Assembly: GCA_947166565.1 (NCBI GenBank)
Contig: CAMVEL010000007.1
Span: forward strand, 7,323-71,322
Length of the DNA stretch: 64,000 nucleotides
Reading direction: 5' to 3'
Source of the DNA: an uncultured Erysipelotrichaceae bacterium
GTDB taxonomy: Bacteria > Bacillota_I > Bacilli_A > RFN20 > CAG-826
In this document: positions 1 to 64,000 of the stretch, one piece after another
How the letters are laid out: each line of letters begins with the position of its first letter
How positions within the stretch are numbered: the first letter of the stretch is position 1
Program-made: the position numbers and the translations under genes
Notes under the pieces: generated by a model
What the model was told of the DNA's origin: nothing
Database searches by the model: none
Seen by the model: the letters and a program-made list of their open reading frames with translations, nothing else

Positions 1-2055
1 AGGTTCCCATCTTTGAAAGAAGTTTCCAAATTAGCGAGGGCCTCATTCATTATCCGAAGCCCGTCATTGGAAGTCGGCACCATATTTCCGTTTCCATCAT
101 CCTTATAGCTATACGGGATGAACCAATTGCTTTTTTGGGTATCCGCGAGGATTTTGCTCTTGGTTTCGTAATCTTTTGTCATCTCGTCCTTTAAGGCCTT
201 TGTGTAGCAAAGAGAGCTAGGCATTAAAGTCAAATAGGATTCTTCGGTAGGTCTAAGGACTCCAACGATTTTGCAGCTAAAGGCGTTGTGATCTTCGTGA
301 TAGAAGGCTTCCATGTCGTTTGGCCCCCTAAAGACCTTTATCTCTTTGGGGCTGGATTCATCGTGGGTTCCGACAAATTTCAAAGTGGAGGTATCCGGAA
401 CGCCATTGTTGATGGTTCCCTCTAAATAAACGTCGCTCCATTGTTCCCTATATTGGAGGAAGGGGTTTTCCAAAGCATAGAAATCGGAATTCCTATAGCA
501 TTTATATTCCTTGAATTTTGTGTCCTCAGGCCCGGAATAGAGGATATCGGAGAAATTGAAGGCTTTCTTTTCGTCGGAAAGTTCAGCATAGCTTGATTCG
601 GAAAGAATGCCCAAATACCTTAGGGTAGAGAATTCGACGCGATTGAATCTATCGACCACGAGAACAAGTTCATCTTCTTTTTCAGGCATGCGTCCCTCGA
701 TTACCTTGTAATAATGATCGAGAAGGTTTTCGTCGCCATAAAGCTCATGGATGATGGTTCCTGGAATAGAGGCATAAGAAGATAGCATGCTGCCAATGGT
801 TCCGGCGTTTCTTGAAGCGTTTATATAAATTACCTTACCCATGTCGCCGTTTTCGGTATAAAAATGAAAGTCGAGGCCTTTTCTATTCTCCAAAATGGAC
901 ATCGCGGTTCCATAGGCCGGGCATTTTGGGTCTTCGACGATGGCGTTCAAATAGTTTAGATACTCCCTAGAGAAAACGTTTTGATGGGAAACATAGGAAC
1001 TATAACTTGTATCGTAAACCCGGAGTTTACCATCGTCTGGAAATTCGTTAAGGCTATTGTAGTTGTCTTTGTTATTTGATCTTGAGGAATAGGTGGTTGG
1101 GGAAATTGTTATAGGAACAGAGCTGCCAACAGAGGTTTCGACGTTGTTAACGTATGTTCTAAAGCCGTTTGAGGCACCTAGAACAAGGCAAACGCCGATT
1201 ACTCCAATTGAGCAGGCAATTGCAGTTACGATATTTCTCCCTTTCTTTAGGAAAATGTTTTGGAAGGACGTTGCAAAGGCCGACCAAATAGGCATTTTGG
1301 ATTTCCCAAGCCCTTTGTTTTCCTTGGGAGCTTCTCCGGTTGCTTCCAGCCTATTGGAATCAGAAGCAATTTTGCCGTCTTCGACAACAATGATTCTGTC
1401 CGCGTATTTTTTGGCGAGGACCTCGTTATGGGTGACAACCAAAACAAGCCTATCCTTTGATAATTCCTTAAGGAGTTCAAGGATTGTAACCGAGGATTTG
1501 CTATCGAGGGCTCCGGTGGGCTCATCGCAAAGAATAACCGAAGGATCGTTTATTATGGCCCTAGCTATAGCCACCCTTTGTTGTTGCCCGCCAGATAGTT
1601 CGCCAGGTTTTTTCTTGAGATCTTCGTTTAGCCCTACTTTTTTTAAAGCGGTTTTTGCCTTAGCTGTTCTTTCTTCCCTTTTTGTTCCGTTTAAAGACAA
1701 CGGGAGGGTGACGTTCTTTTCCAAAGAATATGAAGAAACCAAATTATAGCTTTGGAAGACAAATCCAATGTGTTTGTTCCTATAACTGTCCCAATCCGAA
1801 GGAGAAAAATCCTTAGTGGAGACACCGTCAATCAGCAAATCGCCTTCCTGAAAATGGTCGAGCCCCCCAATTATGTTTAACAAAGTGGTTTTTCCTGAGC
1901 CAGAAGGACCCAAAATAACCACAAATCCAGTTCTTGGAAGGGAAAGGTTAACGTCTTTTAACGCCTCAAAAGAAATCTTGCCTGTCCGGTATTCTTTTTT
2001 GACTCCCCTTAGTTCTAGGAGTATATCGTTATTTTTCTCTTGGCCAGCGCTCATA
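1..2055 (-). CDS. ABC transporter, fused ATP-binding domain + FtsX/MacB-type permease (C-terminus runs off the window)
   Basis: Absent from the ORF track because it has no stop in the window. The reverse frame opens at ATG 2055 (MSAGQEKNNDILLELRGVKKEYRTGKISFEALKDVNLSLPRTGFVVILGPSGSGKTTLLNIIGGLD, Walker A GPSGSGKT) and stays open for 685 codons to position 1. After the NBD come a TM helix (IVTAIACSIGVIGVCLVLGA) and a large extracytoplasmic domain, as in MacB-like proteins. The plus-strand ORFs at 1093-2067 are its antisense shadows. Confidence 0.85.
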
Positions 2056-2119
2056 AACACGGTTTAGACACTGTATAAAGTATAGCATAGCGCGCGCTAC
2101 GCGGAAGAGGTCTTTTGTT

Positions 2120-2575
2120 TTATTTGCGTCTGACTTTGAAAAACTCGTCTATTAATTCTTTGCTCTTATCTGCCAAGACCCCTCGATAAATCAAAGGCGA
2201 TGGATAAACTTTGGCGGAAAATGGGTCTATTCCATTGGAAAAAGCCCCGAATTTGGGATCGTCTGCCCCATAAACCAAGGTAGAGATTCGACTTTGAGCA
2301 ATTGCGCCTGCACACATTGGGCAAGGTTCTAATGTCACGATGAGTTCACACCCCTCGAGTTGCCACCTTCCTAATTTCTTAGCAGCTTCCTCTAAGGCAA
2401 GTATTTCGGCATGCCCGGATATTTTGTTTTTCCCTTCCCTCACATTATGGGCAGAGGCAACGATTTCTCCGTTTTGCAAAACGACGGCGCCAACCGGAAC
2501 CTCTCCTTTCAGAGAAGCTTTTTTGGCCTCTTCCAAGGCTAGTTTCATAGCTTCAATCGTTTCCATATATTCCAT
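2120..2575 (-). CDS. tadA: tRNA-specific adenosine deaminase
   Basis: Deaminase zinc motifs HAE (SGHAEILALE) and PCPMC (LEPCPMCAGAI). I place the start at ATG 2575 (MEYMETIEAMKLALEEAK). The 38 upstream codons of the track ORF overlap the SRP RNA. Confidence 0.9.
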   Translation of the reverse strand: MEYMETIEAMKLALEEAKKASLKGEVPVGAVVLQNGEIVASAHNVREGKNKISGHAEILALEEAAKKLGRWQLEGCELIVTLEPCPMCAGAIAQSRISTLVYGADDPKFGAFSNGIDPFSAKVYPSPLIYRGVLADKSKELIDEFFKVRRK

Positions 2576-2582
2576 TAAAACA

Positions 2583-2663
2583 AAACCACCGCACAGGGGA
2601 CAATGGTTTAAGGCTGCTTGGTTCCCCACCTGACCTGGTTCGTCACTATCTCCTCGCGATGGC
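2583..2663 (-). ncRNA. ffs: Small (4.5S-type) signal recognition particle RNA
   Basis: The minus strand reads GCCATCGCGAGGAGATAGTGACGAACCAGGTCAGGTGGGGAACCAAGCAGCCTTAAACCATTGTCCCCTGTGCGGTGGTTTT. It contains the universal domain IV core CCAGGUCAGGU..GGAA..AAGCAGCC with a GGAA tetraloop. The 5' CCATCGCG pairs with the 3' TGTGCGGTGG to close a single long hairpin. Ends are approximate, within a few nt. Confidence 0.8.
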
Positions 2664-2669
2664 GGAGAG

Positions 2670-2678
2670 ATTTTACCA
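2670..2678 (-). promoter_or_regulatory. Extended -10 promoter (TGgTAAAAT) for SRP RNA
   Basis: The minus strand reads tatGGTAAAATctctccGCC. TGnTAAAAT lies 6-7 nt upstream of the first base of the SRP hairpin. Confidence 0.55.
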
Positions 2679-2801
2679 TATAGAACCAATTATTGTGATA
2701 CCCATATTTATGACTATTAATAAGTTTTTATGAACGATTGGAAACAATCAAAAAACTTGCAATTTAAGGATTTTTATCTGATTTTTGCGGATTTTTCTAT
2801 T

Positions 2802-4067
2802 TTATTCTTCTTGTTCAAATAAACCGCGTTTAATGTTGGCTAGCATTAGCTTCAAACGGTTTTCCTGATTAACTTGAGTTGACGAAGCGTCGAAATCCAA
2901 AGGAATGATGTTGGCGTCTGGGGCCAAATTCTTGACGGGCCTAATCATGCCCTTTCCGACTATATGGTTCGGAAGGCAGCCGAAAGGCTGAACGACAACG
3001 ACGTTTTTGACGTCTCCCGTAACATAGGCAACCATCTCGGCCGGAATAAGCCAGCCTTCACCCATCTTGACTCCATCGGAAATAACTTTTTTACCTTGTT
3101 CAAGAACATATTCGAAGTCTTCATAAGGATCGAACCCGCTTCCAGCCATTGCCTTAGCTTGTTTTCTTGTAGCTCTAAGGAAAGCCTTATAGGCCAAACG
3201 GAAAGCGGCAACGGTGGCTTTTCCTTGCCCGTATTTCCGATAATCATTGATGTTGTTATAGACACAATAGAGACAAAATTCCCCGAAAGAGGGATAAACG
3301 ACTTCGCAATCTTGGGATACGAGGAAATCGGCCAAGTGATTATTGGCATATGGGCTATATTTAACATATATCTCGCCAACGATTCCGACCCTTGGTTTTC
3401 TATTCTCCCTATCCGGTTCTAATCCTTTGAAGTTATTGAGGATCATCTTGTAGTTTTTGCTCGTTTGATAAAAGGAATGGTGCCCTATTTCGGAAATGAG
3501 GGTATCCATTGAATCCCTCAAAGCTTTTTGGACCTTTTCCTTATCATGATATGGTTCGGCTTGGTCTTTTAGGTTCATTAACATGTCGCCATACATAATC
3601 GCATGGAGCATCATCCTTAATTCCGTAAGGGTTAAAGGAATACTAAATAGTTTTTCTAGACCAGAAAAATTGATGGATAAGACAGGAACTGTCGGAAATT
3701 CTTTTTCCAACGCCTTCCTAATTAGGGAAATGTAATTTGATGCCCTGCAGCCTCCGCCTGTTTGACTCATAATGACTGCGGTTTTATTCAAATCGTATTT
3801 CCCGGTTTTTAGTTCGGTGATAAATTGACCGGTTGTGATAATAGCCGGATAGCAAGCATCGTTTTGGACGGTTCTAAGCCCTTCGTCTTTTGCTTCTCTT
3901 CCCATAGGGGGAACAACAACTACATTGAGTCCGCTTCTATTGACGATATTTATGAAAAGCTCGAAAGTAATCGGAAGCATATCAGGAGCGATAATCGTGT
4001 AATGCTCCTTACGAAACTTCTTCCAAAGGGCTTTTCTTTCCTTTTTTTCCGCTTTCTTGGGGTTCAT
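2802..4067 (-). CDS. 2-hydroxyacyl-CoA dehydratase-like / DUF2229-type partner subunit of the upstream activase fusion (function unknown)
   Basis: 421 aa, overlapping the upstream gene by 4 nt. It shares the motifs DACYPA (VQNDACYPAIITTGQ) and FGC (QPFGCLPNH) with the C-terminal half of the 981-aa protein (SDTACYPAKIMHGH, SFGCGVDAI), which suggests an alpha/beta-like pair. Confidence 0.6.
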   Translation of the reverse strand: MNPKKAEKKERKALWKKFRKEHYTIIAPDMLPITFELFINIVNRSGLNVVVVPPMGREAKDEGLRTVQNDACYPAIITTGQFITELKTGKYDLNKTAVIMSQTGGGCRASNYISLIRKALEKEFPTVPVLSINFSGLEKLFSIPLTLTELRMMLHAIMYGDMLMNLKDQAEPYHDKEKVQKALRDSMDTLISEIGHHSFYQTSKNYKMILNNFKGLEPDRENRKPRVGIVGEIYVKYSPYANNHLADFLVSQDCEVVYPSFGEFCLYCVYNNINDYRKYGQGKATVAAFRLAYKAFLRATRKQAKAMAGSGFDPYEDFEYVLEQGKKVISDGVKMGEGWLIPAEMVAYVTGDVKNVVVVQPFGCLPNHIVGKGMIRPVKNLAPDANIIPLDFDASSTQVNQENRLKLMLANIKRGLFEQEE

Positions 4068-7009
4068 TTTTTATCCCTTTCTTTTGCGTCTTCGACCGCA
4101 GCAACCAAGGAACGAAGACGAATGCGGACCGCTCCAAGGTTATTGATCTCGTCAATTTTGATTTGGGTATAAAGCCTGCCGGATTCTTCCAAAATTCGCC
4201 TAACTTCATCGGATGTAATGGCATCGACGCCACAACCGAAGCTAACGAGGTGGACGATTTCCATGTCTTTCTGGGTCTTAACGAAGTTTGCGGCATCATA
4301 AAGCCTTGCGTGATATGTCCATTGATTCAAAACGTGGAGTTTTTCTCTTTCTGTGTTGTAATCAAAACAGTCCTCGGACAAAACCGCGACGCCCATTCCA
4401 TCTAGAAGCTTGTCGACGCCATGATTGATTTCCCTATCGACGTGATAAGGCCTTCCGACCAAGACGATCATTTCCTGATTGTTTTCTCTGGCGGTTTTGA
4501 TAATCTCCGCGCCTTTAGCCTTAACGTCGGACCTATATCTTATTTCTTCATCCAACCCGATTTTGAATGCACGGGCCACTTCTTTTTTCGAAATCCCGTG
4601 TTTCTTTAAGGCGGAATAAAGGGTTTCGATTGTCTTTTTGTCGTTATTTAAATCAACGAACGGGTCAAGGAAGTTGTCGTCGCTCAGCCTAGTGTCGTTT
4701 CGTTTCAAAAGCTCACCATAATAAGCAACGACGGGGCAATTGTAATAATTGTCGCCTCGCTTTTCGTTAATGTTATAGGATTCCGAAGGATAGAAGATGA
4801 AATCTACGCCTTGTTCCAATAGATAATCAATATGCCCGTGCATTATCTTTGCGGGATAACAAGCCGTATCGCTAGGAATAGTCTTTTGGCCTCTTCTATA
4901 CAGACTTCTTGTGGAGATTGGACTTAATTCTACGGCGAATCCGAGTTCCTTGAAGAAGGCATCCCAGAGTGGAAGTTGTTCATACATGGCCAAGGTGAAA
5001 GGCAGACCGACTTTTCCCTTTGTGGCTTCTTTATCCGGATAACGTTGCAACAAACGCTTTCGCTTATAGTGATAAATATCGAGCGAGTGGTTCGCTTTGG
5101 GCTTTCCTTCACCTTTTTCACATTTGTTTCCAGAAATATAGACCCCGCCTTGAGGGAACCTAAGAATTGTCAGATTGCAATGTGATGTGCATTGCTGGCA
5201 ATTCGTATGGGCGGTCGTGTAAGTGAAGTTGTTGAGGTCTTCCAAAGATATAAGCCCACCTTTACCGCCTTTTTCTTTAGCGTATAACGCGGCTCCAAAG
5301 GCTCCCATCAATCCGGCAATGGATGGACGGATGACTTCATGCCCGATTTCCATTTCAAAACATCTAAGGACGGCGTTATTTAAGAACGTTCCGCCCTGGC
5401 AAACTATCCTTTCGCCAAGCTCGGTAAAGTTTCTAACCCTAATAACCTTGTATAAGGCGTTTTTAATGACAGAACGGGAAAGGCCCGCGGAAATATCTTC
5501 GATAGTAGCTCCGTCTCTTTGGGCTTCCTTAACGGAAGAATTCATAAAAACCGTACACCTACTACCTAATTCCACCGGATTTTTCGCATAAAGACCGAGC
5601 TTTGAGAATTCCTCTACGCCATATCCTAGCGCAGAAGCGAAGGAAGAAAGGAACGATCCGCAGCCAGAAGAGCAGGCCTCATTTAACATAATGGAATCAA
5701 TCGCCCCATTCCTAATTCGGAAACACTTTATGTCTTGCCCTCCGATATCGATGATGAAATCAACGTTAGGTTCAAAGAATTTCGCGGCTTTGAAGTGGGC
5801 GACCGTTTCGACTAACCCGTAATCGACTTTTAAGGAATTCTTGATGAGTTCCTCGCCGTATCCCGTGACCGCCGATCCTTCAATTTTTAGGTCTTTTGTG
5901 CCCAAACGGTATATTGTTTTGATCTGAGCAACGATCTTTTCTATAGGGAGACCATTGTTGGGTTCATAATGCGAATAAAGGATGCGATTATCTTCTGATA
6001 GAAGAACGATTTTGGTAGTTGTAGAGCCTTCATCAATACCTAAATACGCTTTGCCTGAATATGTTTTGAGGTCTGCGGTCTTAACATCAAAATCCTTGTG
6101 GCGTTTCAAGAAGGCCTCAAAGTCCTTCTCATCGGAGAAAAGGCGTTCTCCCGTTATGATTTGACCAGCGGTTTCCGCGTTTAGAAGCTTATTTTTCACA
6201 TCCTTTAGTTCCATGACTTCGTCACGGCGTTTTGCGTATAACGCGGCCCCTTTAGCCATGAAGGTGGAGGCGTCTTCTGGAAAGAAAGCGTGCTCTTGGC
6301 TTAGTTTTAATCTATCCATGAAGGCTCTTCTAAGGCCTTTGAGAAAGAACAACGGCCCTCCAAGGAACAAGACGTCGCCTTTGATTTCTCTTCCTTGGGC
6401 AAGCCCTGCGATCGTTTGGTCGGCAACCGCATAGAAAATTGATAGGGCTATATCTTCTTTTTTGGCGCCTTGATTAAGGATTGCTTGAATATCGGACTTG
6501 GCGAAAACACCACATCTAGAGGCGATGGGATATGCTTTTTCGGCCTTTAAGGCCATTTCGTCCATCTCGGGAAGAGAGATATTAAGAAGCGTGGCCATCT
6601 GGTCGATAAATGCCCCGGTGCCTCCCGCGCATTGCCCGTTCATTCTTTCTTCGACTCCGCCGGTAATAAAGATGATCTTGGCGTCTTCTCCACCTAATTC
6701 GATCGCGCAATCGGCGGTTGGGAAGAGTTTTTTGATGGCCAAGAAAGCGGATTCGACTTCCTGAACAAAGGGGAGGTCAGCTCTTTCCGATAATCCAAGA
6801 CCAGCAGAACCCGTTAAGGAAACCTTGACCTGAATATTGCCTAATTTCTGTTCGATTTCGGTTAGTTCCTGAAGCGCGGTCTCCTTAACTTTTGAGCCAT
6901 GCCTTACGTAATTTGCGTATAAACAGTTGTTATCAACGTCTAAAACCACGGCTTTCACCGTGGTCGATCCGACGTCTATTCCTAATGTATATACGGGATT
7001 ATTTTGCAT
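4064..7009 (-). CDS. Tandem BcrAD/BadFG-type (HgdC-like) ATPase 'activase' domains fused to a dehydratase-like domain
   Basis: There are two ASKHA phosphate-1 motifs (LGIDVGSTTVKAVVL, LGIDEGSTTTKIVLL). Each is followed by the paired cluster-ligand cysteines typical of HgdC-like activators (NGQCAGGTGAF + SRCGVFAKSD; NEACSSGCGSF + SRCTVFMNSS). A Cys-rich linker follows (CQQCTSHCN...GNKCEKG), then a C-terminal DUF2229-like part. Confidence 0.75.
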   Translation of the reverse strand: MQNNPVYTLGIDVGSTTVKAVVLDVDNNCLYANYVRHGSKVKETALQELTEIEQKLGNIQVKVSLTGSAGLGLSERADLPFVQEVESAFLAIKKLFPTADCAIELGGEDAKIIFITGGVEERMNGQCAGGTGAFIDQMATLLNISLPEMDEMALKAEKAYPIASRCGVFAKSDIQAILNQGAKKEDIALSIFYAVADQTIAGLAQGREIKGDVLFLGGPLFFLKGLRRAFMDRLKLSQEHAFFPEDASTFMAKGAALYAKRRDEVMELKDVKNKLLNAETAGQIITGERLFSDEKDFEAFLKRHKDFDVKTADLKTYSGKAYLGIDEGSTTTKIVLLSEDNRILYSHYEPNNGLPIEKIVAQIKTIYRLGTKDLKIEGSAVTGYGEELIKNSLKVDYGLVETVAHFKAAKFFEPNVDFIIDIGGQDIKCFRIRNGAIDSIMLNEACSSGCGSFLSSFASALGYGVEEFSKLGLYAKNPVELGSRCTVFMNSSVKEAQRDGATIEDISAGLSRSVIKNALYKVIRVRNFTELGERIVCQGGTFLNNAVLRCFEMEIGHEVIRPSIAGLMGAFGAALYAKEKGGKGGLISLEDLNNFTYTTAHTNCQQCTSHCNLTILRFPQGGVYISGNKCEKGEGKPKANHSLDIYHYKRKRLLQRYPDKEATKGKVGLPFTLAMYEQLPLWDAFFKELGFAVELSPISTRSLYRRGQKTIPSDTACYPAKIMHGHIDYLLEQGVDFIFYPSESYNINEKRGDNYYNCPVVAYYGELLKRNDTRLSDDNFLDPFVDLNNDKKTIETLYSALKKHGISKKEVARAFKIGLDEEIRYRSDVKAKGAEIIKTARENNQEMIVLVGRPYHVDREINHGVDKLLDGMGVAVLSEDCFDYNTEREKLHVLNQWTYHARLYDAANFVKTQKDMEIVHLVSFGCGVDAITSDEVRRILEESGRLYTQIKIDEINNLGAVRIRLRSLVAAVEDAKERDKK

Positions 7010-7010
7010 G

Positions 7011-8291
7011 TTATTTCTTTATAGGCTTGATAACTTCCAACCCACCCATGTATTTTCTTAAGACCTCAGGAATCAAGATAGATCCGTCTTCCTGTTGGCA
7101 TTGCTCAACAAGCGCGGGGAAGATACGCGAAGTCGCTAAGCCAGAACCGTTTAAGGTGTGGCAGAAATGCATTTTGCCATCCTCTCCACGATATCTGATC
7201 ATGCCTCTCCTCGCTTGATAGTCGCGAGCGTTGGAAACGGAAGAGACTTCTTTATAAATGCCCATGGAAGGAATCCAAACCTCAATATCATAGGTCCTAG
7301 CCATCGAATGGGAGCAATCCCCCGCGGCCAATTTATCCAATTGATATGTAAGTCCAAGGCCTTCAACAAGTTTTTGGGCTTTCTTGACCATCTCTTCGAA
7401 AGCGGCGTCACTACCTTCTTCGGTGGTGTATTGGACCATTTCAACTTTGTTGAATTGATATCCGCGAATCATGCCGCGTTCTTCGGTACGGTAACTGCCG
7501 GCTTCCTTTCTGTAGCAAGGAGTATAGGCGAAATATTTTCTTGGGAGGTCTGACTCGGAAAGGATTTCGTCGCGGTGGAGATTAACGAGCGCGGTTTCCG
7601 CGGTCGGAAGGATGAATTTACGGGGTTCGGTTCCTTCTAGCCAGAAAACGTCTTCCTCGAATTTTGGGAATTGTCCTGCCGTATAGCCCGAATTGTAATT
7701 GAGGATATGGGGAGGCAAAATCATCTCATAGCCATCGGCAAGGTGGGTTTCGATGAAATAATTGAGTAATGCCCATTCTAATCTGGCACCCAAATTGGTG
7801 TAGATCCAGGTGCCGTTCCCAGAGATCTTTGCGGCCCTCTTATAATCGATTAAGCCACAGGATTCACATAGATCAACGTGGTTCTTGGGAGTGAATTTCA
7901 TGGAATTCGGATCACCGAATTTGTAGATTGGGTGGTTGTTTTCCTTACCACCGGCGACAAGGTCATCATCTGGGATATTCGGCAAGACCTCAAGGAGGGC
8001 CTTAAGCTCTTCCTCAATCTTCTTAAGTCTTTCTTCGCCTTCCTTGTTTTCAGCCGCCAAAGCTTTCACGCGAGCGAAAATCGCTTGCACGTCCCCTCCG
8101 TTTTTCTTGACTTCGGGTACGGATTTGGATAATTGATTCTGCTCAGCCTTGTTGGCTTCGGTCTTTTTCAAGACGACAAGTCTTTCTTCAGCAAGGGCTT
8201 GGATGGGCTTTGGATCAAAATCCCATAGTTTTTTGGCAAGGGCTTCCTTTACACCCTCGGGGTTTTCAAGGATTCTTTTCAAATCAATCAT
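7011..8291 (-). CDS. serS: Seryl-tRNA synthetase
   Basis: 426 aa with an N-terminal coiled-coil arm and a class II core (FAYTPCYRKEAGSYRTEERGMIRGYQFNKVE, TLNGSGLATSR). Overlaps the upstream glycosyltransferase by 8 nt. Confidence 0.95.
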   Translation of the reverse strand: MIDLKRILENPEGVKEALAKKLWDFDPKPIQALAEERLVVLKKTEANKAEQNQLSKSVPEVKKNGGDVQAIFARVKALAAENKEGEERLKKIEEELKALLEVLPNIPDDDLVAGGKENNHPIYKFGDPNSMKFTPKNHVDLCESCGLIDYKRAAKISGNGTWIYTNLGARLEWALLNYFIETHLADGYEMILPPHILNYNSGYTAGQFPKFEEDVFWLEGTEPRKFILPTAETALVNLHRDEILSESDLPRKYFAYTPCYRKEAGSYRTEERGMIRGYQFNKVEMVQYTTEEGSDAAFEEMVKKAQKLVEGLGLTYQLDKLAAGDCSHSMARTYDIEVWIPSMGIYKEVSSVSNARDYQARRGMIRYRGEDGKMHFCHTLNGSGLATSRIFPALVEQCQQEDGSILIPEVLRKYMGGLEVIKPIKK

Positions 8292-9300
8292 GGCTTTTGG
8301 CCTCCTTTTTTTCGCTTAATAGCAAATTGTATACAGATTGGAGAAACGCTCCGCTGCGTTCGATTGAATTCTTCTTCGCAATCGCGAATGAAGCGTGGGT
8401 CGTTTCCTTTCCTTCGCCTTCGTAGATTTCCTCTAGAAATTGGAGAAGGGCGTCTTCCTTTTTGGCGATTTTTCCAGACACCCCATTGATTAATAAGGGG
8501 TTAAGGTCTTGATTACCGAGGGCGATGACCGGGGTTTTGGCCGAGAAGGCCTCCATCATTCCCGTGGCATCCGGAAGTTTGGAAAGCATCAAGTAGGCGG
8601 AAGCGTGTTTCATTGCGCTGCGATAGACATCATCGCTTAAGACCCTCGATATCTTAAGGTTCTTAGGGGCCTTATTCTTATAATGCCTCACGAGGAATTC
8701 CGCGTAACGGGGTGCGTATCCTAGGAAATAGAAACGCATCTTCGGCATCTTCTTAGCTAAGGAAAGAAGGGTTCTTAATTTCTTGGTTTCATAGAAATTC
8801 CCGGTGATTAAGACATATTTTCTTTCCTTGGAAACTCCGAAATAACGAAGGAAGAGGACGGATTCTATGTCGCTAAGGACGAATCTATCAGGGTTCACGG
8901 AAGGGTGCGAAACGAATATTTTGGATTTGATTCCGTTCTTTTCGCAGAATTTCTTAAGGGGGATCGAAGGGACGAGGACGGCATCCGCCTCATTGAGCAT
9001 CTTCTTGGCTTTTGGTCTAAGAAAGAATTGCCCCTTCGGATCCGCGATAAGCATTCTGGCATCCAAATCCCTTTCGCAGTAGAAGGCGGAGACCACGGTC
9101 TTGACGCCTTTGGCTTTCATTCTCCTCATAAGACCCAAGTCTTTATCGGAGACGAAGTGCGCGATATCGGGTTTGGAATACCTGTTATCGACCCATTCGA
9201 TGCCCATGGATTCGCATTCGCCTTTGAGGGTTTTCCTTAAGCGGTCACCCTCAAAAGCGTCGCGGTTCGAATTTGGTTGGTAATAGACGAGAACTCGCAT
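8284..9300 (-). CDS. GT4-family glycosyltransferase (possibly a glycolipid synthase)
   Basis: 338 aa with the C-terminal GT-B retaining-type motif (PDATGMMEAFSAKTPVIALG). Wedged between gyrA and serS with a 14-nt gap and an 8-nt overlap. Confidence 0.65.
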   Translation of the reverse strand: MRVLVYYQPNSNRDAFEGDRLRKTLKGECESMGIEWVDNRYSKPDIAHFVSDKDLGLMRRMKAKGVKTVVSAFYCERDLDARMLIADPKGQFFLRPKAKKMLNEADAVLVPSIPLKKFCEKNGIKSKIFVSHPSVNPDRFVLSDIESVLFLRYFGVSKERKYVLITGNFYETKKLRTLLSLAKKMPKMRFYFLGYAPRYAEFLVRHYKNKAPKNLKISRVLSDDVYRSAMKHASAYLMLSKLPDATGMMEAFSAKTPVIALGNQDLNPLLINGVSGKIAKKEDALLQFLEEIYEGEGKETTHASFAIAKKNSIERSGAFLQSVYNLLLSEKKEAKSHD

Positions 9301-9314
9301 TGAGCCCCCACTCC

Positions 9315-12044
9315 TTAGGCCACCTCGTCTGGGGTGACCACTTCTTCAACGGCTTCTTCCTCGCCTTCGGATTCGATGACATCGTCATTATCGACGGTGC
9401 CTTCTTCGAATTCGTCTTCATCGCTCACATCAGAATGCGGGATGATGGCAACCGAAGCAACCCTGGCGCTATCTTCGACGGAGATGATCTTGACGCCCAT
9501 GGTATTGCGGGAAGCGATCTTGACCTCGGATAGAGGTGTGCGGATAACGATGCCCTTTGTCGTGACGACAAGAAGGTCTTCGTCGCCGTTGACGGCCCTG
9601 ACGATAACGAGCTTGCCGGTTTTTGGAGAAGCTTTGACGGTAATAACGCCTTTGGCACCACGTTTGGTGAGGCGGTATCCATCATAATGGCGGCCATCCT
9701 CGGTATCGGTGTCTTTGGCGTAGGAGATTTTTCCATAGCCGCGGTTAGTGAGGACAAGGATCTTGTCGCCTTCGCCTTGGACGGCGATGCCAACGATTTC
9801 GGAACCGTCGCCAAGATCCATGCCACGGACGCCGGCGGCGGTACGACCCATCGCACGGACGTCTTCTTCATGGAAGCTGACGAGTTTGCCGTTGCTTGAA
9901 GCAAGGGCGACGATATCGTTGCCGCAGGTACGTTTGACGTCGAAGAGGTCATCGCCTTCGCGTAGACCAACAGCGATCTTACCATTGGAATGGATGGAGG
10001 CGAATTCCTTTAAGGACGTGCGTTTGACGATACCATTCTTCGTAACAAAGAAGAGGTAGTTGTCTTCTGGATAATCTTCGCATGGCATGATGGCGACGAC
10101 TTTCTCATCCTTATCGAGGTTGAGGAAGTTTTGGGCCGGGACGCCTTTTCCTGTCCTACCAGAATCTGGAATCTGGTGGCCGCGTAAGCGATAAACCTTG
10201 CCCAAAGATGAGAAGAAGAGGATGTCGGTATGGGTCTTCGTGTGCTTAATGAGCCTCACGATGTCGTTGCCGACGGTCTTCATGCCGGTGACGCCGACAC
10301 CGCCGCGGTGTTGGGCGGAGAAGGTGTCGTCATCGACCCTTTTGATATAACCGTTCTTGGTAAGGGCGATGATGATGTTCTTTTGTGGGATGAGGTCCTC
10401 GTTTTCGATATCGGCGGCCGCATCGGAAATCTCCGTACGTCTCCTATCGCCAAAGCGAGATTTGATTTCCTCAAGCTCGACGATCATCTGGTCGATGATG
10501 TTGTCCCTGGAGGAAAGGAGACGGTTGTATTCGGCGATGTTCGCTTCAAGAGTGCTCTTTTCGGCGTTGAGTTTGTCTTGCTCCATACCTTGCAAACGGC
10601 GGAGGGTCATCGCAAGGATCGCGTCGCATTGAGGTTGGGTCAATCCGAATCTCCCATTCAAACGTAGCGAGGATTCCTCATCGTTTTTCGAGTCACGGAT
10701 GATGTGAATGACTTCGTCGATGTTATCGTGAGCAAGGATCAAGCCTTCGACGATGTGGAGGCGATCGGTGTCTTTCTTAAGGAGGAATTTGGTCCTTCTG
10801 GTAATAACGGAGACCTGGAATTCAACGTAGTCCTTAAGGAGAGGGATGATGCCCAAGGTCTTTGGGGCCCCATCTTCAAGGCAGAGGTTGATGATACCGA
10901 AATTGCATTGAAGGGCGGTATGCTTAAGCAAATTGTTCGCGACGACTTCGGGAATGGTGTCTTTCCTGATGTCAATTACGACACGGATCTCGCCTTTTGA
11001 TGATTCGTCGCGGATACCGGTGATGCCATCAATGACCTTATCGCGGACCAATTGACCAATGTTTTCGACAAGGGCCGATTTGTTGACTTGATAAGGGATT
11101 TCGGTGACGATGATTTGGGATTTGCCGTTATCAAGGTCATCGATATGGTATTTGGCGCGGACCGTGACGGTGCCGGTTCCGGTGGTATAGGCATCGAGGA
11201 TTCCCTGTCTTCCAAGGATAATACCGCCGCCTGGGAAATCCGGACCAAAGAGGTATTCGGTCATGATTTCCTGAGGGGTGATTTCGGGATTCTTGGCAAC
11301 CGCGATGGTCGCGTTGATCGCCTCAGTTAGGTTATGTGGAGCCATGTTGGTGGCCATACCGACCGCGATACCCTGGGACCCATTGACGAGGAGATCAGGG
11401 AAGCGAGATGGCAAAACCTCTGGTTCGACTTCGGTGCCGTCGTAGTTAGGCATGAAGTTGACGGTATCCTTATCGATATCGCGAACCATTTCGAGGGAGA
11501 GCTTGTTCATCCTGGCCTCGGTATAACGCATAGCCGCGGGTTCATCGCCGTCGATGGAACCGAAGTTTCCGTGTCCATCAACAAGGGGATAACGCAACGA
11601 GAAATTCTGCGCCATACGGGCAAGCGTTCCATATAGGGCGGAGTCGCCGTGGGGGTGATATTTACCCATGACGTCACCAACGATACGAGCGCATTTCTTA
11701 TGTGGCTTATTCGGAGTGATGCCGGCTTCGTTCATGCCATAGATAATTCTGCGTTGGACTGGTTTCAAACCATCGCGAACATCGGGGATTGCACGGGAAA
11801 CGATGACGGACATAGAGTAATCAAGGAAGGCGGTTCGGACTTCTTTGACGACATCCCTATCAATCATCTCGGGGATGATTCCGCTTTTAGCCGCCTCTTC
11901 GCCAAACATCGCATCCGCGCTTTGGGCGCCTTCGCGATTGCCGGCGACGACCGTGATGCCCTCACGGTTTTCTTCGGTTTCGGATTCTTCTTCGTTTTCC
12001 TCAGCTTCTTCTTCGAGGATATCTTTTTCTTCTTCGTTAATCAT
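9315..12044 (-). CDS. gyrA: DNA gyrase subunit A
   Basis: 909 aa with the motifs [30 protein letters not shown] and HPHGDSALY. The ATG at 12044 is preceded by AGGAGGG at 8 nt. The protein carries an acidic N-terminal extension of about 45-60 aa and an acidic C-terminal tail. Confidence 0.97.
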
Positions 12045-12065
12045 TCGAAAATCCCTCCTTTTTCA

Positions 12066-15212
<3,147 letters not shown>

Positions 15213-15216
<4 letters not shown>

Positions 15217-15431
15217 CTGGTAACCTCGAATCTTTGACCAAGGACCTCGACGATTTCTCCTCCTCGGAGTTTTCTACCCCTACGGTTGTCGAGCTCACCA
15301 TCGATGAGGACTTCGTTCTTTTGAAGGAAGAACTTCGCCTCGGCTCCGTTATCGATTATTGAAACGAATTTGAGGAATTGACCGAGGGTTATGTATTCGG
15401 TCGTGATTTTCACCTTCTTGATTCCGTCCAT
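15213..15431 (-). CDS. yaaA: S4-domain RNA-binding protein YaaA
   Basis: 72 aa (ITLGQFLKF...DNRRGRKLRGGEIVE), matching the B. subtilis YaaA pattern and the dnaN-yaaA-recF synteny. Confidence 0.8.
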
Positions 15432-15475
15432 AAAAGGCCCTTTCTAAGACACGGATATAGTTTACTACATAGTAG

Positions 15476-15502
15476 TAAAAAGCGCTAGGGTTTTCCTAAC
15501 GC
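15476..15502 (-). terminator. Rho-independent terminator after dnaN
   Basis: The minus strand reads GCGTTAGG-aaaa-CCTAGCGC followed by TTTTT. The stem pairs better on the minus-strand RNA, where it has a G-U wobble instead of a C-A mismatch. Confidence 0.65.
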
Positions 15503-15546
15503 TTTTTTAACTTTTTTTCTTTGGATTTTTTTAGGCTCGAGAAGGC

Positions 15547-16668
15547 TTAATAAGCATGCATTGGAGTGATTAATTCAATGGCCGAATCATCTTTGGGGTC
15601 TTTGACGACGAAAGGCCTCATTTCGGCTTGGAAGCAAATCGTGACATCCTCGGTTTTTAGAGCTTTGATGGCATCGATGACGAAAAGGGAATTGAAGGTA
15701 ACTTCCAATCTTTCGCCTTCATAGGAGAATGTTTTGATTGGCTCGTTGCCAGATCCATGGCGGTCGCTCTTAACGGAGACTTCGACATGGTCTTCGCTCA
15801 TGGAAAGTTTAACCGCGTATTCCTTATCGGCCGAAAGAACGGCGATACGGCCCATGGCGTTTAGCAATTCTTGGGAATTGACTTGGAGTTTGTAGTTGCA
15901 AACGGTTGGGATAATCGAACGGGTGACTGGATAATCTCCAGGGATAAGCCTTGTAGAAACAACGTTGCCATCGAACATAAAGAGGGCTTTCTTATCCGAG
16001 ATGAAGATCCTCGTTTCCAAGGCACCTTCCATCAAACGGACGATATCTGTGAGAATCCTAGCGGGGATATTCGTGCGGAAGGAAACGTCGCTATCGATCT
16101 TCACTGATTTCCTAGCAAGCCTCGCAGAATCCGTTGCGGTCGCGGTCAAAACACCGTCTTTGGCCTCCAAATTCAAAGCCGTTAAAATGGCCCTTTGTTC
16201 TTTGCCGGAGGCGGCGAAGGCGCTTTGGGAAACCAAATCCGCAAGTACGTTGCAAGGGATGGTGAGTTCGGTTCCGCTCGGTTCTAAGTCGATGTCTGGG
16301 TATTCGTCCGCGGAAGCGCAATTGATTCTGAATAGAGAATGCCCGTCTTCTATTTTCGCGACTGCGTTATCGACGATATCGAGGAAAACCATTTCCCCTT
16401 CCATTCTTCTGACGATTTCGGTCATCATGCGGGCGTCTACCATCGCGGAGCCACGAACCGCATTAGTAATAATCGTGCGGTCGCCTAATATGTAGGGAAC
16501 CGTTGAACGGATCGTTATTTCGTTATTGGATCCAGTAACTTCCATACCGCGTTCAGTTAGATCCAATTTAAAATTCGAAAGGACGGCTACCGGATTCTTT
16601 GGGGCGATAGCGTGGTAGGCGTTTGTTAGCGCCGCGAGGAAACGTTCTTTGTTAATCGTTAGACGCAT
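15547..16668 (-). CDS. dnaN: DNA polymerase III beta sliding clamp
   Basis: 373 aa with a typical three-domain beta-clamp sequence, located immediately downstream of dnaA. Confidence 0.93.
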   Translation of the reverse strand: MRLTINKERFLAALTNAYHAIAPKNPVAVLSNFKLDLTERGMEVTGSNNEITIRSTVPYILGDRTIITNAVRGSAMVDARMMTEIVRRMEGEMVFLDIVDNAVAKIEDGHSLFRINCASADEYPDIDLEPSGTELTIPCNVLADLVSQSAFAASGKEQRAILTALNLEAKDGVLTATATDSARLARKSVKIDSDVSFRTNIPARILTDIVRLMEGALETRIFISDKKALFMFDGNVVSTRLIPGDYPVTRSIIPTVCNYKLQVNSQELLNAMGRIAVLSADKEYAVKLSMSEDHVEVSVKSDRHGSGNEPIKTFSYEGERLEVTFNSLFVIDAIKALKTEDVTICFQAEMRPFVVKDPKDDSAIELITPMHAY

Positions 16669-16809
16669 AATTAATTCCTTTCATTCAAATTCTTTTTTCT
16701 TTTAATAGAGTTAAGCGGTGTGGATTGTGTGGATAACTCGCCGTTTGGCTGTTCCTTATGATACCACCTTCCGCATTGGATTCATATCCTTTTATTTAAT
16801 AAATAAACC
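16669..16809 (-). other. oriC, dnaA-dnaN intergenic part (two tandem DnaA boxes + AT-rich candidate unwinding element)
   Basis: In gene orientation the sequence is GTTATCCACAcAATCCACAccgc followed by ttaactctattaaaagaaaaaagaatttgaat. There is a perfect TTATCCACA box at 16728-16736 (plus strand TGTGGATAA) and a second box at 16719-16726. The layout resembles B. subtilis incC. Confidence 0.7.
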
Positions 16810-18177
16810 TTATTTGGATAATTTGTTTTTTATCTCGTTTATGGCTGTCCCCATATCCGGGTCGTTTTTCAACTCTCTTTCCACTTTCGAGATACCGCTC
16901 AAGACGGTGGAATGATCCTTACCGCCAAATGCTTGACCTATCTTAATCAAGGGTGTTCCGAGCATTTCCCTATCGAGATACATAGCGATATGACGGGCCA
17001 TGGCCACGCGGCTTGTGCGTATCTTGCCGGTGATTTGGGATGGGGTTAATGAATAGTAATTAGCCACTGCAGCAATAATCTTGTTTTCCGTCAATTCATC
17101 CTGGCTTTCGTGAGCTTCTATCAAAGACCTTATAGCTTCCGAAACGACGCTCATGGTGATGTGCTTTGTTGGCTTGATGTTGATCGTGTAGAAGACCAAT
17201 CTCGTTAATGCACCCTCGAGATCCCTTACGTTGGAACAGAACTTCCTAGCGAGGAAGGAAATGACTTCTTCATCGAAGTCCTTTACGTCTAACCCATGCA
17301 TGGGTATCTTCGATTTCAATATGTTCTCACTAGTTTCAAGATCCGGTTTATCAATGCTTAGGACTAAGCCCTGCGAGAACCTCGATTTGAGTCTTTCGTC
17401 AATTCCGTCTAGATTATTTGGATGCTGATCGGAGGTAATGACAACCTGCTTGTTCGCGTTGATCAACGTTTGGAAAGCATCGAAGAACATTTCCATCGTT
17501 TTGGCTTTCTGCTTCAATAGTTGAATATCGTCAATCAAAAACAAATCAACGTCTTTTCTAAAGAAATCCGTGAAGGATTTAACGCCCTTATAACCGGTCG
17601 CGTATTTCACGTATTCGTTGATGAAATCCGAAGTGGAAAGGAAGAGGACCCTGGCTCCCGGGTTTTTCTCTCTAACAGCATTGCCGATCGCTTGCAAAAG
17701 GTGGGTTTTGCCTAAACCTGGGCCAGAGTATAGAAGCAAAGGGTTATAAAGCTGACCCGGCGTGGAAGCGATCATCAAAGACGCTTGATAAGCCTCTCTA
17801 TTCGATGGTCCGACAATAAAATTGTCGAAAGTGAACTGTTTATTTAAATGCGAAGAAGTGAAATATTGAGGAATCGAATCGTCTTTTGCTTCTTGGGTTT
17901 GACTTGAAGAGGAAGAAGCCACGAATTCAGCGTGGAAATCGGTTCCGGTGACATTATGGAGAACCTCGTCGATGGTTTCCGAGAATTTAGATTTCAAAAC
18001 GGCTGCCGCAACGGGAGTTGAAACGTTTACCGTAATAACATTATTATCTACGCGTGTGGCGTCCGTGCCTGCGAAAAAGCTATCGAAAATCCTTTGTTCG
18101 ATTTTGCCTTTTAATTCCTTCAGGGTCAGTTCCCAGATTGCCTTAAGTTCAGAAATGGTTTCATTCATAATATTCAC
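16810..18177 (-). CDS. dnaA: Chromosomal replication initiator protein DnaA
   Basis: 455 aa with the AAA+ Walker A GPGLGKTHLLQAIG, Walker B LFLIDDIQ, and a C-terminal DnaA-box binding domain (MARHIAMYL...GGKDHSTVL). Confidence 0.97.
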   Translation of the reverse strand: MNIMNETISELKAIWELTLKELKGKIEQRIFDSFFAGTDATRVDNNVITVNVSTPVAAAVLKSKFSETIDEVLHNVTGTDFHAEFVASSSSSQTQEAKDDSIPQYFTSSHLNKQFTFDNFIVGPSNREAYQASLMIASTPGQLYNPLLLYSGPGLGKTHLLQAIGNAVREKNPGARVLFLSTSDFINEYVKYATGYKGVKSFTDFFRKDVDLFLIDDIQLLKQKAKTMEMFFDAFQTLINANKQVVITSDQHPNNLDGIDERLKSRFSQGLVLSIDKPDLETSENILKSKIPMHGLDVKDFDEEVISFLARKFCSNVRDLEGALTRLVFYTINIKPTKHITMSVVSEAIRSLIEAHESQDELTENKIIAAVANYYSLTPSQITGKIRTSRVAMARHIAMYLDREMLGTPLIKIGQAFGGKDHSTVLSGISKVERELKNDPDMGTAINEIKNKLSK

Positions 18178-18591
18178 CTCCGGTATTTTGACATTTCCAC
18201 AATAAAAAGCAACTAAAATTTTAACATCATTGATTTTTCCACAATTTAACTTATATTCGGCAAAAAATGGCCTATTTATGGAGTTTTCAACTTTTCCACA
18301 TTGTGGATTAAATGTGGTAAAAATTACCCATATTCAAACCGTTGTGGAAAACTTATTTTTGCTAGGTGTTGCCAACATAGAAAACAGCTTCTTTTACATG
18401 CTGCAAAACGAAGAAATTAGACATTTCCCACAATTATCAACAAAATGCAATCAACATGGCTGTGGGAACGCTGTTTCGAAGAGGTTTTTTGGATGGAAAA
18501 CGAGGATAAAAACAATGGGGATATTTTTTGTTAATCTTTCGGATTTCCCATCTCCAAATTCTTTCGATGCCGAAATTGGTGTTTTTTGGTG
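18178..18591. other. oriC, dnaA-upstream DnaA-box cluster
   Basis: One-mismatch DnaA boxes: TTTTCCACA at 18235-18243 and 18292-18300, TGTGGATTA at 18302-18310 and TGTGGAAAA at 18343-18351. Weaker boxes lie at 18193-18201 and 18434-18442. The background is AT-rich, between the divergent dnaA and rpmH genes. Confidence 0.75.
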
Positions 18592-18620
18592 TTGTTTGCC
18601 CGCGGTCGCGCCCGTATAAT
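18592..18620 (+). promoter_or_regulatory. Sigma-70-type promoter of rpmH-rnpA-yidC-jag
   Basis: TTGTTT (18592-18597), 17-nt spacer, TATAAT (18615-18620), about 30 nt upstream of the rpmH SD (aaaggagag). Confidence 0.6.
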
Positions 18621-18652
18621 ATGCAACGCATCTCAGAAAGGAGAGATTAGCC

Positions 18653-18790
18653 ATGGGAAAGAAAACATACCAACCCTCCAAAGTGAAACACGCTCACAAA
18701 GCCGGATTCCGTGCTCGCATGAAAACTCATTCCGGTAGAAAGATCTTGGCCAAACGTCGCGCCAAGGGACGCGTTCGCCTCGCCGCCTAA
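18653..18790 (+). CDS. rpmH: 50S ribosomal protein L34
   Basis: Too short for the ORF track. Translates to [45 protein letters not shown], with an upstream SD. Confidence 0.93.
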
Positions 18791-18802
18791 GGCGTTTTCC
18801 TT

Positions 18803-19150
18803 TTGCCTATGAAGCGAGAACTCAGGGTTAGAAAACACCAAGAATTCGATCGCATCATAAAAGGCGGGAAGAAGATCAAATCCCCCCATTTCAGCTTTTA
18901 TTACGTCGAGGCAGACCCTGCCCAAAAACACTCAAGAATCGGATTGGCCGTATCTAAAGCCAACGGGAAAGCCATCAAAAGAACCCGTATAAAAAGACAA
19001 GTACGCGCCATGCTCACTAAGCGAAATGATTATGGGGATCCGATCGATCTCATCATCGTGATTCGCCCTTCCTACTCGGAAGAGGCGTTTCACGGAAACG
19101 AGGCCGAATTGAACGAATGCCTCAACAAAATCAAGGAATTACTACATTGA
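18803..19150 (+). CDS. rnpA: Ribonuclease P protein component
   Basis: 115 aa, basic (RIGLAVSKANGKAIKRTRIKRQVRAM), directly after rpmH. Confidence 0.9.
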   Translation: MPMKRELRVRKHQEFDRIIKGGKKIKSPHFSFYYVEADPAQKHSRIGLAVSKANGKAIKRTRIKRQVRAMLTKRNDYGDPIDLIIVIRPSYSEEAFHGNEAELNECLNKIKELLH

Positions 19151-20829
19151 AACACTCATCGCATAAAAAGTTGTTTGGGGTCCTTGGCATTGGCTTAGGT
19201 CTGATACTTCTTTCAGGTTGCACCGCGAATTTCTGCTCGGAAGATGATAAAGCCCAAATGGCTTATCCTTATGAACAAGGGGTTACGGTTTACTGCACCA
19301 AGGAAGAATATGATTCTTTTAAGGAAGCCAACAAAGAGCTCATTGCCCTAGAGGAAACCCAGAACATCGCCGGTAAGGCAATCGATGGCAACGATAACGT
19401 TTATAGCTATGTCCCTTATAAGGTAGATAGCAACGGGCGTGCCATTTTTTCCGCCGCCAAAGCGAAGAATCTTCAAGATGCCGTTTTGGAAAACGCCTAT
19501 AAATCCGGATATAACCTACCATCTGTAAAATATTGGGCGGAAATAGATAAATACGTTCTTGAAGCGGCTATGTATATGGCAGAACTTCAACAAAATAACG
19601 TTGTTCCGAAATTTAACGTTGAAGATGCAACGAATGTCGCGACCCCCGCTTTTAAAGCCGCGGTCGTCGTTGCCGATCCAACCGAATCCAAATGGTCTAT
19701 TAACCCATATACCAAATCAGATTCGGATATTATCAACGATGAATCGGCGATTCTTCGCAAATCCGTACTCCGTAATTTCGGCCATGTTAAATTCTCCGGG
19801 AAGGATTCCAAATTCTTCGAAAACATCAAATTCTGGAGAAATAAGCTCTATGGCGATTTAGGAAGGGATAACGTTCCCACCGAAGATTTCCAAACACTAT
19901 ATGTGAATACAATCGGGAATCGAGTTCAAAACAACCGTTCCTGCATCGCGACCAAAGACGGCTATTATGGCCATTATGGAACGAACGCGAACTGGGAAGT
20001 TGCGATTTCTAGGAAAGACTGGGGATATGCCTGGAGCAAAGGGTTCCTTGAAGGCTTGTTGATTTTCCCTGTTTCCTGGTTAGTCGATACCTTCGCTTTC
20101 TCCTTCGATGCCAATTTGACTGGATTCGGTCAGATTTGGGCGTTGATTCTTGTTACCCTTATCGTTCGTCTTTTGTTGCTTGGAATCGGATTCCGCTCCA
20201 CCTTATCGCAGCAGAAGATGCAGGCCTTAAAACCTGAATTGGATAAGATTCAAGCCAAATATCCTAACGCGAATACCAACCAAGCCGAAAAAGCACGCCT
20301 AGGACAAGAACAGATGGCCCTTTATCGCCGCAACGGCATTCACCCGTTTGGATCGATGCTTATCATGATTGTCCAATTCCCTGTCTTTATCTGCGTGTGG
20401 GCTGGTTTACAAGGTTCCGCCGCATTATCCACAGGCCAAATCTTCAATATGCGTCTATCCGATAACATCAACAACATCCTCTTTAACGTCAGTGGGGCGT
20501 GGTATACGAACGTCAATGGCTGGTGGACGGCTCTTGTCCTCTTCATCTTGATGGCTACGGTCCAGATTTTCTCGATCATCTTGCCGCGCATCATTCAAAA
20601 GAGGGCCTCCAAGAAAGTTGCGAAGACAAGCGTGAATCCTAACGCTAACGATCAACAAAGACAAATGAGGCTCATTTCCTACATGATGGTTGGCTTCACG
20701 GTTATCATGGGCTTTATGTTACCGTCCGCTATGGGCGTCTATTGGTTAATTTCTGGTCTTATCTCCATGATTCAAACCCTTATCATGCAGACATTGCTAG
20801 CTAGAAAACCAAAGCAAAGGAGAAAATAG
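19117..20829 (+). CDS. yidC: Membrane protein insertase YidC, lipoprotein form with an unusually large N-terminal extracytoplasmic domain
   Basis: Lipobox LILLSGC near the N-terminus. The C-terminal 60KD_IMP core carries about 5 TM segments (PELDKIQAKY...QMALYRRNGIHPFGSM...MGVYWLISGLISMIQT) and a basic tail. The start may instead be TTG 19147, which would avoid the 34-nt overlap with rnpA. Confidence 0.85.
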   Translation: MPQQNQGITTLKHSSHKKLFGVLGIGLGLILLSGCTANFCSEDDKAQMAYPYEQGVTVYCTKEEYDSFKEANKELIALEETQNIAGKAIDGNDNVYSYVPYKVDSNGRAIFSAAKAKNLQDAVLENAYKSGYNLPSVKYWAEIDKYVLEAAMYMAELQQNNVVPKFNVEDATNVATPAFKAAVVVADPTESKWSINPYTKSDSDIINDESAILRKSVLRNFGHVKFSGKDSKFFENIKFWRNKLYGDLGRDNVPTEDFQTLYVNTIGNRVQNNRSCIATKDGYYGHYGTNANWEVAISRKDWGYAWSKGFLEGLLIFPVSWLVDTFAFSFDANLTGFGQIWALILVTLIVRLLLLGIGFRSTLSQQKMQALKPELDKIQAKYPNANTNQAEKARLGQEQMALYRRNGIHPFGSMLIMIVQFPVFICVWAGLQGSAALSTGQIFNMRLSDNINNILFNVSGAWYTNVNGWWTALVLFILMATVQIFSIILPRIIQKRASKKVAKTSVNPNANDQQRQMRLISYMMVGFTVIMGFMLPSAMGVYWLISGLISMIQTLIMQTLLARKPKQRRK

Positions 20830-20832
20830 TAT

Positions 20833-21438
20833 ATGAAAGAGTTTACAGCCAAAACGGTTGAAGAAGCTGTCAAAAACGCTTGCGAAGAACTCGGTGTTTC
20901 TGAAAATCACCTCGTCTATCAAATCAAAGAGGAAAAGAAATCCCTCTTCAAAAAAGCTGCTACCATCGCCGTTTACGATATCGAAGACGCGAGGATTTAT
21001 GCGGAAGAATACCTCAAAAACGCCATCACCCCTATGGGAATTGACGTTGAGACCTCTTCCATCGTCGAAGACGAAATCATTAAGGTCGTCCTTGATTCCG
21101 ACCATAACCCAATTCTTATCGGAAAAGGCGGAAGAACGCTACAGGCCCTCAACGAATTGACCAAACTCGCCGTTTCCAACAAGTTCCGTAAGAGATATCG
21201 TGTTCTCCTTGATGTCGCTGATTACAAGACCGACAAATACGAAAAAGTCACCCGCATCGCCATCAGGGTTGCCAAAGAAGTCCGCCGCACCAAAGTTGAT
21301 GCCGAACTTGATCCGATGACTCCAGACGAAAGACGCGTGGTTCACAACGCTCTTTCCTCCTTCAGAGGCGTCAGGACCGAATCCATTGGCGAAGGCAACA
21401 ATCGCCACGTCTGTGTCCGTTACGACGGAGACCGCTAA
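20833..21438 (+). CDS. khpB: Jag/KhpB RNA-binding protein (Jag_N + KH + R3H)
   Basis: 201 aa with the KH GXXG motif (LIGKGGRTLQAL) and R3H motif (ERRVVHNAL), located downstream of yidC. Confidence 0.85.
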   Translation: MKEFTAKTVEEAVKNACEELGVSENHLVYQIKEEKKSLFKKAATIAVYDIEDARIYAEEYLKNAITPMGIDVETSSIVEDEIIKVVLDSDHNPILIGKGGRTLQALNELTKLAVSNKFRKRYRVLLDVADYKTDKYEKVTRIAIRVAKEVRRTKVDAELDPMTPDERRVVHNALSSFRGVRTESIGEGNNRHVCVRYDGDR

Positions 21439-21444
21439 ATAATC

Positions 21445-21477
21445 CCCTTTGGATTGATGAAGTCCAAAGGGTTTTTT
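21445..21477 (+). terminator. Rho-independent terminator after jag
   Basis: CCCTTTGGA-ttgatgaag-TCCAAAGGG followed by TTTTTT. Confidence 0.8.
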
Positions 21478-21507
21478 CTTGATTGAATCGCGTATAATTT
21501 ACCTGCT

Positions 21508-22830
21508 ATGGAACCTATCATCGCTTTAGCTACACCCCCATTAAAAAGTGCGCTTGCCCTAATTCGTCTTTCTGGTGATGGGGTTTTTGAAGCGGTTGCT
21601 AAATCTATGCGTAAAGACCCGGAAAACTTTTCTAAAAAGAAGATATGGGTTGGCTATTTGTACCATGAAGAGGAAATCATAGACGAAGTCGTTGCCTTCG
21701 TTTACCCTGCTCCAAATTCCTTTACGGGAGAGGACGTGGTCGAGATTTCGTCACATGGATCGATGATCATCGTTAAAGAGATCCTCACGCATTTCTATGC
21801 GCTCGGCATCAGACAAGCCGTTAACGGAGAGTTCTCTTCGCGCGCGTTTTATAATGGTAAGGTTGATTTGGTCGAAGCCGAAGCGATCAACGACATGATT
21901 AACGCGACTACGAAGGAATCTAAGAACTTGGCCCTTCTTTCCCTAAAGGGAGACACCTGTAAACTAATATTCCCTATCTTAAATTGGATAGATGAGACTT
22001 TGGCTACGCTTGAAGTGAATATAGATTATCCGGAATACACCGATATTGAAGAAACCAATTTCAAAGAAATCAAAGCCCAAATAGAAGAGAAAATATCCGA
22101 TCTTAAAAAACTCATAAAAGAAGGCAATCAAGGCAAAATAATAAGAAACGGTATCAAAATTGCTCTTATTGGAGAACCAAACGTTGGGAAGAGTTCGCTT
22201 CTCAATGCTTTGCTAAACGAAGACAAGGCAATCGTTTCCCATATTCCCGGCACCACAAGAGATGTTGTTGAAGGAGATCTTTCCTTAAACGGGATACCTT
22301 TGCACCTTCTTGATACCGCAGGTATCAGGGAATCTGATGATTACGTCGAGACCCTTGGTATTTTAAAAAGCCGCAAATCCATTGAGGAGGCCGATTTGAT
22401 TATTTGGCTAAGCGATGCCTCCAATAAAGAAGAAAACCAAAAGGCCTTTGAAGAGGTTTGCAAGGGTAAAAAACTAATACATGTCTTCAACAAATCCGAT
22501 TTAATTGAAGGAAAAGATGACGGGAAATTATATGTTTCCGCAGCCAAGAACGACATCGAGCCTTTGAAGAAGGCCATTATCGATATCCTCGGCCTTGATG
22601 ATAGCTCTTTCGAAACGCCAAGTTTCTCTAACGCTAGGGAGCTTTCTCTTTTGGAGAAAATCAAAATAACTTTGGAAGAATGCAAAGACTCTATTGAGAA
22701 TGGAATGACAAGCGATTTGATTTCCGCTTCGTTGCAAGAAGCGAGACTATACGGGAAAGAACTTATCGGTCAGGATGTATCCATGGATTTAAGCGATGAG
22801 ATTTTTTCTCGCTTCTGCGTAGGAAAATAA
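21508..22830 (+). CDS. mnmE: tRNA modification GTPase MnmE
   Basis: 440 aa with G1 GEPNVGKSSLLN, G3 DTAGIR and the C-terminal CVGK motif. No SD; TATAAT lies 9 nt upstream of the ATG. Confidence 0.93.
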   Translation: MEPIIALATPPLKSALALIRLSGDGVFEAVAKSMRKDPENFSKKKIWVGYLYHEEEIIDEVVAFVYPAPNSFTGEDVVEISSHGSMIIVKEILTHFYALGIRQAVNGEFSSRAFYNGKVDLVEAEAINDMINATTKESKNLALLSLKGDTCKLIFPILNWIDETLATLEVNIDYPEYTDIEETNFKEIKAQIEEKISDLKKLIKEGNQGKIIRNGIKIALIGEPNVGKSSLLNALLNEDKAIVSHIPGTTRDVVEGDLSLNGIPLHLLDTAGIRESDDYVETLGILKSRKSIEEADLIIWLSDASNKEENQKAFEEVCKGKKLIHVFNKSDLIEGKDDGKLYVSAAKNDIEPLKKAIIDILGLDDSSFETPSFSNARELSLLEKIKITLEECKDSIENGMTSDLISASLQEARLYGKELIGQDVSMDLSDEIFSRFCVGK

Positions 22831-22834
22831 AGAG

Positions 22835-23611
22835 ATGCCTTACTTAGATTCGCATTGCCACCTTAATGACGAAAAGCTCATTGAAGATTTAGACGGAGTT
22901 ATTCAAAGAGCCAAAGAAGCTGGTTTAAAGGCTGTTTTGGTTATTGGATATGATATCGATAGCTCTAAAAAGGCAATAGAAATCGCGCATGCATTCGAAG
23001 GCGTTTACGCCGCGGTTGGGATTCACCCAGAGAATTTTGAAGGCCTTTCCTTTGAAGCCTTAGAGTTAATTGAGGAAATGGCCAAAGACGAAAAGGTGGT
23101 TGCCATTGGTGAAATAGGCTTAGATTACCATTGGTATAAAGAAATAGAACATAGAGCAAAACAAAAAGAATGGTTTATCAAGCAGATAGACATGGCAAAC
23201 CGTCTTGGGCTTCCTTGCTCAATTCACGCTAGAGAATGCTTGGGAGACATGTTTGAGATATTAAAGGCCCATCCTATTAAGGCCAATGCCGTTTTACATT
23301 GCTATTCCGGCTCTAAAGAGATGCTTCGAGAATTTGCTAAGCTTGGCTACTACTTCGGCTTCGATGGACCTATAACTTATAAAAACGCCGTGGAACCTCG
23401 CGAATGCGTAAAGGCTTGTCCGTTAGATCGCATTCTGGTCGAAACAGATTCCCCTTATTTGGCCCCCGTTCCTTTTAGAGGCAAGACAAATGAGCCGAAA
23501 AACATACCACATATCGTAGATAAGGTTGCTGAAATCAAAGAAACCAGCGTTGAGGAGATTACGAAAAATGTGTGGAACAATTTCTGCACATTGTTTCATG
23601 TGAAACCATGA
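22835..23611 (+). CDS. tatD: TatD-family metal-dependent DNase/hydrolase
   Basis: 258 aa with the N-terminal DSHCHL motif and a downstream ETDSPYL motif. Confidence 0.9.
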   Translation: MPYLDSHCHLNDEKLIEDLDGVIQRAKEAGLKAVLVIGYDIDSSKKAIEIAHAFEGVYAAVGIHPENFEGLSFEALELIEEMAKDEKVVAIGEIGLDYHWYKEIEHRAKQKEWFIKQIDMANRLGLPCSIHARECLGDMFEILKAHPIKANAVLHCYSGSKEMLREFAKLGYYFGFDGPITYKNAVEPRECVKACPLDRILVETDSPYLAPVPFRGKTNEPKNIPHIVDKVAEIKETSVEEITKNVWNNFCTLFHVKP

Positions 23612-24150
23612 ATAAAAAGGTTTATGAAGGCGTTATAGTGGTGGAAGGAGCCACCGATAAGTTGCTTCTGGAATCTTTCCTCGATACAACAATTGTAACC
23701 ACCAATGGCTCAGATGTTCCACATGAAACAATTAACTATATTAAAGAGCTTGCCAAAACACACTCTGTGGTGGTCTTAACTGATCCTGATAGTCCTGGGA
23801 AAAGAATTAGGGATATCCTTAATTTGGAGATTCCTGGACTCTATCATGCCTACATCCCCAAAGAGAAGGCTATAAAGAAGAATAAAGTCGGTGTTGCCGA
23901 ATCTGATAAAGAGACCATTTTGGAGGCATTAATGCATGCATGTCCCTCTCCTTCTTCTTCCAAGAAAGGGAATTTATCGATACAAGACCTTGTTGATTTA
24001 GGTCTAATCGGAAACGACGGTTCTAGTGGGAAAAGGGATATAATTGCGAAGAAGTTCCATATAGGACACGGAAACGGAAAAGCAACTTTGAAAATGCTCA
24101 ACTCCCTTGGGATTACAAAAGAACAATTAGAGGAAGCCTTGGATGAATAA
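23608..24150 (+). CDS. rnmV: Ribonuclease M5 (Toprim)
   Basis: Start at ATG 23608 (MNKKVYEGVIVVEGATDK), forming an ATGA overlap with the tatD stop. The DPDSPG Toprim motif is present, and the gene sits before rsmA as in Bacillus. Confidence 0.85.
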   Translation: MNKKVYEGVIVVEGATDKLLLESFLDTTIVTTNGSDVPHETINYIKELAKTHSVVVLTDPDSPGKRIRDILNLEIPGLYHAYIPKEKAIKKNKVGVAESDKETILEALMHACPSPSSSKKGNLSIQDLVDLGLIGNDGSSGKRDIIAKKFHIGHGNGKATLKMLNSLGITKEQLEEALDE

Positions 24151-24970
24151 AGAAGAATATTTTGAAAAAATAAAGGAATACTCTCTTCTTGCCAAAAAGG
24201 AGATTGGACAAAACTTCCTAATTGACCATCGCGTTGCCGAAAGGATCGTCGATGAAGCAAAGATAGCCGAAGGCGACAAAGTTCTTGAAATTGGCTGCGG
24301 CGCTGGGAGCCTAACCTATTTTTTGGCTCATTCCTTAGGAACGATCGATGCAATCGATATCGATGAAGCCATGCTTACCAAAGCCAAAAATGATTTTGAG
24401 AAAGCCGAAAACATCAGGGTCTTTAACGGAAACGCGATGAGGTTTGATTATTCCCCATATTCTTTGATCGTTGGAAACCTGCCTTATTACATTACTTCCG
24501 GAATTGTCGAAAAGGTTCTTTTGGGCGCTAATAATGCGAGGCGTGTAGTCTTTATGGTTCAAAAAGAGGCTTTAGATAGGCTTTTGGCAAAACCCAACAC
24601 AAAAGAATATGGGCCTCTAGCGATTCTAATCGAATTATCGGGGAAGGCCACTAAATTATTTAACGTATCAAGAAACAGTTTTAGTCCTATCCCCCACGTG
24701 GAATCCGCCGTCTTCAAAATAGAGCTCAACCATGAGGTGAATTTACTGCAAGATGTCTATCGTTTGGCAGAATCTCTATTCCTTCAAAGAAGAAAAACAA
24801 TCTACAACAACCTCAAAAACTACTTGGGAAACGGCGATTTAGCAAAAGACATTCTTAAAAAGAATGAAATCGAATTTACAACTCGACCTGAACAATTATT
24901 CCCCAGCCAATATCTTCATCTTTGCGAAGCAATAAAAAATAGTAGAATATCTACACGCCATGAACGTTAA
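24143..24970 (+). CDS. rsmA: 16S rRNA (adenine1518/1519-N6)-dimethyltransferase
   Basis: 275 aa with GQNFLID and the SAM motif VLEIGCGAGSLT. Confidence 0.92.
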   Translation: MNKEEYFEKIKEYSLLAKKEIGQNFLIDHRVAERIVDEAKIAEGDKVLEIGCGAGSLTYFLAHSLGTIDAIDIDEAMLTKAKNDFEKAENIRVFNGNAMRFDYSPYSLIVGNLPYYITSGIVEKVLLGANNARRVVFMVQKEALDRLLAKPNTKEYGPLAILIELSGKATKLFNVSRNSFSPIPHVESAVFKIELNHEVNLLQDVYRLAESLFLQRRKTIYNNLKNYLGNGDLAKDILKKNEIEFTTRPEQLFPSQYLHLCEAIKNSRISTRHER

Positions 24971-25808
24971 GTCATATGCCAAAATTAATCTCTCCCTTCG
25001 TGTTGTGGGAAGGAGGGAAAACGGCTATCACGACCTTGAAATGGTCAACCTCCCAATAGAACTCCACGACATTCTCGAAATTTCCATCCTTCCAGATGGA
25101 AGCCCGGATACTTTCGTCACCTGCGATGATATTAGGCTTAATTCCATGAGAGCCAATCTTTGTACAAAGGCCATCGCGGCTTTAAGGGCCAAATATCGCT
25201 TTAAAGAGAACTTTCGCATCCATATCCATAAGGAAATTCCTTTTGCCGCCGGGCTTGGCGGCGGAAGCAGCAATGCCGCTGCCACTATGATGGCCCTCAA
25301 CAAATTGCTCAAATTGGGCGCGACCGAAAGCGAATTGGCGGAAATCGGACTCTCTTTGGGCGCCGATGTCCCTTATTTCATCTACACCAAACCCGCCAAA
25401 GTTACGGGAATTGGGGAAATCATCGAGCCAATTAAAGTTAAGAAAACCTATTATTGCCTAATTGTTAAGCCAGAAAAGGGCCTTTCCACTGACGACGTCT
25501 ATAAGAAATGCGATTCTTTCCAAAGATATGAAATAAACACCGATAAGATCATCGAAGGACTCCGTCTTGGAGACGACCTTTTGATTGAACAAAACATGGG
25601 CAACGATTTAATGCCGCCAGCATCTTCTTTGCTTCCAGATGTAGGGGAAATTTATTCTCAGTTAAGAAAAGCCGGCTTTGGAATTGCCTGCATGTCCGGC
25701 TCCGGATCATCTTTGTTCGCCTTATCCACCGATGCCAAAAAAGTAAGGGACGTCTATCGTCGTTTTGAAAAAACAAACTATACCGCTATCGTAACCAAAA
25801 CTATGTAA
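24960..25808 (+). CDS. ispE: 4-diphosphocytidyl-2-C-methyl-D-erythritol kinase
   Basis: 282 aa, GHMP kinase motif PFAAGLGGGSSNAAA, N-terminal AKINLSLRV. Confidence 0.9.
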   Translation: MNVKSYAKINLSLRVVGRRENGYHDLEMVNLPIELHDILEISILPDGSPDTFVTCDDIRLNSMRANLCTKAIAALRAKYRFKENFRIHIHKEIPFAAGLGGGSSNAAATMMALNKLLKLGATESELAEIGLSLGADVPYFIYTKPAKVTGIGEIIEPIKVKKTYYCLIVKPEKGLSTDDVYKKCDSFQRYEINTDKIIEGLRLGDDLLIEQNMGNDLMPPASSLLPDVGEIYSQLRKAGFGIACMSGSGSSLFALSTDAKKVRDVYRRFEKTNYTAIVTKTM

Positions 25809-25818
25809 GGAGGTTACT

Positions 25819-27207
25819 ATGGAACTATCTGCCATTATCCTCGCGGGAGGAAAAGGGGCGAGAATGAAATCTCTTCGCCCTGATTTTTCTAAAGCGGCCA
25901 TGCCTATTTTGGGCAAACCAATGATTTTATACGTAATCGACGCTTTAAAGGGTTTGGAACCAATAGGGCTTGTTGCCGTTATTGGGCCAAAAGATACAGT
26001 TATTGAAGGAATCATTAAAAACGAAACCGCCATTATCCATGAACCCAATCAAAAGGGGACCGGCTCTGCTTTAAGATCGGCCCAAGAGGCAATAAAGGAA
26101 AAGGGTGGAATCACCATCGTTTGTAGAAGCGACACCCCTCTTATCACCACCAAAACTCTTAAGGCTTTGGTCTCAAGCCATCTTACCAACCATAACGATG
26201 TAACTGTTCTTTCTGCTAATTATGATGACCCATACGGATTCTCAAGAATCAAAAAAGAGCAAGGGCGTGTCCTCAAAATCGTTAATCAGCGCGATTGTTC
26301 TTTGGAAGAGGACACCATACACGAAGTCAATGCCGGCATCTATGTATTTAATAACTTCGTTTTAGAAGAAGGTTTTGAGAGATTCTTCAAAGAGGAATCT
26401 AATCAGGAACCTTCGATTAGCGATCTCATTAACGTCCTAATTGAAAATCAAATGAAGGTCGGCGTCTTCCTTTCCGCGGACAAGATGGAAACTATCGATG
26501 TTAACGATAGATACGTTTTGTCCAAAGCCGAAAAGGCGATGCGCGAAAGGATTAATAAGCGCTTAATGCTTTCTGGCGTCACCATTGCTGATCCGGATAC
26601 TACATATATAGGCGCGGATGTCGTTATTCAAAACGATACGACAATCTACCCAAACACCACCATTTTTGGAGATTCTAGGATTGGAAGAGATAACTTAATT
26701 GGTCCCGACACTTACCTAAATAATGTAAAAATCGGTAATCAAAACAAAATTACCTTCTCGCACATCGATGATTGCGTAATAGGGTCTTTCAACGAACTTG
26801 GCCCCTACCTTAGAATGCGTAATGGGTGCGTTATCAAAGATAAAACTCTAATTGGCAATTTCAACGAATTGAAGAACGCCCGTGTCGGCAGCGTTTCCAG
26901 GGCTTCCCACCTATCTTATTTAGGCGATGTGACGATTGGCGAAGACGTCAACATCGGATGCGGAACTATAGTCGCGAATTTCGATGGAGTAAACAAATTC
27001 AGCAGCGTTATCAAAGATAAAGCCTTTGTAGGATCTGGCTCCACCATAATTTCTCCCGTAACGGTTGGAGAGGATGCTTTTATCGCCGCGGGAAGCGTTA
27101 TAAACCATGATGTTGGCGACGGAGATATGGGTATAGCCAGGGCGAGACAAGAGAACAAGGAAAAATATTCCGCCGTCCTAAAAAACAAGGCGTTGAGCAA
27201 GAAATAG
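25819..27207 (+). CDS. glmU: Bifunctional UDP-GlcNAc pyrophosphorylase / GlcN-1-P acetyltransferase
   Basis: 462 aa with N-terminal LAGGKGARMKS and C-terminal left-handed beta-helix hexapeptide repeats. AGGAGG SD. Confidence 0.92.
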   Translation: MELSAIILAGGKGARMKSLRPDFSKAAMPILGKPMILYVIDALKGLEPIGLVAVIGPKDTVIEGIIKNETAIIHEPNQKGTGSALRSAQEAIKEKGGITIVCRSDTPLITTKTLKALVSSHLTNHNDVTVLSANYDDPYGFSRIKKEQGRVLKIVNQRDCSLEEDTIHEVNAGIYVFNNFVLEEGFERFFKEESNQEPSISDLINVLIENQMKVGVFLSADKMETIDVNDRYVLSKAEKAMRERINKRLMLSGVTIADPDTTYIGADVVIQNDTTIYPNTTIFGDSRIGRDNLIGPDTYLNNVKIGNQNKITFSHIDDCVIGSFNELGPYLRMRNGCVIKDKTLIGNFNELKNARVGSVSRASHLSYLGDVTIGEDVNIGCGTIVANFDGVNKFSSVIKDKAFVGSGSTIISPVTVGEDAFIAAGSVINHDVGDGDMGIARARQENKEKYSAVLKNKALSKK

Positions 27208-27253
27208 GCCTAAATGCTCTTTAAGAATTTGTTTTTTTCAATATAATTGCGGC

Positions 27254-28627
27254 ATGAAAAGCAAGAAGCACCTTTCGTTTTCAACTAAAGTTGTGGCCGT
27301 AGTTTCGGGCTTCCTTTTGGTTGTTGATTTAGCGATCGGGACCATAATGATGGTCACCTCAATAAAAAGGATGCAAGGCGTTATCCAAAATAAGGTTCTT
27401 GAGGTTTCCGCAACAGCCGCCGCGCTTCTTGATGGCGATTCCATAAAAGCTCTCACAAAAGACGACCACGATAACAAAACCGAGCCATACATGAAGGCTT
27501 ATAACACCCTTTCGGCCTTCAAGACCAGCGCTGTCGACGGACATGGTGAGCTCGCTTTCATTTATGTTCTCGTCCAAAGGGAAGATAACAAAATCGTCTT
27601 TTCCATCGACCCAAGCGATGATCCCGGCGTTTTCCTTGAAGAGGAAACCATATATACCACCGCTTTGTTAAATGCCTTCAAAGGTCAACCTGGTTTCGAT
27701 GATCAGGCTTATCAAGATAGATGGGGCCTTCTTTATACTGGCTATGCCCCCATATTTGGTTCAGACAAAGAGACCGTTAAAGCCGTCGCCTGCGCAGACG
27801 TTTGGGCTAGTTGGTATCAAAGGGAAGTTACCACCAACGGCCTTGCGATGTTCATCATGACCTTCGTCACCATTCTTCTAGGCGGAGGCGTCGCTTTGAC
27901 TTTGGCCGGGAGGATTAAGGGTCGCCTTGACGCTTTGAACGGCGAGATGATTGATTTGCAAGAAGACGTTGAATTGCTTTTGAAGGATATTAGGGAGCCC
28001 GCTAATATCTATGGCATCGATACCAAAGACGAAAGCGAGACAATTGGGGAGATTGCCGCGCTTAAAGAACAAATCGGATCAGCCAGGATTGGACTAAAGA
28101 AATACATTGCTTATATGCATAAGCAGGCCTATACCGATCAATTGACCGGAATTGGCAATAGGAATGGCTATTTTGAAAAGACCTCCGCTTTGGACGAGAA
28201 GATTAAAAACGGCGAGAATCCCAAGTTTTCCCTCGTTCTTTTCGATATCGACCTCCTCAAGGAAGTTAACGATAGTTATGGTCATGAAGTCGGTGACAAA
28301 AATATTGAATCCATTGGGAAGGCCGTTTCTAAAATCTTCGGAGAAGGCCGTTCCTTCCGTATCGGCGGGGATGAAATCGCCGTTATCTTGGAAGATATAA
28401 ACGAAGAAGAAACCAAAAAACTCATAGAGGAATTCGAAGTCACCTTTGCCAAGGAGAACCCTGATGGCATTGCTAAATACGGATTCAGCACCTCCAAAGG
28501 TTATGCGTCCTTTGACCCAGAAATTGACGAAGATTATTCGAATGTCTTCAAGAGAGCGGACAAGAACATGTATGCCGAAAAGGCTAAATACCATAGCAAG
28601 ATAAAAGCGAAAAAGGAAAAGAAATAA
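27254..28627 (+). CDS. Membrane sensor diguanylate cyclase (GGDEF domain, motif variant GGDEI)
   Basis: 457 aa. Layout: N-terminal TM, an extracytoplasmic domain of about 170 aa, a second TM (LAMFIMTFVTILLGGGVALTLAG), a coiled coil, then the GGDEF domain (DQLTGIGNRNGY...FDIDLLKEVNDSYGHEVGD...RIGGDEIAV). Confidence 0.8.
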   Translation: MKSKKHLSFSTKVVAVVSGFLLVVDLAIGTIMMVTSIKRMQGVIQNKVLEVSATAAALLDGDSIKALTKDDHDNKTEPYMKAYNTLSAFKTSAVDGHGELAFIYVLVQREDNKIVFSIDPSDDPGVFLEEETIYTTALLNAFKGQPGFDDQAYQDRWGLLYTGYAPIFGSDKETVKAVACADVWASWYQREVTTNGLAMFIMTFVTILLGGGVALTLAGRIKGRLDALNGEMIDLQEDVELLLKDIREPANIYGIDTKDESETIGEIAALKEQIGSARIGLKKYIAYMHKQAYTDQLTGIGNRNGYFEKTSALDEKIKNGENPKFSLVLFDIDLLKEVNDSYGHEVGDKNIESIGKAVSKIFGEGRSFRIGGDEIAVILEDINEEETKKLIEEFEVTFAKENPDGIAKYGFSTSKGYASFDPEIDEDYSNVFKRADKNMYAEKAKYHSKIKAKKEKK

Positions 28628-28658
28628 GGAAGGGAAAAATGAACCCTTCCTTTTCTTT
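28627..28658 (+). terminator. Rho-independent terminator after the GGDEF gene
   Basis: AGGAAGGG-aaaaatgaa-CCCTTCCT followed by TTTCTTT. Confidence 0.7.
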
Positions 28659-28705
28659 AAAAAGCCTTTAATTTTTAAATTTCGTTTGATTTTTGCAAAG
28701 AAAAA

Positions 28706-28730
28706 CCCCGTCGCTTTGATGGCGACGGGG
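28706..28730 (-). terminator. Rho-independent terminator after ppdK
   Basis: The minus strand reads CCCCGTCGC-catcaaa-GCGACGGGG followed by TTTTT. Confidence 0.8.
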
Positions 28731-28747
28731 CGTTCATTTAAGAAACC

Positions 28748-31396
28748 TTATTTGCTCTTGTTGAGGATGGCAGCTTGGGCCGCGGCAAGGCGGGCAAGTG
28801 GGACACGGAACGGAGAGCAAGAGACATAGTCGAGACCGACTTTGTCATAGAAGATGATGGACGCTGGGTCGCCACCGGTTTCGCCACAGACACCGATGAG
28901 GAGGTTTGGGTTGGTGGCGCGACCACGTTCAACAGCGATCTTAACGAGTTCGCCAACGCCTTCGATATCGATGGTCTGGAATGGATCGAATTCGTAGATC
29001 TTCTTCTGCTGATAGGTTGGGAGGAACTGGCCAGAGTCATCACGGGAGAAGCCCATGGTGAGCTGGGTGAGGTCGTTGGTTCCGAAGGAGAAGAACTCTG
29101 CTTCCTGAGCAAGTTTGCCGGCCTGGAGAGCGCCTCTTGGGACCTCGATCATGGTACCGACGTGGTAGACGAGCTTCTTGTCGTGGAGGCCCATTTCCTT
29201 TTCGACGGCATTGACGACGACGTCTTTCGCAAACTTGAGTTCGCGGAGTTCGCCGGCAAGAGGAATCATAATTTCTGGTTCGACGTCTTTGCCGATTTCG
29301 GCAGAAGCCTTGTAGGCGGCTTGGACGATAGCCTTGGCAAGGGTCGCATAGATTTCCGGATAAGCGACGCAGAGACGTACGCCACGGAAGCCCATCATTG
29401 GGTTGGCTTGCTGGAGCTGATTGATACGATCGACGACTTTCTGTTCGGAGACGCCAAGCTTGGCGGCGAGGTCGGCGATGTTCTTCTTGTCACCAAGTTC
29501 TGGGAGGAACTCGTGTAGTGGTGGGTCAAGGAGACGGATGTTGACAAGCGAATCTGGGTTGGCGAGATACATCTTGTAGAAGTCATCCATCAAGAATGGA
29601 CGGATTCTCTCAAGGGCGGCTTCGCGTTGCTCGGTCGTGTCGGAAAGAATCATGGCACGCATATTGAGGATGCGGTCATCCGCGAAGAACATACGTTCGG
29701 TGCGGCATAGACCAATGCCTTCGGCACCAAACTTCTTGGCGTTGTTGGCATCTTCTGGAGTATTGCAGTTGGCGCGGATCTTGAGGCGACGATATTTGTC
29801 GGACCAAGCCATCATACGGCCAAAGTCACCACCGAGATCGGCGGGGATCATTGGGATGGAGCCTTCGTAGACGGCACCGGTGGAGCCGTTGACGGAGATG
29901 ACGTCGCCTTCTTTGTAGACCTTGCCGTTGACGGTCATGGTCTTGGCTTCTTCGTTGATGATTGCAGAGGTGCAACCGGCAACGCAGCATTTACCCATGG
30001 AACGGGCAACGACAGCGGCGTGGGAAGTCATGCCACCGCGAGCGGTGACGATAGCTTCGGAGTTAACCATACCGATGATATCCTCTGGGGAGGTTTCGGC
30101 ACGGCAGAGAACGACCTTGACGCCTTTGTCATGGAGTTCTTTGCACTCCTCGGCGGTAAAGACGATTTGTCCGGTTCCAGCGCCTGGAGAGGCTGGGAGA
30201 CCAACGACGAATGGGGTGACTTTCTTTTCTTCGGCTGGGTCGAAGGTTGGGTGGAGAAGGTCATTCAATTGCTTTGGCTCGACGCGAAGAACGGCTTCTT
30301 CTTCGGAGATGAGGCCTTCGTCGACGAGATCGCAGGCGATCTTGAGGGCGGCGCGAGCGGTACGCTTACCATTACGGGTCTGTAAGAAGTAAAGGACGCC
30401 TTTTTCGATGGTGTATTCCATGTCTTGCATATCACGGAAATAGTTTTCCATCTTCTTGATTGTTTCAATGAATTGCTTGTAGACGTCTGGCATACGCTTG
30501 GCAAGTTCGTCGATATGGAGCGGGGTGCGAACACCGGCGACGACGTCTTCGCCCTGAGCGTTTGGAAGGAATTCGGCGTAGATTTTCTTTTCACCGGTGG
30601 ATGGGTTACGGGAGAAGGCAACACCAGTTCCGGAATCTTCGCCCATGTTACCGAAGACCATCGTTTGAACGTTGACGGCGGTTCCCCATTCATATGGGAT
30701 GCCGTTCATCAAACGATAGACGTTGGCGCGTTCGTTGTCCCAGCTACGGAAGACGGCGGAAACCGCTTCGCGGAGTTGGACGTATGGATCGGAGGGGAAT
30801 TCCTCTCCGAAGACGCTGCGATAGTATTCCTTGTAAGCCTTGACGAGCTCTTTGAGTTGAGGAACGGTGACTTCGGTGTCGAGTTTGTAGCCGTTGTCCT
30901 CTTTGATTTTGTCAAGCATCGCATCCATTTTGGTGCGTGGATGACCTTTGGCGATGTTCGTGAACATCAAGATGAAACGACGATAGGAGTCCCAAGCGAA
31001 CCTTTCGTTGCCGGTGGCGGCGATGAGTTCTTCGACGGTCTTATCGTTGGAACCAAGGTTGAGGATGGTATCCATCATGCCAGGCATGGACATCCTGGCG
31101 CCGGAACGGACGGAGACGAGCAAAGGCATTCCCTTTCCTCCTCCGAAGGATTTTCCGGAGTTCCTTTCAATTTCGTGGACGTGGTTCACGATGTCTTCCC
31201 ACACATAATCCGGGATGTTCTTTCCGGATTCATAGTAGAGGTTGCATGCTTCGGTGGAGATGGTGAAGCCCTGAGGAATGTTAATTCCAGCGGCGGTCAT
31301 CTCAGCAAGGCCGAAGCCCTTTCCACCAAGGATCTCTTTGCCGATTTTGGCTTCGCGAGCCTCCTTGAAGGAGTAAACATACTTCTTATTTGCCAT
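28748..31396 (-). CDS. ppdK: Pyruvate, phosphate dikinase
   Basis: 882 aa with the phosphohistidine motif GGMTSHAAVVARSMGK and a C-terminal PEP-utilising TIM-barrel domain. AGGAGG SD. Confidence 0.95.
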   Translation of the reverse strand: MANKKYVYSFKEAREAKIGKEILGGKGFGLAEMTAAGINIPQGFTISTEACNLYYESGKNIPDYVWEDIVNHVHEIERNSGKSFGGGKGMPLLVSVRSGARMSMPGMMDTILNLGSNDKTVEELIAATGNERFAWDSYRRFILMFTNIAKGHPRTKMDAMLDKIKEDNGYKLDTEVTVPQLKELVKAYKEYYRSVFGEEFPSDPYVQLREAVSAVFRSWDNERANVYRLMNGIPYEWGTAVNVQTMVFGNMGEDSGTGVAFSRNPSTGEKKIYAEFLPNAQGEDVVAGVRTPLHIDELAKRMPDVYKQFIETIKKMENYFRDMQDMEYTIEKGVLYFLQTRNGKRTARAALKIACDLVDEGLISEEEAVLRVEPKQLNDLLHPTFDPAEEKKVTPFVVGLPASPGAGTGQIVFTAEECKELHDKGVKVVLCRAETSPEDIIGMVNSEAIVTARGGMTSHAAVVARSMGKCCVAGCTSAIINEEAKTMTVNGKVYKEGDVISVNGSTGAVYEGSIPMIPADLGGDFGRMMAWSDKYRRLKIRANCNTPEDANNAKKFGAEGIGLCRTERMFFADDRILNMRAMILSDTTEQREAALERIRPFLMDDFYKMYLANPDSLVNIRLLDPPLHEFLPELGDKKNIADLAAKLGVSEQKVVDRINQLQQANPMMGFRGVRLCVAYPEIYATLAKAIVQAAYKASAEIGKDVEPEIMIPLAGELRELKFAKDVVVNAVEKEMGLHDKKLVYHVGTMIEVPRGALQAGKLAQEAEFFSFGTNDLTQLTMGFSRDDSGQFLPTYQQKKIYEFDPFQTIDIEGVGELVKIAVERGRATNPNLLIGVCGETGGDPASIIFYDKVGLDYVSCSPFRVPLARLAAAQAAILNKSK

Positions 31397-31460
31397 TTTT
31401 TCCTCCTAATGACTGAAGTAGGGCTAGGTTGCCCAACGGGTTAAGTGTATCACATAGAGG

Positions 31461-31489
31461 CTTATTCATTGAATAAGGAAGTTGAATAA
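31461..31489. promoter_or_regulatory. Candidate operator: 17-bp perfect palindrome plus an extra half-site
   Basis: CTTATTCA-T-TGAATAAG (31461-31477), with a further TTGAATAA at 31482-31489, in the divergent ppdK / FGGY-kinase control region. Confidence 0.4.
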
Positions 31490-31596
31490 TAGGCCACGTA
31501 AGCCATTTATTTTTTATGAAAACGCTTCGAAAGCCCCTTTTGGGCAAATGTCATCAAGTTGCTTTTATCAGTTTTTGTCCTAAGATTAATAATGAT

Positions 31597-33153
31597 ATGA
31601 AAAACAATGACGATTTGGTTTTGACGATAGATTTCGGGACGCAGTCGGTGCGTGTTTCCATTTTCGATAGTCATGGAAATGTTTTGGCTCAGGAAAAGCA
31701 ACATTACGAAAAACCCTATTTTTCGACCAAGCCTGGCTATGCCGAACAATACCCAAACGTCTATTTCGATAAAATGGCCGAGGCAAGCAAGCGGATAATA
31801 TCCGAACATTCTGAGCTTGTAAAAAAAATTAAAGGTCTTTCCATGACTTGCTTCCGCGATACCGCGGTCTATCTTGATAAAAACAGGAACATCATCCGCC
31901 CAACCATCCTTTGGCTTGACCAACGTTATGCCAAATGCGAGAAAAAGCTCCCTCTCCTCTCCAGGGCCGCCTTTAAGTTGGTGGGCATGGATGAGGTAAT
32001 TAGAATGAACCGTCGCAGAACGGCGATGAACTGGATCAAGGAAAACGAACCGGAGAACTTTGAAAAAATTGATAAGTATGTGGCGATTTCCACATATTTC
32101 ATTTACCGTCTAACCGGAAATCTAAAGGATTCCGCGTCTGATTACACGGGCCATTACCCAATAGATTTCAAAAAAGGACAATTCTACAAAAAGCCCGAAA
32201 AACACCTACAGGGTCAAATATTTTCCATAAAAAAGGGACAACTGTGCGAGCTCGTTCCGGGTTTATCACTATTAGGGAATGTTACCGAAGAAGCTTCCAG
32301 ATTAACCGGAATCCCGGCAGGGCTACCGATGTATGCCGCTGGTAGCGACAAGGCTTGCGAAACCTTGGGGTCTGGGGTTATTGATGAGACTTCTCTTGCC
32401 GTATCCCTAGGTACCGCCTGCACCATTGAGACGACGATGGAGCGCTATGTGGGGCCGGATAAGTTCCTTCCCGCTTATCCGTTTGTTTTGCCAAACCACT
32501 TCAATATGGATTTCCAAATCTACCGTGGATTTTGGATGATCAATTGGTTCCTTAAGGAATTTGGGGCCCAAACGATAGCCGATTTGATGGCGGAGGAGCA
32601 AGGGGACCCAACTAGGTTTAACGAAGGTCTTAAATCGGTTCCCCCTGGTTCCGATGGTCTTTTGCTTCAGCCATATTGGGGCTCCCAATTGGATAGGCCC
32701 CTTGTCAAAGGCGCGATTGTCGGGTTCTCCGATTCCACGACCCAGATGCACTTCTACCGTTCCTTAATCGAAGGCATTGCCTTTGAACTTAGGGGAGCGA
32801 AAGAAAGATTTGAGAAAAACCTCAAGCACCCATTCGATAAAATCCATATCGCTGGAGGTGGCGCCGTTTCGGACGAAGTGTGCCAAATTATGGCGGACAT
32901 CCTCTATTTGCCGGTCTCTAGAGCCCAAACGATTGAAACCTCTTCTTTAGGTGCGGCCATGTCCGCTTATATCGCCATGGGAACATATACCGTTAAAGAA
33001 GCCAAGGAAAATATGCTTAGGGAAACCAAGACCTTCGAACCAAACCCCGAAAATAAAAAGACGTATGACGACCTCTACCAAAACGCTTATTCCAAGCTTT
33101 ACAGTAGTTTGTCGGACATCTACGCCTTCTTGTTCAAGTTCAACGATAAATAA
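31597..33153 (+). CDS. FGGY-family carbohydrate kinase
   Basis: Start chosen at ATG 31597 (MKNNDDLVLTIDFGTQSVRV), which gives the usual short N-terminus before the phosphate-1 motif. The C-terminal FGGY motif (HIAGGGAVSDEVCQIMADIL) is present. Confidence 0.8.
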   Translation: MKNNDDLVLTIDFGTQSVRVSIFDSHGNVLAQEKQHYEKPYFSTKPGYAEQYPNVYFDKMAEASKRIISEHSELVKKIKGLSMTCFRDTAVYLDKNRNIIRPTILWLDQRYAKCEKKLPLLSRAAFKLVGMDEVIRMNRRRTAMNWIKENEPENFEKIDKYVAISTYFIYRLTGNLKDSASDYTGHYPIDFKKGQFYKKPEKHLQGQIFSIKKGQLCELVPGLSLLGNVTEEASRLTGIPAGLPMYAAGSDKACETLGSGVIDETSLAVSLGTACTIETTMERYVGPDKFLPAYPFVLPNHFNMDFQIYRGFWMINWFLKEFGAQTIADLMAEEQGDPTRFNEGLKSVPPGSDGLLLQPYWGSQLDRPLVKGAIVGFSDSTTQMHFYRSLIEGIAFELRGAKERFEKNLKHPFDKIHIAGGGAVSDEVCQIMADILYLPVSRAQTIETSSLGAAMSAYIAMGTYTVKEAKENMLRETKTFEPNPENKKTYDDLYQNAYSKLYSSLSDIYAFLFKFNDK

Positions 33154-33765
33154 TTAGTCGATTCTTTCGCCGACTAAAGCCATTCCAAGAATCACGTCGC
33201 TAGAAACGACCGGAGATTTTTTGCCGTCGTTGACCAACCTTAGAAAGTTGTTCGCGATGATGTCGGTTAGGCCCAACGCGATTTCCTTTGGATCTCCTGG
33301 GATGATTTTCTTCTCTTTTTGTCCTTGCTCAATAAGAACGCAGACGGTTTCGTAGAGGTTATTTTCCGAAATAAATGGAATTATGGTTTCGGGAACGTCC
33401 TCGATTTGGCTTGTTTGGCAAGCAAGCCAAGCGGTGTTGAAGACGCTTGGTCCGGCGGTCCACACGCTATTGAAGAAAGAGAGGAGGACTTTAAGCCCTG
33501 CTACTCCTTTGGCCTCAAGGGCTTTATGGCATGGGGCGTAATAAGAGGAAGGGACGATTATTTCGTCAACGATGGCGGCGAGAATCTCCGCTTTGTTATC
33601 GAAATAATGGTAGAAGAGTCCATGGGAGCATCGGGCGTCTTTGGTGATATCATCAACCGAGGCCTCGTTGTAACCCTTGGTGGCAAACACGCGGATTGCG
33701 GCACGAATTATCTTGGCACGACGACGGTCTTTGATTTGCTGATTCTGTTCATCTGTACGTGGCAT
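33154..33765 (-). CDS. TetR/AcrR-family transcriptional regulator
   Basis: ATG 33765 has AAAGGAA 7-8 nt upstream. The N-terminal HTH is IIRAAIRVFATKGYNEASVDDITKDARCSHGLFYHYF. Its stop codon abuts the stop of the convergent FGGY kinase gene. Confidence 0.8.
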   Translation of the reverse strand: MPRTDEQNQQIKDRRRAKIIRAAIRVFATKGYNEASVDDITKDARCSHGLFYHYFDNKAEILAAIVDEIIVPSSYYAPCHKALEAKGVAGLKVLLSFFNSVWTAGPSVFNTAWLACQTSQIEDVPETIIPFISENNLYETVCVLIEQGQKEKKIIPGDPKEIALGLTDIIANNFLRLVNDGKKSPVVSSDVILGMALVGERID

Positions 33766-33834
33766 GGTTGTTCCTTTTCTTGAAGTCAATCAAAACAGTG
33801 CACCGAAAAATATAAAGGGTTTTATTTTTTTATC

Positions 33835-33861
33835 AACAATAAAATGGTTGTTTTTATTGTT
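33835..33861. promoter_or_regulatory. 10-bp inverted repeat upstream of tetR (candidate operator, or weak terminator of the DUF368 gene)
   Basis: AACAATAAAA-tggttgt-TTTTATTGTT. Confidence 0.3.
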
Positions 33862-33901
33862 ATTGTGCGCAACATACTATTCTTTGGGAAAACGGAAGGT
33901 C

Positions 33902-34885
33902 TCAATGGTTGGCTTCGGATTCGATTTCCTTTTCTTCCGGAGTCTGTTTCTTTAGGGTTTTGGACACAAGGAAAAGTGTCAACGCTCCGATAACGACAAA
34001 GAGTATTCCGCCGACAAGCCAGTGCCACCACTGATTTGTGACGGGGTTGAAATAGGCATCCCAGATTTGGTTGTTGATAAACATCGCCACAAGCGATCCA
34101 AGGACAAAGCCCAAAACGATGTTGAAGGTCGTATCATGAAATTTGGCGATAACCCGCTTCATTAATAATGAAGCCAAGACGATTCCGACGATGATACCGA
34201 CTAGCAAGCACGCGGTAAGGATCAAGCCGGTTCCAAGCCTGCTATGGTCACGAATCATGGACGCATCGCCCATATAAAGGTTGAGGACGGGTTGATAAAG
34301 GCCGAAGATGAAGAGAATCATTGCCCCGGAAATGCCGGGAATTATGCAAGCCCCCATCGCGATTAAGCCAATGACGATGGTCAAAGGATAAATCCAAACG
34401 TTTTCGTTTGGGGAAAGGAAGGCCGCTTCGATATCGAACCAGTTATAGATCTTAGAAAGAACGGAGAGCAAACCGATTCCAGCGGCAATCAGGAAGCCTA
34501 ATGCTATTAAGGCGAAATCCTTTATCCCAAGCGTGTGCGAGCGCACTTCCTTCAAGATGACCGGTAATCCACCAACGGTAAAACCGGCGCAGACCAAAAC
34601 GATTATGAATGGAACCTTATCCCAGGACAAATGCTCCAAATAGAGCAAGGCAATGCCCGCGATTAACCACCCAAGCATAATCGGTAGGAGAATCAAAATG
34701 GATTTCCAAAATTGCTTTCTTAGGGTGCTAACTCCCCCGATTAATTTGTCGTAAATACCAACCGTAATTCCGATTGTTCCGGCGCTAACACCAGGCAATA
34801 ATCCGATTCCTAGTGCGCCGCCTTTAATAAAATCTAATAACCAATTTTTAATTTTCATGGCAGGAAGCATAACACTAAAAGCCAT
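33902..34885 (-). CDS. DUF368-family membrane protein (family proposed as a polyprenyl-phosphate transporter)
   Basis: Polytopic protein with the duplicated signature PGVSAGTIGITVGIYDKL / IPGISGAMILFIFGLYQPV. The start is uncertain (34885, 34870 or 34858). Confidence 0.7.
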   Translation of the reverse strand: MAFSVMLPAMKIKNWLLDFIKGGALGIGLLPGVSAGTIGITVGIYDKLIGGVSTLRKQFWKSILILLPIMLGWLIAGIALLYLEHLSWDKVPFIIVLVCAGFTVGGLPVILKEVRSHTLGIKDFALIALGFLIAAGIGLLSVLSKIYNWFDIEAAFLSPNENVWIYPLTIVIGLIAMGACIIPGISGAMILFIFGLYQPVLNLYMGDASMIRDHSRLGTGLILTACLLVGIIVGIVLASLLMKRVIAKFHDTTFNIVLGFVLGSLVAMFINNQIWDAYFNPVTNQWWHWLVGGILFVVIGALTLFLVSKTLKKQTPEEKEIESEANH

Positions 34886-34917
34886 AAAGCGGTAGTTTGT
34901 GATACACTTTCCACGCT

Positions 34918-35460
34918 ATGAAAACAATTGTCCTTTATGAATCAAAATATGGCTCAACCGAGCAATACGCCAAAGACATCGCCAAAGCCGTTAACGCGGA
35001 ATGTATGCCTTTGAAGAAATTCCGTTTCAAAAACATCGAAGATTATGACACCGTCGTTTTTGGTGGATGGGTTAGAGGCGGGGTAATCCGCGGGATCGAT
35101 CAATTCCTCTCCCATTATGACGAGATGGAGAATAAAAACGTTATCGTTTTCGCGGCTGGCATGGCTATGTCCAATCCAGATACCCGTGCTTTATTGATTT
35201 CATCTAACTTGCTCGATATGTATCACATCAGGTTCTATCAGATGCAGGGCAAGTTTGATTATAGCAAGCTCAACCCTATTGAGAAGATGATGATCAAGGC
35301 CTCCATCACCCGTATGGAAAACGATCCAAACCTCGGTGATTTCGAAAAGGCAAACCTAAGCAGGATAATGGACACCCCAATCACCGGTTACGATGAGGAT
35401 TCGGTTCAAAAAGTGATACGTGTCCTCAATAAAATTTCGTTAGAGACCCCTCAAGCATGA
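34918..35460 (+). CDS. Flavodoxin-domain protein
   Basis: 180 aa with an N-terminal flavodoxin-like FMN loop (IVLYESKYGSTEQYAKDIA). Confidence 0.65.
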   Translation: MKTIVLYESKYGSTEQYAKDIAKAVNAECMPLKKFRFKNIEDYDTVVFGGWVRGGVIRGIDQFLSHYDEMENKNVIVFAAGMAMSNPDTRALLISSNLLDMYHIRFYQMQGKFDYSKLNPIEKMMIKASITRMENDPNLGDFEKANLSRIMDTPITGYDEDSVQKVIRVLNKISLETPQA

Positions 35461-36020
35461 AATTAATCGTCGGTTTAGGAAACATAGGTAAGAAATATGA
35501 GCACACCCGTCATAATATGGGTTTCGATGCTCTAGATGCCTTTGCCGAAATGGCAGGCGTCGATTTCGATCGTGAAAATTTCAAAGGAACCTACGGAATA
35601 TTGAAAAAGGAACCGTTCCCGGAACCCGTTATGCTTCTTAAACCATCGACTCTGATGAATTTGTCTGGCGAGTCCGTCAGGGCCGCGGTCGATTATTTCA
35701 AAATCGACATTGCCGATATTCTTGTCATCTATGATGATATGGACATCCCCGAAGGGAAAATCAGGCTTCGCCCAGATGGATCTGCCGGTTCCCATAATGG
35801 CATGAAAAACATCATCCTGCACCTTGGAACCGATGCTTTCAAACGATTGAGAATCGGAATCGGGGAACCCGCCTTCTCAGGAATCGATTATGTGTTAGGG
35901 AAACCTACCAAAGAAGGGCAAGAGAAGATAGATGAAGCCATAAAAGAAGCGACCCATGCTATCAAAGATTACCTTCTTAACGGTTGGGATTACGCGATGA
36001 ATCACCACAACAAGAAATAG
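35457..36020 (+). CDS. pth: Peptidyl-tRNA hydrolase
   Basis: 187 aa (LIVGLGNIGKKYEHTRHNMGF, GSHNGMKNI). Confidence 0.93.
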   Translation: MKLIVGLGNIGKKYEHTRHNMGFDALDAFAEMAGVDFDRENFKGTYGILKKEPFPEPVMLLKPSTLMNLSGESVRAAVDYFKIDIADILVIYDDMDIPEGKIRLRPDGSAGSHNGMKNIILHLGTDAFKRLRIGIGEPAFSGIDYVLGKPTKEGQEKIDEAIKEATHAIKDYLLNGWDYAMNHHNKK

Positions 36021-36105
36021 GAGGGAAAAACCAACGGACTTACTTGGAGAGATAATTAGACTTCCAATTACCTCCCCCTATCGAAAAGGAAAGGGGCGTT
36101 TTCTC

Positions 36106-39100
36106 GTGGAGGAAAACCTCGGATGCCCCCTCCTTGTGGCCTCATTGTTCGCCAAAAGAAAAGAGAATTTCGCGATTGTTTCCAACAACCAATATTCAGC
36201 ACAGAGGACGTATGAATTTCTTTTGAATTTCTTTTCGGAAGACGAAGTCGTTTTCTTCCCTTCCGACGAGCTCCTTAGAGCGGAATCTTTAGCTTCATCC
36301 AGAGAACTTCTTTCCCAAAGGCTTTATGCGATGGGAAAACTCGTAACCGAAGGCCCCCATATATTGGTTACCCATCCTTCCGCTTTGTTAAGGTTCCTGC
36401 CGGAGAAGAAAAGATTCATTGAGGAATGCCGTCAAATCCATGTAGGGGATGAAATAGATTTAAAAACGATTAAATCCCAACTCGTGGAGATGGGCTATGA
36501 GTCGGTGAATAAAATTGAGCACTCTCTTCAGTTTGCTTCGAGGGGCGATATCCTTGATATCTACTCCGTTAATTACCTCTCCCCTATACGAATCGAGTTT
36601 TTTGGCGATGAAGTTGAATCGATCCGCCTTTTCGATGTTTCCACCCAAGAATCTAAATCGACTTTAAAGGAATGCCTGATTCTCCCGGCGACCGATATAT
36701 TCCTCAATGACGACGAAACGACAAATTTTGCTATTAAATTAAAGAAGCAAATCGATTTGGATAGCGAAAGGCTAGGCCCCGTCTTGGGCGAAAAGGAAAG
36801 AGAATCCTGCATGGCGGATCTCGAGTATTTCATTTCCAAAAACTATAAGCAAAACCTCTACAAGTATTTTGGGTTCGCCTTAGGAAAATCTAATTCGATC
36901 ATCTCTTATTTCGACCCCGAGGTCATATACGTTGCTAACGGTGACCAATTCAAGGAATCGACAACAAACCTGAACTTCGAAGCCCATAGCTACCTTGGTG
37001 AATATCATGAGGAAGGATTGACTTGTTCGGGCCTTGAACAATACATGACTCCTTCAGAAGCTTTTGGAAGCAGGAAGGTCGTGGCATCAAGGCCGTTTTC
37101 AACCTATCCCGATACCCAAATATTTAACGTCCACAAGATCGCGATCGTTGGGAGAAACATGGCTTCGATCGTCCCCACGATCCAAAGTTATCTTAGGCAA
37201 AACGACCATGTGGTTTTGGCTCTTTCCGAACCCCAGCAAAGAAAGACAATCATCTCTTTTTTGAACGATGCATCGATACCCTTCGAAGAAGTGAAAAACC
37301 TTGCAATTCCCAAAGAAAAACTTGGGATTTGCACGGTTTCTTTATCCGAAGGATTTGAAATTCCTGCGTTAAAATTAGCCTACCTTTCATCTAACGAACT
37401 GTTTGGTAAAAGGAGTGTCAGCTCACGTTTTACGACGAGGTTCAAAGAGGCCACAATCCTTAAATCATACGAAGACTTGAAACCCGGCGATTACGTCGTC
37501 CATGAATATAACGGCATCGGTCAGTTTATTGATGTTACAACTATCCTTGACGAAGGCATCCATAGGGACTTCCTCCAAATTGCCTATGCCGGAGGAGAGT
37601 ATCTTTACGTTCCCTTAGAACAATTTAGGTTGGTTCGTAAATATTCCGGTAGGGAAGGGGCCGCCCCTAAGCTTTCCCGCCTTTCGGGATCCGATTGGAA
37701 GAAACGCAAAGAAGGAATCAAAAAGAAGATCGACGATTTGGCCGATAGGTTGATAGCTTTGTATGGAACTAGGGCCAAAGAAGGCGGATTTGCCTTCCCT
37801 AAAGACGATGAATTCCAACGCCAATTCGAGGAAGAGTTCCCCTATGAATTGACCCGCGATCAAAAAGAAGCCCTTGTTGATATCAAGAGGGATATGGAAT
37901 CCCCCGAAGCCATGGATCGGCTTGTCTGCGGAGACGTTGGGTTCGGAAAAACGGAAGTGGCCTTCTGCGCCGCATTCAAAGCGATATCCGCGGGGAAGCA
38001 AGTTGCTATGCTTGCTCCAACTACTCTACTTGCTAGGCAACATTATGATGTAGCCATCGGGAGGTTTGCGACTTTTGGAGTAAAGATTGCTCTTTTCTCC
38101 AGAATGGTCTCTCCTGCCGAGCAAAAAGAGGCAATCGAAAAACTAAAGAACGGCCAAATCGATTTGGCCATTGGAACCCACCGTCTTTTATCTAAGGAAA
38201 TAGCCTTCAAAGACCTTGGTTTATTGATAGTCGATGAAGAGCAAAGGTTCGGCGTCGAGCAGAAAGAAAGAATCAAGGAAATTAAAAATCAGGTGGATGT
38301 CCTCACTCTTTCCGCCACTCCAATACCTAGAACATTGCAAATGTCTTTAGCGGGGATCCGCCCAATCTCGGAGATCAATTCCCCTCCTCAAGATCGCATG
38401 CCTATCGAAACGCACGTCGTCCCTTTCAAGGAATCCGTCGCCGATGAACTAATCCAAAGGGAGCTATCCAGGGGCGGACAGGTTTTCTATCTCCATAATA
38501 GGGTGGATAGCATCTTCGCGGTTGCCTCGAAGATGGCAAGACGCATTCAAGGCGCTTCCATCGGGGTGGTCCATGGACAAATGGAAAAAGAACAAATCGA
38601 AGACACCATGGAGAAGTTTTATGAGGGAGAAATCAATATATTGATTTGTACGTCCATCGTCGAAAATGGAATCGATGTTCCTAACGCGAATATGATTATC
38701 GTCGAAAACGCTTCTATCTTTGGGCTATCACAGCTTTATCAAATAAAGGGCCGCGTTGGCCGCGGCAACCGCATAGCCTATGCGTATTTGATGTATCCCC
38801 AAGGGAAAAACATGAACGAAAACGCGAGAAAACGTCTTTCCGCCATCCAGGAATTTACCGAATTAGGATCGGGATACAAAATTGCGCAACGCGATTTGAT
38901 GATTAGAGGCGCCGGCGACATTTTGGGTTCTGAGCAAGCCGGCTTTATCGATTCCATTGGTTTGGACCTTTACTTGAAGCTACTAGACGAAGCGGTTGCG
39001 AGCAAGAAGAGCGGTATATTGCCTCCGGAAGTTAAACCAAATCGCTTATTCCGATTGGATGCTTATATCCCAAAACAATACGCCTCCAAGTCAGATAAGA

Positions 39101-39501
39101 TTCAGCTTTACCAAGAATTGGAAGAGATTAAGACAATGGAACAATTGGGTTCTTTCCAGAAAAAGATGAAGGACATATATGGAAAATTGCCCGAGGAAGT
39201 CGTTTTGCTCATTACCAAAAAACGCATCGATATCCTTGGCGAAAAAGAGGAATTCGAATCCTTGGAAGAATATGATGACCGCGTCGTCATCTCCCTTTCC
39301 GACCACTTCTCGAGGATTGATGGAATCGGGAATGATCTTTTCAATTTGGTGGTTCCGTATCTTTCCTTCATCCGAGCGGGTTTTTCGGGAAAGAAATTAT
39401 CGATAACGGTTAAGAAGGTCAACGACGATTGGATCAACGATTTGGAAAAAGTCATGAAGGCCGTCGATAAGGCCTATCTAAACAGGACCAAAGCAAATTA
39501 G
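36106..39501 (+). CDS. mfd: Transcription-repair coupling factor
   Basis: 1131 aa with an RNAP-interacting domain, SF2 helicase motifs (GDVGFGKTEVA, DEEQRFG) and a TRG motif. The only canonical start is GTG 36106. The frame is open back to 36001, so the N-terminus is uncertain. Confidence 0.92.
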   Translation: MEENLGCPLLVASLFAKRKENFAIVSNNQYSAQRTYEFLLNFFSEDEVVFFPSDELLRAESLASSRELLSQRLYAMGKLVTEGPHILVTHPSALLRFLPEKKRFIEECRQIHVGDEIDLKTIKSQLVEMGYESVNKIEHSLQFASRGDILDIYSVNYLSPIRIEFFGDEVESIRLFDVSTQESKSTLKECLILPATDIFLNDDETTNFAIKLKKQIDLDSERLGPVLGEKERESCMADLEYFISKNYKQNLYKYFGFALGKSNSIISYFDPEVIYVANGDQFKESTTNLNFEAHSYLGEYHEEGLTCSGLEQYMTPSEAFGSRKVVASRPFSTYPDTQIFNVHKIAIVGRNMASIVPTIQSYLRQNDHVVLALSEPQQRKTIISFLNDASIPFEEVKNLAIPKEKLGICTVSLSEGFEIPALKLAYLSSNELFGKRSVSSRFTTRFKEATILKSYEDLKPGDYVVHEYNGIGQFIDVTTILDEGIHRDFLQIAYAGGEYLYVPLEQFRLVRKYSGREGAAPKLSRLSGSDWKKRKEGIKKKIDDLADRLIALYGTRAKEGGFAFPKDDEFQRQFEEEFPYELTRDQKEALVDIKRDMESPEAMDRLVCGDVGFGKTEVAFCAAFKAISAGKQVAMLAPTTLLARQHYDVAIGRFATFGVKIALFSRMVSPAEQKEAIEKLKNGQIDLAIGTHRLLSKEIAFKDLGLLIVDEEQRFGVEQKERIKEIKNQVDVLTLSATPIPRTLQMSLAGIRPISEINSPPQDRMPIETHVVPFKESVADELIQRELSRGGQVFYLHNRVDSIFAVASKMARRIQGASIGVVHGQMEKEQIEDTMEKFYEGEINILICTSIVENGIDVPNANMIIVENASIFGLSQLYQIKGRVGRGNRIAYAYLMYPQGKNMNENARKRLSAIQEFTELGSGYKIAQRDLMIRGAGDILGSEQAGFIDSIGLDLYLKLLDEAVASKKSGILPPEVKPNRLFRLDAYIPKQYASKSDKIQLYQELEEIKTMEQLGSFQKKMKDIYGKLPEEVVLLITKKRIDILGEKEEFESLEEYDDRVVISLSDHFSRIDGIGNDLFNLVVPYLSFIRAGFSGKKLSITVKKVNDDWINDLEKVMKAVDKAYLNRTKAN

Positions 39502-39569
39502 AAGCAAAATGTGCAAAATTCGATATACTAATCACATACCCTTAAAAGGGAATGTGGTAGAATTTGGCC

Positions 39570-39824
39570 ATGAGGATTGATAAATTCTTAAAAGTCAGCC
39601 GCCTCATTAAGAGGCGCGAAGTCGCAAAAGAGCTTTGCGATGGAGGCTTTATAGAGGTGAATGGGAAAACGGCAAAACCGTCCTCGGAAGTTAATCCGGG
39701 CGATCTTCTAACTTTGCACTTAGGCAGAAGAACGTTGACGGTTAAGATTAACGAAGTCCGCCCGTTTGCCAACAAAGATCAAGCCGATTCACTATATGAA
39801 GTCGTCAATGACTCAGTTAACTAG
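39570..39824 (+). CDS. rqcP: S4-domain protein RqcP/YabO (ribosome quality control)
   Basis: MRIDKFLKVSRLIKRREVAKE closely follows the B. subtilis YabO pattern. The gene sits downstream of mfd. The ATG lies 6 nt after TGgTAGAAT and has no SD. Confidence 0.8.
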   Translation: MRIDKFLKVSRLIKRREVAKELCDGGFIEVNGKTAKPSSEVNPGDLLTLHLGRRTLTVKINEVRPFANKDQADSLYEVVNDSVN

Positions 39825-39835
39825 GAGGAACAACC

Positions 39836-41092
39836 ATGTTAGATCACAAATTCGATAAGAAAGCCACCTACCTCTTATCTGGAACCTTTGGCCCGGATTC
39901 AATGGCTTTGCTCGACATGCTCCGCAAAGAAGGCGTTACCTTCGTTGTTTGTTGCGTCAACTACCACAAATTCGATGCCTCCAATGATGACTTCAATCGC
40001 CTAAAGGATTATTGCGCAGAAAAGGAAATCCCTTTCGAAGGCTTTGATACCGATGGTCTTCCCGCCGCTTCCCAAATGAAGGAAAACGAAACCTTCAACG
40101 ATTGGGCGAGGCGCGTCCGTTATTCTTTCTTCAAAACCATTTACGATAAATATAATGCCGCGGCCCTTCTTATCGCCCACCAACAGGACGATTTGATCGA
40201 AACCTACCTCACCCAAAAAAGAGGCGATGGCAAAGTCGCCCATTATGGTCTAGCCCGTTCTGCGACCGTTGATGGGATGATCGTCCTTCGCCCGCTTCTT
40301 GATTTCTCCCATGAGGACCTAATCGACTATAACCATGAGAACCGTGTCCCCTTTTCCGCGTCAAACGATAATTTCCAAAACCAGTTTACCCGTTCGCCTA
40401 TTCGCCGCGAAATCGCCGCGATGAGTGAAATCGACCGTGAACGTATTCTCCAGGAAATGAGGGAGGAGAACGACGAAACCGAAAGGTTGACCGAAGCCAT
40501 CAACAAAAAGATCGATAGCGGAGAGGAATTAGAAATCCGCGCCTTGATCGCTCTTCCATATGATGAATTCGTCTCTACTTTGATGCGCTTTGTCTCTAAT
40601 GCGGATACCCCTGTCCACTTAACCGTTTCGAAGATTCAGGAAATCCGCAAATTCTGCCTTGCTCCTCAGCCAAACCTCTCCATGAAAGTGGCCGAAGGGG
40701 TTTATATCATCAAGGAATATGATGTTCTTACGATTGGTAGGAATTTCGACAAACTTCCATACACGTATCACTTAGATGCCCCTGGAATCTTGAAAACCGA
40801 GAATTTCGATATCGACTTTACGATGGGTGCGGAAGACCGTGGAATTCATGCGGAAGATTATCCTCTCACCATCAGAACCGCACTTCCTTCGGATACTTAT
40901 GAAGTCCATGGGTATCTATATACCGTCAGATCGCTTTTCTCCAATTGGAACATGCCAGTTCGTTTGCGTTATATTTGGCCGGTTTTCGCGAACAAAGACG
41001 GGAAAATCATCTATGTGCCACGTTACCGCATCAACTTCAGGGAATATCACACTTCCATTTTGACGATGCATTTGAAAGAGGAAGAAAAATAG
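39836..41092 (+). CDS. tilS: tRNA(Ile)-lysidine synthetase with an atypical PP-loop
   Basis: 418 aa, located before ftsH as in Bacillus. The PP-loop region reads LSGTFGPDSMALLDML instead of SGGxDS. AGGAGG SD. Confidence 0.8.
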   Translation: MLDHKFDKKATYLLSGTFGPDSMALLDMLRKEGVTFVVCCVNYHKFDASNDDFNRLKDYCAEKEIPFEGFDTDGLPAASQMKENETFNDWARRVRYSFFKTIYDKYNAAALLIAHQQDDLIETYLTQKRGDGKVAHYGLARSATVDGMIVLRPLLDFSHEDLIDYNHENRVPFSASNDNFQNQFTRSPIRREIAAMSEIDRERILQEMREENDETERLTEAINKKIDSGEELEIRALIALPYDEFVSTLMRFVSNADTPVHLTVSKIQEIRKFCLAPQPNLSMKVAEGVYIIKEYDVLTIGRNFDKLPYTYHLDAPGILKTENFDIDFTMGAEDRGIHAEDYPLTIRTALPSDTYEVHGYLYTVRSLFSNWNMPVRLRYIWPVFANKDGKIIYVPRYRINFREYHTSILTMHLKEEEK

Positions 41093-41169
41093 AAAGACAA
41101 AACTTGTCTTTGCCGTATAATGGCCGAGCATCGACATTTTTAGAAACAGTTTAGAAAGGAGGATCATGT

Positions 41170-43374
41170 ATGAACGATGGAAAACAACCTAAAAGAAGCA
41201 TAATTGGCTTCATTCTCCCCTATATCATTACCGCCGTCGGCATTTTCCTTTTAATTTGGTTTTTCACCAGAAATCTATTTGGTGGGCCCGATATTGGTAG
41301 GCTCAATACTTTTGATGAGGATTTCCTCGGTTATAGTTTCGTCAAAGGCGAGGGCGATACCGTCAAAGAAAACTACTCCGAATATGGAATCATCAAAAAG
41401 CGTATCTACACTGCGGTTGTCCGCGAAGGCCAAAAGACCGTTTATGTTAGTGGCTCCTATTTCGATGAGAATCAGAATTCCAAAGCTTATACCGTTCAGA
41501 TTGAATCCGCTAAATTCAACGAATCCTTTGAAACGGTGGTCAAAATTGACGGCTTTTCCACGCCTGTTACTGTTACCCACCAAAGCTATGCTTCTTTGTT
41601 CCAACTTCGTACGGTTGAAGCTAAGGCCGCTTTCCCCAAGGCCGATACTTACTATGCGGTTGAAGACGCTTTCCAAGTAAGTTTCTGGGAAGCTTGGGGC
41701 CCAACGATACTTTATGTTGGTATCACATTGCTTATAGCAATATTCATTATCGTTAGAATGAACAGAATGGTTAATGGCGCCAATAGCGGAGCTATGACCT
41801 TCAATAAATCCCCCGCAAGGCGAGCGGATAACACCAAGGTTCGTTTTGATGATGTCGCTGGATGCGATGAGGAAAAGGCCGAAATGGTCGAGCTCGTTGC
41901 TTATCTAAAAGATCCAAAGAAATTCTCCCGTTATGGCGCGCGTTTGCCTAAGGGCGTTTTGATGATTGGTCCTCCAGGAACCGGTAAAACCCTTTTGGCT
42001 AAGGCGGTTGCTGGCGAAGCCGGAGTTCCTTTCTATAGCATTTCCGGTTCCGACTTTGTCGAGATGTATGTTGGCGTTGGTGCGGGGCGTGTGCGCGATT
42101 TGTTCCGTAAAGCCAAAGAAACCGCCCCTTGCTTAATATTTATTGATGAAATCGATGCCGTCGGTCGTCAACGTGGCGCTGGCTTAGGCGGAGGCAACGA
42201 CGAACGCGAGCAGACCCTTAACCAGTTGCTAGTTGAGATGGATGGTTTTGAGGCTAACTCCGGTATTCTTGTCATCGCCGCGACAAACCGTGACGATGTC
42301 CTTGATCCGGCTTTACGTCGTGCAGGTCGTTTCGACCGCACCATTACGGTCTCTTTGCCAGACAAAGATGGGCGCGAAGCCATCCTTAAAGTCCACGCTA
42401 GAAACAAAAAGATTGACCCATCCGTCGATTTTGCTGCTCTTGCTAAGAGAACCGTTGGTTTCTCAGGCGCCGACCTTGAATCTATTCTTAACGATGCGGC
42501 CATTTTGGCGGTCAGGGGCAACAAACTAAATATCGGCATGGCTGAAATCGATGAGGCCATTGATCGCAGGATTTCCGGCCCAGCCAAGAATTCTCGTTCT
42601 ATGTCTGAACACGAGAGAAAACAAATCGCCTACCATGAGGCAGGTCACGCCGTTATCGGAATCCATGTTCCTTATAGCGATAAAGTTCAGAAGATCACCA
42701 TTGTCCCGCGCGGCAACACAGGTGGGCATGTCTTGATGACCCCCGAGAACGATCGCTTCCTCATGACCAAGAATGAGTTGATAGCCCGTATCACCGGTTA
42801 TTTAGGTGGACGCACCTCCGAAGAGATTTTCTTTAAGGACGTCTCTACAGGGGCGAGCAACGACATTGAAGTCGCTACCAGGATTGCACGCGCGATGGTT
42901 ACCGAATACGGTATGTCCGACTTAGGCCCAATCCAGTATGAAAGAGATACTGGTTCGGTCTTCTTAGGAAGAGACTATGCTTCGACTCAGAAGAACTTCT
43001 CCACTCAGGTCGCTTTCGAAATCGATAAAGCTGTTCGCGAAATTGTTGATTCCTGCCACGAGAAGGCTTTCGAAATCTTAACCCAATATAAACACGAAGT
43101 TGAGATGATCGCCGAGACCCTTCTCGATAAGGAAACCATCACGGCAGAAGAGGTTGATTACCTTGTTAAGAACGGTCATTTGCCTCCGGTTGAAAAACCT
43201 GTTGTTGAACCAGAAAAACCTGCAGAAACTGAATTAAAACCAGAAAACGCAGAGATTTCTGAGGAAAAACCTGTTCAAAAAGAAGAGGGTGAAACCGAAA
43301 AGGCTGCCGATGAAGTTCCCGCGGAAAAAGCAGTCGATAATCCTCCTTCCGAAGAGGGCGAAAAACCAGAATAA
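41170..43374 (+). CDS. ftsH: ATP-dependent zinc metalloprotease FtsH
   Basis: 734 aa with Walker A GPPGTGKT, Walker [10 protein letters not shown], the SRH and the HEAGHA zinc site. The loop between TM1 and TM2 is enlarged to about 150 aa, and there is a Glu/Pro/Lys-rich C-terminal tail. Confidence 0.96.
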
Positions 43375-43381
43375 ACAGCTT

Positions 43382-43404
43382 GGCCAACGGGTAATCTGTT
43401 GGCC
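43382..43404 (+). terminator. Hairpin after ftsH (weak T tract)
   Basis: GGCCAAC-gggtaatct-GTTGGCC followed by ttattta. Confidence 0.45.
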
Positions 43405-43419
43405 TTATTTATATAGAGC

Positions 43420-44391
43420 ATGAAGATTGGAACGATTGAATTGGATGGCCCTGTTGTAATAGGGCCGATGGCGGGTGTTACCACCCTAGCATATCGCGAA
43501 TTTATGAAAGGTTTTGGCGCGGGCTTGACCGTGTCAGAAATGATTTCCGATTGCGGCATCGATTATAAAAACGCTAGGACTTTTGAGTATTTGAAAACAA
43601 GCGAAAAGGAAAGACCTGTCGCCTTGCAACTTTTTGGTTCTTCAATTGAATCGTCCACCAAAGCCGTAAAGATAATTGAAGAAAATGCAGAATACGACAT
43701 TCTTGATTTAAACTTCGGATGTCCAGTTCCTAAAGTAACAAAGACCGGCGCCGGAAGCGCTTGGCTATTAAATCCAAAAGCGCTTGGGGAATACGCTGAA
43801 GCAATTGTAAAAACGTCCACAAAGCCAGTTACGGCAAAGATTCGGCTTGGATGGGACGACGATTCAATAAATGTTTTTGAAGTTAGTCATATTTTAGAAA
43901 AAGCAGGGATAGCCGCGATTGCCGTCCATTGCAGGACTAAGGCTCAAGGATATTCCGGAAAAGCTCGTTATGAAGCCATCAAGGGTCTTCAGGACGAATT
44001 ATCGATTCCTTTAATTGTTTCTGGTGATATTTTTGCCGCGGAAGACGCCCTAAGGGCGAAACAAATAACTAATTGCCAAGGCATAATGGTTGCAAGAGGA
44101 GGATTGGGAAACCCTTTCCTTGTGACCCAAATAAATGCCTTGTTTAGAGAAAACAAGATATTGCCAAATCCGAGTCTTTCGGATCAGGTCGCTTACGCGA
44201 AAGACCTAACAGAACGATTGATTAACCTTAAGGGCGAGTATATAGGCGTACGCGAATTAAGAGGACACCTCCCTCATTTTTTCCGTTCCCAAACCGGGGT
44301 CAAAGCCTTTAGGATAAAACTCGCGACCATTTCAACGAAGGAAGAGATCTTCGCTGTATTCAATTCGATATTGCGGAGTGTAAAAGAATGA
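43420..44391 (+). CDS. dusB: tRNA-dihydrouridine synthase
   Basis: 323 aa with a Dus TIM-barrel (LNFGCPVPKVTKTGAGSAWL, HCRTKAQGYSGKA). Confidence 0.9.
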   Translation: MKIGTIELDGPVVIGPMAGVTTLAYREFMKGFGAGLTVSEMISDCGIDYKNARTFEYLKTSEKERPVALQLFGSSIESSTKAVKIIEENAEYDILDLNFGCPVPKVTKTGAGSAWLLNPKALGEYAEAIVKTSTKPVTAKIRLGWDDDSINVFEVSHILEKAGIAAIAVHCRTKAQGYSGKARYEAIKGLQDELSIPLIVSGDIFAAEDALRAKQITNCQGIMVARGGLGNPFLVTQINALFRENKILPNPSLSDQVAYAKDLTERLINLKGEYIGVRELRGHLPHFFRSQTGVKAFRIKLATISTKEEIFAVFNSILRSVKE

Positions 44392-44864
44392 GGGCGGAAC
44401 ACGGTTTTCCTCCTCTTTTTGATAAAGAATCGACCGTTTTGATATTAGGCTCTTTTCCAAGCGTTGCTTCTAGAAAACAAGAATTTTTCTATGGGCATCC
44501 TCAAAATCGTTTTTGGAAAGTGCTAAGTCTATGTTTTAATGAGGAAACCCCAAAATCAATCAAAGAAAAGATCTCTTTTTGTAAAAGAAACCATATAGCT
44601 TTGTATGATTCGATAGAATCTTGTGAAATCATCGGTTCCAGTGACTCCTCTATTACTGATGTCAAGCCAGCTGATTTAAGCGAAATCTATGACACGTCCC
44701 CTATAAAATTAATAATATTTAATGGTAACGCAAGCGAGAAATGGTTCAAAAGATACCAAAGCGTTCCTGAAGGGATTGAAGAAATCAAAATGCCTTCTAC
44801 TTCTCCAGCAAACGCTGCTTTCAGCCTAGAAAAGCTGGTTCAAGAATGGAAAAAGGCTTTTTAA
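44388..44864 (+). CDS. Uracil-DNA-glycosylase-superfamily protein, DNA-deoxyinosine (hypoxanthine) glycosylase-like
   Basis: 158 aa. LILGSFPSVASRKQEFFYGHPQNRFWKVL matches the family-6 UDG pattern. ATGA overlap with dusB. Confidence 0.65.
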   Translation: MRAEHGFPPLFDKESTVLILGSFPSVASRKQEFFYGHPQNRFWKVLSLCFNEETPKSIKEKISFCKRNHIALYDSIESCEIIGSSDSSITDVKPADLSEIYDTSPIKLIIFNGNASEKWFKRYQSVPEGIEEIKMPSTSPANAAFSLEKLVQEWKKAF

Positions 44865-44871
44865 GTCTATT

Positions 44872-44891
44872 TTTCTTTTCTTGAAAAGAAA
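44872..44891. promoter_or_regulatory. Perfect 9-bp inverted repeat immediately upstream of marR (candidate autoregulatory operator)
   Basis: TTTCTTTTC-tt-GAAAAGAAA. Confidence 0.35.
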
Positions 44892-44899
44892 CTAAAAAG

Positions 44900-45385
44900 G
44901 TGGATAATAGTTCGGTGCCGAACAATATGAATGTCATCGATCGGGAAAAATCAATTAGAAGGAATCTGAATTCCTTGGTAAAAGTCTCTTCCAAAAGCGT
45001 GGGGGCTTACCTTTCAAGTAATCTTCCAACCGATTTAACCGAATCCGAATACATCCTCCTTGGATACATTTCCCTAAACGAAGGCAAAAGTACTTGCGAT
45101 ATAGCTTCGTCGATGGGCCTTGCCAAGGGAACTGTATCAGAAACAATCAAATCTTTGATTGAAAAAGGATTCGTTTTTACAAAACGGTCTGAAAACGATA
45201 AGCGCAGATTTTTTCTTTATCCTACCGAAAAAGCCAAGAAAAGGCATGAGGATGTTAAAACCTGCTTTAAAGAGATAGACAATTCGTTTGAAAAGGGGAT
45301 TACCACGGAAGAAAAAGAGATTTTTATCCGCGTATTAGAGAAAATAGAAAACAACATCGTTGAAGGAGGGAAAAATGGCCAGTGA
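44900..45385 (+). CDS. MarR-family transcriptional regulator
   Basis: 161 aa with a winged HTH (STCDIASSMGLAKGTVSETIKSLIEKGFVFTKRSENDKRRFFLYPT). Start is GTG 44900 or ATG 44927. Confidence 0.8.
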   Translation: MDNSSVPNNMNVIDREKSIRRNLNSLVKVSSKSVGAYLSSNLPTDLTESEYILLGYISLNEGKSTCDIASSMGLAKGTVSETIKSLIEKGFVFTKRSENDKRRFFLYPTEKAKKRHEDVKTCFKEIDNSFEKGITTEEKEIFIRVLEKIENNIVEGGKNGQ

Positions 45386-47228
45386 AGAACAACGCATCCT
45401 CGAAGAGGTCGATAAGAAAAATCGGGCCGAAATCGAGAGATTAAAGGGCGTACATGTTATCAAAACCCTTAAGCAATACGCGCGTGGATATTGGAAACAC
45501 GCGGTATTGGCTTGGGTGCTTTGCGTGGTGGAGGTCGGATGCGAAATCGCAATACCCTTCCTTGCGCAATTCATTATCAATTACATAAACATGATGGAGG
45601 GGACCGTAACATTTACGGACCCAATGTCGACGAATTTGGCTTTAACTAGCTCCATTATGGCTACTTTGGCGGTCATTAGCGCTACTTGCGGAATAGTTGC
45701 GGGGTTTGCCGCGGCCAAAGCCTCGGCGGGATTTGGCAAAAACCTTAGACAAGCAATGTTCTATAAGATACAAACCTTCTCCTTTGCTAACATTGATAAA
45801 TTCTCGACCGCCTCTTTGGTAACTCGCCTTACAACGGACGTCACCAACGTCCAATTTGCCGTTCAGATGATTTTGAGACTGGTCGTGCGCGCGCCTCTAA
45901 TGATCATATTTGCCTTCTCCATGGCCGTCTCCATTTCTTGGCAGCTTAGTTTGGTATTCGTGGCTGTTGTTCCTCTTTTGGCCTTTGTCTTGTTCTTTAT
46001 TGCCATTAAGGTTCACCCAACTTTTGTAAAAGTGTTTAACGCATACGACGATTTAAATGCTTCAGTTGAAGAAAACCTCAACGGAATACGTGTTGTTAAA
46101 AGCTTTGGCAGAGAGTCTTTTGAAACCGAAAAATTCGGGCATGTCTCCTATTTTATTTATAAGAACTTCGTCCATGCCGAGAAGATTCTCGCTTTTAATG
46201 ACCCTTCGATGCATTTAGCGGTTTACGCGTGCATGATCGTTATAGCTTTCTTCGGGGCAAGAATGATTGTTTCGACAGGAAACGCCCAAACCGGCTTTAC
46301 CGAGGGTAACTTAACTTCTTTGATTTCGTATATCATGCAAATCATGATGTCATTGATGATGATTTCCATGGGATTCGTCATGATTATCATTTCCAGAAAC
46401 TCCGCCGAACGTATTTCCGAAGTATTGATTGAAGAACCATCTTTGAAAAACAAAGAGAATCCAATTATGGAAGTCCCAAATGGTCAAGTCGACTTTGAGA
46501 GTGTCGGTTTTAGATATAACGCAAAATCGGAAAAAGAAGTCTTAGAAAACATCAATGTTCATATTCCTTCTGGGTCGGTTGTTGGCATAATCGGTGGTAC
46601 GGGGTCCTCAAAATCTTCTTTTGTTAATCTAATTGCTAGACTTTACGACGTTAGCAGAGGAGCAGTTAAGGTTGGAGGGAACGATGTTAGGGATTACGAC
46701 CTACACGCATTGCGTGATTCGGTAGCAGTTGTCTTGCAGAAAAACGTTTTGTTTAGCGGGACCGTGCGCTCAAATTTACTTTGGGGTAACAAAGATGCAA
46801 CAGACGAAGAAATAAAACATGCCGCTAAACTTGCCTGCGCAGATGAATTCATTGAAAGGATGCCAAAAGGCTACGATTCGCCTATAGAACAGGGTGGCAC
46901 TAATGTGTCTGGGGGCCAAAGGCAAAGGCTTTGTATAGCTAGAGCCCTTCTAAAGAGCCCCAAAATATTGATTTTGGATGATTCTACGTCCGCGGTTGAT
47001 ACCCATACGGATTCGTTGATCCGCGCCTCTTTCAAGACAGAGATTCCAAACGTTACCAAGTTTATTGTTTCTCAACGCGTCCTTTCCATTAAGGATGCAG
47101 ACTTAATTTTGGTCTTTGATAAAGGCCAAATCGTGGGCATGGGTAAGAACGACGATCTCATCAAAACCTGCCCAATCTATAAAGAACTGCATGAGACTCA
47201 ACTGGGAGGAGGTGATTTCGATGAATAA
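45375..47228 (+). CDS. Heterodimeric ABC exporter subunit with a degenerate ATP site
   Basis: TMD + NBD. Walker A is GGTGSSKSS and the signature is VSGGQRQRL. Walker B is followed by Asp instead of the catalytic Glu (ILILDDSTSAVD). ATG 45375 follows GGAGGG. Confidence 0.85.
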   Translation: MASEEQRILEEVDKKNRAEIERLKGVHVIKTLKQYARGYWKHAVLAWVLCVVEVGCEIAIPFLAQFIINYINMMEGTVTFTDPMSTNLALTSSIMATLAVISATCGIVAGFAAAKASAGFGKNLRQAMFYKIQTFSFANIDKFSTASLVTRLTTDVTNVQFAVQMILRLVVRAPLMIIFAFSMAVSISWQLSLVFVAVVPLLAFVLFFIAIKVHPTFVKVFNAYDDLNASVEENLNGIRVVKSFGRESFETEKFGHVSYFIYKNFVHAEKILAFNDPSMHLAVYACMIVIAFFGARMIVSTGNAQTGFTEGNLTSLISYIMQIMMSLMMISMGFVMIIISRNSAERISEVLIEEPSLKNKENPIMEVPNGQVDFESVGFRYNAKSEKEVLENINVHIPSGSVVGIIGGTGSSKSSFVNLIARLYDVSRGAVKVGGNDVRDYDLHALRDSVAVVLQKNVLFSGTVRSNLLWGNKDATDEEIKHAAKLACADEFIERMPKGYDSPIEQGGTNVSGGQRQRLCIARALLKSPKILILDDSTSAVDTHTDSLIRASFKTEIPNVTKFIVSQRVLSIKDADLILVFDKGQIVGMGKNDDLIKTCPIYKELHETQLGGGDFDE

Positions 47229-49149
47229 GAGACCAAAATTGGATTTTAAGACTACCATGTCATTGTTTTTCCGCCTTTTAGGTCGTATGTTTAGGGGCCA
47301 CCCCGTCATGTTTTTGCTTTGCATCCCGACAATTATCGTCGGGGTTGCGGTTCAATCAATCGGCGCTTTGTTCATTGGTCAAATTTTGATTAACCAGTTC
47401 ATTGAACCATCAATTGCCGCTGGCAGATCGCCAGATCAAATTGTTGGCGTAGTTAACTTGTTTGGGAACGCCATCGAAGTAAGCCTTCTAACTGCCGTTT
47501 TGGCAATGGCAAGCTTATATCTTTTGGGTGTGGTGTGCGTCTTCCTTTATCGCGTTATGGCTTGCATTGTTGGACAATCTGCCCAAATGGGTATCCGCAA
47601 CGAGCTGTTTGAGAAAATGGAAAGCCTCCCATTAAAATATTTTGATACGCGCATACACGGGGACATAATGTCCGTTTATACAAACGACGTTGATACGTTG
47701 CGCGAATTAACCTCAAGGGTCCTTCCAACCGTTGTGCAAATGCTATTTGCCATGCTTATCGCGTTAATTACGATGATTTCGACGGGTTCATGGCCTTTGC
47801 TCTTGGTGGTCTTAGGTTTCTTTGTCGTTATTCTTACGACGATTACAATCGTAACAAAACAGTCTTCAAAATATTTCATTGCCCAACAAAGAATTCTTGG
47901 TCAGACAAACGGTTATATTGAGGAAATGATATCCGGGCAGAAGGTTGTTAAGGTCTTTAATCATGAAGAAGAGAACAAGGAAGGGTTTGACAAGCTCAAT
48001 GAATCGTTGTGCAAAAACGTCACTAAATCCTCTCAGTTCTCGTCTATTCTTGGTCCAATCACCAACAACCTAAGTAATTTGATGTATGTCGTGCTTGCTT
48101 CCGTTGGAGCCGCCGGAATCTCTGCAGGAATTGATGGTTTATCCATCGGGACCATCGTTTCCTTCCTTTCTTTAGGGAGAAGCTTCATTATGCCAATTGC
48201 CCAACTTGCGAGCCAGATCAATATGATTATAGTCGCGATGGCGGGCGCACAACGTATTTTTGCCATGATCGATGAAACGCCCGAAACAGACCAAGGGTAT
48301 GTTTCTCTCGTTAATGCGAAAAAAGGTCCTGATGGTCAGCCAGTTGAAGTCGAAGAAAAAACCGGACTATGGGCGTGGAAACATCCGCACACAGATGGTT
48401 CTGGAACGACTTATACATGGCTTGCCGGGAAAATAACTATGGATCACGTAGACTTTGGATATAACAAAGAGAAAATAGTTCTTCATGACGTCTCTTTATA
48501 TGCCAAACCAGGACAAAAAGTTGCTTTTGTGGGTCCGACAGGGGCGGGCAAAACCACGATAACGAACTTATTAAACCGTTTTTACGATATAGAAGACGGA
48601 AAGATTCGTTTCGATGACATCAATATAAACAAGATCAAAAAGAAAGATCTCCGCAGGGCCATGGGGATGGTTTTGCAAGATACGAATCTTTTTACCGCGA
48701 CGGTTAGGGAAAACATTCGTTACGGAAACCCAGATGCTACTGATGAAGAAGTCGAAAACGCAGCAAAATTAGCAAACGCAGACGGATTTATCAGAATGCT
48801 CCCAGAAGGATATGATACAGTCTTAAGGTCCGCTGGAGCAGACTTGTCACAAGGTCAAAGACAATTACTATCCATTGCCCGTGCGGCTTGTGCAAATCCT
48901 CCGGTGTTGATTCTCGATGAAGCTACTTCTTCAATCGACTCAAGAACAGAGAAGATTGTCGCAAAGGGAATGGACGCCATTATGGAAGGCAGAACTGTCT
49001 TTGTCATAGCCCACCGCTTGTCCACCATTCAAAACAGCAACGTCATCATCGTTCTCGAGAACGGTCATGTCAGCGAGAAAGGCAACCATGAGCAACTGCT
49101 GGCAGCCAAAGGGAAGTATTACCAGCTTTACACGGGTGGAAAGCAGTAA
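47221..49149 (+). CDS. Heterodimeric ABC exporter subunit with a consensus ATP site
   Basis: Walker A is GPTGAGKTT, the signature is LSQGQRQLL, and Walker B with the catalytic Glu is LILDEATSSID. ATG 47221 overlaps the upstream stop by 8 nt. Confidence 0.85.
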   Translation: MNKRPKLDFKTTMSLFFRLLGRMFRGHPVMFLLCIPTIIVGVAVQSIGALFIGQILINQFIEPSIAAGRSPDQIVGVVNLFGNAIEVSLLTAVLAMASLYLLGVVCVFLYRVMACIVGQSAQMGIRNELFEKMESLPLKYFDTRIHGDIMSVYTNDVDTLRELTSRVLPTVVQMLFAMLIALITMISTGSWPLLLVVLGFFVVILTTITIVTKQSSKYFIAQQRILGQTNGYIEEMISGQKVVKVFNHEEENKEGFDKLNESLCKNVTKSSQFSSILGPITNNLSNLMYVVLASVGAAGISAGIDGLSIGTIVSFLSLGRSFIMPIAQLASQINMIIVAMAGAQRIFAMIDETPETDQGYVSLVNAKKGPDGQPVEVEEKTGLWAWKHPHTDGSGTTYTWLAGKITMDHVDFGYNKEKIVLHDVSLYAKPGQKVAFVGPTGAGKTTITNLLNRFYDIEDGKIRFDDININKIKKKDLRRAMGMVLQDTNLFTATVRENIRYGNPDATDEEVENAAKLANADGFIRMLPEGYDTVLRSAGADLSQGQRQLLSIARAACANPPVLILDEATSSIDSRTEKIVAKGMDAIMEGRTVFVIAHRLSTIQNSNVIIVLENGHVSEKGNHEQLLAAKGKYYQLYTGGKQ

Positions 49150-49247
49150 TTATTTCTAACTTTATATGAAAATATATAAGGAAGAGAAAAACTAGTATAA
49201 TAACGCATTATTTACAAAACAAAATATAAATTCCTTAAATATATTCT

Positions 49248-49276
49248 AAAAAGCGCCGAATAAAAGGCGCTTTTTT
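49248..49276 (+). terminator. Rho-independent terminator after the ABC exporter operon
   Basis: AAAAGCGCC-gaataaaa-GGCGCTTTT followed by TT. Confidence 0.75.
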
Positions 49277-49565
49277 CAACAACTTATGGCTATAGATGAT
49301 TATAGTTGTTTCTCGATGGCCCCTCGGCATGGTGATGGCTGACATAAGGGCAGAATTCGATCGTTCAGAGAAAAAACCTGTGTGGTTTTTTGAAGGCATT
49401 TTAACCAACTGTAAACCCAAAAAATGAATAATGACAATTTTTTATATTGAGCAAATAGTTAAAATGATGAATGGTTGGGCTCCTTCTCAAACTTGGCCAG
49501 AAAATAGGTCTCTTTTCTTTGTAAACTAATTCCTTTTAAGTAAACTAAAATGTATAATTAGAATT

Positions 49566-50531
49566 ATGAATATCTTAAATATAGTTAATATCGCTGAAAG
49601 CCAATTTAAAAAGACTAAATCACTATCAAGTGCCTTAAAAGGTTATTACACCTTCACCAAAGGGGTTTATTATGGGGCTTCTTTTGTTATAGCGAGGGCC
49701 ACAACTTCTTTTTCCCTTGACGAAATTCGGGCACATTATGCTGAATTGTCTGAATCTTTTGACCTTCCTGTTTGCCTTTATTTGCTTTCTAGCTCCTCTT
49801 ACGCCATTAAAGCTTTGGCAAGAGACGGTATACCCTTTTATGTTGAAGATCGCTTTGCCTACATTCCTTTTCTTTCCATGCTCGGTAAAAAGAAGAACGA
49901 AAAGAATTTGACTAATCCGAAAAAACTATCGATGGTTTGTCAACATTTTGTTTTGTATTGCATGTTCAACGATATTCGATCCGTTTCGGTCACCAAGGCG
50001 TCTGAACTTATTGGATTATCGAAAATGTCGCTTTCCAAAGCTTTTGACGAACTCGAATCCTTGCAACTTCCCGTTAGAGAGGAAGGGAGAGTAAGGCTTT
50101 TTAGATGGGATCTTCCATGGGGCAGTTTGTTAAAAATTTTGCTCCCGAAAATGACGTCCCCGGTTAAAAACGAATATCGCTTGTCGGAAAAGATCGATCT
50201 ACCGAATTCTTTCTTGTCTGGCATCTCGATGCTTGCGACCAAAACTCAACTTGGCGATAACAATTATCAGACTGTTGCTGTAGCAAAAAATAAAGAAACC
50301 ATCGATAGAATTCAAGAAATTGAGGTTGTTCCATATTTTGAAAAACCAGCGCAAATTATAACTACGATGAGCTATGTTGTTTCCTATCAAAATGAAACTA
50401 CAATTGACCCTGTTTCCGCCTGGCTTTCCCTTCCGGACAATTATTTTGAAGACGCTCGCGTTGTCTTTGAAGTGGGGAGATTGTTCTCGAGGGTCATAGA
50501 TGGCTGGGAGGCTTCGTGGCCGCTTAAATGA
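49566..50531 (+). CDS. Hypothetical protein with a central winged-HTH-like segment (orphan, AT-rich)
   Basis: 321 aa. I recognise no family. An HTH-like stretch is present (VSVTKASELIGLSKMSLSKAFDELESL). The gene is visibly more AT-rich than its neighbours. TATAAT lies 7 nt upstream of the ATG and there is no SD. Confidence 0.6.
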   Translation: MNILNIVNIAESQFKKTKSLSSALKGYYTFTKGVYYGASFVIARATTSFSLDEIRAHYAELSESFDLPVCLYLLSSSSYAIKALARDGIPFYVEDRFAYIPFLSMLGKKKNEKNLTNPKKLSMVCQHFVLYCMFNDIRSVSVTKASELIGLSKMSLSKAFDELESLQLPVREEGRVRLFRWDLPWGSLLKILLPKMTSPVKNEYRLSEKIDLPNSFLSGISMLATKTQLGDNNYQTVAVAKNKETIDRIQEIEVVPYFEKPAQIITTMSYVVSYQNETTIDPVSAWLSLPDNYFEDARVVFEVGRLFSRVIDGWEASWPLK

Positions 50532-50608
50532 CTATATTTGCATTTACCGCGTTTAAAAAACGCGCGAAATGCTGTATCCTTCTTTAGCCCTATTTAAGGA
50601 GTTTGCCG

Positions 50609-52093
50609 ATGGAAGAAAAAATGAATGATCAAGAATTAGCCCGCTTCAATAAGCTGGAAAGATATAAAGAACTTGGCGTCGATCCCTTTGGGAAGCGTTA
50701 CGAATGGAAAGACAAAATTGCCGATATTCGTGCTCAATACGGCGCTTTAAGCGATGAAGAACTTAGCGAAAAGCAGATTACTGTTAACGTTGCCGGAAGG
50801 CTAATGGCCATCCGCTTAATGGGCAAGGCCAGTTTTGTCAATTTAAGAGACGATACTGATGCCATCCAAGGTTGGATTGGACTCAACGTTGTCGGCGAAG
50901 AAGGCTATACGGTTTTTAAGCTTGCTGATACGGGCGATATCGTTGGTCTTGAAGGCACGCTCATGCGTTCTAGAACAGGCGAGCTTACCATCAGAGTTAC
51001 CAAGTTCACCCACATCTCCAAATGCCTTAAGCCACTCCCAGAAAAGTATCATGGCCTAACCGACACCGAAGAGAGGTATCGCCACCGTTACTTAGACATG
51101 ATCATCAACCCAGAGTCCAGGAGAATCGCGGTTTTACGTTCTCATATCGTTTCGGAAATCCGTCGTTATTGTGATGCCCTTGGCTTCTTGGAAATCGAGA
51201 CTCCGATTCTCTCGCCAATCGCAGGGGGCGCGGCCGCTAAACCATTCATTACTCACCACAATGCCCTCGATAAGGATTTCTATCTTCGCATCGCGACCGA
51301 GTTAAACCTAAAAAAGGCAATGATTGGTGGCATTGACCGCGTCTATGAAATCGGGCGCATCTTCCGCAACGAAGGAATCGATACCCGCCACAATCCGGAA
51401 TTCACCACCATTGAGCTTTATCAGGCTTATGGGGACCTCCGTTCCATGATGGAATGGACCGAAGGTCTATTCAAAGACGTCTGCGAGAAGGTTTTGGGCC
51501 AAGACAAAATCACTTGGGGAGAGGTCGAGATCGATTTCTCCAAACCCTTCCGTTCCATCTCCATGGCCGAAGCCATTTTGGAAAAAACCGGCATCGATTT
51601 CCGTGAAGATATTCCATTTGAAAAGGCCGTCGAACTAGCTAAAGAACACAAAGTTCCTCTTCAAAAAACATGGAATTCCACCGGTTATATCATGCAGGCA
51701 TTCTTTGACGAATTCGTTGAGAAGACGCTTATCCAACCGACCTTTATCCATACATACCCAATAGAGGTTTCACCATTAACCAAGAAGACCGAAGATCCAA
51801 GATTCGTTGACCGTTTCGAACTCTTTATCGGTGGGTTTGAGTTTGGCAATGCTTACTCTGAACTCAATAATCCCTTTGACCAGCTTGAAAGATTCGAAGC
51901 CCAACTTGCCGCTAGAGATCGTGGAGATGAAGAGGCTAACGATATCGACAATTCCTTCCTTGATGCCATGCGTTATGGCATGCCTCCAGCTGGTGGAATT
52001 GGTGTCGGTATTGACCGTATGTGCATGCTTTTCTGCAACGTCCAAAACATTCGAGAAGTCATCCTCTTCCCAACGATGAAAGACGAAAAATAA
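50609..52093 (+). CDS. lysS: Lysyl-tRNA synthetase, class II
   Basis: OB-fold plus class II motifs (FRNEGIDTRHNPEFTTIELY, GGIGVGIDRMCML). ATG 50609 lies 7 nt after AAGGAG. Confidence 0.95.
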   Translation: MEEKMNDQELARFNKLERYKELGVDPFGKRYEWKDKIADIRAQYGALSDEELSEKQITVNVAGRLMAIRLMGKASFVNLRDDTDAIQGWIGLNVVGEEGYTVFKLADTGDIVGLEGTLMRSRTGELTIRVTKFTHISKCLKPLPEKYHGLTDTEERYRHRYLDMIINPESRRIAVLRSHIVSEIRRYCDALGFLEIETPILSPIAGGAAAKPFITHHNALDKDFYLRIATELNLKKAMIGGIDRVYEIGRIFRNEGIDTRHNPEFTTIELYQAYGDLRSMMEWTEGLFKDVCEKVLGQDKITWGEVEIDFSKPFRSISMAEAILEKTGIDFREDIPFEKAVELAKEHKVPLQKTWNSTGYIMQAFFDEFVEKTLIQPTFIHTYPIEVSPLTKKTEDPRFVDRFELFIGGFEFGNAYSELNNPFDQLERFEAQLAARDRGDEEANDIDNSFLDAMRYGMPPAGGIGVGIDRMCMLFCNVQNIREVILFPTMKDEK

Positions 52094-52120
52094 AAGCCAA
52101 AAAACAATTATAAAAACAAA

Positions 52121-52155
52121 AAGCAGTTTTGGGTAAAACTCAAACTGCTTTTTTG
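52121..52155 (+). terminator. Rho-independent terminator after lysS
   Basis: AAGCAGTTT-tgggtaaaactc-AAACTGCTT followed by TTTT. Confidence 0.75.
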
Positions 52156-52216
52156 TCAATTTATTTCGGATTTTTATTTGTAAATGATGCTATTTTTGAA
52201 CTTCTTTCAGAAGTCG

Positions 52217-52245
52217 TTGATTATCGTCGTTTACATCACTATAAT
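52217..52245 (+). promoter_or_regulatory. Sigma-70-type promoter of rpsF-ssb-rpsR
   Basis: TTGATT (52217-52222), 17-nt spacer, TATAAT (52240-52245). Confidence 0.65.
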
Positions 52246-52251
52246 ACCAAC

Positions 52252-52350
52252 GCTCTCTTCCGAAGGAAAAGAGGCGCATGACTTCTATGGTCGCACGGGT
52301 TCCCTCCCGAGGCGATCCGATTAGTCCGAAACTAGGAGGTGCAAAAGATT
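52252..52350 (+). promoter_or_regulatory. Structured rpsF 5' leader (candidate S6:S18 autoregulatory element)
   Basis: A leader of about 100 nt. It contains hairpin CTCTCTTCC-gaa-GGAAAAGAG and a CCCTCCCGAGG segment whose CCTCC can pair with the SD GGAGG at 52335-52339. Confidence 0.4.
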
Positions 52351-52638
52351 ATGGGAAAGTACGAGATTATGTACATCCTCTCTGCCGAACTCGACGAAGC
52401 CGCTCGTAAAGCAGAGATCGAGAAGCTCCACGGCATTCTTACCAACGATGGTATCGAAGTTAAGAACGTCAATGAGTGGGGAGTCCGTGATTTTGCCTAT
52501 CCGATCAAAAAGCAGACCAAAGGCTACTATGTCGTCGTCAAAGTTGCTGGCGAAGCCGAAGGCCTCAAAGAATTTGATCGTTTGGCCAGGTTGGATAATG
52601 CCGTTATTCGGTTCCTTATCACCGTCGACAAAGAATAA
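52351..52638 (+). CDS. rpsF: 30S ribosomal protein S6
   Basis: MGKYEIMYIL.... The ATG at 52351 follows AGGAGGTG. The track's GTG 52339 lies inside the SD. Confidence 0.93.
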   Translation: MGKYEIMYILSAELDEAARKAEIEKLHGILTNDGIEVKNVNEWGVRDFAYPIKKQTKGYYVVVKVAGEAEGLKEFDRLARLDNAVIRFLITVDKE

Positions 52639-52658
52639 CACCTGTAGGAGGCAATATT

Positions 52659-53105
52659 ATGCTTAATTCCGTAGTGCTCGTTGGCCGCTTAACCCGCGAC
52701 CCAGAACTCCGTAAAACTCCGAACGGCTCTAGCGTTGCGAGTTTCCGCTTGGCTAGTGACGATTCCTTCTCGAAGAATGGAACAGAAAAAACGACAATCT
52801 ACATTGACGTTACAGTCTTTGGAGCCCGTGCTGACACCGTTGCGAAATATATGCGCAAAGGAAGCATGGTCGGCGTTACAGGTCGCTTAAGCCAAAGAAA
52901 ATACGTTTCCAACAAAACCAATACTGAGGTTACCGTGACAGAAATCATCGCCAACGGCGTTGAATTCATTGGGCCTAAGGCCCAAGACGCTGACGACTCT
53001 GGTTATCAACCAGACGTTCCAGCGCCATCTGCCCCGGCCACCCAGGTATCTGAATCATCCAACCTTGACGGGGTTGATATCGTCGACGACGACCTCCCCT
53101 TCTAA
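52659..53105 (+). CDS. ssb: Single-stranded DNA-binding protein
   Basis: MLNSVVLVGRLTRDPELRKT, an OB fold, and an acidic C-terminal tip DDDLPF. Confidence 0.95.
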   Translation: MLNSVVLVGRLTRDPELRKTPNGSSVASFRLASDDSFSKNGTEKTTIYIDVTVFGARADTVAKYMRKGSMVGVTGRLSQRKYVSNKTNTEVTVTEIIANGVEFIGPKAQDADDSGYQPDVPAPSAPATQVSESSNLDGVDIVDDDLPF

Positions 53106-53135
53106 GGAAGGAACATTAAGAAAGGACAAACAAGA

Positions 53136-53360
53136 ATGGCTTTTAAGAAAATGCGTTCTCGCAAGAAGCAGTGCTATTTCAAAAAGAACCACATCAAGTT
53201 CATCGATTATAAGGATGTCGAAACCCTCAAGAAATTCGTTTCTTCCGATGGCAAGATTACCCCTCGTTCCATCACCGGCACGAGCGCCAAATATCAGCGT
53301 GAACTTGCGGTTGCGATCAAGAACGCCCGTTATATGGGTCTTCTCCCAGTCGTTAAGTAA
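53136..53360 (+). CDS. rpsR: 30S ribosomal protein S18
   Basis: 74 aa ([22 protein letters not shown]...[17 protein letters not shown]). Confidence 0.95.
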
Positions 53361-53421
53361 ACTAGCCTGCTTGTCGCAGGACGAACCCGATTCCCCGATT
53401 TAGGACAAAACGGATTCACCT

Positions 53422-53470
53422 CGACGACGAAGCAACAAACCATCAAGACCGTCCCACGTGGGCGGTTTTC
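53422..53470 (+). repeat. Repeat copy A (GAAGCAACAAACC + CCCACGTGGG hairpin + T tract); acts as the rpsR terminator
   Basis: cgacgacGAAGCAACAAACCAtCAAGACCGTCCCACGTGGGCGGTTTTC. It differs from copy C at 1 of the last 42 nt. Confidence 0.85.
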
Positions 53471-53494
53471 TTATGTTTCTCCTCTTGCTAGTAG

Positions 53495-53622
53495 TATAAT
53501 TGGCTTGGGAATGATGTCTCCCATCTAGAAATAGAGAACCGCAATGAAGTGCTGATGACGTCTATGACTTGTTTTGTCATAGAAATCAGCGCTTTTGTTT
53601 CTATGGCAGATGGGAGGTATCG
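53495..53622 (+). promoter_or_regulatory. -10 box plus a rod-like ~110-nt leader that sequesters the antiporter SD
   Basis: The -10 box is TATAAT at 53495-53500. Stem P1, 53514-53526 (atgtCTCCCATCT), pairs with 53608-53620 (AGATGGGAGgtat), which contains the SD GGGAGG. The inner stems are 53527-53531/53598-53602, 53547-53556/53585-53594 (aagtGCTGAT/ATCAGCgctt) and 53561-53568/53576-53583 (TCTATGAC/GTCATAGA). Confidence 0.55.
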
Positions 53623-54813
53623 ATGAATATATTTCTGTCTTTGTTTATTATTTTTGGTGGTGGGATCCTCGGTGGGTTTTTATTTGAGAAGATCAAACTC
53701 CCCAAACTGGTGTGGTATATCATTCTCGGGATTCTTATTGGACCATCTTTGTTCAATATCGTTGATGATACGTTGCTGTCGGTTTCGTCTCATCTAAGGC
53801 AAATCGCTTTGGTCATCATATTGACCAGGTCAGGCCTATCTTTGAACATTAAGAACCTAAAGAAAATAGGGCGACCTGCGATATTGATGTGCTTTTTACC
53901 CGCTTGTTTTGAAATTGCGGGCATCACGATATTTGGCCCAATGCTCCTCGGGATATCCTATTTCGAAGCCTTGCTTCTTGGCTCGGTCTTGGCGGCCGTT
54001 TCGCCGGCGGTAGTGGTTCCGAGAATGATTCGCCTAATGGAAGAAGGATATGGAAAAGAACACTGCGTGCCCGAACTTGTGATGGCGGGGGCATCTTGTG
54101 ACGACATCTTTGTAATCGTACTTTTCTATTCGTTCAAGAATCTGATCGCAACGTCCACCTTTGACGCTTGGAGCGTCGGGCAAATCCCCATTTCGATCGT
54201 CTCCGGTGTCATTTTGGGCATCGGAGTAGGCTTCTTGATGGTTTTAGCCATTCGATACATGAAACTAAATAGAATCGTCCATGTCATTTTGATGCTCGGT
54301 CTCTCCTTTGGGATGCTCGCCCTCGAGAATGCCTTGAAACCGTATTTCAGCGTTTCGTCTCTATTAGCCATCATCGTCATGGCATTTGTGGTGGGCGTCT
54401 TTAAAAAAGAGGAAGCGAAGGAGATGCAGAAATCCTATAACGGCTTATGGCAAGGTTTTGAAATCCTATTGTTCGCTCTCGTTGGCATTGCGGTCGATGT
54501 TCGTTACGCTTTTTCAAAAGAAGGGGCAGTCATCGTTGGGCTGGTTTTCATTGCGTTGGTATTTAGAAGTTTAGGCGTGTTTTGCAGCATAATTGCAACG
54601 AAATTCGCTTGGAAAGAAAAACTATATATCGTCGTTTCTTATCTCCCTAAGGCGACCGTTCAAGCATCGATTGGGGCGATTGCTTTGTCCGAAGGCCTTG
54701 CTTGCGGCACGTTGGTGCTGACCGCTGCGGTGGTGGCAATATTGATAACCGCTCCATTGGGTGCGATATTGATGGATAACCTGAAAAACAAATTGCTTAA
54801 GAGGGAGGCGTAG
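53623..54813 (+). CDS. Cation:proton antiporter (Na+/H+ exchanger family)
   Basis: 396 aa, polytopic, beginning MNIFLSLFIIFGGGILGGFLFEKIKLPKLVWYIILGILIGP. ATG 53623 lies 5 nt after GGGAGG. The track's upstream TTG start lies inside the leader hairpin. Confidence 0.85.
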   Translation: MNIFLSLFIIFGGGILGGFLFEKIKLPKLVWYIILGILIGPSLFNIVDDTLLSVSSHLRQIALVIILTRSGLSLNIKNLKKIGRPAILMCFLPACFEIAGITIFGPMLLGISYFEALLLGSVLAAVSPAVVVPRMIRLMEEGYGKEHCVPELVMAGASCDDIFVIVLFYSFKNLIATSTFDAWSVGQIPISIVSGVILGIGVGFLMVLAIRYMKLNRIVHVILMLGLSFGMLALENALKPYFSVSSLLAIIVMAFVVGVFKKEEAKEMQKSYNGLWQGFEILLFALVGIAVDVRYAFSKEGAVIVGLVFIALVFRSLGVFCSIIATKFAWKEKLYIVVSYLPKATVQASIGAIALSEGLACGTLVLTAAVVAILITAPLGAILMDNLKNKLLKREA

Positions 54814-54837
54814 TTCCTTCGACTCTTTTATAGGCAA

Positions 54838-54937
54838 GAAGCAACAAATCAACAGGACCGTCCCACGTGGGGCGGTTTTTTCATGCTCGTCCGCCCCTCG
54901 TCCTGGAGTTTTCAGAAGCCATCGACGTCGAAGCTAC
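54838..54937 (+). repeat. Repeat copy B (extended): hairpin module + CCCTCGTCCTGGA + CATCGACGTCGAAGCTAC
   Basis: GAAGCAACAAAtCAACAgGACCGTCCCACGTGGgGCGGTTTTTTC, then ...CCCTCGTCCTGGA(54895-54907)...CCATCGACGtCGAAGCtAC(54919-54937). The second half parallels copy D. It sits directly downstream of the antiporter. Confidence 0.8.
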
Positions 54938-55072
54938 TTTATATACTTGTATATAACTCGTTCTGGCTAGCCCCGGTCGTCCCACGTCTCACGATCGTCC
55001 TTGTGCCGGCAAATTGTTAGGCGTCGTTGGAATCGTGTCACATGGCTCGAATATGGGCTTCGTCGGAGAGAG

Positions 55073-55136
55073 CGGAGTTTGTTCTTTTTCGGAGAATTGG
55101 CGTCGTCATGGGACAGCTTGTGTGTCAGGACGAGAG
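55073..55136 (-). repeat. Degenerate inverted copy (E) of the CTCGTCCTG ... GACGACG ... AACAAAC module
   Basis: The minus strand reads CTCTCGTCCTGacacacaagctgtcCCATGACGACGccaattctccgaaaaAGAACAAACTCC. A degenerate hairpin relic (GGTCGTCCCACGTCTCACG) lies at 54975-54993. Confidence 0.5.
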
Positions 55137-55170
55137 CAATTCTCCTCGTTCATACGAAGATCGTTCTCCC

Positions 55171-55220
55171 CGAAACACGAAGCAACAAACCAACAAGACC
55201 GTCCCACGTGGGCGGTTTTC
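55171..55220 (+). repeat. Repeat copy C; abuts the stop codon of the minus-strand ABC-2 operon
   Basis: cgaaacacGAAGCAACAAACCAaCAAGACCGTCCCACGTGGGCGGTTTTC. On the minus strand the hairpin is followed by CTTGTTGGTTTGTTGCTTC, so bidirectional terminator function is plausible. Confidence 0.85.
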
Positions 55221-55224
55221 TATT

Positions 55225-56016
55225 TCACGATCCCGTGGACTCGTAACGCCTGGCGCATAACGTCCAGATCAACGTGGCCAAAGCGAAGAAAGCAATCGCT
55301 GCTCCGACAATGATCAAGCTCAACAAGTAGGGGTTGTAACTCCCATAGAGCAAAGTATCGACCGGCAGGGAAATGAATAAGCCAAATGGCAAGATGAAGA
55401 TCAGGATGAAGCGGATCGCCTGGGGGTAGATGGCGATCGGGTATTTCGCGTAGATCGTGAAGTTATAGACGATTTGCAGCAGGGGTCCGCTTTTCTTGAA
55501 GATGAAGGCCAAGGAAGATAAAGCGATCTTGAAGGAAGTGATGATGATCGCCCCGAAGATCGCCCCGATGATCAAGACGAAGATCGCCCCAAAACTGACC
55601 GATGTCTGGAGGTTCAGCCCGCAGATGGTGATCATGGTGACCCCGACGATGATCTCGCCGAAACCATCGGGCTGGAACGTCTCCGCGAACATCTGGAAGA
55701 TCACGGGCACAGGACGCAGGAAGTGCCGGTCCATATCGCCCAATTGGACCCTTCGATAAGCAACCAGCCAGAATTCGTCGCTGAAGAGGTGATCCAAGGC
55801 GATCGGAAGCATCGAAAAACCATAGAAGAAACCGACTTCCGCGGGAGTATATCCCTTCAAAGAAGGGATGGCTTGGAGAATGAAGAAGATGGAACCCAAG
55901 GAGCAGGCATTGGAAATCAAAAAGGAAAGGATTGAGATGATCGAGTCCTTCTTATATTCCAAGCGGGACATCATGCTGCGCTTGATGCAGGTGAGATAAA
56001 GCTTCACGTATCGCAT
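55225..56016 (-). CDS. ABC-2-type transporter permease (uncharacterised ABC system)
   Basis: 263 aa, about 6 TM, last gene of a three-gene ATPase-permease-permease operon. Confidence 0.75.
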   Translation of the reverse strand: MRYVKLYLTCIKRSMMSRLEYKKDSIISILSFLISNACSLGSIFFILQAIPSLKGYTPAEVGFFYGFSMLPIALDHLFSDEFWLVAYRRVQLGDMDRHFLRPVPVIFQMFAETFQPDGFGEIIVGVTMITICGLNLQTSVSFGAIFVLIIGAIFGAIIITSFKIALSSLAFIFKKSGPLLQIVYNFTIYAKYPIAIYPQAIRFILIFILPFGLFISLPVDTLLYGSYNPYLLSLIIVGAAIAFFALATLIWTLCARRYESTGS

Positions 56017-56017
56017 C

Positions 56018-56878
56018 TTATCCTCCCTGCACCGTCACGATCTTGATCGCGTGGTTGAATAGCAATTTGCCGATGAGTTCCAATAGGACCCACCATCCGA
56101 AAGAGATGAGGATCACTTTTCCGCATTCGAGGTAATCGTATTTCATCATGAGGATGAGAATCGGGTTCTGGCTCATGCCCGCGAAGGGCATGTAGCTTAC
56201 GATTTCGCGGAAGATATTGGGGAAAAACGCGATCGGAAGCAAGGTGCCGGATAAGAAGGCGATCACCGTCGTCTTGAGCGCGTTTAAACCCCAGGCCGCG
56301 GTGGTGTAGAAGCACAAGATCCCGAAGATATAGGAAATCGCCCCATTCAATAAGCAGGCGAGGACGCTGGCGACGAGGAACAATAGGAAATGGGCGATGA
56401 AATCCCAGATTGAAGCCACGGGAAGATAGCCGATCCCAATGAGTACCCCGAGGCCCGCGGCGTACAAAGGAATCCCAAAGACCAGCGACATCATGAGGAA
56501 CGCTCCAATGTTCGAGGCGATGAATTTCCCGCGGTAGGAAATCGGCTTGATGAGGAAGTTTCCAATCGTCCCTTGCCGGATATCGCGGTTGATGAACCAC
56601 ACGGTATCGTCATTGAACGTCACGAAGCCGAAGATCGTCGTCAATACCACATAAACGATCATCTCTTTGTAGGTGAAGCCGTTGATCGAAGAATCGATCC
56701 CGCCTTCGCTACTTTGATAAACGGCGAGCCAAAGGAAAATGAGACAAGCCACTTCGGCGACGGTGACGATCGCCCAGGTGATGATGTTGAAGCGGTAGGC
56801 CATCACATCGATGGCCGACGCGCGGGCGAATGGCTTATATTTCCTCAGCCTACTCATGTTCTTCTTCCTGCTGGGCAA
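56018..56878 (-). CDS. ABC-2-type transporter permease (uncharacterised ABC system)
   Basis: 286 aa, polytopic. The start is 56878 or 56857 (MSRLRKYKPF), and either overlaps the end of the ATPase gene. Confidence 0.75.
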   Translation of the reverse strand: MPSRKKNMSRLRKYKPFARASAIDVMAYRFNIITWAIVTVAEVACLIFLWLAVYQSSEGGIDSSINGFTYKEMIVYVVLTTIFGFVTFNDDTVWFINRDIRQGTIGNFLIKPISYRGKFIASNIGAFLMMSLVFGIPLYAAGLGVLIGIGYLPVASIWDFIAHFLLFLVASVLACLLNGAISYIFGILCFYTTAAWGLNALKTTVIAFLSGTLLPIAFFPNIFREIVSYMPFAGMSQNPILILMMKYDYLECGKVILISFGWWVLLELIGKLLFNHAIKIVTVQGG

Positions 56879-57854
56879 GGATCTTCTTCACGACGTCTTC
56901 GATTGAGATGTCCGTGATTTTCATATCGATCGCGTGATATTGGGAGAAAGAGTATTGGATGATGTGCTCGAGCACGACCTTGTCCGCGTCAAATTTGAGC
57001 ATGACCTTATCTTTATGGTCTTCATCCAACTCCATCATGACGTCTTCGGAGAATGGTTTCACTTCATTCGGATCGACGCTCGGGGGGATGGTCAAGGTCA
57101 GGGTCTTGATGTTCCCGAACCGCCGCTTGATATTCCCCAACGGGCCATCATAGATGATCTTCCCTTTCTCGATCATGATGATGCGCGAGCAGAGGTTCTC
57201 AATGTCCGCCATATCATGGGTAGTGAGGACGACGGTGGTGTGGTATTTCGCGTTCAACGCGTGGATCGCCGTGCGGATCTTGTCTTTGACAAGGACATCC
57301 ATGCCGATGGTAGGTTCATCAAGGAAGAGGATCTTCGGGTTATGAAGCATCGATGCCGCCAAATCCGCGCGCATCCTTTGCCCTAAGGAAAGAGTGCGGA
57401 CCGGCTGATTCATGAATTCGTCGACGCCGAGGACGGAGGATAGGAATTGGATCCTTTCCTCATAATCGGAATCCGACACTTGATAAACCTCTTTGAGCAC
57501 TTTGAATGACTCGATCAAGGGGATGTCCCACCATAACTGGCTCTTCTGCCCGAAGACGACCCCGATGTCTTTGGCGACGATCCGGCGCTTCAGATAGGGC
57601 TCTTTGTCGTCGATCAATACCTTTCCGGAGGTGGGGGTGAGGATGCCGCACATCATCTTGATCGTGGTGGATTTCCCCGCGCCATTGGAGCCGATGTAGC
57701 CGACGATCTCGCCTTCCATGATGTCGAAAGAGACGTCATCGACGGCGCGGATCTCCGTGTATTTCCGGGAGAACAAAGTGGCAAGCATCCCAACGAGGCC
57801 TTTGCCCCTTATGGGTTTCCGAAAGATTTTGCTTAGGTTTTGGACTTGGATCAT
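56850..57854 (-). CDS. ABC transporter ATP-binding protein
   Basis: I place the start at ATG 57854 (MIQVQNLSKIF). Walker A is GSNGAGKST, the signature is LSLGQRMR, and Walker B is LFLDEPT. The 50 upstream codons of the track ORF run through repeat copy D. Confidence 0.88.
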   Translation of the reverse strand: MIQVQNLSKIFRKPIRGKGLVGMLATLFSRKYTEIRAVDDVSFDIMEGEIVGYIGSNGAGKSTTIKMMCGILTPTSGKVLIDDKEPYLKRRIVAKDIGVVFGQKSQLWWDIPLIESFKVLKEVYQVSDSDYEERIQFLSSVLGVDEFMNQPVRTLSLGQRMRADLAASMLHNPKILFLDEPTIGMDVLVKDKIRTAIHALNAKYHTTVVLTTHDMADIENLCSRIIMIEKGKIIYDGPLGNIKRRFGNIKTLTLTIPPSVDPNEVKPFSEDVMMELDEDHKDKVMLKFDADKVVLEHIIQYSFSQYHAIDMKITDISIEDVVKKILAQQEEEHE

Positions 57855-57916
57855 GTTGAGAATACCTTTGGTATCGTTCCTTATTGTACCGCAGCGGGCA
57901 AGGCAAAAGAAAGAAG

Positions 57917-57999
57917 CGTCCCTCGTGGACGGTTCTTTCGTCGTCGTGTGTCCCTCGTCCTGGAAATATTGGAAATCATCGACGACGAAGCAACAAACC
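57917..57999 (+). repeat. Repeat copy D: variant hairpin + CCCTCGTCCTGGA + CATCGACGACGAAGCAACAAACC
   Basis: CGTCC-ctcgt-GGACG (57917-57931), CCCTCGTCCTGGA (57952-57964) and CATCGACGACGAAGCAACAAACC (57977-57999). On the minus strand the hairpin is followed by CTTCTTTCTTTT, so it works as the terminator of the lipoprotein gene. Confidence 0.75.
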
Positions 58000-58122
58000 G
58001 ACATTATTCAGGCGACTACTATGTTTATAAATGTAGAAAGTGTGGCGCAGCCTGGACAAAACATATTAGCTAACCATCACTTTATCGTTTGCTTAAGTTA
58101 AGTCGTCCATAGTGGCGATTCT

Positions 58123-58674
58123 TTATCTATATGATACGGAATACGCTGTTTTTTGTGTTCCGTTAAGCGGCTCGCCTTTATATGTTCCTTTAGCAGTAGC
58201 TTGAAGCAAATAATCAGTAAGGTAGCCATAGTTATTATAGGTTTGGCTTTCAATGGTTCTGATGGTTCTTTCTTCTATTGTTTCTGTATAATCAACATAA
58301 GCTTTAAATGGCTCTATAAAATATTGATATCCAAGATCCTTGCTATCTTCGCTTTCTTCTGCTTTTTTAAATTCATCTTTTATGGTTCTGTTTATTTCAT
58401 CAGTAAGATCATATTCATATTTTTCATCAGGAAGGAATTTGTTTTGTTCATCGTTCCATGAATAATTGAGCGTTGCGTTAATTGTTTGCCCCTCTCCAGA
58501 TAAGTCATCAAAATATGTAATTTTCAGTGTGGCGTGAGAATGATGATTATTCTCTATTTCTTGTATCTTTTGATAAAACTCTGAGTACTCAACCTTTTTT
58601 GGGCTATTGTTATTGTTACACGCCACTAAAGAGAGTGTTGAAATAAAACAAAATACTAAAAATCCCTTTTTCAT
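58123..58674 (-). CDS. Hypothetical lipoprotein (AT-rich)
   Basis: ATG 58674 follows GAGGG. The signal peptide and lipobox read MKKGFLVFCFISTLSLVAC. I recognise no family. Confidence 0.65.
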   Translation of the reverse strand: MKKGFLVFCFISTLSLVACNNNNSPKKVEYSEFYQKIQEIENNHHSHATLKITYFDDLSGEGQTINATLNYSWNDEQNKFLPDEKYEYDLTDEINRTIKDEFKKAEESEDSKDLGYQYFIEPFKAYVDYTETIEERTIRTIESQTYNNYGYLTDYLLQATAKGTYKGEPLNGTQKTAYSVSYR

Positions 58675-58830
58675 AAAAATACCCTCAAATCGACATAGAT
58701 ATTTTAACATGGGACACGTAGATCATCTACAAAGTGATTGCGGCAAAAAGTTCCACGAACCTAAATGATAAAAATTGTTGCTAATTTGTTGCAAACTTTG
58801 TGCTAACATACGAATAATAAAGGAATTTTT

Positions 58831-59094
58831 ATGGAAAAAGTTTATAGAGTTGTTATGGTCTATCCGGACGGTCATGTCGAAGATGTCCAGGAAGAATTCA
58901 AAGAAGGCAAGGAAGCTCTTGAGTATGGGAACAATCTTTTGGCCCAGGTCTATAACACCGAAAGCGTATCCCGTCCGTCTACCAGCGGAATCGACGATGG
59001 CTTTGGCTTCAAGGAAAAGATCGAACCGTATTTCATGATCGTTGAAGTTCGCGGAAAAAAGATCCGCATGGTTTACGATAGCCATTTCCGTTAA
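58831..59094 (+). CDS. Hypothetical small protein (87 aa)
   Basis: SD AAGGA 7 nt upstream, a clean terminator downstream, and no recognised motif. Confidence 0.55.
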   Translation: MEKVYRVVMVYPDGHVEDVQEEFKEGKEALEYGNNLLAQVYNTESVSRPSTSGIDDGFGFKEKIEPYFMIVEVRGKKIRMVYDSHFR

Positions 59095-59111
59095 TCACCA
59101 AACGCTTTATG

Positions 59112-59134
59112 ACCGCCTTCCGAAGGCGGTTTTT
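59112..59134 (+). terminator. Rho-independent terminator
   Basis: ACCGCCTTC-c-GAAGGCGGT followed by TTTT. Confidence 0.8.
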
Positions 59135-59145
59135 CCTTAAGGGGA

Positions 59146-59154
59146 TGTTATAAT
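59146..59154 (+). promoter_or_regulatory. Extended -10 promoter (TGtTATAAT) of the AlkD-like gene
   Basis: ggggaTGtTATAATttg, about 30 nt upstream of ATG 59186. Confidence 0.55.
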
Positions 59155-59185
59155 TTGTTCTACTGAACAAAAAGAGGCTAGGCAT

Positions 59186-59863
59186 ATGACCGAAATCCAG
59201 GAATACCTCATTAACAACAAAGACGAGGGATATAGGGCCTTTACTTTGCCCTTAATTCCTAATGTCGAGCCATCTTCTTTTATTGGGGTGAGACTCCCCA
59301 TAATCAAGAAATACGTGAAAGAAGTGGGAGGAACCCTCAAAGAAGCCTTTTTAGATGACCTCCCACATCAATATCACGAAGAAAACATCCTTCACGCCTT
59401 TATCCTTTCTAATCTCAAAGATTATGACGAATGCATTAAGCGAATTGACGCTTTCCTTCCTTATGTTTCCAATTGGTCTGTATGCGATGCCATTTGCAAC
59501 AAACATTTGGCGAAACATAAAGATGAATTGTTGAAAGAGATTTACAAATGGCTTAAGAGCAAAGAGGTTTATCGGGTTAGGTATGCGGTTAAGTGCCTCA
59601 TGAATTATTTCCTTGGCGAGGATTTCCGCGAAGAGCATCTTTTAAAAGTCCAAGAGGTTAGGTTGAACGACTATTACGTTCAAACGATGATCGCCTGGTA
59701 TTTAGCTACCGGATTAGCGAAGAATTACGATTCTTTCATCAAGACGATTGAAGAAAAAAGATTCGACCCATGCATTCATAATAAGGCAATTCAGAAGGGC
59801 GTCGAATCCTTCCGCGTGAGCGATGAGCATAAGGCTTATTTAAAGACCTTGAAGATAAAATAG
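59186..59863 (+). CDS. DNA alkylation repair protein (AlkC/AlkD-like HEAT-repeat glycosylase family)
   Basis: 225 aa. YRAFTLPLIPN...GVRLPIIKKY...VSNWSVCDAI...YYVQTMIAWYLA matches the DNA_alkylation family pattern. Confidence 0.7.
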   Translation: MTEIQEYLINNKDEGYRAFTLPLIPNVEPSSFIGVRLPIIKKYVKEVGGTLKEAFLDDLPHQYHEENILHAFILSNLKDYDECIKRIDAFLPYVSNWSVCDAICNKHLAKHKDELLKEIYKWLKSKEVYRVRYAVKCLMNYFLGEDFREEHLLKVQEVRLNDYYVQTMIAWYLATGLAKNYDSFIKTIEEKRFDPCIHNKAIQKGVESFRVSDEHKAYLKTLKIK

Positions 59864-59964
59864 ATTCAACGATTAGGGACGAATGAACAAAGCTTTTGAC
59901 GGAAAAGGTGGTCTTTAGCGTACGTTTATCTATATAATTCATGCGTTGTACTTGGAGGAAACCC

Positions 59965-60930
59965 ATGAAAAAGTATTTAGGTACGATAATCACCGCGCTG
60001 GTCGTCTTGACCTTAAGCGTGCTCGGCTTCGTCTTCTGCCCCCCAAATCTCAATTCCGTTCAGGCGGAGACGCTCATGATTCTTGCAATAGTCTGCGGAG
60101 GTGCCGTGGCTTATTGCTTCATCGTTGGGGAAATCAGCCGTAACAATTCGCAAATGGATAAGCTTTGGAGCATCATGCCAATCGCTTATGCATGGATCGT
60201 CGCCGCCAAAGGAGATATGAGACCACGCCTCGTTATCTTCGCTATCATCGTTACTTTGTGGGGAATCCGTCTAACGATCAACTTTGCCCGCAAAGGCGCC
60301 TACAGCATCAAGTTCTGGGCCGGCGAAGAGGATTACCGTTGGCAGGTATTGCGTAAGAGCAAATACCTTTCCAACAAAGTCGCTTGGGCTTTTTGGGATC
60401 TATTCTTCATTTCCTTCTATCAAAACGTCTTGGTTCTTGCAATCTGCGTGCCAGCCCTCGCCGTTATGAGTTCCGATGCCCAGCTTGGGGCTTGGGACTA
60501 TGTGGCCTTCGCCGCCGCCCTTGGTTTCTTGCTTCTTGAGCTTGCCGCCGATGAGCAGCAGATGGCCTTCCATACCACCAAGAAGAAACTTCTCGCCGAA
60601 GGCAAAAAGCTTGAAGAACTCCCTGAGCCATTTAACAAAGGCTTCAATACCACGGGGTTATGGGGACACGCAAGACACCCCAACTACCTTGGTGAACAAG
60701 GCGTTTGGCTATCTTTGTATTTCATTGTCCTTGGAGCGGGAGCCGCTAACTACGGCGTCTTCAACTGGACGATGATTGGACCGCTCTTCCTAATCTTCCT
60801 TTTCCTTGGAAGTTCCGCCTTTGGCGAAAGCGTCTCCAACGCCAAATACCCCGAATTCCACATCTATATGGAACACGTTTCCAAATATGTTCCTTTATGG
60901 AAATACAATCCTGAAAAATATAAAGAATAA
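59965..60930 (+). CDS. DUF1295 / steroid-5-alpha-reductase-like membrane protein
   Basis: ATG 59965 follows GGAGGA. The protein is polytopic with the C-terminal signature GLWGHARHPNYLGEQGVW. Confidence 0.7.
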   Translation: MKKYLGTIITALVVLTLSVLGFVFCPPNLNSVQAETLMILAIVCGGAVAYCFIVGEISRNNSQMDKLWSIMPIAYAWIVAAKGDMRPRLVIFAIIVTLWGIRLTINFARKGAYSIKFWAGEEDYRWQVLRKSKYLSNKVAWAFWDLFFISFYQNVLVLAICVPALAVMSSDAQLGAWDYVAFAAALGFLLLELAADEQQMAFHTTKKKLLAEGKKLEELPEPFNKGFNTTGLWGHARHPNYLGEQGVWLSLYFIVLGAGAANYGVFNWTMIGPLFLIFLFLGSSAFGESVSNAKYPEFHIYMEHVSKYVPLWKYNPEKYKE

Positions 60931-60953
60931 TTGACCCATCCGTCCTTGAAACC

Positions 60954-61481
60954 ATGGATTATATATTGGAAACAAAACGGCTTTTTCTTCGCGAAATGAC
61001 GGATGAAGATTTTTCCTCGCTTAAAAAGGTGATCGGCGATTCCGAGAACATGGTTTATTATGCCAAACCCTATGACGATGAAGGCGTGCAACGCTGGATC
61101 GATTGGTGTAAGGACTCCTATAAGAAAAACGGTTTTGGCCTATGGGCCGTAATCCTTAAGGAAACCGGTGAAATGATCGGCGATTGCGGAATCTCTATGC
61201 AGCCAATCAACGGTGGCTTGCTTCCTGAAATCGGATATCACCTAAGGAAGGATTATCACCGTCAAGGCATCGGTAAGGAAATGACGAAGGCCGTAAGGGA
61301 CTATTTCTTCGAACATTTCGATTTCGATGAAGTCTATTCCTATATGGAGGAAGATAACATCCCTTCATATAAAACCGCGGAAGCTAACGGCATGACTTTC
61401 CGAAGCATTTACAAAAGTGGGAATTTCGGGGCGTGCCGCGTCTATTCAATAACTAGGGACGAATGGAAAAGGATTAAATAG
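60954..61481 (+). CDS. GNAT-family N-acetyltransferase (RimJ/RimL-like)
   Basis: 175 aa with an acetyl-CoA binding region (YHRQGIGKEMTKAV). Confidence 0.8.
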   Translation: MDYILETKRLFLREMTDEDFSSLKKVIGDSENMVYYAKPYDDEGVQRWIDWCKDSYKKNGFGLWAVILKETGEMIGDCGISMQPINGGLLPEIGYHLRKDYHRQGIGKEMTKAVRDYFFEHFDFDEVYSYMEEDNIPSYKTAEANGMTFRSIYKSGNFGACRVYSITRDEWKRIK

Positions 61482-61492
61482 AACAATTAAAA

Positions 61493-61521
61493 TTAAAGGC
61501 CCGAATCAAACGGGCCTTTAA
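61493..61521. terminator. Bidirectional terminator between the convergent GNAT and GH43 genes
   Basis: TTAAAGGCCCG-aatcaaa-CGGGCCTTTAA, with A/T runs on both sides. Confidence 0.75.
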
Positions 61522-61534
61522 TTTGTTTAATTGA

Positions 61535-63004
61535 TTAGGCGTTTAGGCTGTAATGGTCGCGTATGCGCGCACATTCCTCCGCGGTTAAGCGCATGATTGT
61601 GCCGTGGCGCTTGGTTAAACGATCCCAGCTGTAATCCTTATCTTCACCGGCGGAAAGCATGCGCCACGAACCGTTCTCGTTATGGATGTCTTCGATGTTG
61701 GTCGTAGCAAAAGGAAGATACCCTGCACCGGAATTCATGTATTGGTCGCCCATAAGACCATATTCGGGGACGTCTTGATTGGTCCTGTCGTCGCGGTTAT
61801 AGATGAACCATTCCGGTCCTTCTAGGTTTTTGTTGGAAGCAGGAGCGGAACCTCCCCATCCACCAGAAACCTTAAAGCCCGTATCAGCGAGATTGCCAAT
61901 TCTCTCCCAACTTTCATGATCGAAGAGATTCGTGGTTTTTTGAATGAGGATACCCCCTCCATCGACGTTGTTATCCCCGTCTTTGACGGCGGAATAATAA
62001 GTGCTTCCCAAACGGAGGATAGAGGCATCGATGACGATGCGTCTGCCTTCGTCCTGATTGTTGATTAAAAGTTTAGGCTCGGAGATATGAATGAAGTCGC
62101 GGGTTGTTACATAGTAAATAGCGTCTTTCTCGATCTTTTCCGAGTGGTCTTCGTTGACTAAGCAGGAAGCGAAGAAGATGACGTATTGCCCACTTTCCTC
62201 GTGGTAGATCATCTCGGGGGCCCAGGCCATCCCGGCGTTAGAAGGCGCAACCTCCAATAGACGTGACTCACTCCAATTTATTAAATCGCGGGATTCCCAG
62301 AAAACGAGTGAATGGCTACCGTTTTTTGAGAATTTGTCGTTCGTGTTCGCGCCCCAACCACCGCGAGTATAGACTGATAAGTCGGTCGCGACGATGAAGA
62401 AACGGTCGCCTTCTGGCGAACGCATCATAAATGGATCGCGAACGCCGTGTTCGCCGACAGTGCTTGAAAGAATGGGGTTGTTCCTCGTGCTTAAATCCTT
62501 GAAATGGAGACCTTTCCCTTGGTCGGCGAAGGCGAAATACATCTGTTCGCCAACGGCGATTTTCTCTCCGTTTTCCTCTTTTCCGTCTTCACTGATGAAA
62601 TGTCCGAACATATAGCCGACGTAATCTTCGTCCTTGATGTTCTTTTCTAGGGCTTTGACGGTCACTGTTTGGGCAAAGGAAGCGCAGCTTTTCTTTTCCT
62701 CGTCTTTGATAGTCGCGGTAAGCTTGACCTCGGTGTCGGTTTCCTTGCGGTGGACGACGCCAGCTTCCATTTGTTCTTCTTTCTTATCGGAGATAACTGC
62801 GGGGTCGCTGCTCTTCCATTCTATTTGTTTTCCATCGACTTCCGTCGGCAAATAGATGTTTCCATATATTTCGTTAGCGTTAGCAATGGTTAGTTCCTTT
62901 ACCAGTTCCTCATCCATTGGATCGCATGGCTTTTCGCCGTTCCCGCACGAAATGAGTCCGGCGCATAAAAGGCCTGCAAAGAATAAGCTTGATTTCCCGT
63001 TCAT
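61535..63004 (-). CDS. Glycoside hydrolase family 43 lipoprotein (arabinanase/xylosidase-like)
   Basis: Lipobox GLISC, an Ig-like N-terminal module, and a GH43 five-bladed propeller with the catalytic-region motif GVRDPFMMRSPEGDRFFIVATD. Confidence 0.8.
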   Translation of the reverse strand: MNGKSSLFFAGLLCAGLISCGNGEKPCDPMDEELVKELTIANANEIYGNIYLPTEVDGKQIEWKSSDPAVISDKKEEQMEAGVVHRKETDTEVKLTATIKDEEKKSCASFAQTVTVKALEKNIKDEDYVGYMFGHFISEDGKEENGEKIAVGEQMYFAFADQGKGLHFKDLSTRNNPILSSTVGEHGVRDPFMMRSPEGDRFFIVATDLSVYTRGGWGANTNDKFSKNGSHSLVFWESRDLINWSESRLLEVAPSNAGMAWAPEMIYHEESGQYVIFFASCLVNEDHSEKIEKDAIYYVTTRDFIHISEPKLLINNQDEGRRIVIDASILRLGSTYYSAVKDGDNNVDGGGILIQKTTNLFDHESWERIGNLADTGFKVSGGWGGSAPASNKNLEGPEWFIYNRDDRTNQDVPEYGLMGDQYMNSGAGYLPFATTNIEDIHNENGSWRMLSAGEDKDYSWDRLTKRHGTIMRLTAEECARIRDHYSLNA

Positions 63005-63186
63005 AGAATAAACCTCTTCACTAAGTTAAAAACATATTAGGAAGCCTTTAATTACATTTAAACGACATTTTTGCGGAGTTGGCATCGATTTATTAAAGCA
63101 TAGGCCATTTCTTTGGGGGCTTCCTTCTAGGAACTGCTGATATTTGAGATTGCTATTGATGGGGAAAGGCGGATAATCAAAGGGCT

Positions 63187-64000
63187 ATGAAAAATCCGTC
63201 TAAGAAAAAATCACTTTTGGGTCTGAGTCTTCTTTTATCGACCCTTCTAATTGCTTCATGTGGGCCGACTCCCGTCAACACGTCGGATACGACGAGCGAA
63301 AGCCAAACAAGCACCACCAAAGAGGCCAGCACTCCCTCCGAGTGGTCTAGCGAGAGCGAGACTTCCGTTGAACCCAAGACCTCAACCGAAACGACCGAAC
63401 CTTCTAGTGAATCAAGCCCATCTAGCGAAACCGAATCCTCTCCCATCGAATCTTCGGAAACCTCATCCGAAGAACCTGAATCCTCTTCAACCGAATCCTA
63501 TGAGACCATAGAGACCTCTGAGTCTTATGAAACAGAAGAGACCTCATCTTCCCAAACATCTTCTTCCGCCAATCCAGACGTAAAGGATTGGAACCTCGAT
63601 TTCTCTAAATATGGGACCGCCTTCCTTTCAGATTTGTCCGCTCTTGTTTTGGGGTCTGGAGAAGTCGCTTCCTATAGTAAACATACCACGATTGGACCCA
63701 AGGCCGCGGCTTGGCCAAACGATAATTCGACGACGTTTATCCCTTTCTATCACGAAGCGAAAGCAGGACAAGAGACAACCTATTCTGAATGCAACCGCGA
63801 ACATACCTGGCCAGATTCTCGTGGTGGAGGAATGTTTGATGATGATCCCGTCATGGTAAGGCCAACCCTTAAGGCGGATAACTCCGATAGAGGCAATAAG
63901 TTCTATGGCGTTGGCTCTGGTGAATGGGACCCTTCCTCCTGCGGATATGAAGGGGCAAGAGGAGAATCCGCGAGGATCATCCTCTATTGCGCGGTTGCTT
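63187..64000 (+). CDS. Endonuclease-I-family nuclease lipoprotein (3' end runs off the window)
   Basis: Absent from the ORF track because it has no stop in the window. It begins MKNPSKKKSLLGLSLLLSTLLIASC (lipobox), followed by a Ser/Thr/Glu-rich linker of about 110 aa. The nuclease core then follows (CNREHTWPDSRGG...DPVMVRPTLKADNSDRGNKFYG). Confidence 0.75.
   Translation, partial: MKNPSKKKSLLGLSLLLSTLLIASCGPTPVNTSDTTSESQTSTTKEASTPSEWSSESETSVEPKTSTETTEPSSESSPSSETESSPIESSETSSEEPESSSTESYETIETSESYETEETSSSQTSSSANPDVKDWNLDFSKYGTAFLSDLSALVLGSGEVASYSKHTTIGPKAAAWPNDNSTTFIPFYHEAKAGQETTYSECNREHTWPDSRGGGMFDDDPVMVRPTLKADNSDRGNKFYGVGSGEWDPSSCGYEGARGESARIILYCAVA

Follow-up and report, generated by a model that had tools for sequence, protein, structure and literature searches.

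A probable two-subunit plasmalogen synthase of the PlsA/PlsR type, encoded directly downstream of serS in an uncultured Bacilli lineage

What is the function of two genes encoding a double activase and a dehydratase-like protein when they directly follow serS, in a housekeeping run beside the replication origin? The pair lies in a 64,000-nt stretch of DNA from an uncultured Erysipelotrichaceae bacterium, a stretch hereafter called the window. An original prediction, made from the letters of this DNA, regarded the pair as uncharacterised and argued from its position that it has a core rather than a niche catabolic role. For reasons given below, we call the two genes plsA and plsR. The PlsA/PlsR system, known since 2021 (Jackson 2021), enables anaerobic bacteria to convert their ordinary membrane lipids into vinyl-ether lipids (plasmalogens), the sn-1 acyl ester of a membrane glycerolipid being reduced and dehydrated to a vinyl ether; many anaerobic Bacillota, Actinobacteria and members of other groups have it. 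It is a real system that has been understood since that year, and databases still list it under generic names.

Genes, modules and conserved cysteines

The two predicted reading frames are real (Table 1). They overlap by 4 nt (...AAAAAATGAACC), the ATG of plsR overlapping the TGA of plsA, and on the other side the serS stop codon TAA is followed by a single base and then by the plsA ATG at 7009. Since TGA serves as a stop codon, the genetic code is table 11. tadA comes after the SRP RNA gene, downstream of plsA-plsR.

Table 1. Positions, in the window, of the plsA-plsR genes, their modules and the adjoining genes
Feature	Position	Strand	Properties	Basis
plsA	4064..7009	(-)	981 aa; order Act1-Act2-Cys linker-Red1	ORF; Pfam 2x PF01869 + PF09989
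Act1, first BcrAD/BadFG ATPase module	6224..6994	(-)	residues ~6-262; candidate bridging [4Fe-4S] ligands C127, C166 (conserved)	
Act2, second ATPase module	5267..6052	(-)	residues ~320-581; conserved C446, C485	
Four-cysteine linker	5114..5200	(-)	C604-x2-C607-x3-C611...C630; candidate extra metal or Fe-S site	
Red1, DUF2229 catalytic-type domain	4085..5032	(-)	residues ~660-975; conserved C717, C758, C926	
plsR, Red2 subunit	2802..4067	(-)	421 aa; conserved C72, C107, C364	
serS	7011..8291	(-)	directly upstream of plsA	TIGR00414, 391 bits vs cut-off 302
GT4 glycosyltransferase	8284..9300	(-)	resembles diacylglycerol / LTA-anchor glycolipid synthases	Pfam Glycos_transf_1 + Glyco_transf_4
SRP RNA gene	2580..2665	(-)	marks downstream end of plsA-plsR unit	Rfam RF00169, 51.8 bits vs gathering score 40

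The original prediction read the 981-aa protein as two HgdC/BcrAD-type activator modules in one chain with a domain of catalytic type, and the protein encoded downstream as a second, paralogous subunit of that type. Pfam, alignment with HgdC and MbdP, a fold search and hhalign bear out this architecture, and every motif quoted in the prediction was located in the two proteins. PlsA contains two BcrAD_BadFG stretches and DUF2229 (residues 666-881, E 1.6e-70) and scores 273 bits, again in two stretches, against the NCBIfam model CoA_E_activ, while PlsR matches DUF2229 weakly (residues 35-86, 29.3 bits vs a cut-off of 29.4). Among the profiles that had been proposed for a search, BcrAD_BadFG and DUF2229 were thus found, but HGD-D (PF06050) was not, neither protein matching it even at E<=10.

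The activator part of PlsA carries the motifs NGQCAGGTG (124-132), SRCGVFA (164-170), NEACSSGCG (443-451) and SRCTVFM (483-489), the linker carries CQQCTSHC (604-611) together with C630, and Red1 carries DTACYPA (714-720) and FGC (924-926); the PlsR motifs are DACYPA (70-75) and FGC (362-364). In HMMER alignments, C446 and C485 of PlsA align with Cys127 and Cys166 of HgdC (1hux; register counted by eye), and C127 and C166 with the equivalent cysteines of MbdP. All the PlsA cysteines given in Table 1 are invariant in 43 homologues, and the three of PlsR in 40, and they are candidate Fe-S ligands; the four-cysteine linker, a candidate metal site, is modelled with low confidence (pLDDT 54-75). 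Comparison of Red1 with the PlsR profile (hhalign, E 5e-5) places C717 on C72 and C758 on C107, and by this profile comparison Red1 and Red2 are distant paralogues. The predicted fold of PlsR was assigned by a fold search to the HAD/BCR superfamily, at ~11% identity to HadC and BzdN, and sequence and profile searches of the PDB with PlsR gave no match to any solved structure.

Comparison with the validated plasmalogen synthase of Clostridium perfringens

To place the pair, we used as a reference the C. perfringens locus, which was found by means of the published plsA-plsR cloning primers (PMC12838417 Table S6). Both primers have exact matches in the metagenome contig L004, at a distance of 4199 bp, which is the size attributed to the fragment expressed by Jackson et al., and the proteins encoded by L004 are identical to C. 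perfringens database entries (e.g. BAB80900.1). The 981-aa protein is 55% identical to C. perfringens PlsA over 972 aa (1091 bits) and the 421-aa protein is 44% identical to PlsR over 407 aa (2e-109), in both cases end to end. The Pfam pattern and the positions of the matches are the same in the two pairs, PF06050 being absent from either, and the module order Act1-Act2-Red1 plus Red2 (2x PF01869, PF09989 and a second, weak PF09989-like unit; module names after PMC12838417 Fig. 8) also matches. Moreover, the C. perfringens pair shares the invariant cysteines, 13/13 in PlsA and 3/3 in PlsR. Judged by these alignments, the similarity is of orthology grade.

As here, the C. perfringens genes (CPE1194/1195; UniProt Q8XL48/Q8XL47) are adjoining, co-oriented and together ~4.2 kb long, but they are separated by a short spacer instead of overlapping, and the position 1 nt after serS, in the housekeeping run near the replication origin in an uncultured Bacilli lineage, is a further difference of the present pair. 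According to later papers that report the work of Jackson 2021 (PMC12838417, PMC9702350, PMC8788747), genetics and heterologous expression established that C. perfringens PlsA/PlsR makes plasmalogens. plsA-plsR alone is enough for plasmalogen synthesis in E. coli (PMC12838417), and the mechanism is described as two reductions and, after them, protonation and dehydration (PMC8788747). Based on this similarity, we consider it probable that these genes encode the two subunits of the anaerobic plasmalogen synthase PlsA/PlsR. The description of the pair as uncharacterised, with a substrate unknown for the fused form, does not hold, the two proteins being full-length counterparts of C. perfringens PlsA and PlsR. 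In contrast, the general mechanism that the prediction had put forward, ATP-driven injection of low-potential electrons, fits PlsA/PlsR, an ATP-driven BCR/HAD-type enzyme, and its case for a role other than niche catabolism is borne out.

The distribution of the two genes points in the same direction. Our genome search returned relatives that, among the matches listed, are all at most 61% identical, E. faecalis and T. maritima not being among them. In 74 of the 80 other genomes among the matches listed, plsA is directly followed by, or fused to, a PlsR-like gene, so that the phylogenetic profiling proposed with the prediction finds the pair kept in these 74, and plsA and plsR form a single ORF in 6 of the 80 listed loci. 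A natural fusion (P0245, 1409 aa) shows 49% identity to PlsA and 42% to PlsR. Such fusions, together with the co-occurrence, are genomic evidence that PlsA and PlsR work together. The single-chain PlsA proteins of E. faecalis (EF1327/Q835P9), L. cremoris and B. longum (~1415-1640 aa), with which the pair was compared via the fused homologue P0245, have the same four-module order, but in one fused polypeptide, whereas the pair here is split after Red1.

What clusters the pair holds, which way the electron travels, that the substrate is a lipid and that a vinyl ether results, we infer from the enzyme family and from published work. In the proposed mechanism, the actin-fold ATPase modules Act1 and Act2 would pair within the chain as a pseudo-dimer, with one bridging [4Fe-4S] cluster bound by C127, C166, C446 and C485, as in the BcrA/BcrD or HgdC dimer. 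Ferredoxin or flavodoxin would reduce this cluster, and ATP hydrolysis would push its electron to a very low potential, for delivery, possibly via the conserved four-cysteine linker, to a catalytic unit consisting of a heterodimer-like arrangement of Red1, the C-terminal domain of PlsA, and PlsR (Red2), each with three conserved cysteines at HAD-like positions. In this unit, two electrons and protons would be transferred to the sn-1 acyl ester carbonyl of an assembled diacyl glycerolipid, and dehydration of the reduced sn-1 group would yield the 1-alk-1'-enyl (vinyl) ether.

Ester reductases and CoA-directed enzymes as alternatives

The same machinery, acting on the same lipid substrate, could also carry the ester past the vinyl ether to a saturated sn-1 (perhaps sn-2) alkyl ether, as does the glycerol ester reductase Ger. 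Like the pair here, the PlsA homologue Ger, described from T. maritima and D. alkenivorans, has two activation domains and one DUF2229 (BBD...) (PMC13159169), and the authors of the Ger work state that PlsA and Ger are at present not separable by primary structure and that domain architecture is an uncertain criterion for Ger (PMC13274423). The validated proteins (Tmari_0479/AGL49404; SHJ90043) belong to the same superfamily, share the BBD core, attack membrane lipids at the sn-1 ester and work under anaerobic conditions only. However, they make saturated alkyl ethers and are single polypeptides that have further small PF06050 (HGD-D) matches (BBDHDDH or BBDHDHDH), whereas the pair here consists of two genes, split like C. 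perfringens plsA-plsR, lacks any PF06050 match at E<=10, and shows a Pfam pattern identical to that of the validated plasmalogen synthase, to which it is 55% and 44% identical. These differences, by which we set the pair apart using the published description of Ger, make a Ger-type activity unlikely.

Public databases suggest another reading, an acyl-CoA-directed enzyme, either a dehydratase or an aryl-CoA reductase, that has its activator built in and works in fermentation: close homologues are named "2-hydroxyacyl-CoA dehydratase" and "acyl-CoA dehydratase activase," and both the activator modules and PlsR, by its fold, fall within the HAD/BCR superfamily. Yet the validated C. perfringens PlsA and PlsR bear the same generic names, so that such names hold no information. 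The pair has the activator ATPase with two cluster-ligating cysteines that characterizes the HgdAB and HadBC systems, but not the PF06050 match of their catalytic subunits, and the distance of PlsR from HadC and BzdN and from any PDB sequence also argues against this assignment. CoA-transferase or acyl-CoA genes do not adjoin the pair, here or in related loci, and a search for CoA-transferase and 2-hydroxyacid dehydrogenase genes found none in the window and none upstream in 72 related loci. Taken together, we regard a CoA-directed enzyme as scarcely credible, and retain the plasmalogen synthase.

The known ATP-driven systems differ from PlsA/PlsR in other respects. HadBC/HadI and HgdAB/HgdC act on a CoA thioester rather than a membrane lipid, with an activator that is a separate homodimer acting catalytically, and their net reaction is redox-neutral, whereas the conversion of an ester to a vinyl ether takes two electrons. 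Class I benzoyl-CoA reductases (BcrABCD, BzdNOPQ, MbdONPQ) consist of four separate subunits and act on an aromatic CoA compound, the likeness of the catalytic subunits being at fold level only. DCCP/DCCP-R (7yyl) resembles the pair in combining an ATP-dependent reductase module with a HAD-like catalytic subunit, both matching the models, but holds its [Fe8S9] double cubane with a larger number of cysteines and is not fused.

Genomic setting and its meaning

NCBIfam equivalogs identify a minus-strand run of dnaA, dnaN, yaaA, recF, gyrB, gyrA, GT4 and serS, followed by the pair, and near-consensus DnaA boxes are clustered at 18235-18442, a cluster that places oriC ~11 kb from the pair. The predicted gyrB-gyrA-GT4-serS-pair run beside the origin is thus confirmed, but the argument drawn from it for a core role carries less weight than the prediction gave it. 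The embedding is common to the one close relative examined (77% identity), in which the order from dnaA to tadA is kept, but the serS/gyrase context is absent in relatives at 71% identity and below and in 80/80 other genomes examined among the matches listed; where the pair sits is therefore a matter of chance in this lineage and not a trait of the system. The conserved order in the 77%-identity relative and the tight coupling to serS could also speak for a core function tied to the replication/translation cluster, e.g., a housekeeping redox step unrelated to lipids. However, among the matches listed the pair itself is kept where this context is gone, the upstream neighbors of 72 related loci include no conserved family, and the full-length similarity to PlsA/PlsR explains the pair sufficiently, so that we find such a function very improbable.

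Since the pair adjoins serS at 1 nt, co-transcription of serS and plsA-plsR is likely, and this tight coupling suggests that the plasmalogen synthase is expressed constitutively in this lineage. The GT4 gene, which scores 94 bits for IagA/BgsA and 68 bits for a processive DAG glucosyltransferase in NCBIfam, both far under the cut-offs, is possibly a second membrane-lipid gene in the same run. It is conceivable, if rather doubtful, that the pair is wired into a constitutive origin-proximal gyrB-gyrA-GT4-serS operon beside a diacylglycerol-glycosyltransferase-like gene, with ether lipids as an obligatory constitutive core component of the membrane. If true, these lipids, which might be plasmenyl glycolipids or even alkyl ethers of the Ger type, would not be a regulated accessory trait here as they are in other Bacillota. 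More generally, the pair predicts an anaerobic life for this uncultured Bacilli lineage, and a membrane that contains plasmalogen or other ether lipids. The practical value is for annotation: generic dehydratase/activase names are attached to the window proteins and to their relatives, and even to the validated C. perfringens pair. Such names mislead metabolic reconstructions of MAGs from gut and rumen, pointing them to amino-acid fermentation.

Consensus scans for a terminator after plsR or an internal promoter gave no more sites than shuffled controls. A promoter-like site was noted at 2699-2670, by the SRP RNA gene, in a consensus scan whose number of sites was likewise not above shuffled controls. 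The GC content of plsAR (0.42-0.44; gyrase genes 0.50, window ~0.45) gives no clear signal of horizontal transfer, which was considered and set aside. A recurrent link to aminoacyl-tRNA synthetases was also rejected, no such family being among the recurrent upstream matches of the 72 loci. Individual synthetase genes do occur near the pair, with SerS upstream here, ProRS upstream in the related locus L098 and Glx-RS nearby in L097.

Identity of the gene pair downstream of serS

The original prediction described two overlapping minus-strand genes, and both are present in the window (see the table of features): they share 4 bases, the second gene's ATG lying within ...AAAAAATGAACC, and all the motifs quoted in that prediction are found at the expected places. 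As it also proposed, plsA directly follows serS, whose TAA is separated by one base from the plsA start; TGA is a stop codon in the window. The profile searches that it suggested show that the large protein combines two BcrAD_BadFG stretches with a complete DUF2229 (residues 666-881, E 1.6e-70); the small protein has a borderline DUF2229 alone, at residues 35-86, whose 29.3 bits fall just short of the 29.4 cut-off. NCBIfam, in which PlsR has no model, recognises in the large protein two copies of the generic "acyl-CoA dehydratase activase" domain and gives no match to the small one.

In Clostridium perfringens, PlsA/PlsR is reportedly an anaerobic plasmalogen synthase, as described by Jackson and colleagues in 2021. 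According to three later papers (PMC12838417; PMC9702350; PMC8788747), the plsA-plsR operon of this species comprises two genes, CPE1194/1195, and was cloned on a fragment of 4199 bp; it is a member of the BCR/HAD family and suffices for E. coli to make plasmalogens. In Enterococcus, Lactococcus and Bifidobacterium it takes the form of a single fused gene; the modules are named Act1, Act2, Red1 and Red2. A reference locus was obtained from a metagenome collection, which we scanned for the gene-specific portions of the cloning primers published in PMC12838417 (Table S6). One locus, L004, matches both primers exactly, 4199 bp apart; its ORFs, one of 975 aa that starts at TTG and one of 420 aa, encode the C. 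perfringens proteins by exact look-up (e.g., BAB80900.1). The large protein of the window aligns end to end with C. perfringens PlsA (55% identity, 972 residues, 1091 bits) and the small one with PlsR (44% identity, 407 residues, E 2e-109), the two pairs being collinear without rearrangement. Their Pfam patterns are the same, including the borderline DUF2229 at the PlsR start, and the cysteines that are invariant among 43 PlsA-like and 40 PlsR-like homologues are all found in the C. perfringens proteins too. Because of this full-length similarity, the same Pfam patterns and the common invariant cysteines, we filed the pair as PlsA/PlsR; it would quite probably be an anaerobic plasmalogen synthase, a system already experimentally defined. 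The original prediction was largely right in its structural interpretation and mistaken in calling the pair uncharacterised, given this full-length counterpart of a validated enzyme.

Database names would instead make the pair an acyl-CoA dehydratase, a reading that we discount because the validated C. perfringens enzyme bears the same names; the window pair, moreover, has no sequence-level membership in HGD-D. In NCBI and UniRef, the C. perfringens proteins (L004:6694-10892) are entered as "acyl-CoA dehydratase activase-related protein" and "2-hydroxyacyl-CoA dehydratase."

A closer alternative is a glycerol ester reductase (Ger), which belongs to the same family but makes a saturated alkyl ether (PMC13159169), and specialists hold that sequence alone cannot yet separate PlsA from Ger (PMC13274423). 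We consider this product improbable for the window pair, which is close to the validated plasmalogen synthase and lacks PF06050 matches; its split gene structure also argues for PlsA/PlsR, Ger being compared here by its published description alone.

Modules, partnership and proposed mechanism of PlsA/PlsR

In an HMMER alignment to HgdC (1hux), C446 and C485 of the large protein fall on Cys127 and Cys166, which we take to be the cluster ligands described by Locher and colleagues in 2001, and in an alignment to MbdP, C127 and C166 of the large protein fall on the equivalent cysteines. The PlsA model has a pLDDT of 82 and its ATPase modules match HadI, MbdP/MbdQ, HgdC and DCCP-R; the Red1 fold does not figure among the structure matches listed. 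For PlsR, the values listed, without a unit, are HadC 12.7, BzdN 12.6, MbdN 11.7, DCCP 11.3, HadB 9.9, BzdO 9.2 and MbdO 8.3. Profile-profile comparison aligned PlsR 10-258 with PlsA 650-879 (E 5e-5, probability 67%), placing C72 on C717 and C107 on C758, and this alignment, with its cysteines in register, supports the two paralogous catalytic halves that had been proposed.

Translational overlap, natural fusions and co-occurrence show that PlsA and PlsR work together. Among the matches listed, from 80 genomes of other lineages, plsA is directly followed by a PlsR-like gene in 74, six of which have both in a single reading frame; of the remaining loci, three are truncated, two lack any PlsR-like gene within 8 kb, and in one such a gene lies upstream. 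An exhaustive search with PlsR also returned numerous 1400-1470-aa proteins whose residues ~1000-1410 match it, and in one such fusion, P0245, the first 987 residues are 49% identical to PlsA and the rest 42% identical to PlsR. Fusion and fission have occurred repeatedly in the family (fused loci L082, L084, L090, L091, L095 and L096). The representative library also holds forms of ~830-850 aa, such as P0249 (847 aa), which match PlsR twice and apparently lack the ATPase modules.

Homology, modules, cysteines and fold are direct results of the analysis, and we infer clusters, electron path, substrate and product by comparison with class I benzoyl-CoA reductase and the HAD activators. In the most likely mechanism, Act1 and Act2 would form a pseudo-dimer within one chain around a bridging [4Fe-4S] cluster, with ATP hydrolysis yielding an electron at low potential. 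This electron would pass to the Red1/Red2 unit, possibly via the conserved C604/C607/C611/C630 site, where the sn-1 ester carbonyl of a diacyl glycerolipid would take up two electrons and protons, and loss of water would then give the vinyl ether. Two-electron uptake followed by dehydration is the published reaction scheme (PMC8788747; bioRxiv 10.64898/2026.06.23.733905).

Genomic neighbourhood of the pair

Upstream of plsA, the minus strand carries serS, gyrA, gyrB, recF, yaaA, dnaN and dnaA, all NCBIfam equivalogs, which bears out the predicted housekeeping run; beyond dnaA, the plus strand carries rnpA, yidC, jag and mnmE. The pair occupies the slot between serS and SRP RNA/tadA, an order like that of Bacillus subtilis and presumably ancestral near the origin in Bacillota. 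Given the 1-nt gap, read-through transcription from serS into plsA is likely; consensus scans for an internal promoter or a terminator behind plsR yielded no more sites than shuffled controls did. The whole order dnaA-dnaN-yaaA-recF-gyrB-gyrA-GT-serS-plsA-plsR-tadA is kept in a relative with a 77% identical PlsA, and relatives at 71%, 68% and 62% identity have the intact pair with other neighbours. Neither serS, the GT4 gene, gyrA nor tadA was found within 8 kb of the pair in any of the 80 more distant genomes, among the matches listed, and no family is common to the upstream neighbours of plsA across 72 loci. The site in the housekeeping run is lineage-specific, and embedding behind serS near the probable oriC is the sole unusual feature of the pair. 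Since the context changes while the pair stays intact, we regard the pair as a self-contained module, in agreement with its sufficiency in E. coli.

Two loci at 71% identity have aminoacyl-tRNA synthetase genes nearby: a co-oriented ProRS gene directly upstream of plsA (L098, 4435-5877) and a class-Ic Glx-RS two genes away (L097, 3491-5131). A recurrent link was rejected, as the 72 loci show no such tendency. In 4 of these 72, a gene with AMP-binding and NAD_binding_4 ("male sterility") domains lies directly upstream of plsA (by ORF size, probably L078:4834-7815, L081:4834-7815, L087:5030-7978 and one more); it looks like a fatty-acyl-AMP ligase/reductase fusion, possibly another lipid-tail enzyme.

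Other features of the window

Coordinates of plsA, plsR and other features in the window
Feature	Position	Strand	Remarks
tadA-like ORF	2120-2689	-	mechanical call; N-terminal extension contains SRP RNA gene
Bacterial small SRP RNA gene	2580-2665	-	RF00169, 51.8 bits
Promoter-like site	2699-2670		extended -10; just upstream of SRP RNA
plsR	2802-4067	-	421 aa
plsA	4064-7009	-	981 aa
GT4 glycosyltransferase	8284-9300	-	overlaps serS by 8 nt
dnaA	16810-18177	-	
DnaA boxes	18235-18442		five near-consensus, within ~210 bp
ORF over DnaA boxes	18230-18619	+	129 aa
rnpA	18803-19150	+	
ABC exporter gene, first	45360-47228	+	fused TMD-NBD type
ABC exporter gene, second	47116-49149	+	fused TMD-NBD type; adjacent to first
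Fluoride riboswitch	53498-53571	+	RF01734, 37.5 bits (gathering score 34)
Na+/H+ exchanger-family gene	53569-54813	+	PF00999, 414 aa

Translation of tadA probably begins at the ATG at 2575, for a protein of 151 aa; the length in the relative L012 is 149 aa. The GT4 protein scores 94 bits with IagA/BgsA and 68 bits with the processive DAG glucosyltransferase, both far under the family cut-offs, and resembles diacylglycerol and LTA-anchor glycolipid synthases; its gene is possibly a second one for membrane lipids in the plsA-plsR run. Its L012 counterpart is just 47% identical, against 77-83% for flanking genes.

The DnaA-box cluster lies between dnaA and rnpA, that is, between the two arms, and AT skew changes sign there; this region is probably oriC. 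The ORF called over the boxes matched no family and is unlikely to be a gene. The ORF calls of the two ABC exporters overlap by 113 nt, and the second probably starts further downstream than called. The fluoride riboswitch directly precedes the Na+/H+ exchanger-family gene, rather than crcB or CLC-F.

Follow-up and report, generated by a model that had tools for sequence, protein, structure and literature searches.

Hairpin repeats downstream of rpsR as probable junction elements of a single-locus cassette array in uncultured rumen Erysipelotrichaceae

We analyzed a 64,000-nt stretch of DNA (the window) from an uncultured Erysipelotrichaceae bacterium, in which four copies (A to D) of a hairpin repeat bracket two transporter cassettes. 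The copies are probably junction elements of a single-locus cassette array that runs from rpsF-ssb-rpsR to conserved downstream core genes, and the same explanation, held with the same moderate confidence, is that cassettes moved between species recently at these junctions. The junction elements would end and insulate transcription between self-contained cassettes, as their sequence features suggest, and would supply short stretches that are near-identical across species. These stretches could serve homologous recombination or gene conversion, probably once foreign DNA has been taken up, so that cassettes are swapped, added, or deleted from hairpin to hairpin. The antiporter cassette, which extends between the loops of hairpins A and B, is probably a recent import or sweep of this kind, and the ABC-2 operon, from hairpin C to hairpin D, would be a second, older cassette.

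All four copies described in the first-pass annotation are present, D in degenerate form, and the window holds no others. Copies A (53427-53471) and C (55177-55221) are identical at 44 of 45 nt, in agreement with the near-identity reported earlier. Copy B (54836-54882) differs from them by the two substitutions and extra G already recognized, and also has a longer T run. Copies B and D do share a second conserved block, CCCTCGTCCTGGA and CATCGACG[T/A]CGAAGC, and the 21-mer TCGACGACGAAGCAACAAACC occurs exactly at both 53421-53441 and 57979-57999. A 23-nt hairpin pattern matched three times in the window compared to 0.00 expected (100 shuffles); the 13-nt core, with at most two mismatches, matched eight times compared to 1.87 expected, and only four of these matches, at A to D, are family members. 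Chance origin of the repeats is ruled out. When a profile built from 17 family members was searched against the whole window, it matched only 53369-53469, 54827-54878, and 55041-55219, with one further match on the minus strand that is the palindrome against itself.

The family consists of modules: M1, M2 or L1, a linker with terminator (M3), M4, and X. The full junction element is ~180 nt long and contains a ~130-nt imperfect palindrome (M1 as left arm, with either M2 or L1 as right arm), a single-stranded linker rich in A and C (GAAGCAACAAACC), and a Rho-independent terminator hairpin that ends in a T run. Of the window copies, A, B, and C each correspond to the linker with its terminator, and copy D is a decayed hairpin with M4 and a truncated linker. 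The features of the window are as follows.

53361-53428, plus strand: module L1, of the right-arm type, directly 3′ of the rpsR stop codon and ending in TCGACGACGAAGC
53429-53471, plus strand: copy A (M3), with linker GAAGCAACAAACC, hairpin at 53445-53469, and T run
53472-53622, plus strand: antiporter cassette leader, with a TATAAT-containing promoter-like stretch and a fluoride riboswitch
53498-53571, plus strand: fluoride riboswitch (Rfam RF01734; 37.5 bits, gathering score 34)
53623-54813, plus strand: Na+/H+ exchanger-family gene, 396 amino acids (Pfam PF00999, E = 2.6e-43), cargo of cassette 1
54836-54882, plus strand: copy B, an M3 variant (AAGAAGCAACAAATCAACAGG...) whose terminator hairpin has an extra G
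54880-54947, plus strand: module M4 (CCCTCGTCCTGGA ... CATCGACGTCGAAGC), related to the palindrome arms but shorter
54939-54956, no strand: palindrome TTATATAC-TT-GTATATAA at the M4/X junction
54948-55018, plus strand: module X, conserved filler from M4 to M1
55019-55115, plus strand: module M1, left palindrome arm, with a sharp 3′ boundary at ...GGCGTCGTCATGGGAC
55116-55175, plus strand: module M2, right arm, complementary to M1
55176-55221, plus strand: copy C (M3), linker and terminator, 3 nt from the stop codon of the convergent ABC-2 operon
55225-57854, minus strand: ABC-2 exporter operon (Pfam), cargo of cassette 2, running opposite to the repeats
56850-57854, minus strand: ABC-2 ATPase (Pfam)
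56018-56878 and 55225-56016, minus strand: two ABC-2 permeases (Pfam ABC2_membrane_6)
57914-57936, plus strand: copy D part 1, degenerate M3 hairpin (AAGCGTCCCTCGTGGACGGTTCT)
57937-57991, plus strand: copy D part 2, M4-type module
57985-58003, plus strand: copy D part 3, truncated linker (ACGAAGCAACAAACCGACA), where the variable region meets the conserved flank on the right

The cyclic unit of 85-90 nt proposed earlier describes the repeats incompletely, and the true units are longer and modular, not a cycle; they appear cyclic because one linker follows the CGAAGC that closes M4, L1, and M2 alike. L1 recurs at 89-98% identity after rpsR or M1 in L013, L014, L015, L018, L020, L022, L023, and L029, and is complementary to M1 wherever both occur. 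M1 itself is present in more than 40 copies across loci, every one oriented like rpsR, with at least eight different sequences as 3′ neighbors. The M1+M2 hairpin of the window has a predicted folding energy of −76.2 kcal/mol (z = −4.3), most of 17 composites fold similarly with either right-arm type, and the family profile matches its own reverse complement. X is 84-98% identical in L011, L013, L014, L015, L016, L020, L021, L023, L025, L029, L030, L032, and L034. M4 is the spacer separating two tandem units in L002, L003, L004, and L010, and the M4-type module of copy D matches M4 at window copy B and in L010 and L011 with 75-78% identity. The copy B variant accompanies the class I antiporter cassette. 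In ~20 copies of the M4/X palindrome the arms are kept and the spacer varies, and in L011 and L013 both arms have changed (TTATATAT...ATATATAA). This 8-2-8 palindrome occurs only once per block.

A GC-rich stem and T run lie downstream of rpsR, the antiporter gene, and the ABC-2 operon; in copy A, a 10-pair stem precedes the T run. The 46 family copies keep the stem and differ in the loop, with central bases CTCG, CATG, ATCGC, GTTTT, and others. Since the stem is kept while the loop is free, we interpret the hairpin as a terminator and not a protein-binding site, and its assignment as a Rho-independent terminator is well supported on the plus strand. Copy A is predicted to terminate the rpsF-ssb-rpsR operon. 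The bidirectional termination suggested in the first-pass annotation is well supported for the plus strand; for the minus strand it is plausible at copy C, a candidate bidirectional terminator next to the convergent ABC-2 operon.

The annotation had also offered the 10-bp palindrome CCCACGTGGG as a protein-binding site. As an operator-like site, it would bind a dimeric protein that co-regulates both transporters, and its perfect symmetry and threefold occurrence in the window would fit. However, CCCACGTGGG, the commonest loop variant, is found in only 17 of the 46 copies; orthologous positions in relatives, with CCCTCGTGGG, CCCATGTGGG, CCATCGCTGGG, or CCGTTTTGGG, keep the stem and lose the palindrome; and it is located ahead of T runs at 3′ ends instead of in promoters. 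The comparative data contradict an operator, which we consider extremely improbable.

Possibly, the ~180-nt M1-M2/L1-linker-terminator unit is instead a small RNA or a conserved 3′-UTR element (for example, in mRNA stabilization or processing), such that RNA function explains the conservation and the link to cassette ends is secondary. Of the 17 composites, 13 fold better as the plus strand than as the minus strand, partly through G-U pairs, a terminator closes the unit, the orientation is always that of the transcribed rpsR strand, and the conserved M4-X-M1-M2-M3 block has no ORF. Nonetheless, the unit matched no Rfam family even at E ≤ 1, only 1 of 51 predicted pairs showed two-sided compensatory changes, and a convincing promoter is absent upstream of M1. 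The internal loops are symmetric, a pattern typical of an inverted repeat in DNA that has diverged. The arms also occur singly, with genes between M1 and M2 in L001, and RNA function would leave the identity breaks within hairpins unexplained. We therefore judge an RNA element to be rather unlikely, and return to the junction elements.

The family is present in at least 10 species-level MAGs of rumen Erysipelotrichaceae/Bacilli and in 17 contigs from metagenomes; the comparison rests wholly on MAGs and metagenome contigs, in which assemblers can make chimeras at repeats. At every locus with informative context, the family lay directly 3′ of rpsF-ssb-rpsR, and across loci all modules were co-oriented with rpsR. 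Matches in each matched genome were confined to one or two contigs, consistent with a single array, and split contigs of one MAG join into a single array (L013 with L012; L019 with L017). Thus, the family is not dispersed. Its hosts are a clade of uncultured rumen Erysipelotrichaceae. This distribution contradicts the earlier proposal of a REP/BOX-type dispersed element. A REP/BOX/MITE-type mobile repeat, transposing genome-wide with four chance landings here, would account for the palindromic, modular build of the unit, which recalls BOX, ERIC, RUP, and Correia elements, but the rest of the 64 kb lacks copies, the matched species-representative genomes have all their matches in one array, and metagenome matches with context are all rpsR-linked. 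We saw no target-site duplications at the copies and found no viral or plasmid copies of the family. We consider such a repeat very improbable.

The genes of the locus matched the earlier calls: S6, SSB, and S18 (rpsF-ssb-rpsR) before copy A, a Na_H_Exchanger protein, and an ABC ATPase with two ABC2_membrane_6 permeases. The fluoride riboswitch ahead of the antiporter gene had been missed; it precedes every antiporter cassette in relatives. Among relatives, the flanks of the locus are fixed and the cargo is variable. Cargo across arrays includes toxin-antitoxin pairs, GNAT acetyltransferases, defense candidates, a lysine-riboswitch ABC transporter, the ABC-2 exporter, and the fluoride-riboswitch Na+/H+ antiporter. 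Judged from sequence features, each cassette has its own promoter and two have their own riboswitch. No integrase, transposase, or recombinase gene was present in ~30 loci or within 10 kb on either side of rpsR.

That the copies bracket cassettes, as first proposed, was borne out by synteny, which in relatives stops at 54815 and resumes exactly at 57985, with other genes between. Position 57985 is inside the core of copy D, and its upstream partner is M2 in L001, L002, and L003 and M4 in the window. In L001 to L003, the ABC-2 operon is missing and other cassettes occupy its position.

At the nucleotide level, the antiporter cassette shows 99.0-99.5% identity between genomes whose neighboring ribosomal genes are only ~50-80% identical. 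Compared to L011, L013, L014, L015, and L032, there are 7-13 mismatches over 1364 nt (53472-54835), whereas the flanks have 9-30 differences per 100 nt; the antiporter protein is 98.0-98.7% identical, compared to 44-84% for S6, SSB, and S18. Identity breaks at 53455-53458, in hairpin A, on the left and at 54864-54869, in hairpin B, on the right. The left crossover falls on opposite sides of the hairpin A loop in different genomes. On the right, the near-identical tracts of five genomes all stop inside one ~10-nt segment of hairpin B, and the 5′ half of copy B is the same in seven genomes while the loop differs. The ABC-2 operon proteins are 87-94% identical to those of L011, L015, and L017 (S6, 67-69%), and in L027 the end of the ABC-2 cassette joins a resident hairpin imprecisely. 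Copies of M1, M3, and L1 (57-85 nt) are 91-99% identical across species whose S6 proteins are 56-66% identical.

Right arms that are L1/M2 chimeras (L021, L007, L016, and L023) favor homologous recombination, and together with the shifting left crossover and the imprecise L027 junction they favor it over a fixed crossover. It is the exchange route we favor from these sequence comparisons. The perfectly conserved stretches, at only ~20-30 nt, are short for RecA-dependent exchange, and homogenization of M3 or M1 within arrays was not detected (p = 0.79 and 0.60), which counts against frequent gene conversion, as this might produce such homogenization. Moreover, the hairpin B ends within ~10 nt in five genomes and the sharp 3′ boundary of M1 at the palindrome apex (at least eight contexts) would also fit a site- or structure-specific mechanism. 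One such mechanism is integron-like: a dedicated recombinase, with its gene elsewhere in the genome, would act on the terminator hairpin, the 130-nt palindrome, or both as its sites, and cassettes would be excised as circles with one reconstituted hairpin and inserted at another. Cassettes that span hairpin to hairpin with genes in any orientation, a hairpin B whose 5′ half goes with the cassette and whose loop and 3′ side differ in five genomes, and modules that are more conserved than ribosomal-protein genes are all consistent with this mechanism, as are the single orientation of the junction elements and, as in chromosomal integrons, imperfect palindromes between cassettes and cargo rich in toxin-antitoxin and GNAT genes. 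But no integrase or other recombinase was found in ~30 arrays or within 10 kb on either side, attC R-box motifs are absent (the base helix is GCTTCG/CGAAGC), and the internal loops are symmetric without extrahelical bases. Chimeric arms, variable crossover positions, the L027 junction, the many half elements, and cassettes with their own promoters and riboswitches also argue against it. Dedicated recombination is possible but, in our assessment, unlikely.

Among known systems, the array resembles chromosomal integrons, exemplified by Vibrio cholerae, whose repeats are attC sites, and CALINs. The likeness extends to array-restricted imperfect palindromes of ~120-130 nt between cassettes, one fixed repeat orientation, cargo that is mostly toxin-antitoxin pairs, GNAT acetyltransferases, and unknowns, cassettes common to several species and, for CALINs, the lack of an adjacent integrase. 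Firmicutes-type bacteria, the hosts here, are reported to lack complete integrons (PMC4889954). Unlike integrons, this family has no intI, R″/R′ core sites, or extrahelical bases, and includes a separate intrinsic terminator in each junction element. Half elements (M1 alone, M3 alone) are common among loci, cassettes carry their own promoters and riboswitches, and a housekeeping operon anchors the array.

Copies A, B, and C resemble Rho-independent terminators in their GC-rich stem, variable loop, and T run at transcription-unit 3′ ends, but ordinary terminators lack the ~45-180 nt of flank shared at 85-100% across species. With BOX, ERIC, RUP, and Correia repeats the family shares an intergenic or 3′ location and a modular build of few sub-units, with complementary outer modules that form a long stem-loop. 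Those repeats are scattered around each genome in tens to hundreds of copies and are not known to delimit exchangeable cassettes, whereas this family is confined to one locus. In Acinetobacter, plasmid-borne pdif sites of 28 bp (XerC/XerD sites) alternate in orientation. Their modules are similarly small cassettes, often with toxin-antitoxin or resistance genes, that are bounded by short conserved sites and move without a cassette-encoded recombinase; no XerC/XerD-type pdif sites were identified in the window or loci examined. Finally, the minimal mobile elements of Neisseria and other integration hotspots between core genes that are driven by homologous recombination, with exchange attributed to that process after DNA uptake, likewise place alternative cassettes at one site between conserved genes without mobility genes. 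In contrast to these, the homology here comes mainly from internal portable repeats, whose conservation exceeds that of the flanking core genes, numerous cassettes form a stacked array, and exchange would cross species whose flanking genes are ~50-80% identical.

The four repeat copies downstream of rpsR (copies A-D), which bracket the antiporter and ABC-2 exporter cassettes, were present as described in the first-pass annotation. Copies A (53427-53471) and C (55177-55221) were identical at 44 of 45 positions, and copy B (54836-54880) carried two substitutions and an extra G, as well as a longer T run. The hairpin pattern matched the window three times (0.00 matches expected), the 21-mer TCGACGACGAAGCAACAAACC occurred exactly at two window sites (53421-53441 and 57979-57999), and a search of the window with a profile of the whole family confirmed that the 64 kb contain no copies beyond A-D. 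The gene identities also held: S6, SSB, S18, a Na_H_Exchanger protein and, on the minus strand, an ABC ATPase with two ABC2_membrane_6 permeases. Copy A lies 69 nt past the rpsR stop codon, copy B 23 nt past that of the antiporter gene, and copy C 3 nt from the stop of the ABC-2 operon, which is on the opposite strand and convergent.

Copy A contains a 10-pair stem followed by TTTTCTT (53445-53469), with equivalents in copies B and C. The hairpin thus has a GC-rich stem with a T run directly after it, and it is sited at the 3′ ends of transcription units. Comparison of 46 copies drawn from different contexts showed a conserved stem (GACCGTCC/GGGCGG); the loop was CACG in 17 copies and CTCG, CATG, ATCGC, GTTTT, GTCAT or another sequence in the others. 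Since the loop differs in 29 of the 46 copies, we rejected the earlier suggestion of a protein-binding palindrome: the perfect palindrome CCCACGTGGG is no more than the commonest loop, and the window's three matching loops reflect nothing more than how common this variant is in the family. From its sequence and placement, we predict that the hairpin is a Rho-independent terminator and not a protein-binding site. On the minus strand, the hairpin of copy C is followed by a T-rich run, TCTTGTTGGTTTGTTGC; given this run and the convergent ABC-2 stop, termination in both directions is plausible at this copy.

We collected relatives through the exact S18 protein, compared a core-plus-hairpin pattern with species-representative genomes, and scanned metagenomes with the end of M1. 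From the relatives and both scans together, we defined the modules of the junction-repeat family, which occupy the following positions.

Modules of the junction-repeat family, and copy D, in the window
53361-53428: L1, right-arm type, immediately 3′ of rpsR
54880-54947: M4, a short relative of the palindrome arms
54948-55018: X, conserved filler
55019-55115: M1, left arm of the long palindrome
55116-55175: M2, right arm, complementary to M1
55176-55221: M3, linker GAAGCAACAAACC plus terminator
57914-58003: copy D, a degenerate hairpin, then CCCTCGTCCTGGA...CATCGACGACGAAGCAACAAACC

Copies A, B, and C are M3 copies, and copy D consists of a decayed M3 hairpin, M4, and the initial 16 nt of M3. 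The blocks that had suggested a cyclic unit of 85-90 nt are indeed shared, but the cycle is not the true unit, its place being taken by this larger modular family. The impression of a cycle comes from the shared CGAAGC at the ends of L1, M2, and M4, each followed by the same linker.

M1, with either M2 or L1, supplies the two arms of an imperfect palindrome of ~130 nt. The window copy of M1+M2 has a folding energy of -76.2 kcal/mol (z = -4.3), and most of 17 composites gave the same fold, whichever right-arm type they carried. These were single-sequence folds, used in place of RNAalifold, which did not recover the long hairpin from mixed arm types, since right arms of different types cannot be aligned. 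At its base the palindrome pairs GCTTCG with CGAAGC, its internal loops are symmetric (8x8, 3x3, 1x1, and 1x1), and the family profile also matches its own reverse complement. The folding of M1 with M2 or L1, together with the modules, therefore defines a full junction element of about 180 nt, in which the long hairpin is followed by the A/C-rich linker and then the terminator. At the ends of many cassettes, only M1 or only M3 is present. In one relative's array (L001), three successive cassettes are each followed by M1 alone, and a 99-aa Nif11-like/zinc-ribbon gene (17215-17848) sits between M1 and M2 at the palindrome apex, splitting a palindrome that is contiguous in other loci.

Several other identities and histories for the modules were rejected. 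No module matched an Rfam family, either at the gathering threshold or with the cut-off relaxed to E <= 1 (the IntegronFinder attC model is not in Rfam), ruling out a known RNA family, and the zero matches in IMG/VR, phage records, and plasmids ruled out a phage or plasmid origin. As a degenerate rpsR 3′ end, M1 gave a local alignment score of 17, compared to a mean of 15.7 and a maximum of 24 for shuffled sequences. Genuine duplicates of the rpsR 3′ end (the last ~20 codons) do lie immediately before a right-arm module in two relatives' arrays (L008, ~246-300, minus strand; L015, 4334-4396), and these fragments look like relics of recombination anchored on rpsR itself. M1-M2 was also rejected as coding sequence: the window copy is stop-free, other copies contain stops, and the substitutions are not codon-like. 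Within M1-M2-M3, ~220 nt (55027-55246, plus strand) lack stops in all three plus-strand frames, and since this stretch is not kept in the L008 copies, it is probably compositional. Nor was homogenization of modules within arrays detected: identity within and between arrays was 0.774 and 0.790 for M3 (p = 0.79) and 0.752 and 0.762 for M1 (p = 0.60).

The M4-X-M1-M2-M3 block (54880-55221, ~340 nt) contains no ORF, is kept whole in many arrays, and often comes first after the terminator of rpsR. An empty cassette is one possible reading and a gene for a ~270-nt non-coding RNA another; a consensus scan found no convincing promoter. At its M4/X junction is a palindrome, TTATATAC-TT-GTATATAA (54939-54956), whose arms are conserved and whose 2-3-nt spacer is variable in ~20 copies. 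Two loci (L011 and L013) carry an arm change on both sides (TTATATAT...ATATATAA), and in another (L010) an M4-M2 junction coincides with the palindrome center. This palindrome might be a site of recombination, an operator, or part of a promoter.

In the sequences searched, the family is restricted to a single locus. The species-representative genome scan matched rumen metagenome-assembled genomes (MAGs) labeled uncultured Erysipelotrichaceae, Bacilli, or Bacillales (RUG266, RUG275, RUG13318, RUG14006, RGIG3485, RGIG3712, RGIG5035, RGIG8459, UBA7278, and SIG221). One match to a cyanobacterial MAG, which had nothing else in common with these, was attributed to chance. Wherever the context suffices, the modules lie immediately 3′ of rpsF-ssb-rpsR and are oriented as rpsR, and the metagenome and reference-genome matches are confined to this array, so that the repeats are not the dispersed element first proposed. 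On the left the array is bounded by rpsR and on the right by a DNA_alkylation gene or by DUF1846-GdpP-L9. Contigs from the same MAG can be joined accordingly: L013, which contains rpsR, and L012, which contains the right flank, fit as a single array, as do L019 and L017, which respectively end and start inside the antiporter gene. The estimate of copy number per genome rests on a pair of pattern scans plus a profile search of MAGs and metagenome contigs. All comparison sequences are of these kinds, and repeats are places where such assemblies can be chimeric. The array pattern nevertheless recurs across contigs of different deposited assemblies, which, going by their titles, include goat, roe-deer, and water-deer samples, and the repeats at the junctions are only ~45 nt long.

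Between the fixed flanks, relatives hold alternative gene content in self-contained cassettes. The ribosomal operon of the window is ~95-100% identical to those of RUG266 and the L001 contig, which places the organism in that species or very near it. Where the window has the ABC-2 operon, the L001 array holds an amino-acid ABC transporter with a lysine riboswitch, an uncharacterized 396-aa protein, a Mac/hexapeptide acetyltransferase, and the 99-aa Nif11-like protein. Other arrays contain MNT/HEPN (HepT) pairs, which are repeated; HEPN-GNAT fusions; HTH-GNAT, RhuM, and ORF6N proteins (PADLOC PDC-S05); AbiEii; TIR-DUF4097 proteins (ThsB-like); and an SNF transporter. The same cassettes reappear, and their order varies from one array to another. 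Fluoride or lysine riboswitches, along with promoter-like sequences, are part of the cassettes, and the ABC-2 cassette is inverted relative to the repeats. In two loci (L001, 12002-12179; L022, 6810-6987, minus strand), the amino-acid ABC-transporter cassette has a lysine riboswitch (RF00168, 65-67 bits) ahead of it; thus, cassettes bring their own cis-regulators.

Outside the array proper, the segment at 58000-59100 is AT-rich (GC 0.35 compared to about 0.45), contains two minus-strand genes without a significant family match, one encoding a 195-aa protein with a weak lipoprotein-signal match, and is kept beside the array in contigs of the same species. It might be a further, older cassette. 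Elsewhere in the window, we noted a bacterial small SRP RNA (2580-2665, minus strand; RF00169, 51.8 bits) and two regions, 9000-14000 and 29000-31000, with a GC content of 0.49-0.55 against a background of about 0.43-0.46.

The antiporter cassette contains a feature that the first-pass annotation did not include: a fluoride riboswitch (RF01734, 53498-53571, plus strand; 37.5 bits, gathering threshold 34) ahead of the Na_H_Exchanger gene (53623-54813). The riboswitch is kept in all of the relatives' antiporter cassettes; an exact-protein look-up with the antiporter returned no match. When we compared 53472-54835 with five loci from relatives (L011, L013, L014, L015, and L032), only 7-13 columns were mismatched (99.0-99.5% identity), as against 9-30 differing positions in the 100 nt on either side. 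In the same five loci, the adjacent rpsF-ssb-rpsR genes share ~50-80% DNA identity and their proteins 68-74% (S6), 44-54% (SSB), and 81-84% (S18). Identity breaks at the hairpins. At the left break the last mismatches fall in the loop of hairpin A (53455-53458), and at the right break the first mismatches fall in the loop of hairpin B (54864-54869), whose 5′ half (AAGAAGCAACAAATCAACAGGACCGTCC) is identical in seven genomes, while its loop and all downstream sequence differ. A second allele class of the cassette, with ~90% DNA and 93.7-95.2% protein identity, occurs in L001, L010, L022, L029, and L036; in this class the cassette closes with a partial M1 instead.

The ABC-2 operon, which spans hairpin C to hairpin D, behaves similarly: its proteins are 87-94% identical to those of L011, L015, and L017, well above the housekeeping genes. 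The modules too are far better conserved than the ribosomal proteins. In L020 and L025, copies of M1, M3, and L1 (57-85 nt) show 91-99% identity, and in L036 the shorter pieces of M1 and M3 show 97.5-100%; S6 in these species is only 56-66% identical. Judged by these identities, cassettes have evidently crossed species boundaries at the hairpins, and of the readings first offered for the repeats, that of cassette-insertion footprints is the right one. At least five other species-level genomes hold a near-identical riboswitch and antiporter, which points to a fluoride-tolerance unit having spread recently among rumen bacteria.

The locus combines terminator-type hairpins at cassette ends, a long palindrome, and a single anchored array with variable cargo and identity breaks at the hairpins. 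A search of cassette and flank genes with Pfam and NCBIfam models, including Phage_integrase, revealed no integrase, transposase, or recombinase in ~30 arrays or within 10 kb on either side of rpsR. We think that the cassettes were probably exchanged by general homologous recombination or gene conversion, for which the conserved modules would act as portable homology. This mechanism is favored by chimeric arms, variable left crossovers, and an imprecise join. Right arms that are L1/M2 chimeras occur in L021 (311-489), L007, L016, and L023. In L011, L013, L014, and L015, which have a common hairpin A loop (ATCGC) and different left arms, the left crossover lies 5′ of that loop; in the window and L032 it lies 3′ of the loop. 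The imprecise join, in L027 (560-600), is within the hairpin: a resident terminator has lost its 5′ stem where it meets the promoter-side end of the ABC-2 cassette (AAGCGT/GGGCGGTTTTT).

These same junctions, and the lack of a recombinase gene in the arrays and their surroundings, make a dedicated process, specific to a site or a structure and relying on a recombinase gene located elsewhere, less likely. Three observations nevertheless speak for such a process. The right-hand breaks are clustered within ~10 nt of hairpin B, and in at least eight contexts M1 stops sharply at the apex of the palindrome, both of which are tighter than homologous recombination predicts; stretches of perfect conservation are also short. 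It is similarly doubtful that the array is a Gram-positive integron analogue without a cis-encoded integrase, into and out of which cassettes are inserted and excised by a structure-specific mechanism. Cassettes delimited by terminator hairpins and the 130-nt palindrome would then be moved by a recombinase encoded elsewhere, or by hairpin cleavage and repair, and the array, anchored 3′ of rpsF-ssb-rpsR, would provide many rumen species with a pool of toxin-antitoxin, defense, and transporter genes.

The locus bears on how small accessory cassettes are assembled and shared in such bacteria without obvious mobile elements, since it holds a stacked, species-crossing pool of toxin-antitoxin pairs, defense candidates, riboswitch-controlled transporters, and a fluoride-resistance unit. 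If the junctions serve only as portable homology, the array is a clean natural case of cassette exchange driven by repeats and homologous recombination, and also a caution that rumen MAGs may be fragmented or wrongly joined at repeats of this kind. Were the junctions instead genuine recombination sites, the array would represent a new cassette-capture system.

A literature search did not find a published description of such an array. In Neisseria, minimal mobile elements are cassettes that lie between conserved genes and are swapped by homologous recombination. They resemble the array in having alternative content between fixed flanking genes and no mobility genes within the segment; they differ in that the homology of the array is internal, repeated, and common to several species. 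Like pneumococcal BOX and ERIC-type repeats, the array units are modular and fold, and they form the stable stem-loops expected of REP/BIME, ERIC, BOX, RUP, Correia, and MITE sequences. However, those repeats are dispersed, with tens to hundreds of scattered copies, whereas the array family has no copies elsewhere in the 64 kb. No target-site duplication was seen at the module and cassette junctions examined, which included no clean empty-versus-filled pair for a single unit.

The closest working likeness is the chromosomal integron or CALIN, which likewise has imperfect palindromes separating its cassettes, a fixed orientation, and cargo of the toxin-antitoxin and GNAT kinds. The ~130-nt palindrome of M1 with M2 or L1 also falls within the size range of attC sites (about 57-141 nt, at the cassette 3′ end). 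Unlike integrons, the array has no adjoining intI, a property it shares with CALINs. Direct reading of both strands revealed neither R″ (RYYYAAC) nor R′ (GTTRRRY) at the arm ends, and the symmetric loops leave no strand-specific extrahelical bases, both in contrast to attC. Moreover, integron cassettes are mostly promoterless and co-oriented, whereas the array cassettes have their own promoters and the ABC-2 cassette is inverted. Complete integrons have been reported absent from Firmicutes and Tenericutes genomes (PMC4889954). By these features the array does not classify as an integron; the most fitting description is a cassette hotspot whose junctions are structured repeats, in which an integron-like architecture occurs without the integron machinery.

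Follow-up and report, generated by a model that had tools for sequence, protein, structure and literature searches.

The leader preceding a cation/proton antiporter gene in the 64-kb stretch of DNA analysed here (the window) is almost certainly a fluoride riboswitch (crcB motif RNA, RF01734) that acts as an ON switch for that gene. A fluoride riboswitch leader upstream of a Na+/H+ antiporter gene is an arrangement of an already known kind and represents no new class of regulator. A cmscan search against Rfam, a check called for in a preliminary description of this DNA, matched RF01734 at 53498–53571 (+ strand, as for every feature below) at 37.5 bits, the gathering score being 34. The match covered the full length of the model (positions 1–64 of 64), with E-values of 8.9e-7 for the whole 64-kb window and 5.6e-9 locally, and the structured core lay at 53507–53564. 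The score exceeds the threshold by just 3.5 bits, a margin that is small because the leader has an 11-nt insertion formed by an optional hairpin, a P3 of 3 bp, and two loop positions at which A replaces G. The preliminary description had taken the leader to be a cis-regulatory RNA of the antiporter gene, and both the RF01734 match and the conservation described below agree with this.

The aptamer and its conservation

The three helices that define the fluoride riboswitch family in the account of PMC12667848, namely P1, the pseudoknot and P3, were all present in the match. In the Rfam alignment P1 is a hairpin at 53507–53522, made of GGGA (53507–53510) and UCCC (53519–53522), and its 8-nt loop, AUGAUGUC, includes the 5′ strand of the pseudoknot, GAUGUC (53513–53518). 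The 3′ strand, GACGUC (53557–53562), lies between a conserved UGAU and UA in the segment 53553–53564, and the two strands form six pairs, one of which is U-G. Between P1 and the linker there is a further hairpin, UCUA-GAAA-UAGA (53524–53535), which corresponds to an insertion of 11 nt when aligned to the Rfam model; a hairpin is reported for 31% of crcB RNAs (PMC3023696), and that of the window is probably the same optional element. The conserved linker AACC then leads into P3 (together 53537–53552), in which the Rfam alignment pairs GCA (53541–53543) with UGC (53550–53552) around the loop AUGAAG. The conserved flanks of this helix, AACCGC and GCUGAUGA, are present, the window reading AACC-GCA...UGC-UGAUGA. 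The preliminary description had overlooked the fold of the aptamer itself (a P1 of 4 bp, the pseudoknot and P3), a competitor of the rod-like structure discussed below.

Pairing was kept, with changes on both sides, in the orthologous leaders that the preliminary description had proposed to examine for covariation. Across 51 distinct homologous aptamers, 90% of cells were paired, compared with 77% in shuffles and 35–61% in slid controls, and 15 of the 20 pairs had both-sided changes, in an alignment that was N-padded, segment-anchored by hand and slightly inclined to structure, the bulge positions in 9-nt loops having been picked to favour pseudoknot pairing (plain MAFFT misregistered 8-nt against 9-nt P1 loops). 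P1 was paired in all 51, with one A-U to G-C change. The pseudoknot was likewise 100% paired, and five of its six pairs had changed on both sides (e.g. U-G/A-U/G-U and U-A/C-G). In the optional hairpin the middle three pairs were 98–100% paired, with 15–24 sequences altered on both sides, and the two outer pairs of P3 were 100% paired. Family membership, conservation and covariation are in this sense observed properties of the leader. Within the nearest clade the aptamer was nearly invariant, the covariation stemming from more distant relatives.

Among 80 species-level loci of antiporter homologues (44–99% identical), 68 had the aptamer directly upstream with a score that reached the gathering score, and four further loci gave RF01734 matches at 30–33 bits. 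With two of the 80 loci, which are without upstream DNA, left out, the total becomes 72 of 78 loci, covering Bacilli, Clostridia and Bacteroidota; the homologous leaders scored 35–52 bits. The TATAAT at 53495–53500, proposed as a promoter element in the preliminary description, is present and is plausible as a candidate −10 hexamer, from which transcription is predicted to start at about 53506–53508, at the base of P1. Of 63 distinct upstream regions of homologues, 43 had a −10-like hexamer that precedes the first base of P1 by 6–11 nt. The −35 element is poor, and no + strand promoter was predicted at this position by a consensus scan.

The terminator and the ligand-free fold

The leader contains an intrinsic terminator at 53547–53602, consisting of a lower stem (53547–53556 with 53585–53594), a GACG bulge, an upper stem (53561–53568 with 53576–53583), a loop (53569–53575) and a U-tract, UUUUGUUU, that extends into 53602. 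Its 5′ arm takes up the 3′ strands of both P3 and the pseudoknot (using 53550–53562), and the hairpin at 53547–53594 with its U-tract is an expression platform that shares sequence with this strand of the pseudoknot. Terminators overlapping the crcB motif have been described (PMC2864571), and transcriptional fluoride riboswitches, as characterised in PMC11077080, have a 6-bp pseudoknot in which the 3′ strand doubles as the terminator base. For a transcript ending at 53598, the MFE structure comprised P1, the optional hairpin and the terminator (−31.8 kcal/mol), compared with −15.9 kcal/mol for the aptamer-constrained fold; thus, without ligand, the terminator fold is ahead by 16 kcal/mol at the U-tract. 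Of 55 distinct homologous leaders, 54 had this hairpin and, after it, a stretch with six or more U in 10 nt, and in an alignment of a 14-sequence clade pairing amounted to 93% and 99% in the two terminator helices, which also showed compensatory changes. The preliminary description had recorded the 10-bp lower stem and the perfect 8-bp upper stem, with its 7-nt loop and the GACG bulge, correctly; what it missed was that these stems and the U-tract downstream of them are an intrinsic terminator and the main expression platform.

The rod-like structure was both the MFE and the centroid fold of 53507–53630 (ViennaRNA), and its energy of −51.1 kcal/mol compared with −27.5 ± 3.4 kcal/mol for 200 dinucleotide shuffles (z = −6.9), none of which was as stable. 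It is closed by pairing of AUGUCUCCCAUCU (53514–53526) with AGAUGGGAGGUAU (53608–53620), through 11 Watson–Crick and two G-U pairs, and G53513–C53621 lengthens this stem to 14 bp, with the SD sequence GGGAGG (53612–53617) inside it. Every rod element in the preliminary description was found where it had been placed, and the MFE fold agrees with its 13-bp closing stem holding the SD; its middle helix also exists, with the MFE register AUAGAG/UUUCUAU and not the AGAAA/UUUCU originally given. The view that the SD is hidden by default was borne out, as its probability of being unpaired was 0.02 in the ligand-free full-length fold. However, the closing stem, which had been labelled P1, is no helix of the aptamer, being formed when the aptamer 5′ half pairs alternatively with the ribosome-binding site. 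The OFF conformer of the fluoride riboswitch accounts in full for the rod. As a candidate RNA thermometer the leader was rejected, in that the closing helix (14 bp, −21.2 kcal/mol as a duplex) is not a weak, heat-labile SD helix.

The preliminary description had envisaged a signal that opens the closing stem, and so a possible new class, an RNA thermometer or a protein/sRNA target, with Li+, Na+ and c-di-AMP riboswitches named as known upstream of cation transporters. A new class responding to Na+, Li+, K+ or pH would suit the cation/proton antiporter encoded downstream, genes of this sort being regulated by Li+ and Na+ riboswitches according to PMC9646797, and a thermometer, or a target at which a protein or sRNA melts the SD helix, would suit an SD sequestered in a long helix. 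However, the leader fits a different known aptamer with all of its helices and their covariation, and its rod is already accounted for as the OFF conformer. When 53350–53750 was searched with 4227 Rfam 15 families (cmscan, E up to 10), the matches besides Fluoride were to snoRNAs and sRNAs at chance level (E ≥ 2.4, no other family being better than E = 2.4); there was no match to nhaA-I, nhaA-II, DUF1646 or ydaO, as far as their models are among these families, or to any thermometer family. We therefore regard a cation or c-di-AMP sensor as very improbable. The same goes for melting of the SD helix, which seems hardly credible: at physiological temperature it would not be expected of a −51 kcal/mol fold with a 14-bp closing stem, and the conserved pseudoknotted aptamer already supplies an opening signal. 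The main value of the analysis is thus one of correction, since a suspected new cation-sensing riboswitch is a routine fluoride riboswitch that can be annotated by a standard Rfam scan.

The ligand response and kinetic order of the fluoride riboswitch, like the control of translation and the role in the cell considered below, are what we infer; the anatomy of the terminator is observed. Transcription would begin a few bases upstream of G53507, and the first structure to form would be the aptamer, with P1 (53507–53510/53519–53522), the optional hairpin (53524–53535), P3 (53541–53552) and the pseudoknot (53513–53518 with 53557–53562). In the presence of fluoride, presumably bound as the Mg2+–F− cluster known from other fluoride riboswitches, the pseudoknot would be locked, so that the terminator 3′ arm could not invade it and RNA polymerase would read through the U-tract at about 53593–53602. 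Without fluoride, the 3′ arm (53576–53594) would strip the 3′ strands of P3 and the pseudoknot into the terminator hairpin, and transcription would stop.

A possible second layer of control

Only one aspect is mildly new: the full-length fold without ligand may hide the SD as well, and a conserved segment following the terminator could hold the terminator 3′ arm in the ON state. The ribosome-binding region (53608–53621, with the SD at 53612–53617) pairs in the ligand-free full-length fold with 53513–53526, a stretch made up of the loop and 3′ strand of P1 plus the four bases that follow. The SD duplex (−21.2 kcal/mol) was stronger than those of all 135 control ribosome-binding sites. In the clade alignment this helix was 80% paired, and the SD core and UCU/AGA base were kept in 12–14 of the 14 sequences. 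Among the 55 leaders the SD paired with the aptamer 5′ half in the MFE of 37, and real sites paired in 67% of cases compared with 21% when ribosome-binding sites of neighbouring genes were swapped in (Mann–Whitney p = 5e-4, kinship among leaders being uncorrected for). These results suggest that the hiding of the SD through the P1 3′ strand in the ligand-free fold is more than incidental. Part of the pairing is automatic, as CUCCC in the 3′ strand of P1 is by nature an anti-SD.

The post-terminator segment, GUUUCUAUGGC (53597–53607), and the terminator 3′ arm, GUCAUAGAAAU (53576–53586), are complementary, giving a duplex of −15.6 kcal/mol (z = −4.9 against shuffles). In the rod this segment pairs instead with AUAGAG (53531–53536), and the post-terminator helix appears in the aptamer-constrained fold. 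The helix was 99.4% paired in the 14 clade members, compared with at most 55% in slid controls, and the pairing was significant in 29 of the 55 leaders, where it is made of differing sequences.

A second layer, which has about an even chance of mattering to the cell, would operate as follows. A ligand-free full-length transcript would adopt the rod, in which pairing of 53513–53526 with 53608–53621 would block translation, whereas a ligand-bound transcript would keep 53513–53526 inside the aptamer, and the freed terminator 3′ arm would be caught by 53597–53607, leaving the SD open. The aptamer-constrained model frees the SD in part only (probability unpaired 0.29). The model of the ON state lies about 18 kcal/mol above the rod in energy, so that this state must be a kinetic trap or must use tertiary and ligand energy outside the model.

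We tentatively propose, at slightly less than even confidence, that antiporter-associated fluoride riboswitches have a two-level, four-element platform, in which one ligand decision gates both termination and, with the P1 3′ strand as anti-SD, translation, the post-terminator segment keeping read-through transcripts translatable. We came across no such platform for fluoride riboswitches in the literature, as met with outside any dedicated search. There is also nearly an even prospect that the fluoride riboswitch works by termination alone, the SD pairing and the post-terminator helix being by-products of no regulatory consequence, in which case any ribosome-binding site close by would be paired in silico with the A/U-rich flanks and with the CUCCC of P1, which resembles an anti-SD. 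The well-studied Firmicute fluoride riboswitches, as presented in PMC11077080 and PMC12667848, are all terminator-based, and 18 of the 55 leaders were without SD pairing. Furthermore, the GGGA/UCCC form of P1 also occurs in Bacteroidota copies without an SD (L070, L076), and it is not specific to antiporter genes, as a metagenome contig (L082), among the real-looking matches of a pattern scan, has this type of P1 upstream of a CLC-type gene. However, real ribosome-binding sites pair three times as often as swapped neighbours of similar SD strength, the 14-bp helix of the window reaches well past the SD core, and complementarity between the post-terminator segment and the terminator 3′ arm is kept despite sequence change (L019, L020, Clostridia, L080), all of which argue against termination alone. 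The leaders offer a compact natural case in which one aptamer may gate termination and translation initiation, and such dual gating would be of interest for co-transcriptional folding studies of the fluoride riboswitch, a model riboswitch.

The regulated gene and known fluoride riboswitches

The gene directly downstream of the aptamer (53623–54813) encodes a 396-aa antiporter of the Na_H_Exchanger family (Pfam PF00999, E 9.5e-44). Its relatives carry the JGI name 'NhaP-type Na+/H+ or K+/H+ antiporter', and its closest solved structures are of NHA2/SLC9B2 (E 7.7e-45). It is apparently monocistronic, the genes downstream being on the opposite strand. Fluoride riboswitches have been linked to Na+/H+ antiporters in the literature since 2012. 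Such antiporters are the second commonest gene class under fluoride riboswitches, after exporters, according to PMC11139923. The antiporter would presumably offset the cytoplasmic acidification and ion imbalance that arise from HF influx. The tight regulon link (72 of 78 loci, three phyla) points, at the level of sequence, to a dedicated role in fluoride stress for this NHA2-like subfamily of antiporters. No CrcB gene was found within the 64-kb window by an approximate E. coli CrcB query and a motif scan, which says little of the whole genome. It is remotely conceivable that in small-genome rumen Bacilli an NHA2-like antiporter is the main or only defence gene under fluoride riboswitch control.

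The Bacillus cereus crcB riboswitch, as described in PMC11077080 and PMC12667848, likewise has P1, pseudoknot and P3, a 6-bp pseudoknot whose 3′ strand is the terminator base, and ON logic. The leader of the window differs from it in having the optional hairpin between P1 and linker, a GGGA/UCCC P1 where the consensus is GGcG/CgCC, a P3 of only 3 bp, a 5′ half able to pair with the ribosome-binding site, and an antiporter gene in place of crcB. Clostridioides difficile, also a Firmicute, has a fluoride riboswitch over an operon for a ClC protein and an NhaP-type antiporter (CD0656-7; PMC11477304); there the antiporter gene is second, behind a CLC-type exporter, whereas in the window it is the sole gene of its unit. 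In the Acidothermus cellulolyticus crcB RNA, according to the R2R paper (PMC3023696), the SD is similarly hidden when ligand-free and freed by ligand, but that RNA is without a terminator, whereas the leader of the window adds SD sequestration, through the P1 3′ strand and loop, to a terminator. The Li+ (nhaA-I/II) and Na+ (DUF1646) riboswitches are also ion-responsive ON switches upstream of cation/proton antiporters in PMC9646797; they have unrelated aptamers and a cation ligand, whereas the ligand predicted here is fluoride.

A pattern scan of metagenomes for AACCGC N3-12 GCUGAUGA gave 121 matches, mostly in random coding sequence, of which about 11, too small a sample of fluoride riboswitches in general, looked real.

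Family assignment and fold of the leader

Scanning the whole window against Rfam at the gathering threshold gave two matches, one of which was the fluoride riboswitch (RF01734, crcB motif) at 53498-53571 (+), with the full model covered and a score of 37.5 bits, the gathering score being 34. In a permissive scan of 53350-53750, no family other than RF01734 was better than E = 2.4. The preliminary description had suspected a new ion-responsive riboswitch and had suggested an Rfam search of the leader as a check; as this returned a known riboswitch, a new cation-sensing class was unsupported and was rejected. The leader is an ordinary fluoride riboswitch, an already known kind of element.

The family is defined by three helices, P1, the pseudoknot and P3 (PMC12667848), which the leader has in common with described fluoride riboswitches. 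From the Rfam alignment and the sequence, P1 pairs GGGA (53507-10) with UCCC (53519-22), and its loop (53511-18, AUGAUGUC) contains the pseudoknot 5' strand (GAUGUC, 53513-18), the 3' strand being GACGUC at 53557-62; fluoride binding requires a six-pair pseudoknot (PMC11077080). P3 (GCA, 53541-43; UGC, 53550-52) follows a linker (AACC, 53537-40) and precedes a conserved segment (UGAU, 53553-56). The 11-nt insertion forming an optional hairpin (UCUA-GAAA-UAGA, 53524-35) probably corresponds to the hairpin reported in 31% of crcB RNAs (PMC3023696).

Folding of 53507-53630 gave a long interrupted hairpin, or rod, as both the MFE and the centroid structure, with an energy of -51.1 kcal/mol that is far beyond chance expectation (z = -6.9; dinucleotide shuffles, -27.5 +/- 3.4 kcal/mol). 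The elements from which this fold had originally been proposed were all found in the sequence, all on the + strand: the TATAAT hexamer (53495-53500), a 13-bp closing helix (53514-53526 with 53608-53620, extending to G53513-C53621) that encloses the SD GGGAGG (53612-53617, 5 bases upstream of the ATG at 53623), a 10-bp stem (53547-53556 with 53585-53594) and a perfect 8-bp stem with a 7-nt loop (53561-53568 with 53576-53583). The proposed fold is thus confirmed, as the OFF conformer of a fluoride riboswitch.

The TATAAT box ends 6 nt 5' of P1, and 43 of the 63 distinct upstream regions from homologous loci had a -10-like hexamer 6-11 nt 5' of P1, with a TGn extension in 22 of the 43. Transcription thus probably starts at the base of P1, in agreement with the promoter assigned previously; this argues against a start downstream of 53526, which had been named as a refutation of the original model.

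Conservation of the aptamer upstream of antiporter homologues

Searching the antiporter protein against one genome per species gave 80 loci (44-99% identity; numbered with the prefix L) from rumen and gut Bacilli, 'Mollicutes' and Erysipelotrichaceae MAGs (the lineage of the window), Clostridia, Tissierellia and Bacteroidota. In 68 of the 80, RF01734 reached the gathering score in the same orientation as the antiporter and directly 5' of it, and four more had matches of 30-33 bits at that position. As two loci had no upstream DNA, the total was 72 of 78 informative loci. The other six (L039, L044, L063, L067, L069 and L073), whose proteins are about 48-52% identical to the antiporter, gave no fluoride aptamer match, even at E up to 0.1, in the 3 kb 5' of the gene.

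For covariation, 69 aptamers (51 distinct) were parsed into segments and pairs were counted on an alignment that was anchored by hand, with bulge placement in 9-nt loops favouring pairing; on this basis 90.1% of cells held standard pairs, against 77.3% in shuffles (0/500 as high) and 35-61% in slid-partner controls, and the covariation score was 0.332 compared to 0.111 in shuffles. Across the 51 distinct aptamers P1 was 100% paired, as was the pseudoknot, with both-sided changes at 5 of 6 pairs: GAUGUC/GACGUC in the window clade, GAAGU-C/GACUUC in Clostridia, GAGGCUC/GGCUUC in L045 and GGGACU/AGUUCC in Bacteroidota. In the optional hairpin the three central pairs were 98-100% paired, both sides being changed in 15-24 sequences.

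The Bacteroidota aptamers of L070, L071 and L076, the top-scoring RF01734 matches (about 52 bits), carry the GGGACU/AGUUCC pseudoknot and have no optional hairpin; long hairpins and an SD-less gap of 75-175 nt come after them. The relatives L008, L010-L016, L018 and L028, whose proteins are about 85% identical to the antiporter, form just two canonical P3 pairs (GC...GC) around A-rich loops such as AAGAAUAA, yet their aptamers reach 36-39 bits. At L052 (2053-4122, a Bacillota MAG) a nitroreductase-family gene (PF00881, 2324-2863) lies between riboswitch and antiporter. A metagenome contig from an aptamer pattern scan (L082, OGKG01000152.1, 525-1722) shares the leader's aptamer subtype, with a GGGA/UCCC P1, optional hairpin and terminator, 5' of an apparent CLC-type gene, assigned by eye from its translation; if correct, this P1 type is not antiporter-specific. 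Other riboswitches near antiporter loci were, immediately 3' of the locus, a lysine riboswitch (L006, 4389-4566) and, upstream, SAM (L017, 2143-2235) and THF (L030, 1489-1580) riboswitches.

Terminator, predicted SD sequestration and a post-terminator helix

The two inner stems of the rod are an intrinsic terminator. Its 5' arm (53547-53568) contains the 3' strands of both P3 and the pseudoknot, and UUUUGUUU comes after its 3' arm (53576-53594). A transcript ending at 53598 folded into P1, the optional hairpin and the terminator (-31.8 kcal/mol), compared to -15.9 kcal/mol when constrained to the aptamer, and therefore the terminator wins without ligand energy. Of 55 distinct homologous leaders, 54 were arranged in this way and had 6 or more U among the 10 nt that follow the stem; in the 14-sequence window clade, pairing in the terminator helices was 93% and 99% and compensatory changes were present. 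The predicted platform is of standard ON-switch design; fluoride riboswitches upregulate fluoride-response genes. Terminators overlapping the crcB motif were noted at its first description (PMC2864571), and in transcriptional fluoride riboswitches the pseudoknot 3' strand forms the terminator base (PMC11077080).

In the absence of ligand, full-length transcripts would adopt the rod, in which the terminator is formed and the ribosome-binding site is paired to the 5' half of the aptamer (the P1 loop and 3' strand plus the four bases that follow). This SD helix cannot coexist with the aptamer. The proposed burial of the SD in the closing stem was borne out, its mean P(unpaired) being 0.02 in the unconstrained fold, compared to 0.29 with the P1, P3 and pseudoknot strands imposed, and the MFE structures of 37/55 distinct leaders had at least 4 SD bases paired with the aptamer 5' half. 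To control for CUCCC being a natural anti-SD, the leaders were also given 135 ribosome-binding sites of similar SD strength taken from neighbouring genes. Pairing occurred for 67% of real sites but only 21% of swapped sites, with duplex energies of -11.1 and -9.5 kcal/mol respectively (Mann-Whitney p = 5e-4, phylogeny ignored), and none of the 135 reached that of the window (-21.2 kcal/mol). Pairing of the SD helix in the clade was 80%, and 12-14 of the 14 sequences retained its SD core and UCU/AGA base.

Immediately 3' of the U-tract, positions 53597-53607 (GUUUCUAUGGC) are complementary to 53576-53586 of the terminator 3' arm (-15.6 kcal/mol; z = -4.9 against shuffles). Such complementarity was significant in 29/55 leaders, including ones of differing sequence (L019, L020, L080 and Clostridial GCAGAAAU/AUUUCUGC); in the clade the helix was 99.4% paired, compared to at most 55% for slid controls, and it formed spontaneously in the aptamer-constrained fold. 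In fluoride-bound read-through transcripts it may keep the terminator 3' arm off the pseudoknot, so that the aptamer would persist and the SD stay free. The ON model, with ligand and tertiary energy left outside it, is less stable than the rod by about 18 kcal/mol, and the ON state therefore has to be a kinetic one or to draw its stability from ligand and tertiary energy.

Gene association and genomic setting

Among the gene classes associated with fluoride riboswitches, Na+/H+ antiporters rank next in frequency to the exporters (Fluc/CrcB and CLC-F) and are thought to aid pH homeostasis under HF influx (PMC11139923). In C. difficile, as in the window, a fluoride riboswitch lies 5' of an antiporter (NhaP-type), although that unit also has a ClC protein (PMC11477304), and terminator-type and SD-sequestering crcB RNAs were both drawn in 2011 (PMC3023696). 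Thus the class, architecture, optional hairpin, platform type and gene association are all already known from the cited literature. A terminator combined with P1-strand SD sequestration and a post-terminator holding helix was not found described there; this combination, of modest interest, is plausible, and we propose it tentatively.

The antiporter (53623-54813, +; 396 aa) matched Na_H_Exchanger (PF00999, E 9.5e-44). Its metagenomic relatives, which are numerous, carry the annotation NhaP-type Na+/H+ or K+/H+ antiporter, yet the closest solved structures by sequence were of eukaryotic NHA2/SLC9B2 (E 7.7e-45, nearly full length), with NapA and MjNhaP1 well behind. Upstream lie a class II aminoacyl-tRNA synthetase (Lys/Asn/Asp type, 50603-52093), rpsF (52339-52638), ssb (52659-53105) and rpsR (53136-53360); as rpsF-ssb-rpsR end in their own terminator (53445-53469) just before the riboswitch promoter, and the genes 3' of the antiporter are on the opposite strand, the antiporter apparently forms a separate transcription unit. 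Convergent with it is an ABC-2 type transporter operon (55225-58004, -) with two PF06182 permeases and an ABC ATPase. The Rfam scan also placed a bacterial small SRP RNA at 2580-2665 (-; 51.8 bits).

Follow-up and report, generated by a model that had tools for sequence, protein, structure and literature searches.

Islands of the SaPI4 family, and likewise SscPIC2865, are integrated where rpsR ends (3'); they encode a tyrosine integrase, and their direct repeats measure 15 bp (PMC8407400). The array described here also follows rpsR. It was found in a window of 64,000 nucleotides (the whole stretch of DNA that was analysed), where it extends from 53372 to about 58000, is hypervariable and is bounded by rpsR and a conserved DNA-alkylation-repair gene. 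The array contains four types of module: R (3'-UTR-like), T (terminator hairpin), P (decayed R/T) and L (inverted R-T paralogue). Our main subject is one gene-less interval of this array, a gap of about 340 bp at 54883-55224. Our comparison set consists of 38 loci, taken from genomes and metagenomes of rumen Erysipelotrichaceae/Bacilli, in which the modules recur; these are mostly metagenome contigs or MAGs, in which repeat chimeras could inflate the number of rearrangements (L005 and L006 are suspect).

The CIME-type elements of streptococci arise by tandem accretion of integrase-less islands. As in these elements and in the rpsR islands, direct repeats flank the cargo here and several units lie in tandem; in a single array (L013) a 3' fragment of rpsR is also duplicated. 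In contrast to the SaPI4 family, no integrase was found in the 38 loci, the repeats are terminator modules of 45-200 nt that start past the rpsR stop codon, and the units measure only 0.3-2.6 kb, gene-less ones included. The combination of a tyrosine integrase with att repeats that include the rpsR 3' end, typical of that family, is not seen.

In integron arrays and in CALINs (clusters of attC sites without an integrase), as here, every small cassette ends in an imperfect palindromic repeat that is conserved. The cargo is similarly rich in toxin-antitoxin systems and GNAT acetyltransferases, and its content varies strongly among close relatives. Unlike integrons, the array has no IntI and no R''/L''/L'/R' architecture, its repeat is a terminator, its cassettes, found in either orientation, bring a promoter of their own or a riboswitch, and the host belongs to the Erysipelotrichaceae, a Firmicute lineage. 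No integrase domain was present in the genes flanking the arrays, in the window or in the loci, and the repeat ends do not carry attC core sites of the form RYYYAAC ... GTTRRRY. A candidate attC was rejected: GTTAGGC (55015-55021) is on the wrong side of the repeat and is not conserved, ATATAGG taking its place in L001 and the L013 copies lacking it.

MITEs, the mobile insertion cassettes of Bacillus and mini Tn7-like elements resemble the array in their TGT...ACA tips, imperfect terminal inverted repeat, sub-terminal boxes, passenger genes between the ends, 5-nt spacing and single orientation downstream of a conserved gene. The array differs from them in that target duplications are inconsistent, a cognate transposase was not found, and the limits of recently transferred tracts are T hairpins and not the tips of the inverted repeat. 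Exact-ended terminal inverted repeats, as in MITEs and other non-autonomous elements, are present (19 of 25 positions at the tips, exact ends in 30 L copies and more than 30 R copies); many dispersed copies with an autonomous relative are not, each genome having one array. As with Tn7-like elements, insertion is found a short, set distance past a conserved gene and always in the same orientation, and no TnsB, TnsA, TnsC or target selector was found in the arrays.

REP/BIME, pneumococcal BOX and neisserial Correia/NIME elements and paired uptake sequences are, like the array, mosaics of short hairpin-forming modules at the 3' ends of genes, which likely act as terminators or insulators and promote rearrangement. 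These families are dispersed in tens to hundreds of copies per genome, whereas all copies lie in one array here: no module copy occurs in the other 58 kb of the window, and the representative genomes gave one or two core matches each, far from a high copy number.

Bidirectional intrinsic terminators between convergent genes have an A-rich tract, a GC hairpin and a T tract, as found here (the A-rich tract is GAAGCAACAAACCAACAA). In the array, however, all cassette borders carry one and the same 45-nt terminator, at which recombination break points also fall, and the reverse-strand hairpin of its third copy is weaker (-10.2 kcal/mol).

Considering these comparisons together with the results below, the gap is probably a gene-less interval of a cassette array after rpsR, built from a lineage-specific family of modules.

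Organisation of the array

The 340-bp gap is a gene-less junction of terminator-carrying repeat modules, and very probably neither a gene nor a small RNA. Across it the modules are arranged in the order T(B), P1, AT palindrome, T relic, L, 5-nt spacer, R and T(C). The features of the array are the following.

53372-53447, plus strand: R module of copy A (gamma type), start TGTCGCAGGACGA, 11 nt past the rpsR stop codon
53446-53471, plus strand: T hairpin of copy A (AAGACCGTCC-CACGT-GGGCGGTTTT), from the terminator scan, fold -13.6 kcal/mol
53498-53571, plus strand: fluoride riboswitch aptamer, leader of the exchanger cassette gene (RF01734, 37.5 bits against a gathering score of 34)
53623-54813, plus strand: Na+/H+ exchanger gene, cargo left of the gap (PF00999, E 2.6e-43)
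54836-54880, plus strand: copy B, the R 3' tail (GAAGCAACAAATCAACA) with its T hairpin, fold -16.9 kcal/mol, z -3.7
54881-54940, plus strand: P1, short and R-like (CCTCGTCCTGG ... CGACGTCGAAGCTAC), with its homologue in module D (57937-57994)
54940-54955, no strand: AT palindrome TATATAC-tt-GTATATA, in the T-hairpin slot after the R tail
54975-54993, plus strand: decayed T hairpin (relic) GGTCGTCCCACGTCTCACG, inside P2, 74 % complementary to the copy B hairpin
55018-55115, minus strand: L arm, an inverted diverged R+T paralogue, about 64 % identical to the reverse complement of R+T
55116-55120, no strand: spacer GCTTG, 5 nt, from the L end to the R start
55121-55197, plus strand: R module of copy C (alpha type), start TGTGTCAGGACGA
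55196-55221, no strand: T hairpin of copy C, which borders the gap on the right and lies 4 nt from the ABC-2 permease stop
55225-57856, minus strand: ABC-2 type transporter operon (two permeases and an ATPase), cargo right of the gap (Pfam)
57916-58000, plus strand: module D, made up of a symmetric T hairpin (CGTCC-ctcgt-GGACG), a stretch resembling P1 and an R tail, fold -17.8 and -15.8 kcal/mol on the two strands
58099-58120, no strand: hairpin variant of T2 type (AAGTCGTCC-atagt-GGCGATT), at the 3' end of the following gene

The initial annotation of this DNA had named copies B and C. Copies A (53427-53471), B (54836-54880) and C (55177-55221) are real direct repeats, A and C being 98 % identical over 45 nt. 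The general form of the T hairpin is GACCGTCC-loop-GGGCGGTTTT. The pattern CGTCC-N5/6-GGRCG, for which about 0.15 matches are expected by chance in the window, occurs there only at 53450, 54859, 55200 and 57917, and at 20723 without module context. The remaining terminators of the window are unrelated to it.

P1 is 74 % identical to 57937-57994 over 58 nt (blastn) and is found in L007, L014-L017, L019, L022 and others. The AT palindrome and the hairpin relic are both present as the initial annotation described them. The palindrome is kept with a variable centre in L011, L016 (twice), L017, L019 and L031, it is weak as RNA (-1.7 kcal/mol), and in L035 an R module is joined at its centre. In relatives the relic is conserved as GGTCGGTCCACGTCACACGAT.

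The inverted module, earlier placed at 55073-55136, is indeed inverted, but its extent is larger than was claimed and corresponds to the whole L arm. L contains two direct repeats of about 26 nt with GGAGA boxes and has a sharp terminus, ...GGCGTCGTCATGGGACA, at 55115. Its last 25 nt are complementary to 55121-55145 at 19 of 25 positions (76 %).

Module D is cut at 58000 by AT-rich DNA, at a junction common to the window and L035. The T2-type variant hairpin also occurs in L011, L017, L019, L027 and L033.

T hairpins as terminators

For the T hairpins of A, B, C and D, fold energies range from -13.2 to -17.8 kcal/mol and z from -3.0 to -3.8; these hairpins lie 23-86 nt past the ends of genes or 4 nt from a convergent stop codon. 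They have the form of intrinsic terminators, a GC-rich hairpin and then a T run at a gene end, and the scan for such terminators found copy A. The hairpin of copy A is the predicted terminator of rpsF-ssb-rpsR and also the left border of the exchanger cassette. Copy B is predicted to terminate the exchanger gene and borders the gap on the left. Copy C, previously suggested to be a terminator, does fold as a terminator-type hairpin (-13.2 kcal/mol on the plus strand); the minus strand, at -10.2 kcal/mol, is followed by a U-rich tail provided by the R tail, and the hairpin probably acts as a bidirectional terminator.

The R tail and T together comprise 45 nt, with an A-rich tract, the hairpin and a T tract, and they close each cassette. 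This unit very probably insulates its neighbours transcriptionally in both directions, terminator and insulator activity being deduced only from sequence and folding. In this genome T_B would probably end transcription of the exchanger gene and T_C, in reverse, that of the ABC-2 operon, and the gap would also provide a scaffold for recombination. A reusable 45-nt bidirectional terminator would also be a potential genetic part.

Coding potential of the gap

The gap separates two convergent genes, the plus-strand exchanger and the minus-strand ABC-2 permease, and holds no credible gene; the initial annotation was right on both counts. It had also drawn attention to a stretch without forward stops. 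This stretch extends from 55018 (TAG) to 55244, 226 nt without TAA, TAG or TGA in any of the three frames, and is the longest of the 5234 inter-stop gaps on both strands of the window. When 54883-55260 was shuffled 5000 times with its dinucleotides preserved, a run as long arose only 4 times, so that in this copy the run is beyond chance. Persistence of the depletion in homologues had been proposed as a check; other copies of the unit have between zero and five forward stops, and the stop-free state is not conserved.

This run, the longest in the window, might be taken as the sign of a small protein, encoded by ORF 55001-55246, 55014-55313 or 55027-55260, to which we assign almost no probability. 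The four ORFs of the gap have no match in Pfam, and the reading frame is not conserved among homologues: copies differ by indels that are not multiples of three and have stops in these frames. Two of the ORFs extend into the convergent ABC-2 gene. All three start with TTG, and no ribosome-binding site was seen upstream when the sequence was read by eye. The depletion of forward-strand stops is a feature that the explanation by a cassette array leaves unaccounted for.

RNA structure

The initial annotation had favoured a structured transcript of 250-300 nt ending at copy C, which finds no support in an Rfam match, in covariation or in a promoter-like site. A search with cmscan of 53300-55400 at E<=10 returned the fluoride riboswitch only, and hence no family in the gap. 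In scans of the window and 11 loci at the Rfam gathering thresholds, only SRP RNA and fluoride riboswitches were found, and the modules had no match.

The hairpin formed by L and R folds at -80.7 kcal/mol (z -4.05). It folds well only because it is an inverted repeat; the long hairpin of the gap is the end of L abutting the start of R and nothing more. No covariation, the evidence that had been asked for earlier, was detected over 49 pairs in ten homologous units, the score being 0.113 against 0.120 in shuffles (409 of 500 shuffles scored at least as high as observed). Double changes affect only two of the 49 pairs, and the RNAalifold covariation term for the ten units is +1.7. Transition mismatches compatible with G·U pairing number 64 for the plus strand and 69 for the minus strand, so neither is favoured. 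The left 138 nt of the gap fold no better than shuffles (z +1.39). A promoter scan of the gap found no sigma-70-like site on the plus strand and one weak match on the minus strand (55041-55013), the total count being no higher than in shuffles, and copy B, a strong predicted terminator, lies directly upstream of the gap.

The unit is also not kept intact in relatives. L and R are separated by 235 nt in L015 and L028, by genes in L019, and also lie apart in L021, so that the distance between them ranges from 235 nt to kilobases of cargo. R is missing in L014 and the whole gap in L002.

A small regulatory or structural RNA of about 200 nt at 55018-55221, made of a long irregular hairpin and an intrinsic terminator on the plus strand, would agree with the more stable fold of that strand (z -4.05 compared to -2.8 for the minus strand), the terminator at its end and the recurrence of the unit after genes in L001, L013 (three times), L016 and L018. 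We nevertheless regard such an RNA as very improbable given the absence of covariation and of strand bias in the mismatches, the empty Rfam search, the lack of a plus-strand promoter-like site, and arms that are separated or single in L014, L015, L019, L021, L030 and L033; in addition, the same L pairs with three unrelated types of R middle. For annotation, a false lead is thereby removed, an sRNA or small protein at the gap being very improbable.

Exchange of cassettes between loci

The module family is confined to one lineage and low in copy number. Scans of the whole collection found its core in only eight loci, all in rumen Erysipelotrichaceae/Bacilli MAGs with one or two matches each. The L arm is present in 15 metagenome contigs, several of which have two or three copies inside 10 kb. 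The region 54836-55224 had no match in the plasmid and phage collections.

Between the window and other species rpsF, ssb and rpsR are 62-80 % identical; where this is so, the promoter, riboswitch, exchanger gene and copy B are 99-100 % identical. Among the modules, between-species identity is 71-93 % for P1, P2 and L together, 78-93 % for L, 92-100 % for T and 77-92 % for R. The exchanger gene is 99.0-99.4 % identical in L014, L015, L016 and L029 and about 90 % in L034-L038; an exact-sequence look-up of its protein matched no record. The ABC-2 operon is 98.5-99.1 % identical in L001, L002 and L009, which have different left neighbours, and 81 % in L014.

Identity to L014, L015 and L016 jumps to 100 % at the foot and loop of the T_A hairpin and drops again about 16-24 nt past T_B. 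Structural variants at the 3' end of the ABC-2 operon all join at the T hairpin of copy C. In L002 the exchanger gene is joined to the ABC-2 operon through a single hybrid T, and in L014 L is kept without R. L016 has the whole T-P1-P2-L-R-T block twice, around a small peptide-gene cassette, and L022 has rpsR-R-T-P1-P2-L-R-T with no genes at all. In the nearest relatives, L034-L038, which have an identical S18, the flanking rpsR and DNA-alkylation-repair/DUF1295 genes are kept and the cassettes are different. These five loci were considered as belonging to the same species, which was rejected: despite the identical S18, the upstream region is only 84-90 % identical.

The sequence of the gap is 71-93 % identical in some relatives and missing altogether in others. 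These comparisons show that each cassette between T hairpins has a history of its own, that cassettes pass from species to species, and that the gap is gained, lost or remodelled among close relatives.

The initial annotation had offered a graveyard of repeat insertions as its alternative, and this is nearer the mark than the structured transcript. The pieces do all belong to one repeat family. They are not inert, however, since L, R and T are conserved across species, have sharp reproducible ends and border exchangeable cassettes. In its strict form, where duplications and deletions of the rpsR terminator region left debris that today does nothing beyond chance, this explanation is improbable. 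It would fit a gap that is made solely of decayed copies of neighbouring modules, that has no gene, Rfam match or covariation, and that is dispensable, as its absence from L002 indicates. On the other hand, L and T exceed the adjacent rpsF, ssb and rpsR genes in between-species conservation, the final 31 nt of L hardly vary among 30 copies that come from many genomes, with a random base right after them, and the hairpins T(B) and T(C) are intact and sited at gene ends.

Termini of L and R

The end of L (55115, ...ACA) and the start of R (55121, TGT...) are sharp, conserved and usually 5 nt apart, the junction having the form ...GGCGTCGTCATGGGACA-N5-TGTGTCAGGACGAG. In 30 non-redundant copies the conservation of L continues up to ...CATGGGACA and stops exactly after ACA, with instant divergence beyond. 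R follows in about 17 of these; the others are followed by unrelated cargo or by a 235-nt mini-element. The start of R is always TGT[GC][TG][CT]AGGACGA and is exact in more than 30 copies. The first R starts 5-13 nt past the rpsR stop codon, always in the same orientation, in species whose rpsR genes are 72-99 % identical. Homology to L004 and L007, where the rpsR context is different, begins exactly at 55121. Of about 19 junctions between L and R, at least 14 have a spacer of 5 nt, and the same spacer sequence hardly ever recurs. GGAGAA/TTCTCC boxes lie about 20 and 44 nt from each tip. A Xer/dif-type site was considered; by eye, the arms around the spacer bear no likeness to the dif sequence of Firmicutes.

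L035 reads rpsR-AGCCTGCTTG-TGTGTCAGG, and the window reads AGCCTGCT[gamma R ... exchanger ... L]GCTTG-TGTGTCAGG; compared to L035, the window has a clean insertion at the start of R. Target-site duplications were checked at about nine elements. They fit in L013 (TTGTG/TTGTG), in the window compared to L035 (GCT or GCTTG) and in L030 (AAAC), and they fail in L019, L022, L024, L026 and L028.

The termini raise the question of whether two non-autonomous transposable cassettes face each other in the gap, with a DDE transposase like those of Tn7, Mu or Tn552 moving them in trans. Each element would have the start of R (TGT...), T, cargo and the end of L (...ACA), and would insert downstream of rpsR beside resident copies, with 5 bp between elements. 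The inverted repeat of 19 in 25 positions with TGT/ACA tips, the boxes, the ends that are exact in 30 copies and the constant 5-nt spacing all point this way, as do the single complete R...L elements immediately after rpsR in L024 and L030, the occupied and empty sites of the window and L035, which fit a 3-5 bp duplication, and a RhuM-GNAT element in L013 that has TTGTG on both sides. Even so, we think it rather unlikely. No locus carries a transposase, there is one locus per genome without dispersal, most elements lack duplications, and L-cargo-L arrangements without R exist (L019, L031). The literature on Tn7-like attachment sites, as searched, does not mention rpsR. Moreover, the recent unit of transfer runs from T to T: the exchanger block is 99-100 % identical and R (77-92 %) and P/L (71-93 %) are far more diverged, so R...L did not move as a unit recently.

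Mechanism of exchange

No recombinase or transposase was found in the 38 loci, by searching about 50 array genes against Pfam/NCBIfam and from existing Pfam annotations, and none was recognised by eye among the translations of 1-47 kb in the rest of the window. An IS200/IS605-like arrangement, with cargo between like-oriented hairpins, was considered and rejected; the identity break is at or inside the T_A hairpin and not upstream of it, and a Y1 transposase is absent.

Under the cassette-array explanation, R-T would be the 3' UTR and intrinsic terminator of rpsF-ssb-rpsR, copies of which recur along the array, P1 and P2 would be decayed copies of R/T, and L an old inverted R-T paralogue. Cassettes are probably gained, lost and replaced by recombination with end points in the shared T/R-tail modules. 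Homology-guided exchange after DNA transfer appears the most likely route, its arms being supplied by the modules and by rpsF-ssb-rpsR alongside. Base-exact termini are more than homologous recombination by itself can explain. The precise TGT...ACA ends and fixed 5-nt spacing would probably derive from an older or parallel site-specific process, its enzyme being encoded elsewhere.

Tentatively, we raise the possibility that rumen Erysipelotrichaceae have a previously undescribed cassette-capture locus after rpsR, in which the T hairpins and the facing L and R termini are the sites of a dedicated recombinase or transposase encoded in trans. Such an enzyme would account for three observations: the termini are exact, the spacing is fixed at 5 nt although its centres are hypervariable, and cassettes that are 99-100 % identical have passed between species with core genes only about 70 % identical. 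The locus would then be a functional analogue of an integron or a Tn7 island in Firmicutes, where to our knowledge integrons are essentially unknown, and the termini and hairpins would belong to a new system of cassette acquisition in that group.

The array is a compact hot spot beside an essential ribosomal operon in abundant, uncultured rumen bacteria. Its cargo across the loci includes MNT/HepT toxin-antitoxin pairs, GNAT acetyltransferases, RhuM, ORF6N and HTH proteins, ABC transporters and a TIR-domain protein, all of which is typical accessory material. Fluoride-responsive ion export, ABC transporters, toxin-antitoxin systems and peptide precursors are among the accessory functions that appear to be exchanged across species in these small, terminator-insulated cassettes.

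Setting of the gap

The gap, a gene-less interval at about 54883-55224, is best read as a point where conserved modules that border cassettes meet, within an array downstream of rpsR that appears to be hypervariable and exchanged horizontally. The modules are R (3'-UTR-like), T (terminator hairpin), P1 and P2 (decayed R/T copies) and L (an inverted paralogue of R-T). The surrounding features are as follows.

52339-53360, rpsF-ssb-rpsR operon, preceding the riboswitch
53427-53471, direct repeat copy A (about 45 nt)
53498-53571, fluoride riboswitch (RF01734), upstream of the exchanger gene
53623-54813, plus strand, Na+/H+ exchanger gene (PF00999), left neighbour of the gap
54836-54880, direct repeat copy B (about 45 nt)
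54881-54940, P1, short module resembling R, with homology to module D
55177-55221, direct repeat copy C (about 45 nt)
55225-57856, minus strand, ABC-2 transporter operon, whose last gene borders the gap
57937-57994, module D, P1 homologue upstream of the ABC-2 promoter

Copies A, B and C, of which A and C share 98 % identity, each consist of an A-rich tail (GAAGCAACAAAYCAACA) and a hairpin, GACCGTCC-loop-GGGCGGTTTT. Within the window T-type hairpins are confined to 53.4-58.1 kb and the remaining terminators bear no relation to them, so that 53372-58000 forms one array of modules and cassettes. The nearest relatives carry different cassettes between these same flanking genes (rpsR and the DNA-alkylation-repair/DUF1295 genes).

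An abrupt junction (AAGCAACAAACCGACA|TTATTCAGG) at 58000 is common to the window and locus L035. GC content drops to 31-35 % in 58000-58800, where there are two minus-strand genes without a Pfam match, the first of which matches an NCBIfam lipoprotein model weakly and below threshold. The genes serS, gyrA, gyrB, recF, dnaN and dnaA were read by eye from translations at about 7000-18200, which puts the array some 35 kb away from the probable origin of replication. The bacterial small SRP RNA lies at 2580-2665 on the minus strand (RF00169, 51.8 bits). Inside the ABC-2 permease gene, at 55543-55602, a stretch of coding sequence repeats every 12 nt (GATGATCGCCCC / GAAGATCGCCCC).

Composition of the gap

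The initial annotation observed the gap correctly. Its AT palindrome (54940-54955) and hairpin relic (54975-54993) are present, and occupy the positions where T hairpins would come next. The inverted module is also real but had been drawn too short: L spans 55018-55115 and aligns with the reverse complement of R-T (55121-55221) at about 64 % identity. The stretch free of forward stops covers 226 nt (55018-55244); among 5234 inter-stop gaps on the two strands of the window it ranks first in length, and 4 of 5000 dinucleotide-preserving shuffles reach it. This freedom from stops is not conserved: other copies of the unit contain 0-5 forward stops.

The two longest plus-strand runs without TAA, TAG or TGA in the window, this one and 57857-58028 (171 nt), both sit on modules of the R/T/L family, and forward stops are depleted about 3-fold in other module copies.

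Relatives of the gap

Comparison loci comprised ten contigs from an exact look-up of the ABC-2 permease, eight loci from a pattern scan of representative genomes (all in MAGs of rumen Erysipelotrichaceae/Bacilli, with the core matched 1-2 times per locus), 15 further loci from a metagenome scan with the L-arm pattern, and five long contigs of nearest relatives from an S18 protein look-up. Most are metagenome contigs or MAGs, in which repeats may have been joined into chimeras; suspect in this respect are L005 and L006, whose junction falls in or beside the hairpin. The main patterns repeat in independent MAGs of different studies and in long contigs.

The gap is kept in L009 and L016 (82-88 % identity). 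It is missing from L002, where one hybrid hairpin links the exchanger gene to the ABC-2 operon. L014 lacks R, L stands alone between genes in L019, L021, L030 and L033, and in L016 the complete T-P1-P2-L-R-T block occurs twice, on either side of a tiny Nif11-type leader peptide gene. The arms are thus absent, separated or solitary in relatives, which shows that the L/R 'hairpin' has not been conserved as a unit.

RNA and protein potential

A structured non-coding RNA had been proposed for the gap. For 55018-55224 the predicted plus-strand fold is a long hairpin followed by a terminator (-80.7 kcal/mol, z -4.05), which is what any inverted repeat would be expected to give. When ten homologous units are aligned, 92.6 % of cells pair, the very value obtained from column shuffles; the covariation score of 0.113 does not reach the mean of the shuffles (0.120), and the RNAalifold covariation term is unfavourable (+1.7). 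Aligning L as DNA, without bias, to the reverse complement of R gives 64 plus-strand and 69 minus-strand G·U-compatible mismatches, which are thus equally frequent. Shuffled sequences fold at least as well as the left 138 nt of the gap (z +1.39), and strong terminator B lies immediately upstream. With no Rfam family matched even at E<=10, no covariation, no strand bias and no plus-strand promoter-like site found on scanning the gap, the non-coding RNA interpretation is not supported.

A small protein was rejected; the four ORFs have no Pfam match and carry frameshifting indels between copies.

Independent histories of the cassettes

Identity of window segments to comparison loci
rpsF, ssb, rpsR: 62-80 % (L014, L015, L016)
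Promoter, riboswitch, exchanger gene, copy B: 99-100 % (L014, L015, L016)
P1: 74-86 % (L014, L015, L016)
P2: 71-87 % (L014, L015, L016)
L: 78-93 % (L014, L015, L016)
ABC-2 operon: 81 % (L014)
ABC-2 operon: 98.5-99 % (L001, L002, L009)

Identity steps up to 100 % at the foot and loop of the copy A hairpin (T_A) and drops again 16-24 nt beyond that of copy B (T_B); T hairpins match the positions of the identity break points. That the exchanger block is near-identical despite the divergence of rpsF, ssb and rpsR argues for the exchange of T-bounded cassettes between species, and points to a recent transfer of 53472-54880. The gap is one T-bounded interval without a gene. The exchanger allele of L034-L038, the nearest relatives by flanking genes, is about 90 % identical. 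The block 53472-54880 (promoter, riboswitch, exchanger gene, terminator B) is also 99-100 % identical in L029, whose rpsF/ssb/rpsR likewise reach just 62-80 %, and about 90 % identical in L034-L038.

L035 reads rpsR-AGCCTGCTTG-TGTGTCAGG; the window reads AGCCTGCT, then gamma R (the R type of copy A) through the exchanger to L, then GCTTG-TGTGTCAGG, a clean insertion at the R start. Against L034-L038, rpsF-ssb-rpsR (52339-53360) is 99.1-99.3 % identical and lysS 89-90 %; this peak looks like a recombination tract extending into the core genes beside the array. The 7 kb upstream of the operon are 84-85 % identical.

Module termini and mechanism

The last 31 nt of L (TTTTTCGGAGAATTGGCGTCGTCATGGGACA) are almost invariant among 30 non-redundant copies, which diverge directly past ACA. 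R always starts with TGT[GC][TG][CT]AGGACGA, and the first R of an array lies 5-13 nt past the rpsR stop in species whose rpsR genes are 72-99 % identical. Homology to L004 and L007, which have a different left context, starts exactly at 55121. Of about 19 junctions in which R follows L, at least 14 have a spacer of 5 nt, its sequence almost never repeated. The L and R tips form an inverted repeat (19/25), with GGAGAA boxes about 20 and 44 nt from each tip.

T hairpins are terminator-type folds (-13 to -18 kcal/mol); the reverse strand of T(C), the copy C hairpin, gives a weaker hairpin (-10.2 kcal/mol) and then a U-rich tract from the R tail. The 45-nt tail and hairpin probably act as a bidirectional terminator insulating cassettes, and the shared modules together with rpsF-ssb-rpsR probably supply arms for homologous replacement. 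Since homology alone fails for base-exact termini and fixed 5-nt spacing, we infer that at some point a process of site-specific or transpositional type must have been at work. The termini resemble those of MITE/MIC elements or mini-Tn7. However, searches of the arrays turned up no recombinase or transposase, and none was recognised when the rest of the window was inspected by eye; target duplications are inconsistent, and the recently moved unit runs T-to-T, not R-to-L. The non-autonomous transposon is therefore ranked as a rival and not as the main explanation.

The T loops (53455-53459, 54865-54869, 55205-55209), the L/R spacer (55116-55120) and their homologues are hypervariable centres. 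All three palindromes of the module family nevertheless keep their stems and centre length, and the copy B loop differs from that of L014 within a block otherwise 100 % identical over 1.4 kb.

Comparison with known systems

Integrase-carrying islands of staphylococci are known to use the rpsR 3' end as a hub (PMC8407400; PMC5341023). Those islands have an integrase and 15-bp repeats, whereas no integrase was found in the array. Integron/CALIN arrays are similar in cargo (toxin-antitoxin pairs, GNATs) and in the palindromic repeat closing each cassette, but the array lacks IntI and attC core sites, and each orientation occurs among its cassettes, which bring their own promoters. Unlike MITE/MIC or mini-Tn7 elements, it is not dispersed. 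No similar DNA was matched in plasmid and phage collections.

Further elements in related loci

A palindromic mini-element of about 235 nt directly follows the L end in L015 (between L and R), L021, L028, L034 (11720-11960) and L035 (11890-12130); its centre is a bidirectional terminator (CAGGCGTCTCGAAAGAGGCGTCTTTTG). Tiny cassettes (L016:2016-2303, L017 from about 1190, L013:529-828) encode a peptide of 95-99 aa that has a Nif11-type leader and a Gly-Gly motif and resembles the precursor of a RiPP or bacteriocin. In L019 a T2-type hairpin carries in its loop, at about 4225-4590, an internally deleted IS3-family element with the OrfA start fused to the OrfB C-terminus. A piece of the rpsR 3' end about 75 nt long (L013:246-330, minus orientation) lies upstream of an internal R-T copy and riboswitch, and suggests that an island may once have inserted there with duplication of the rpsR end.
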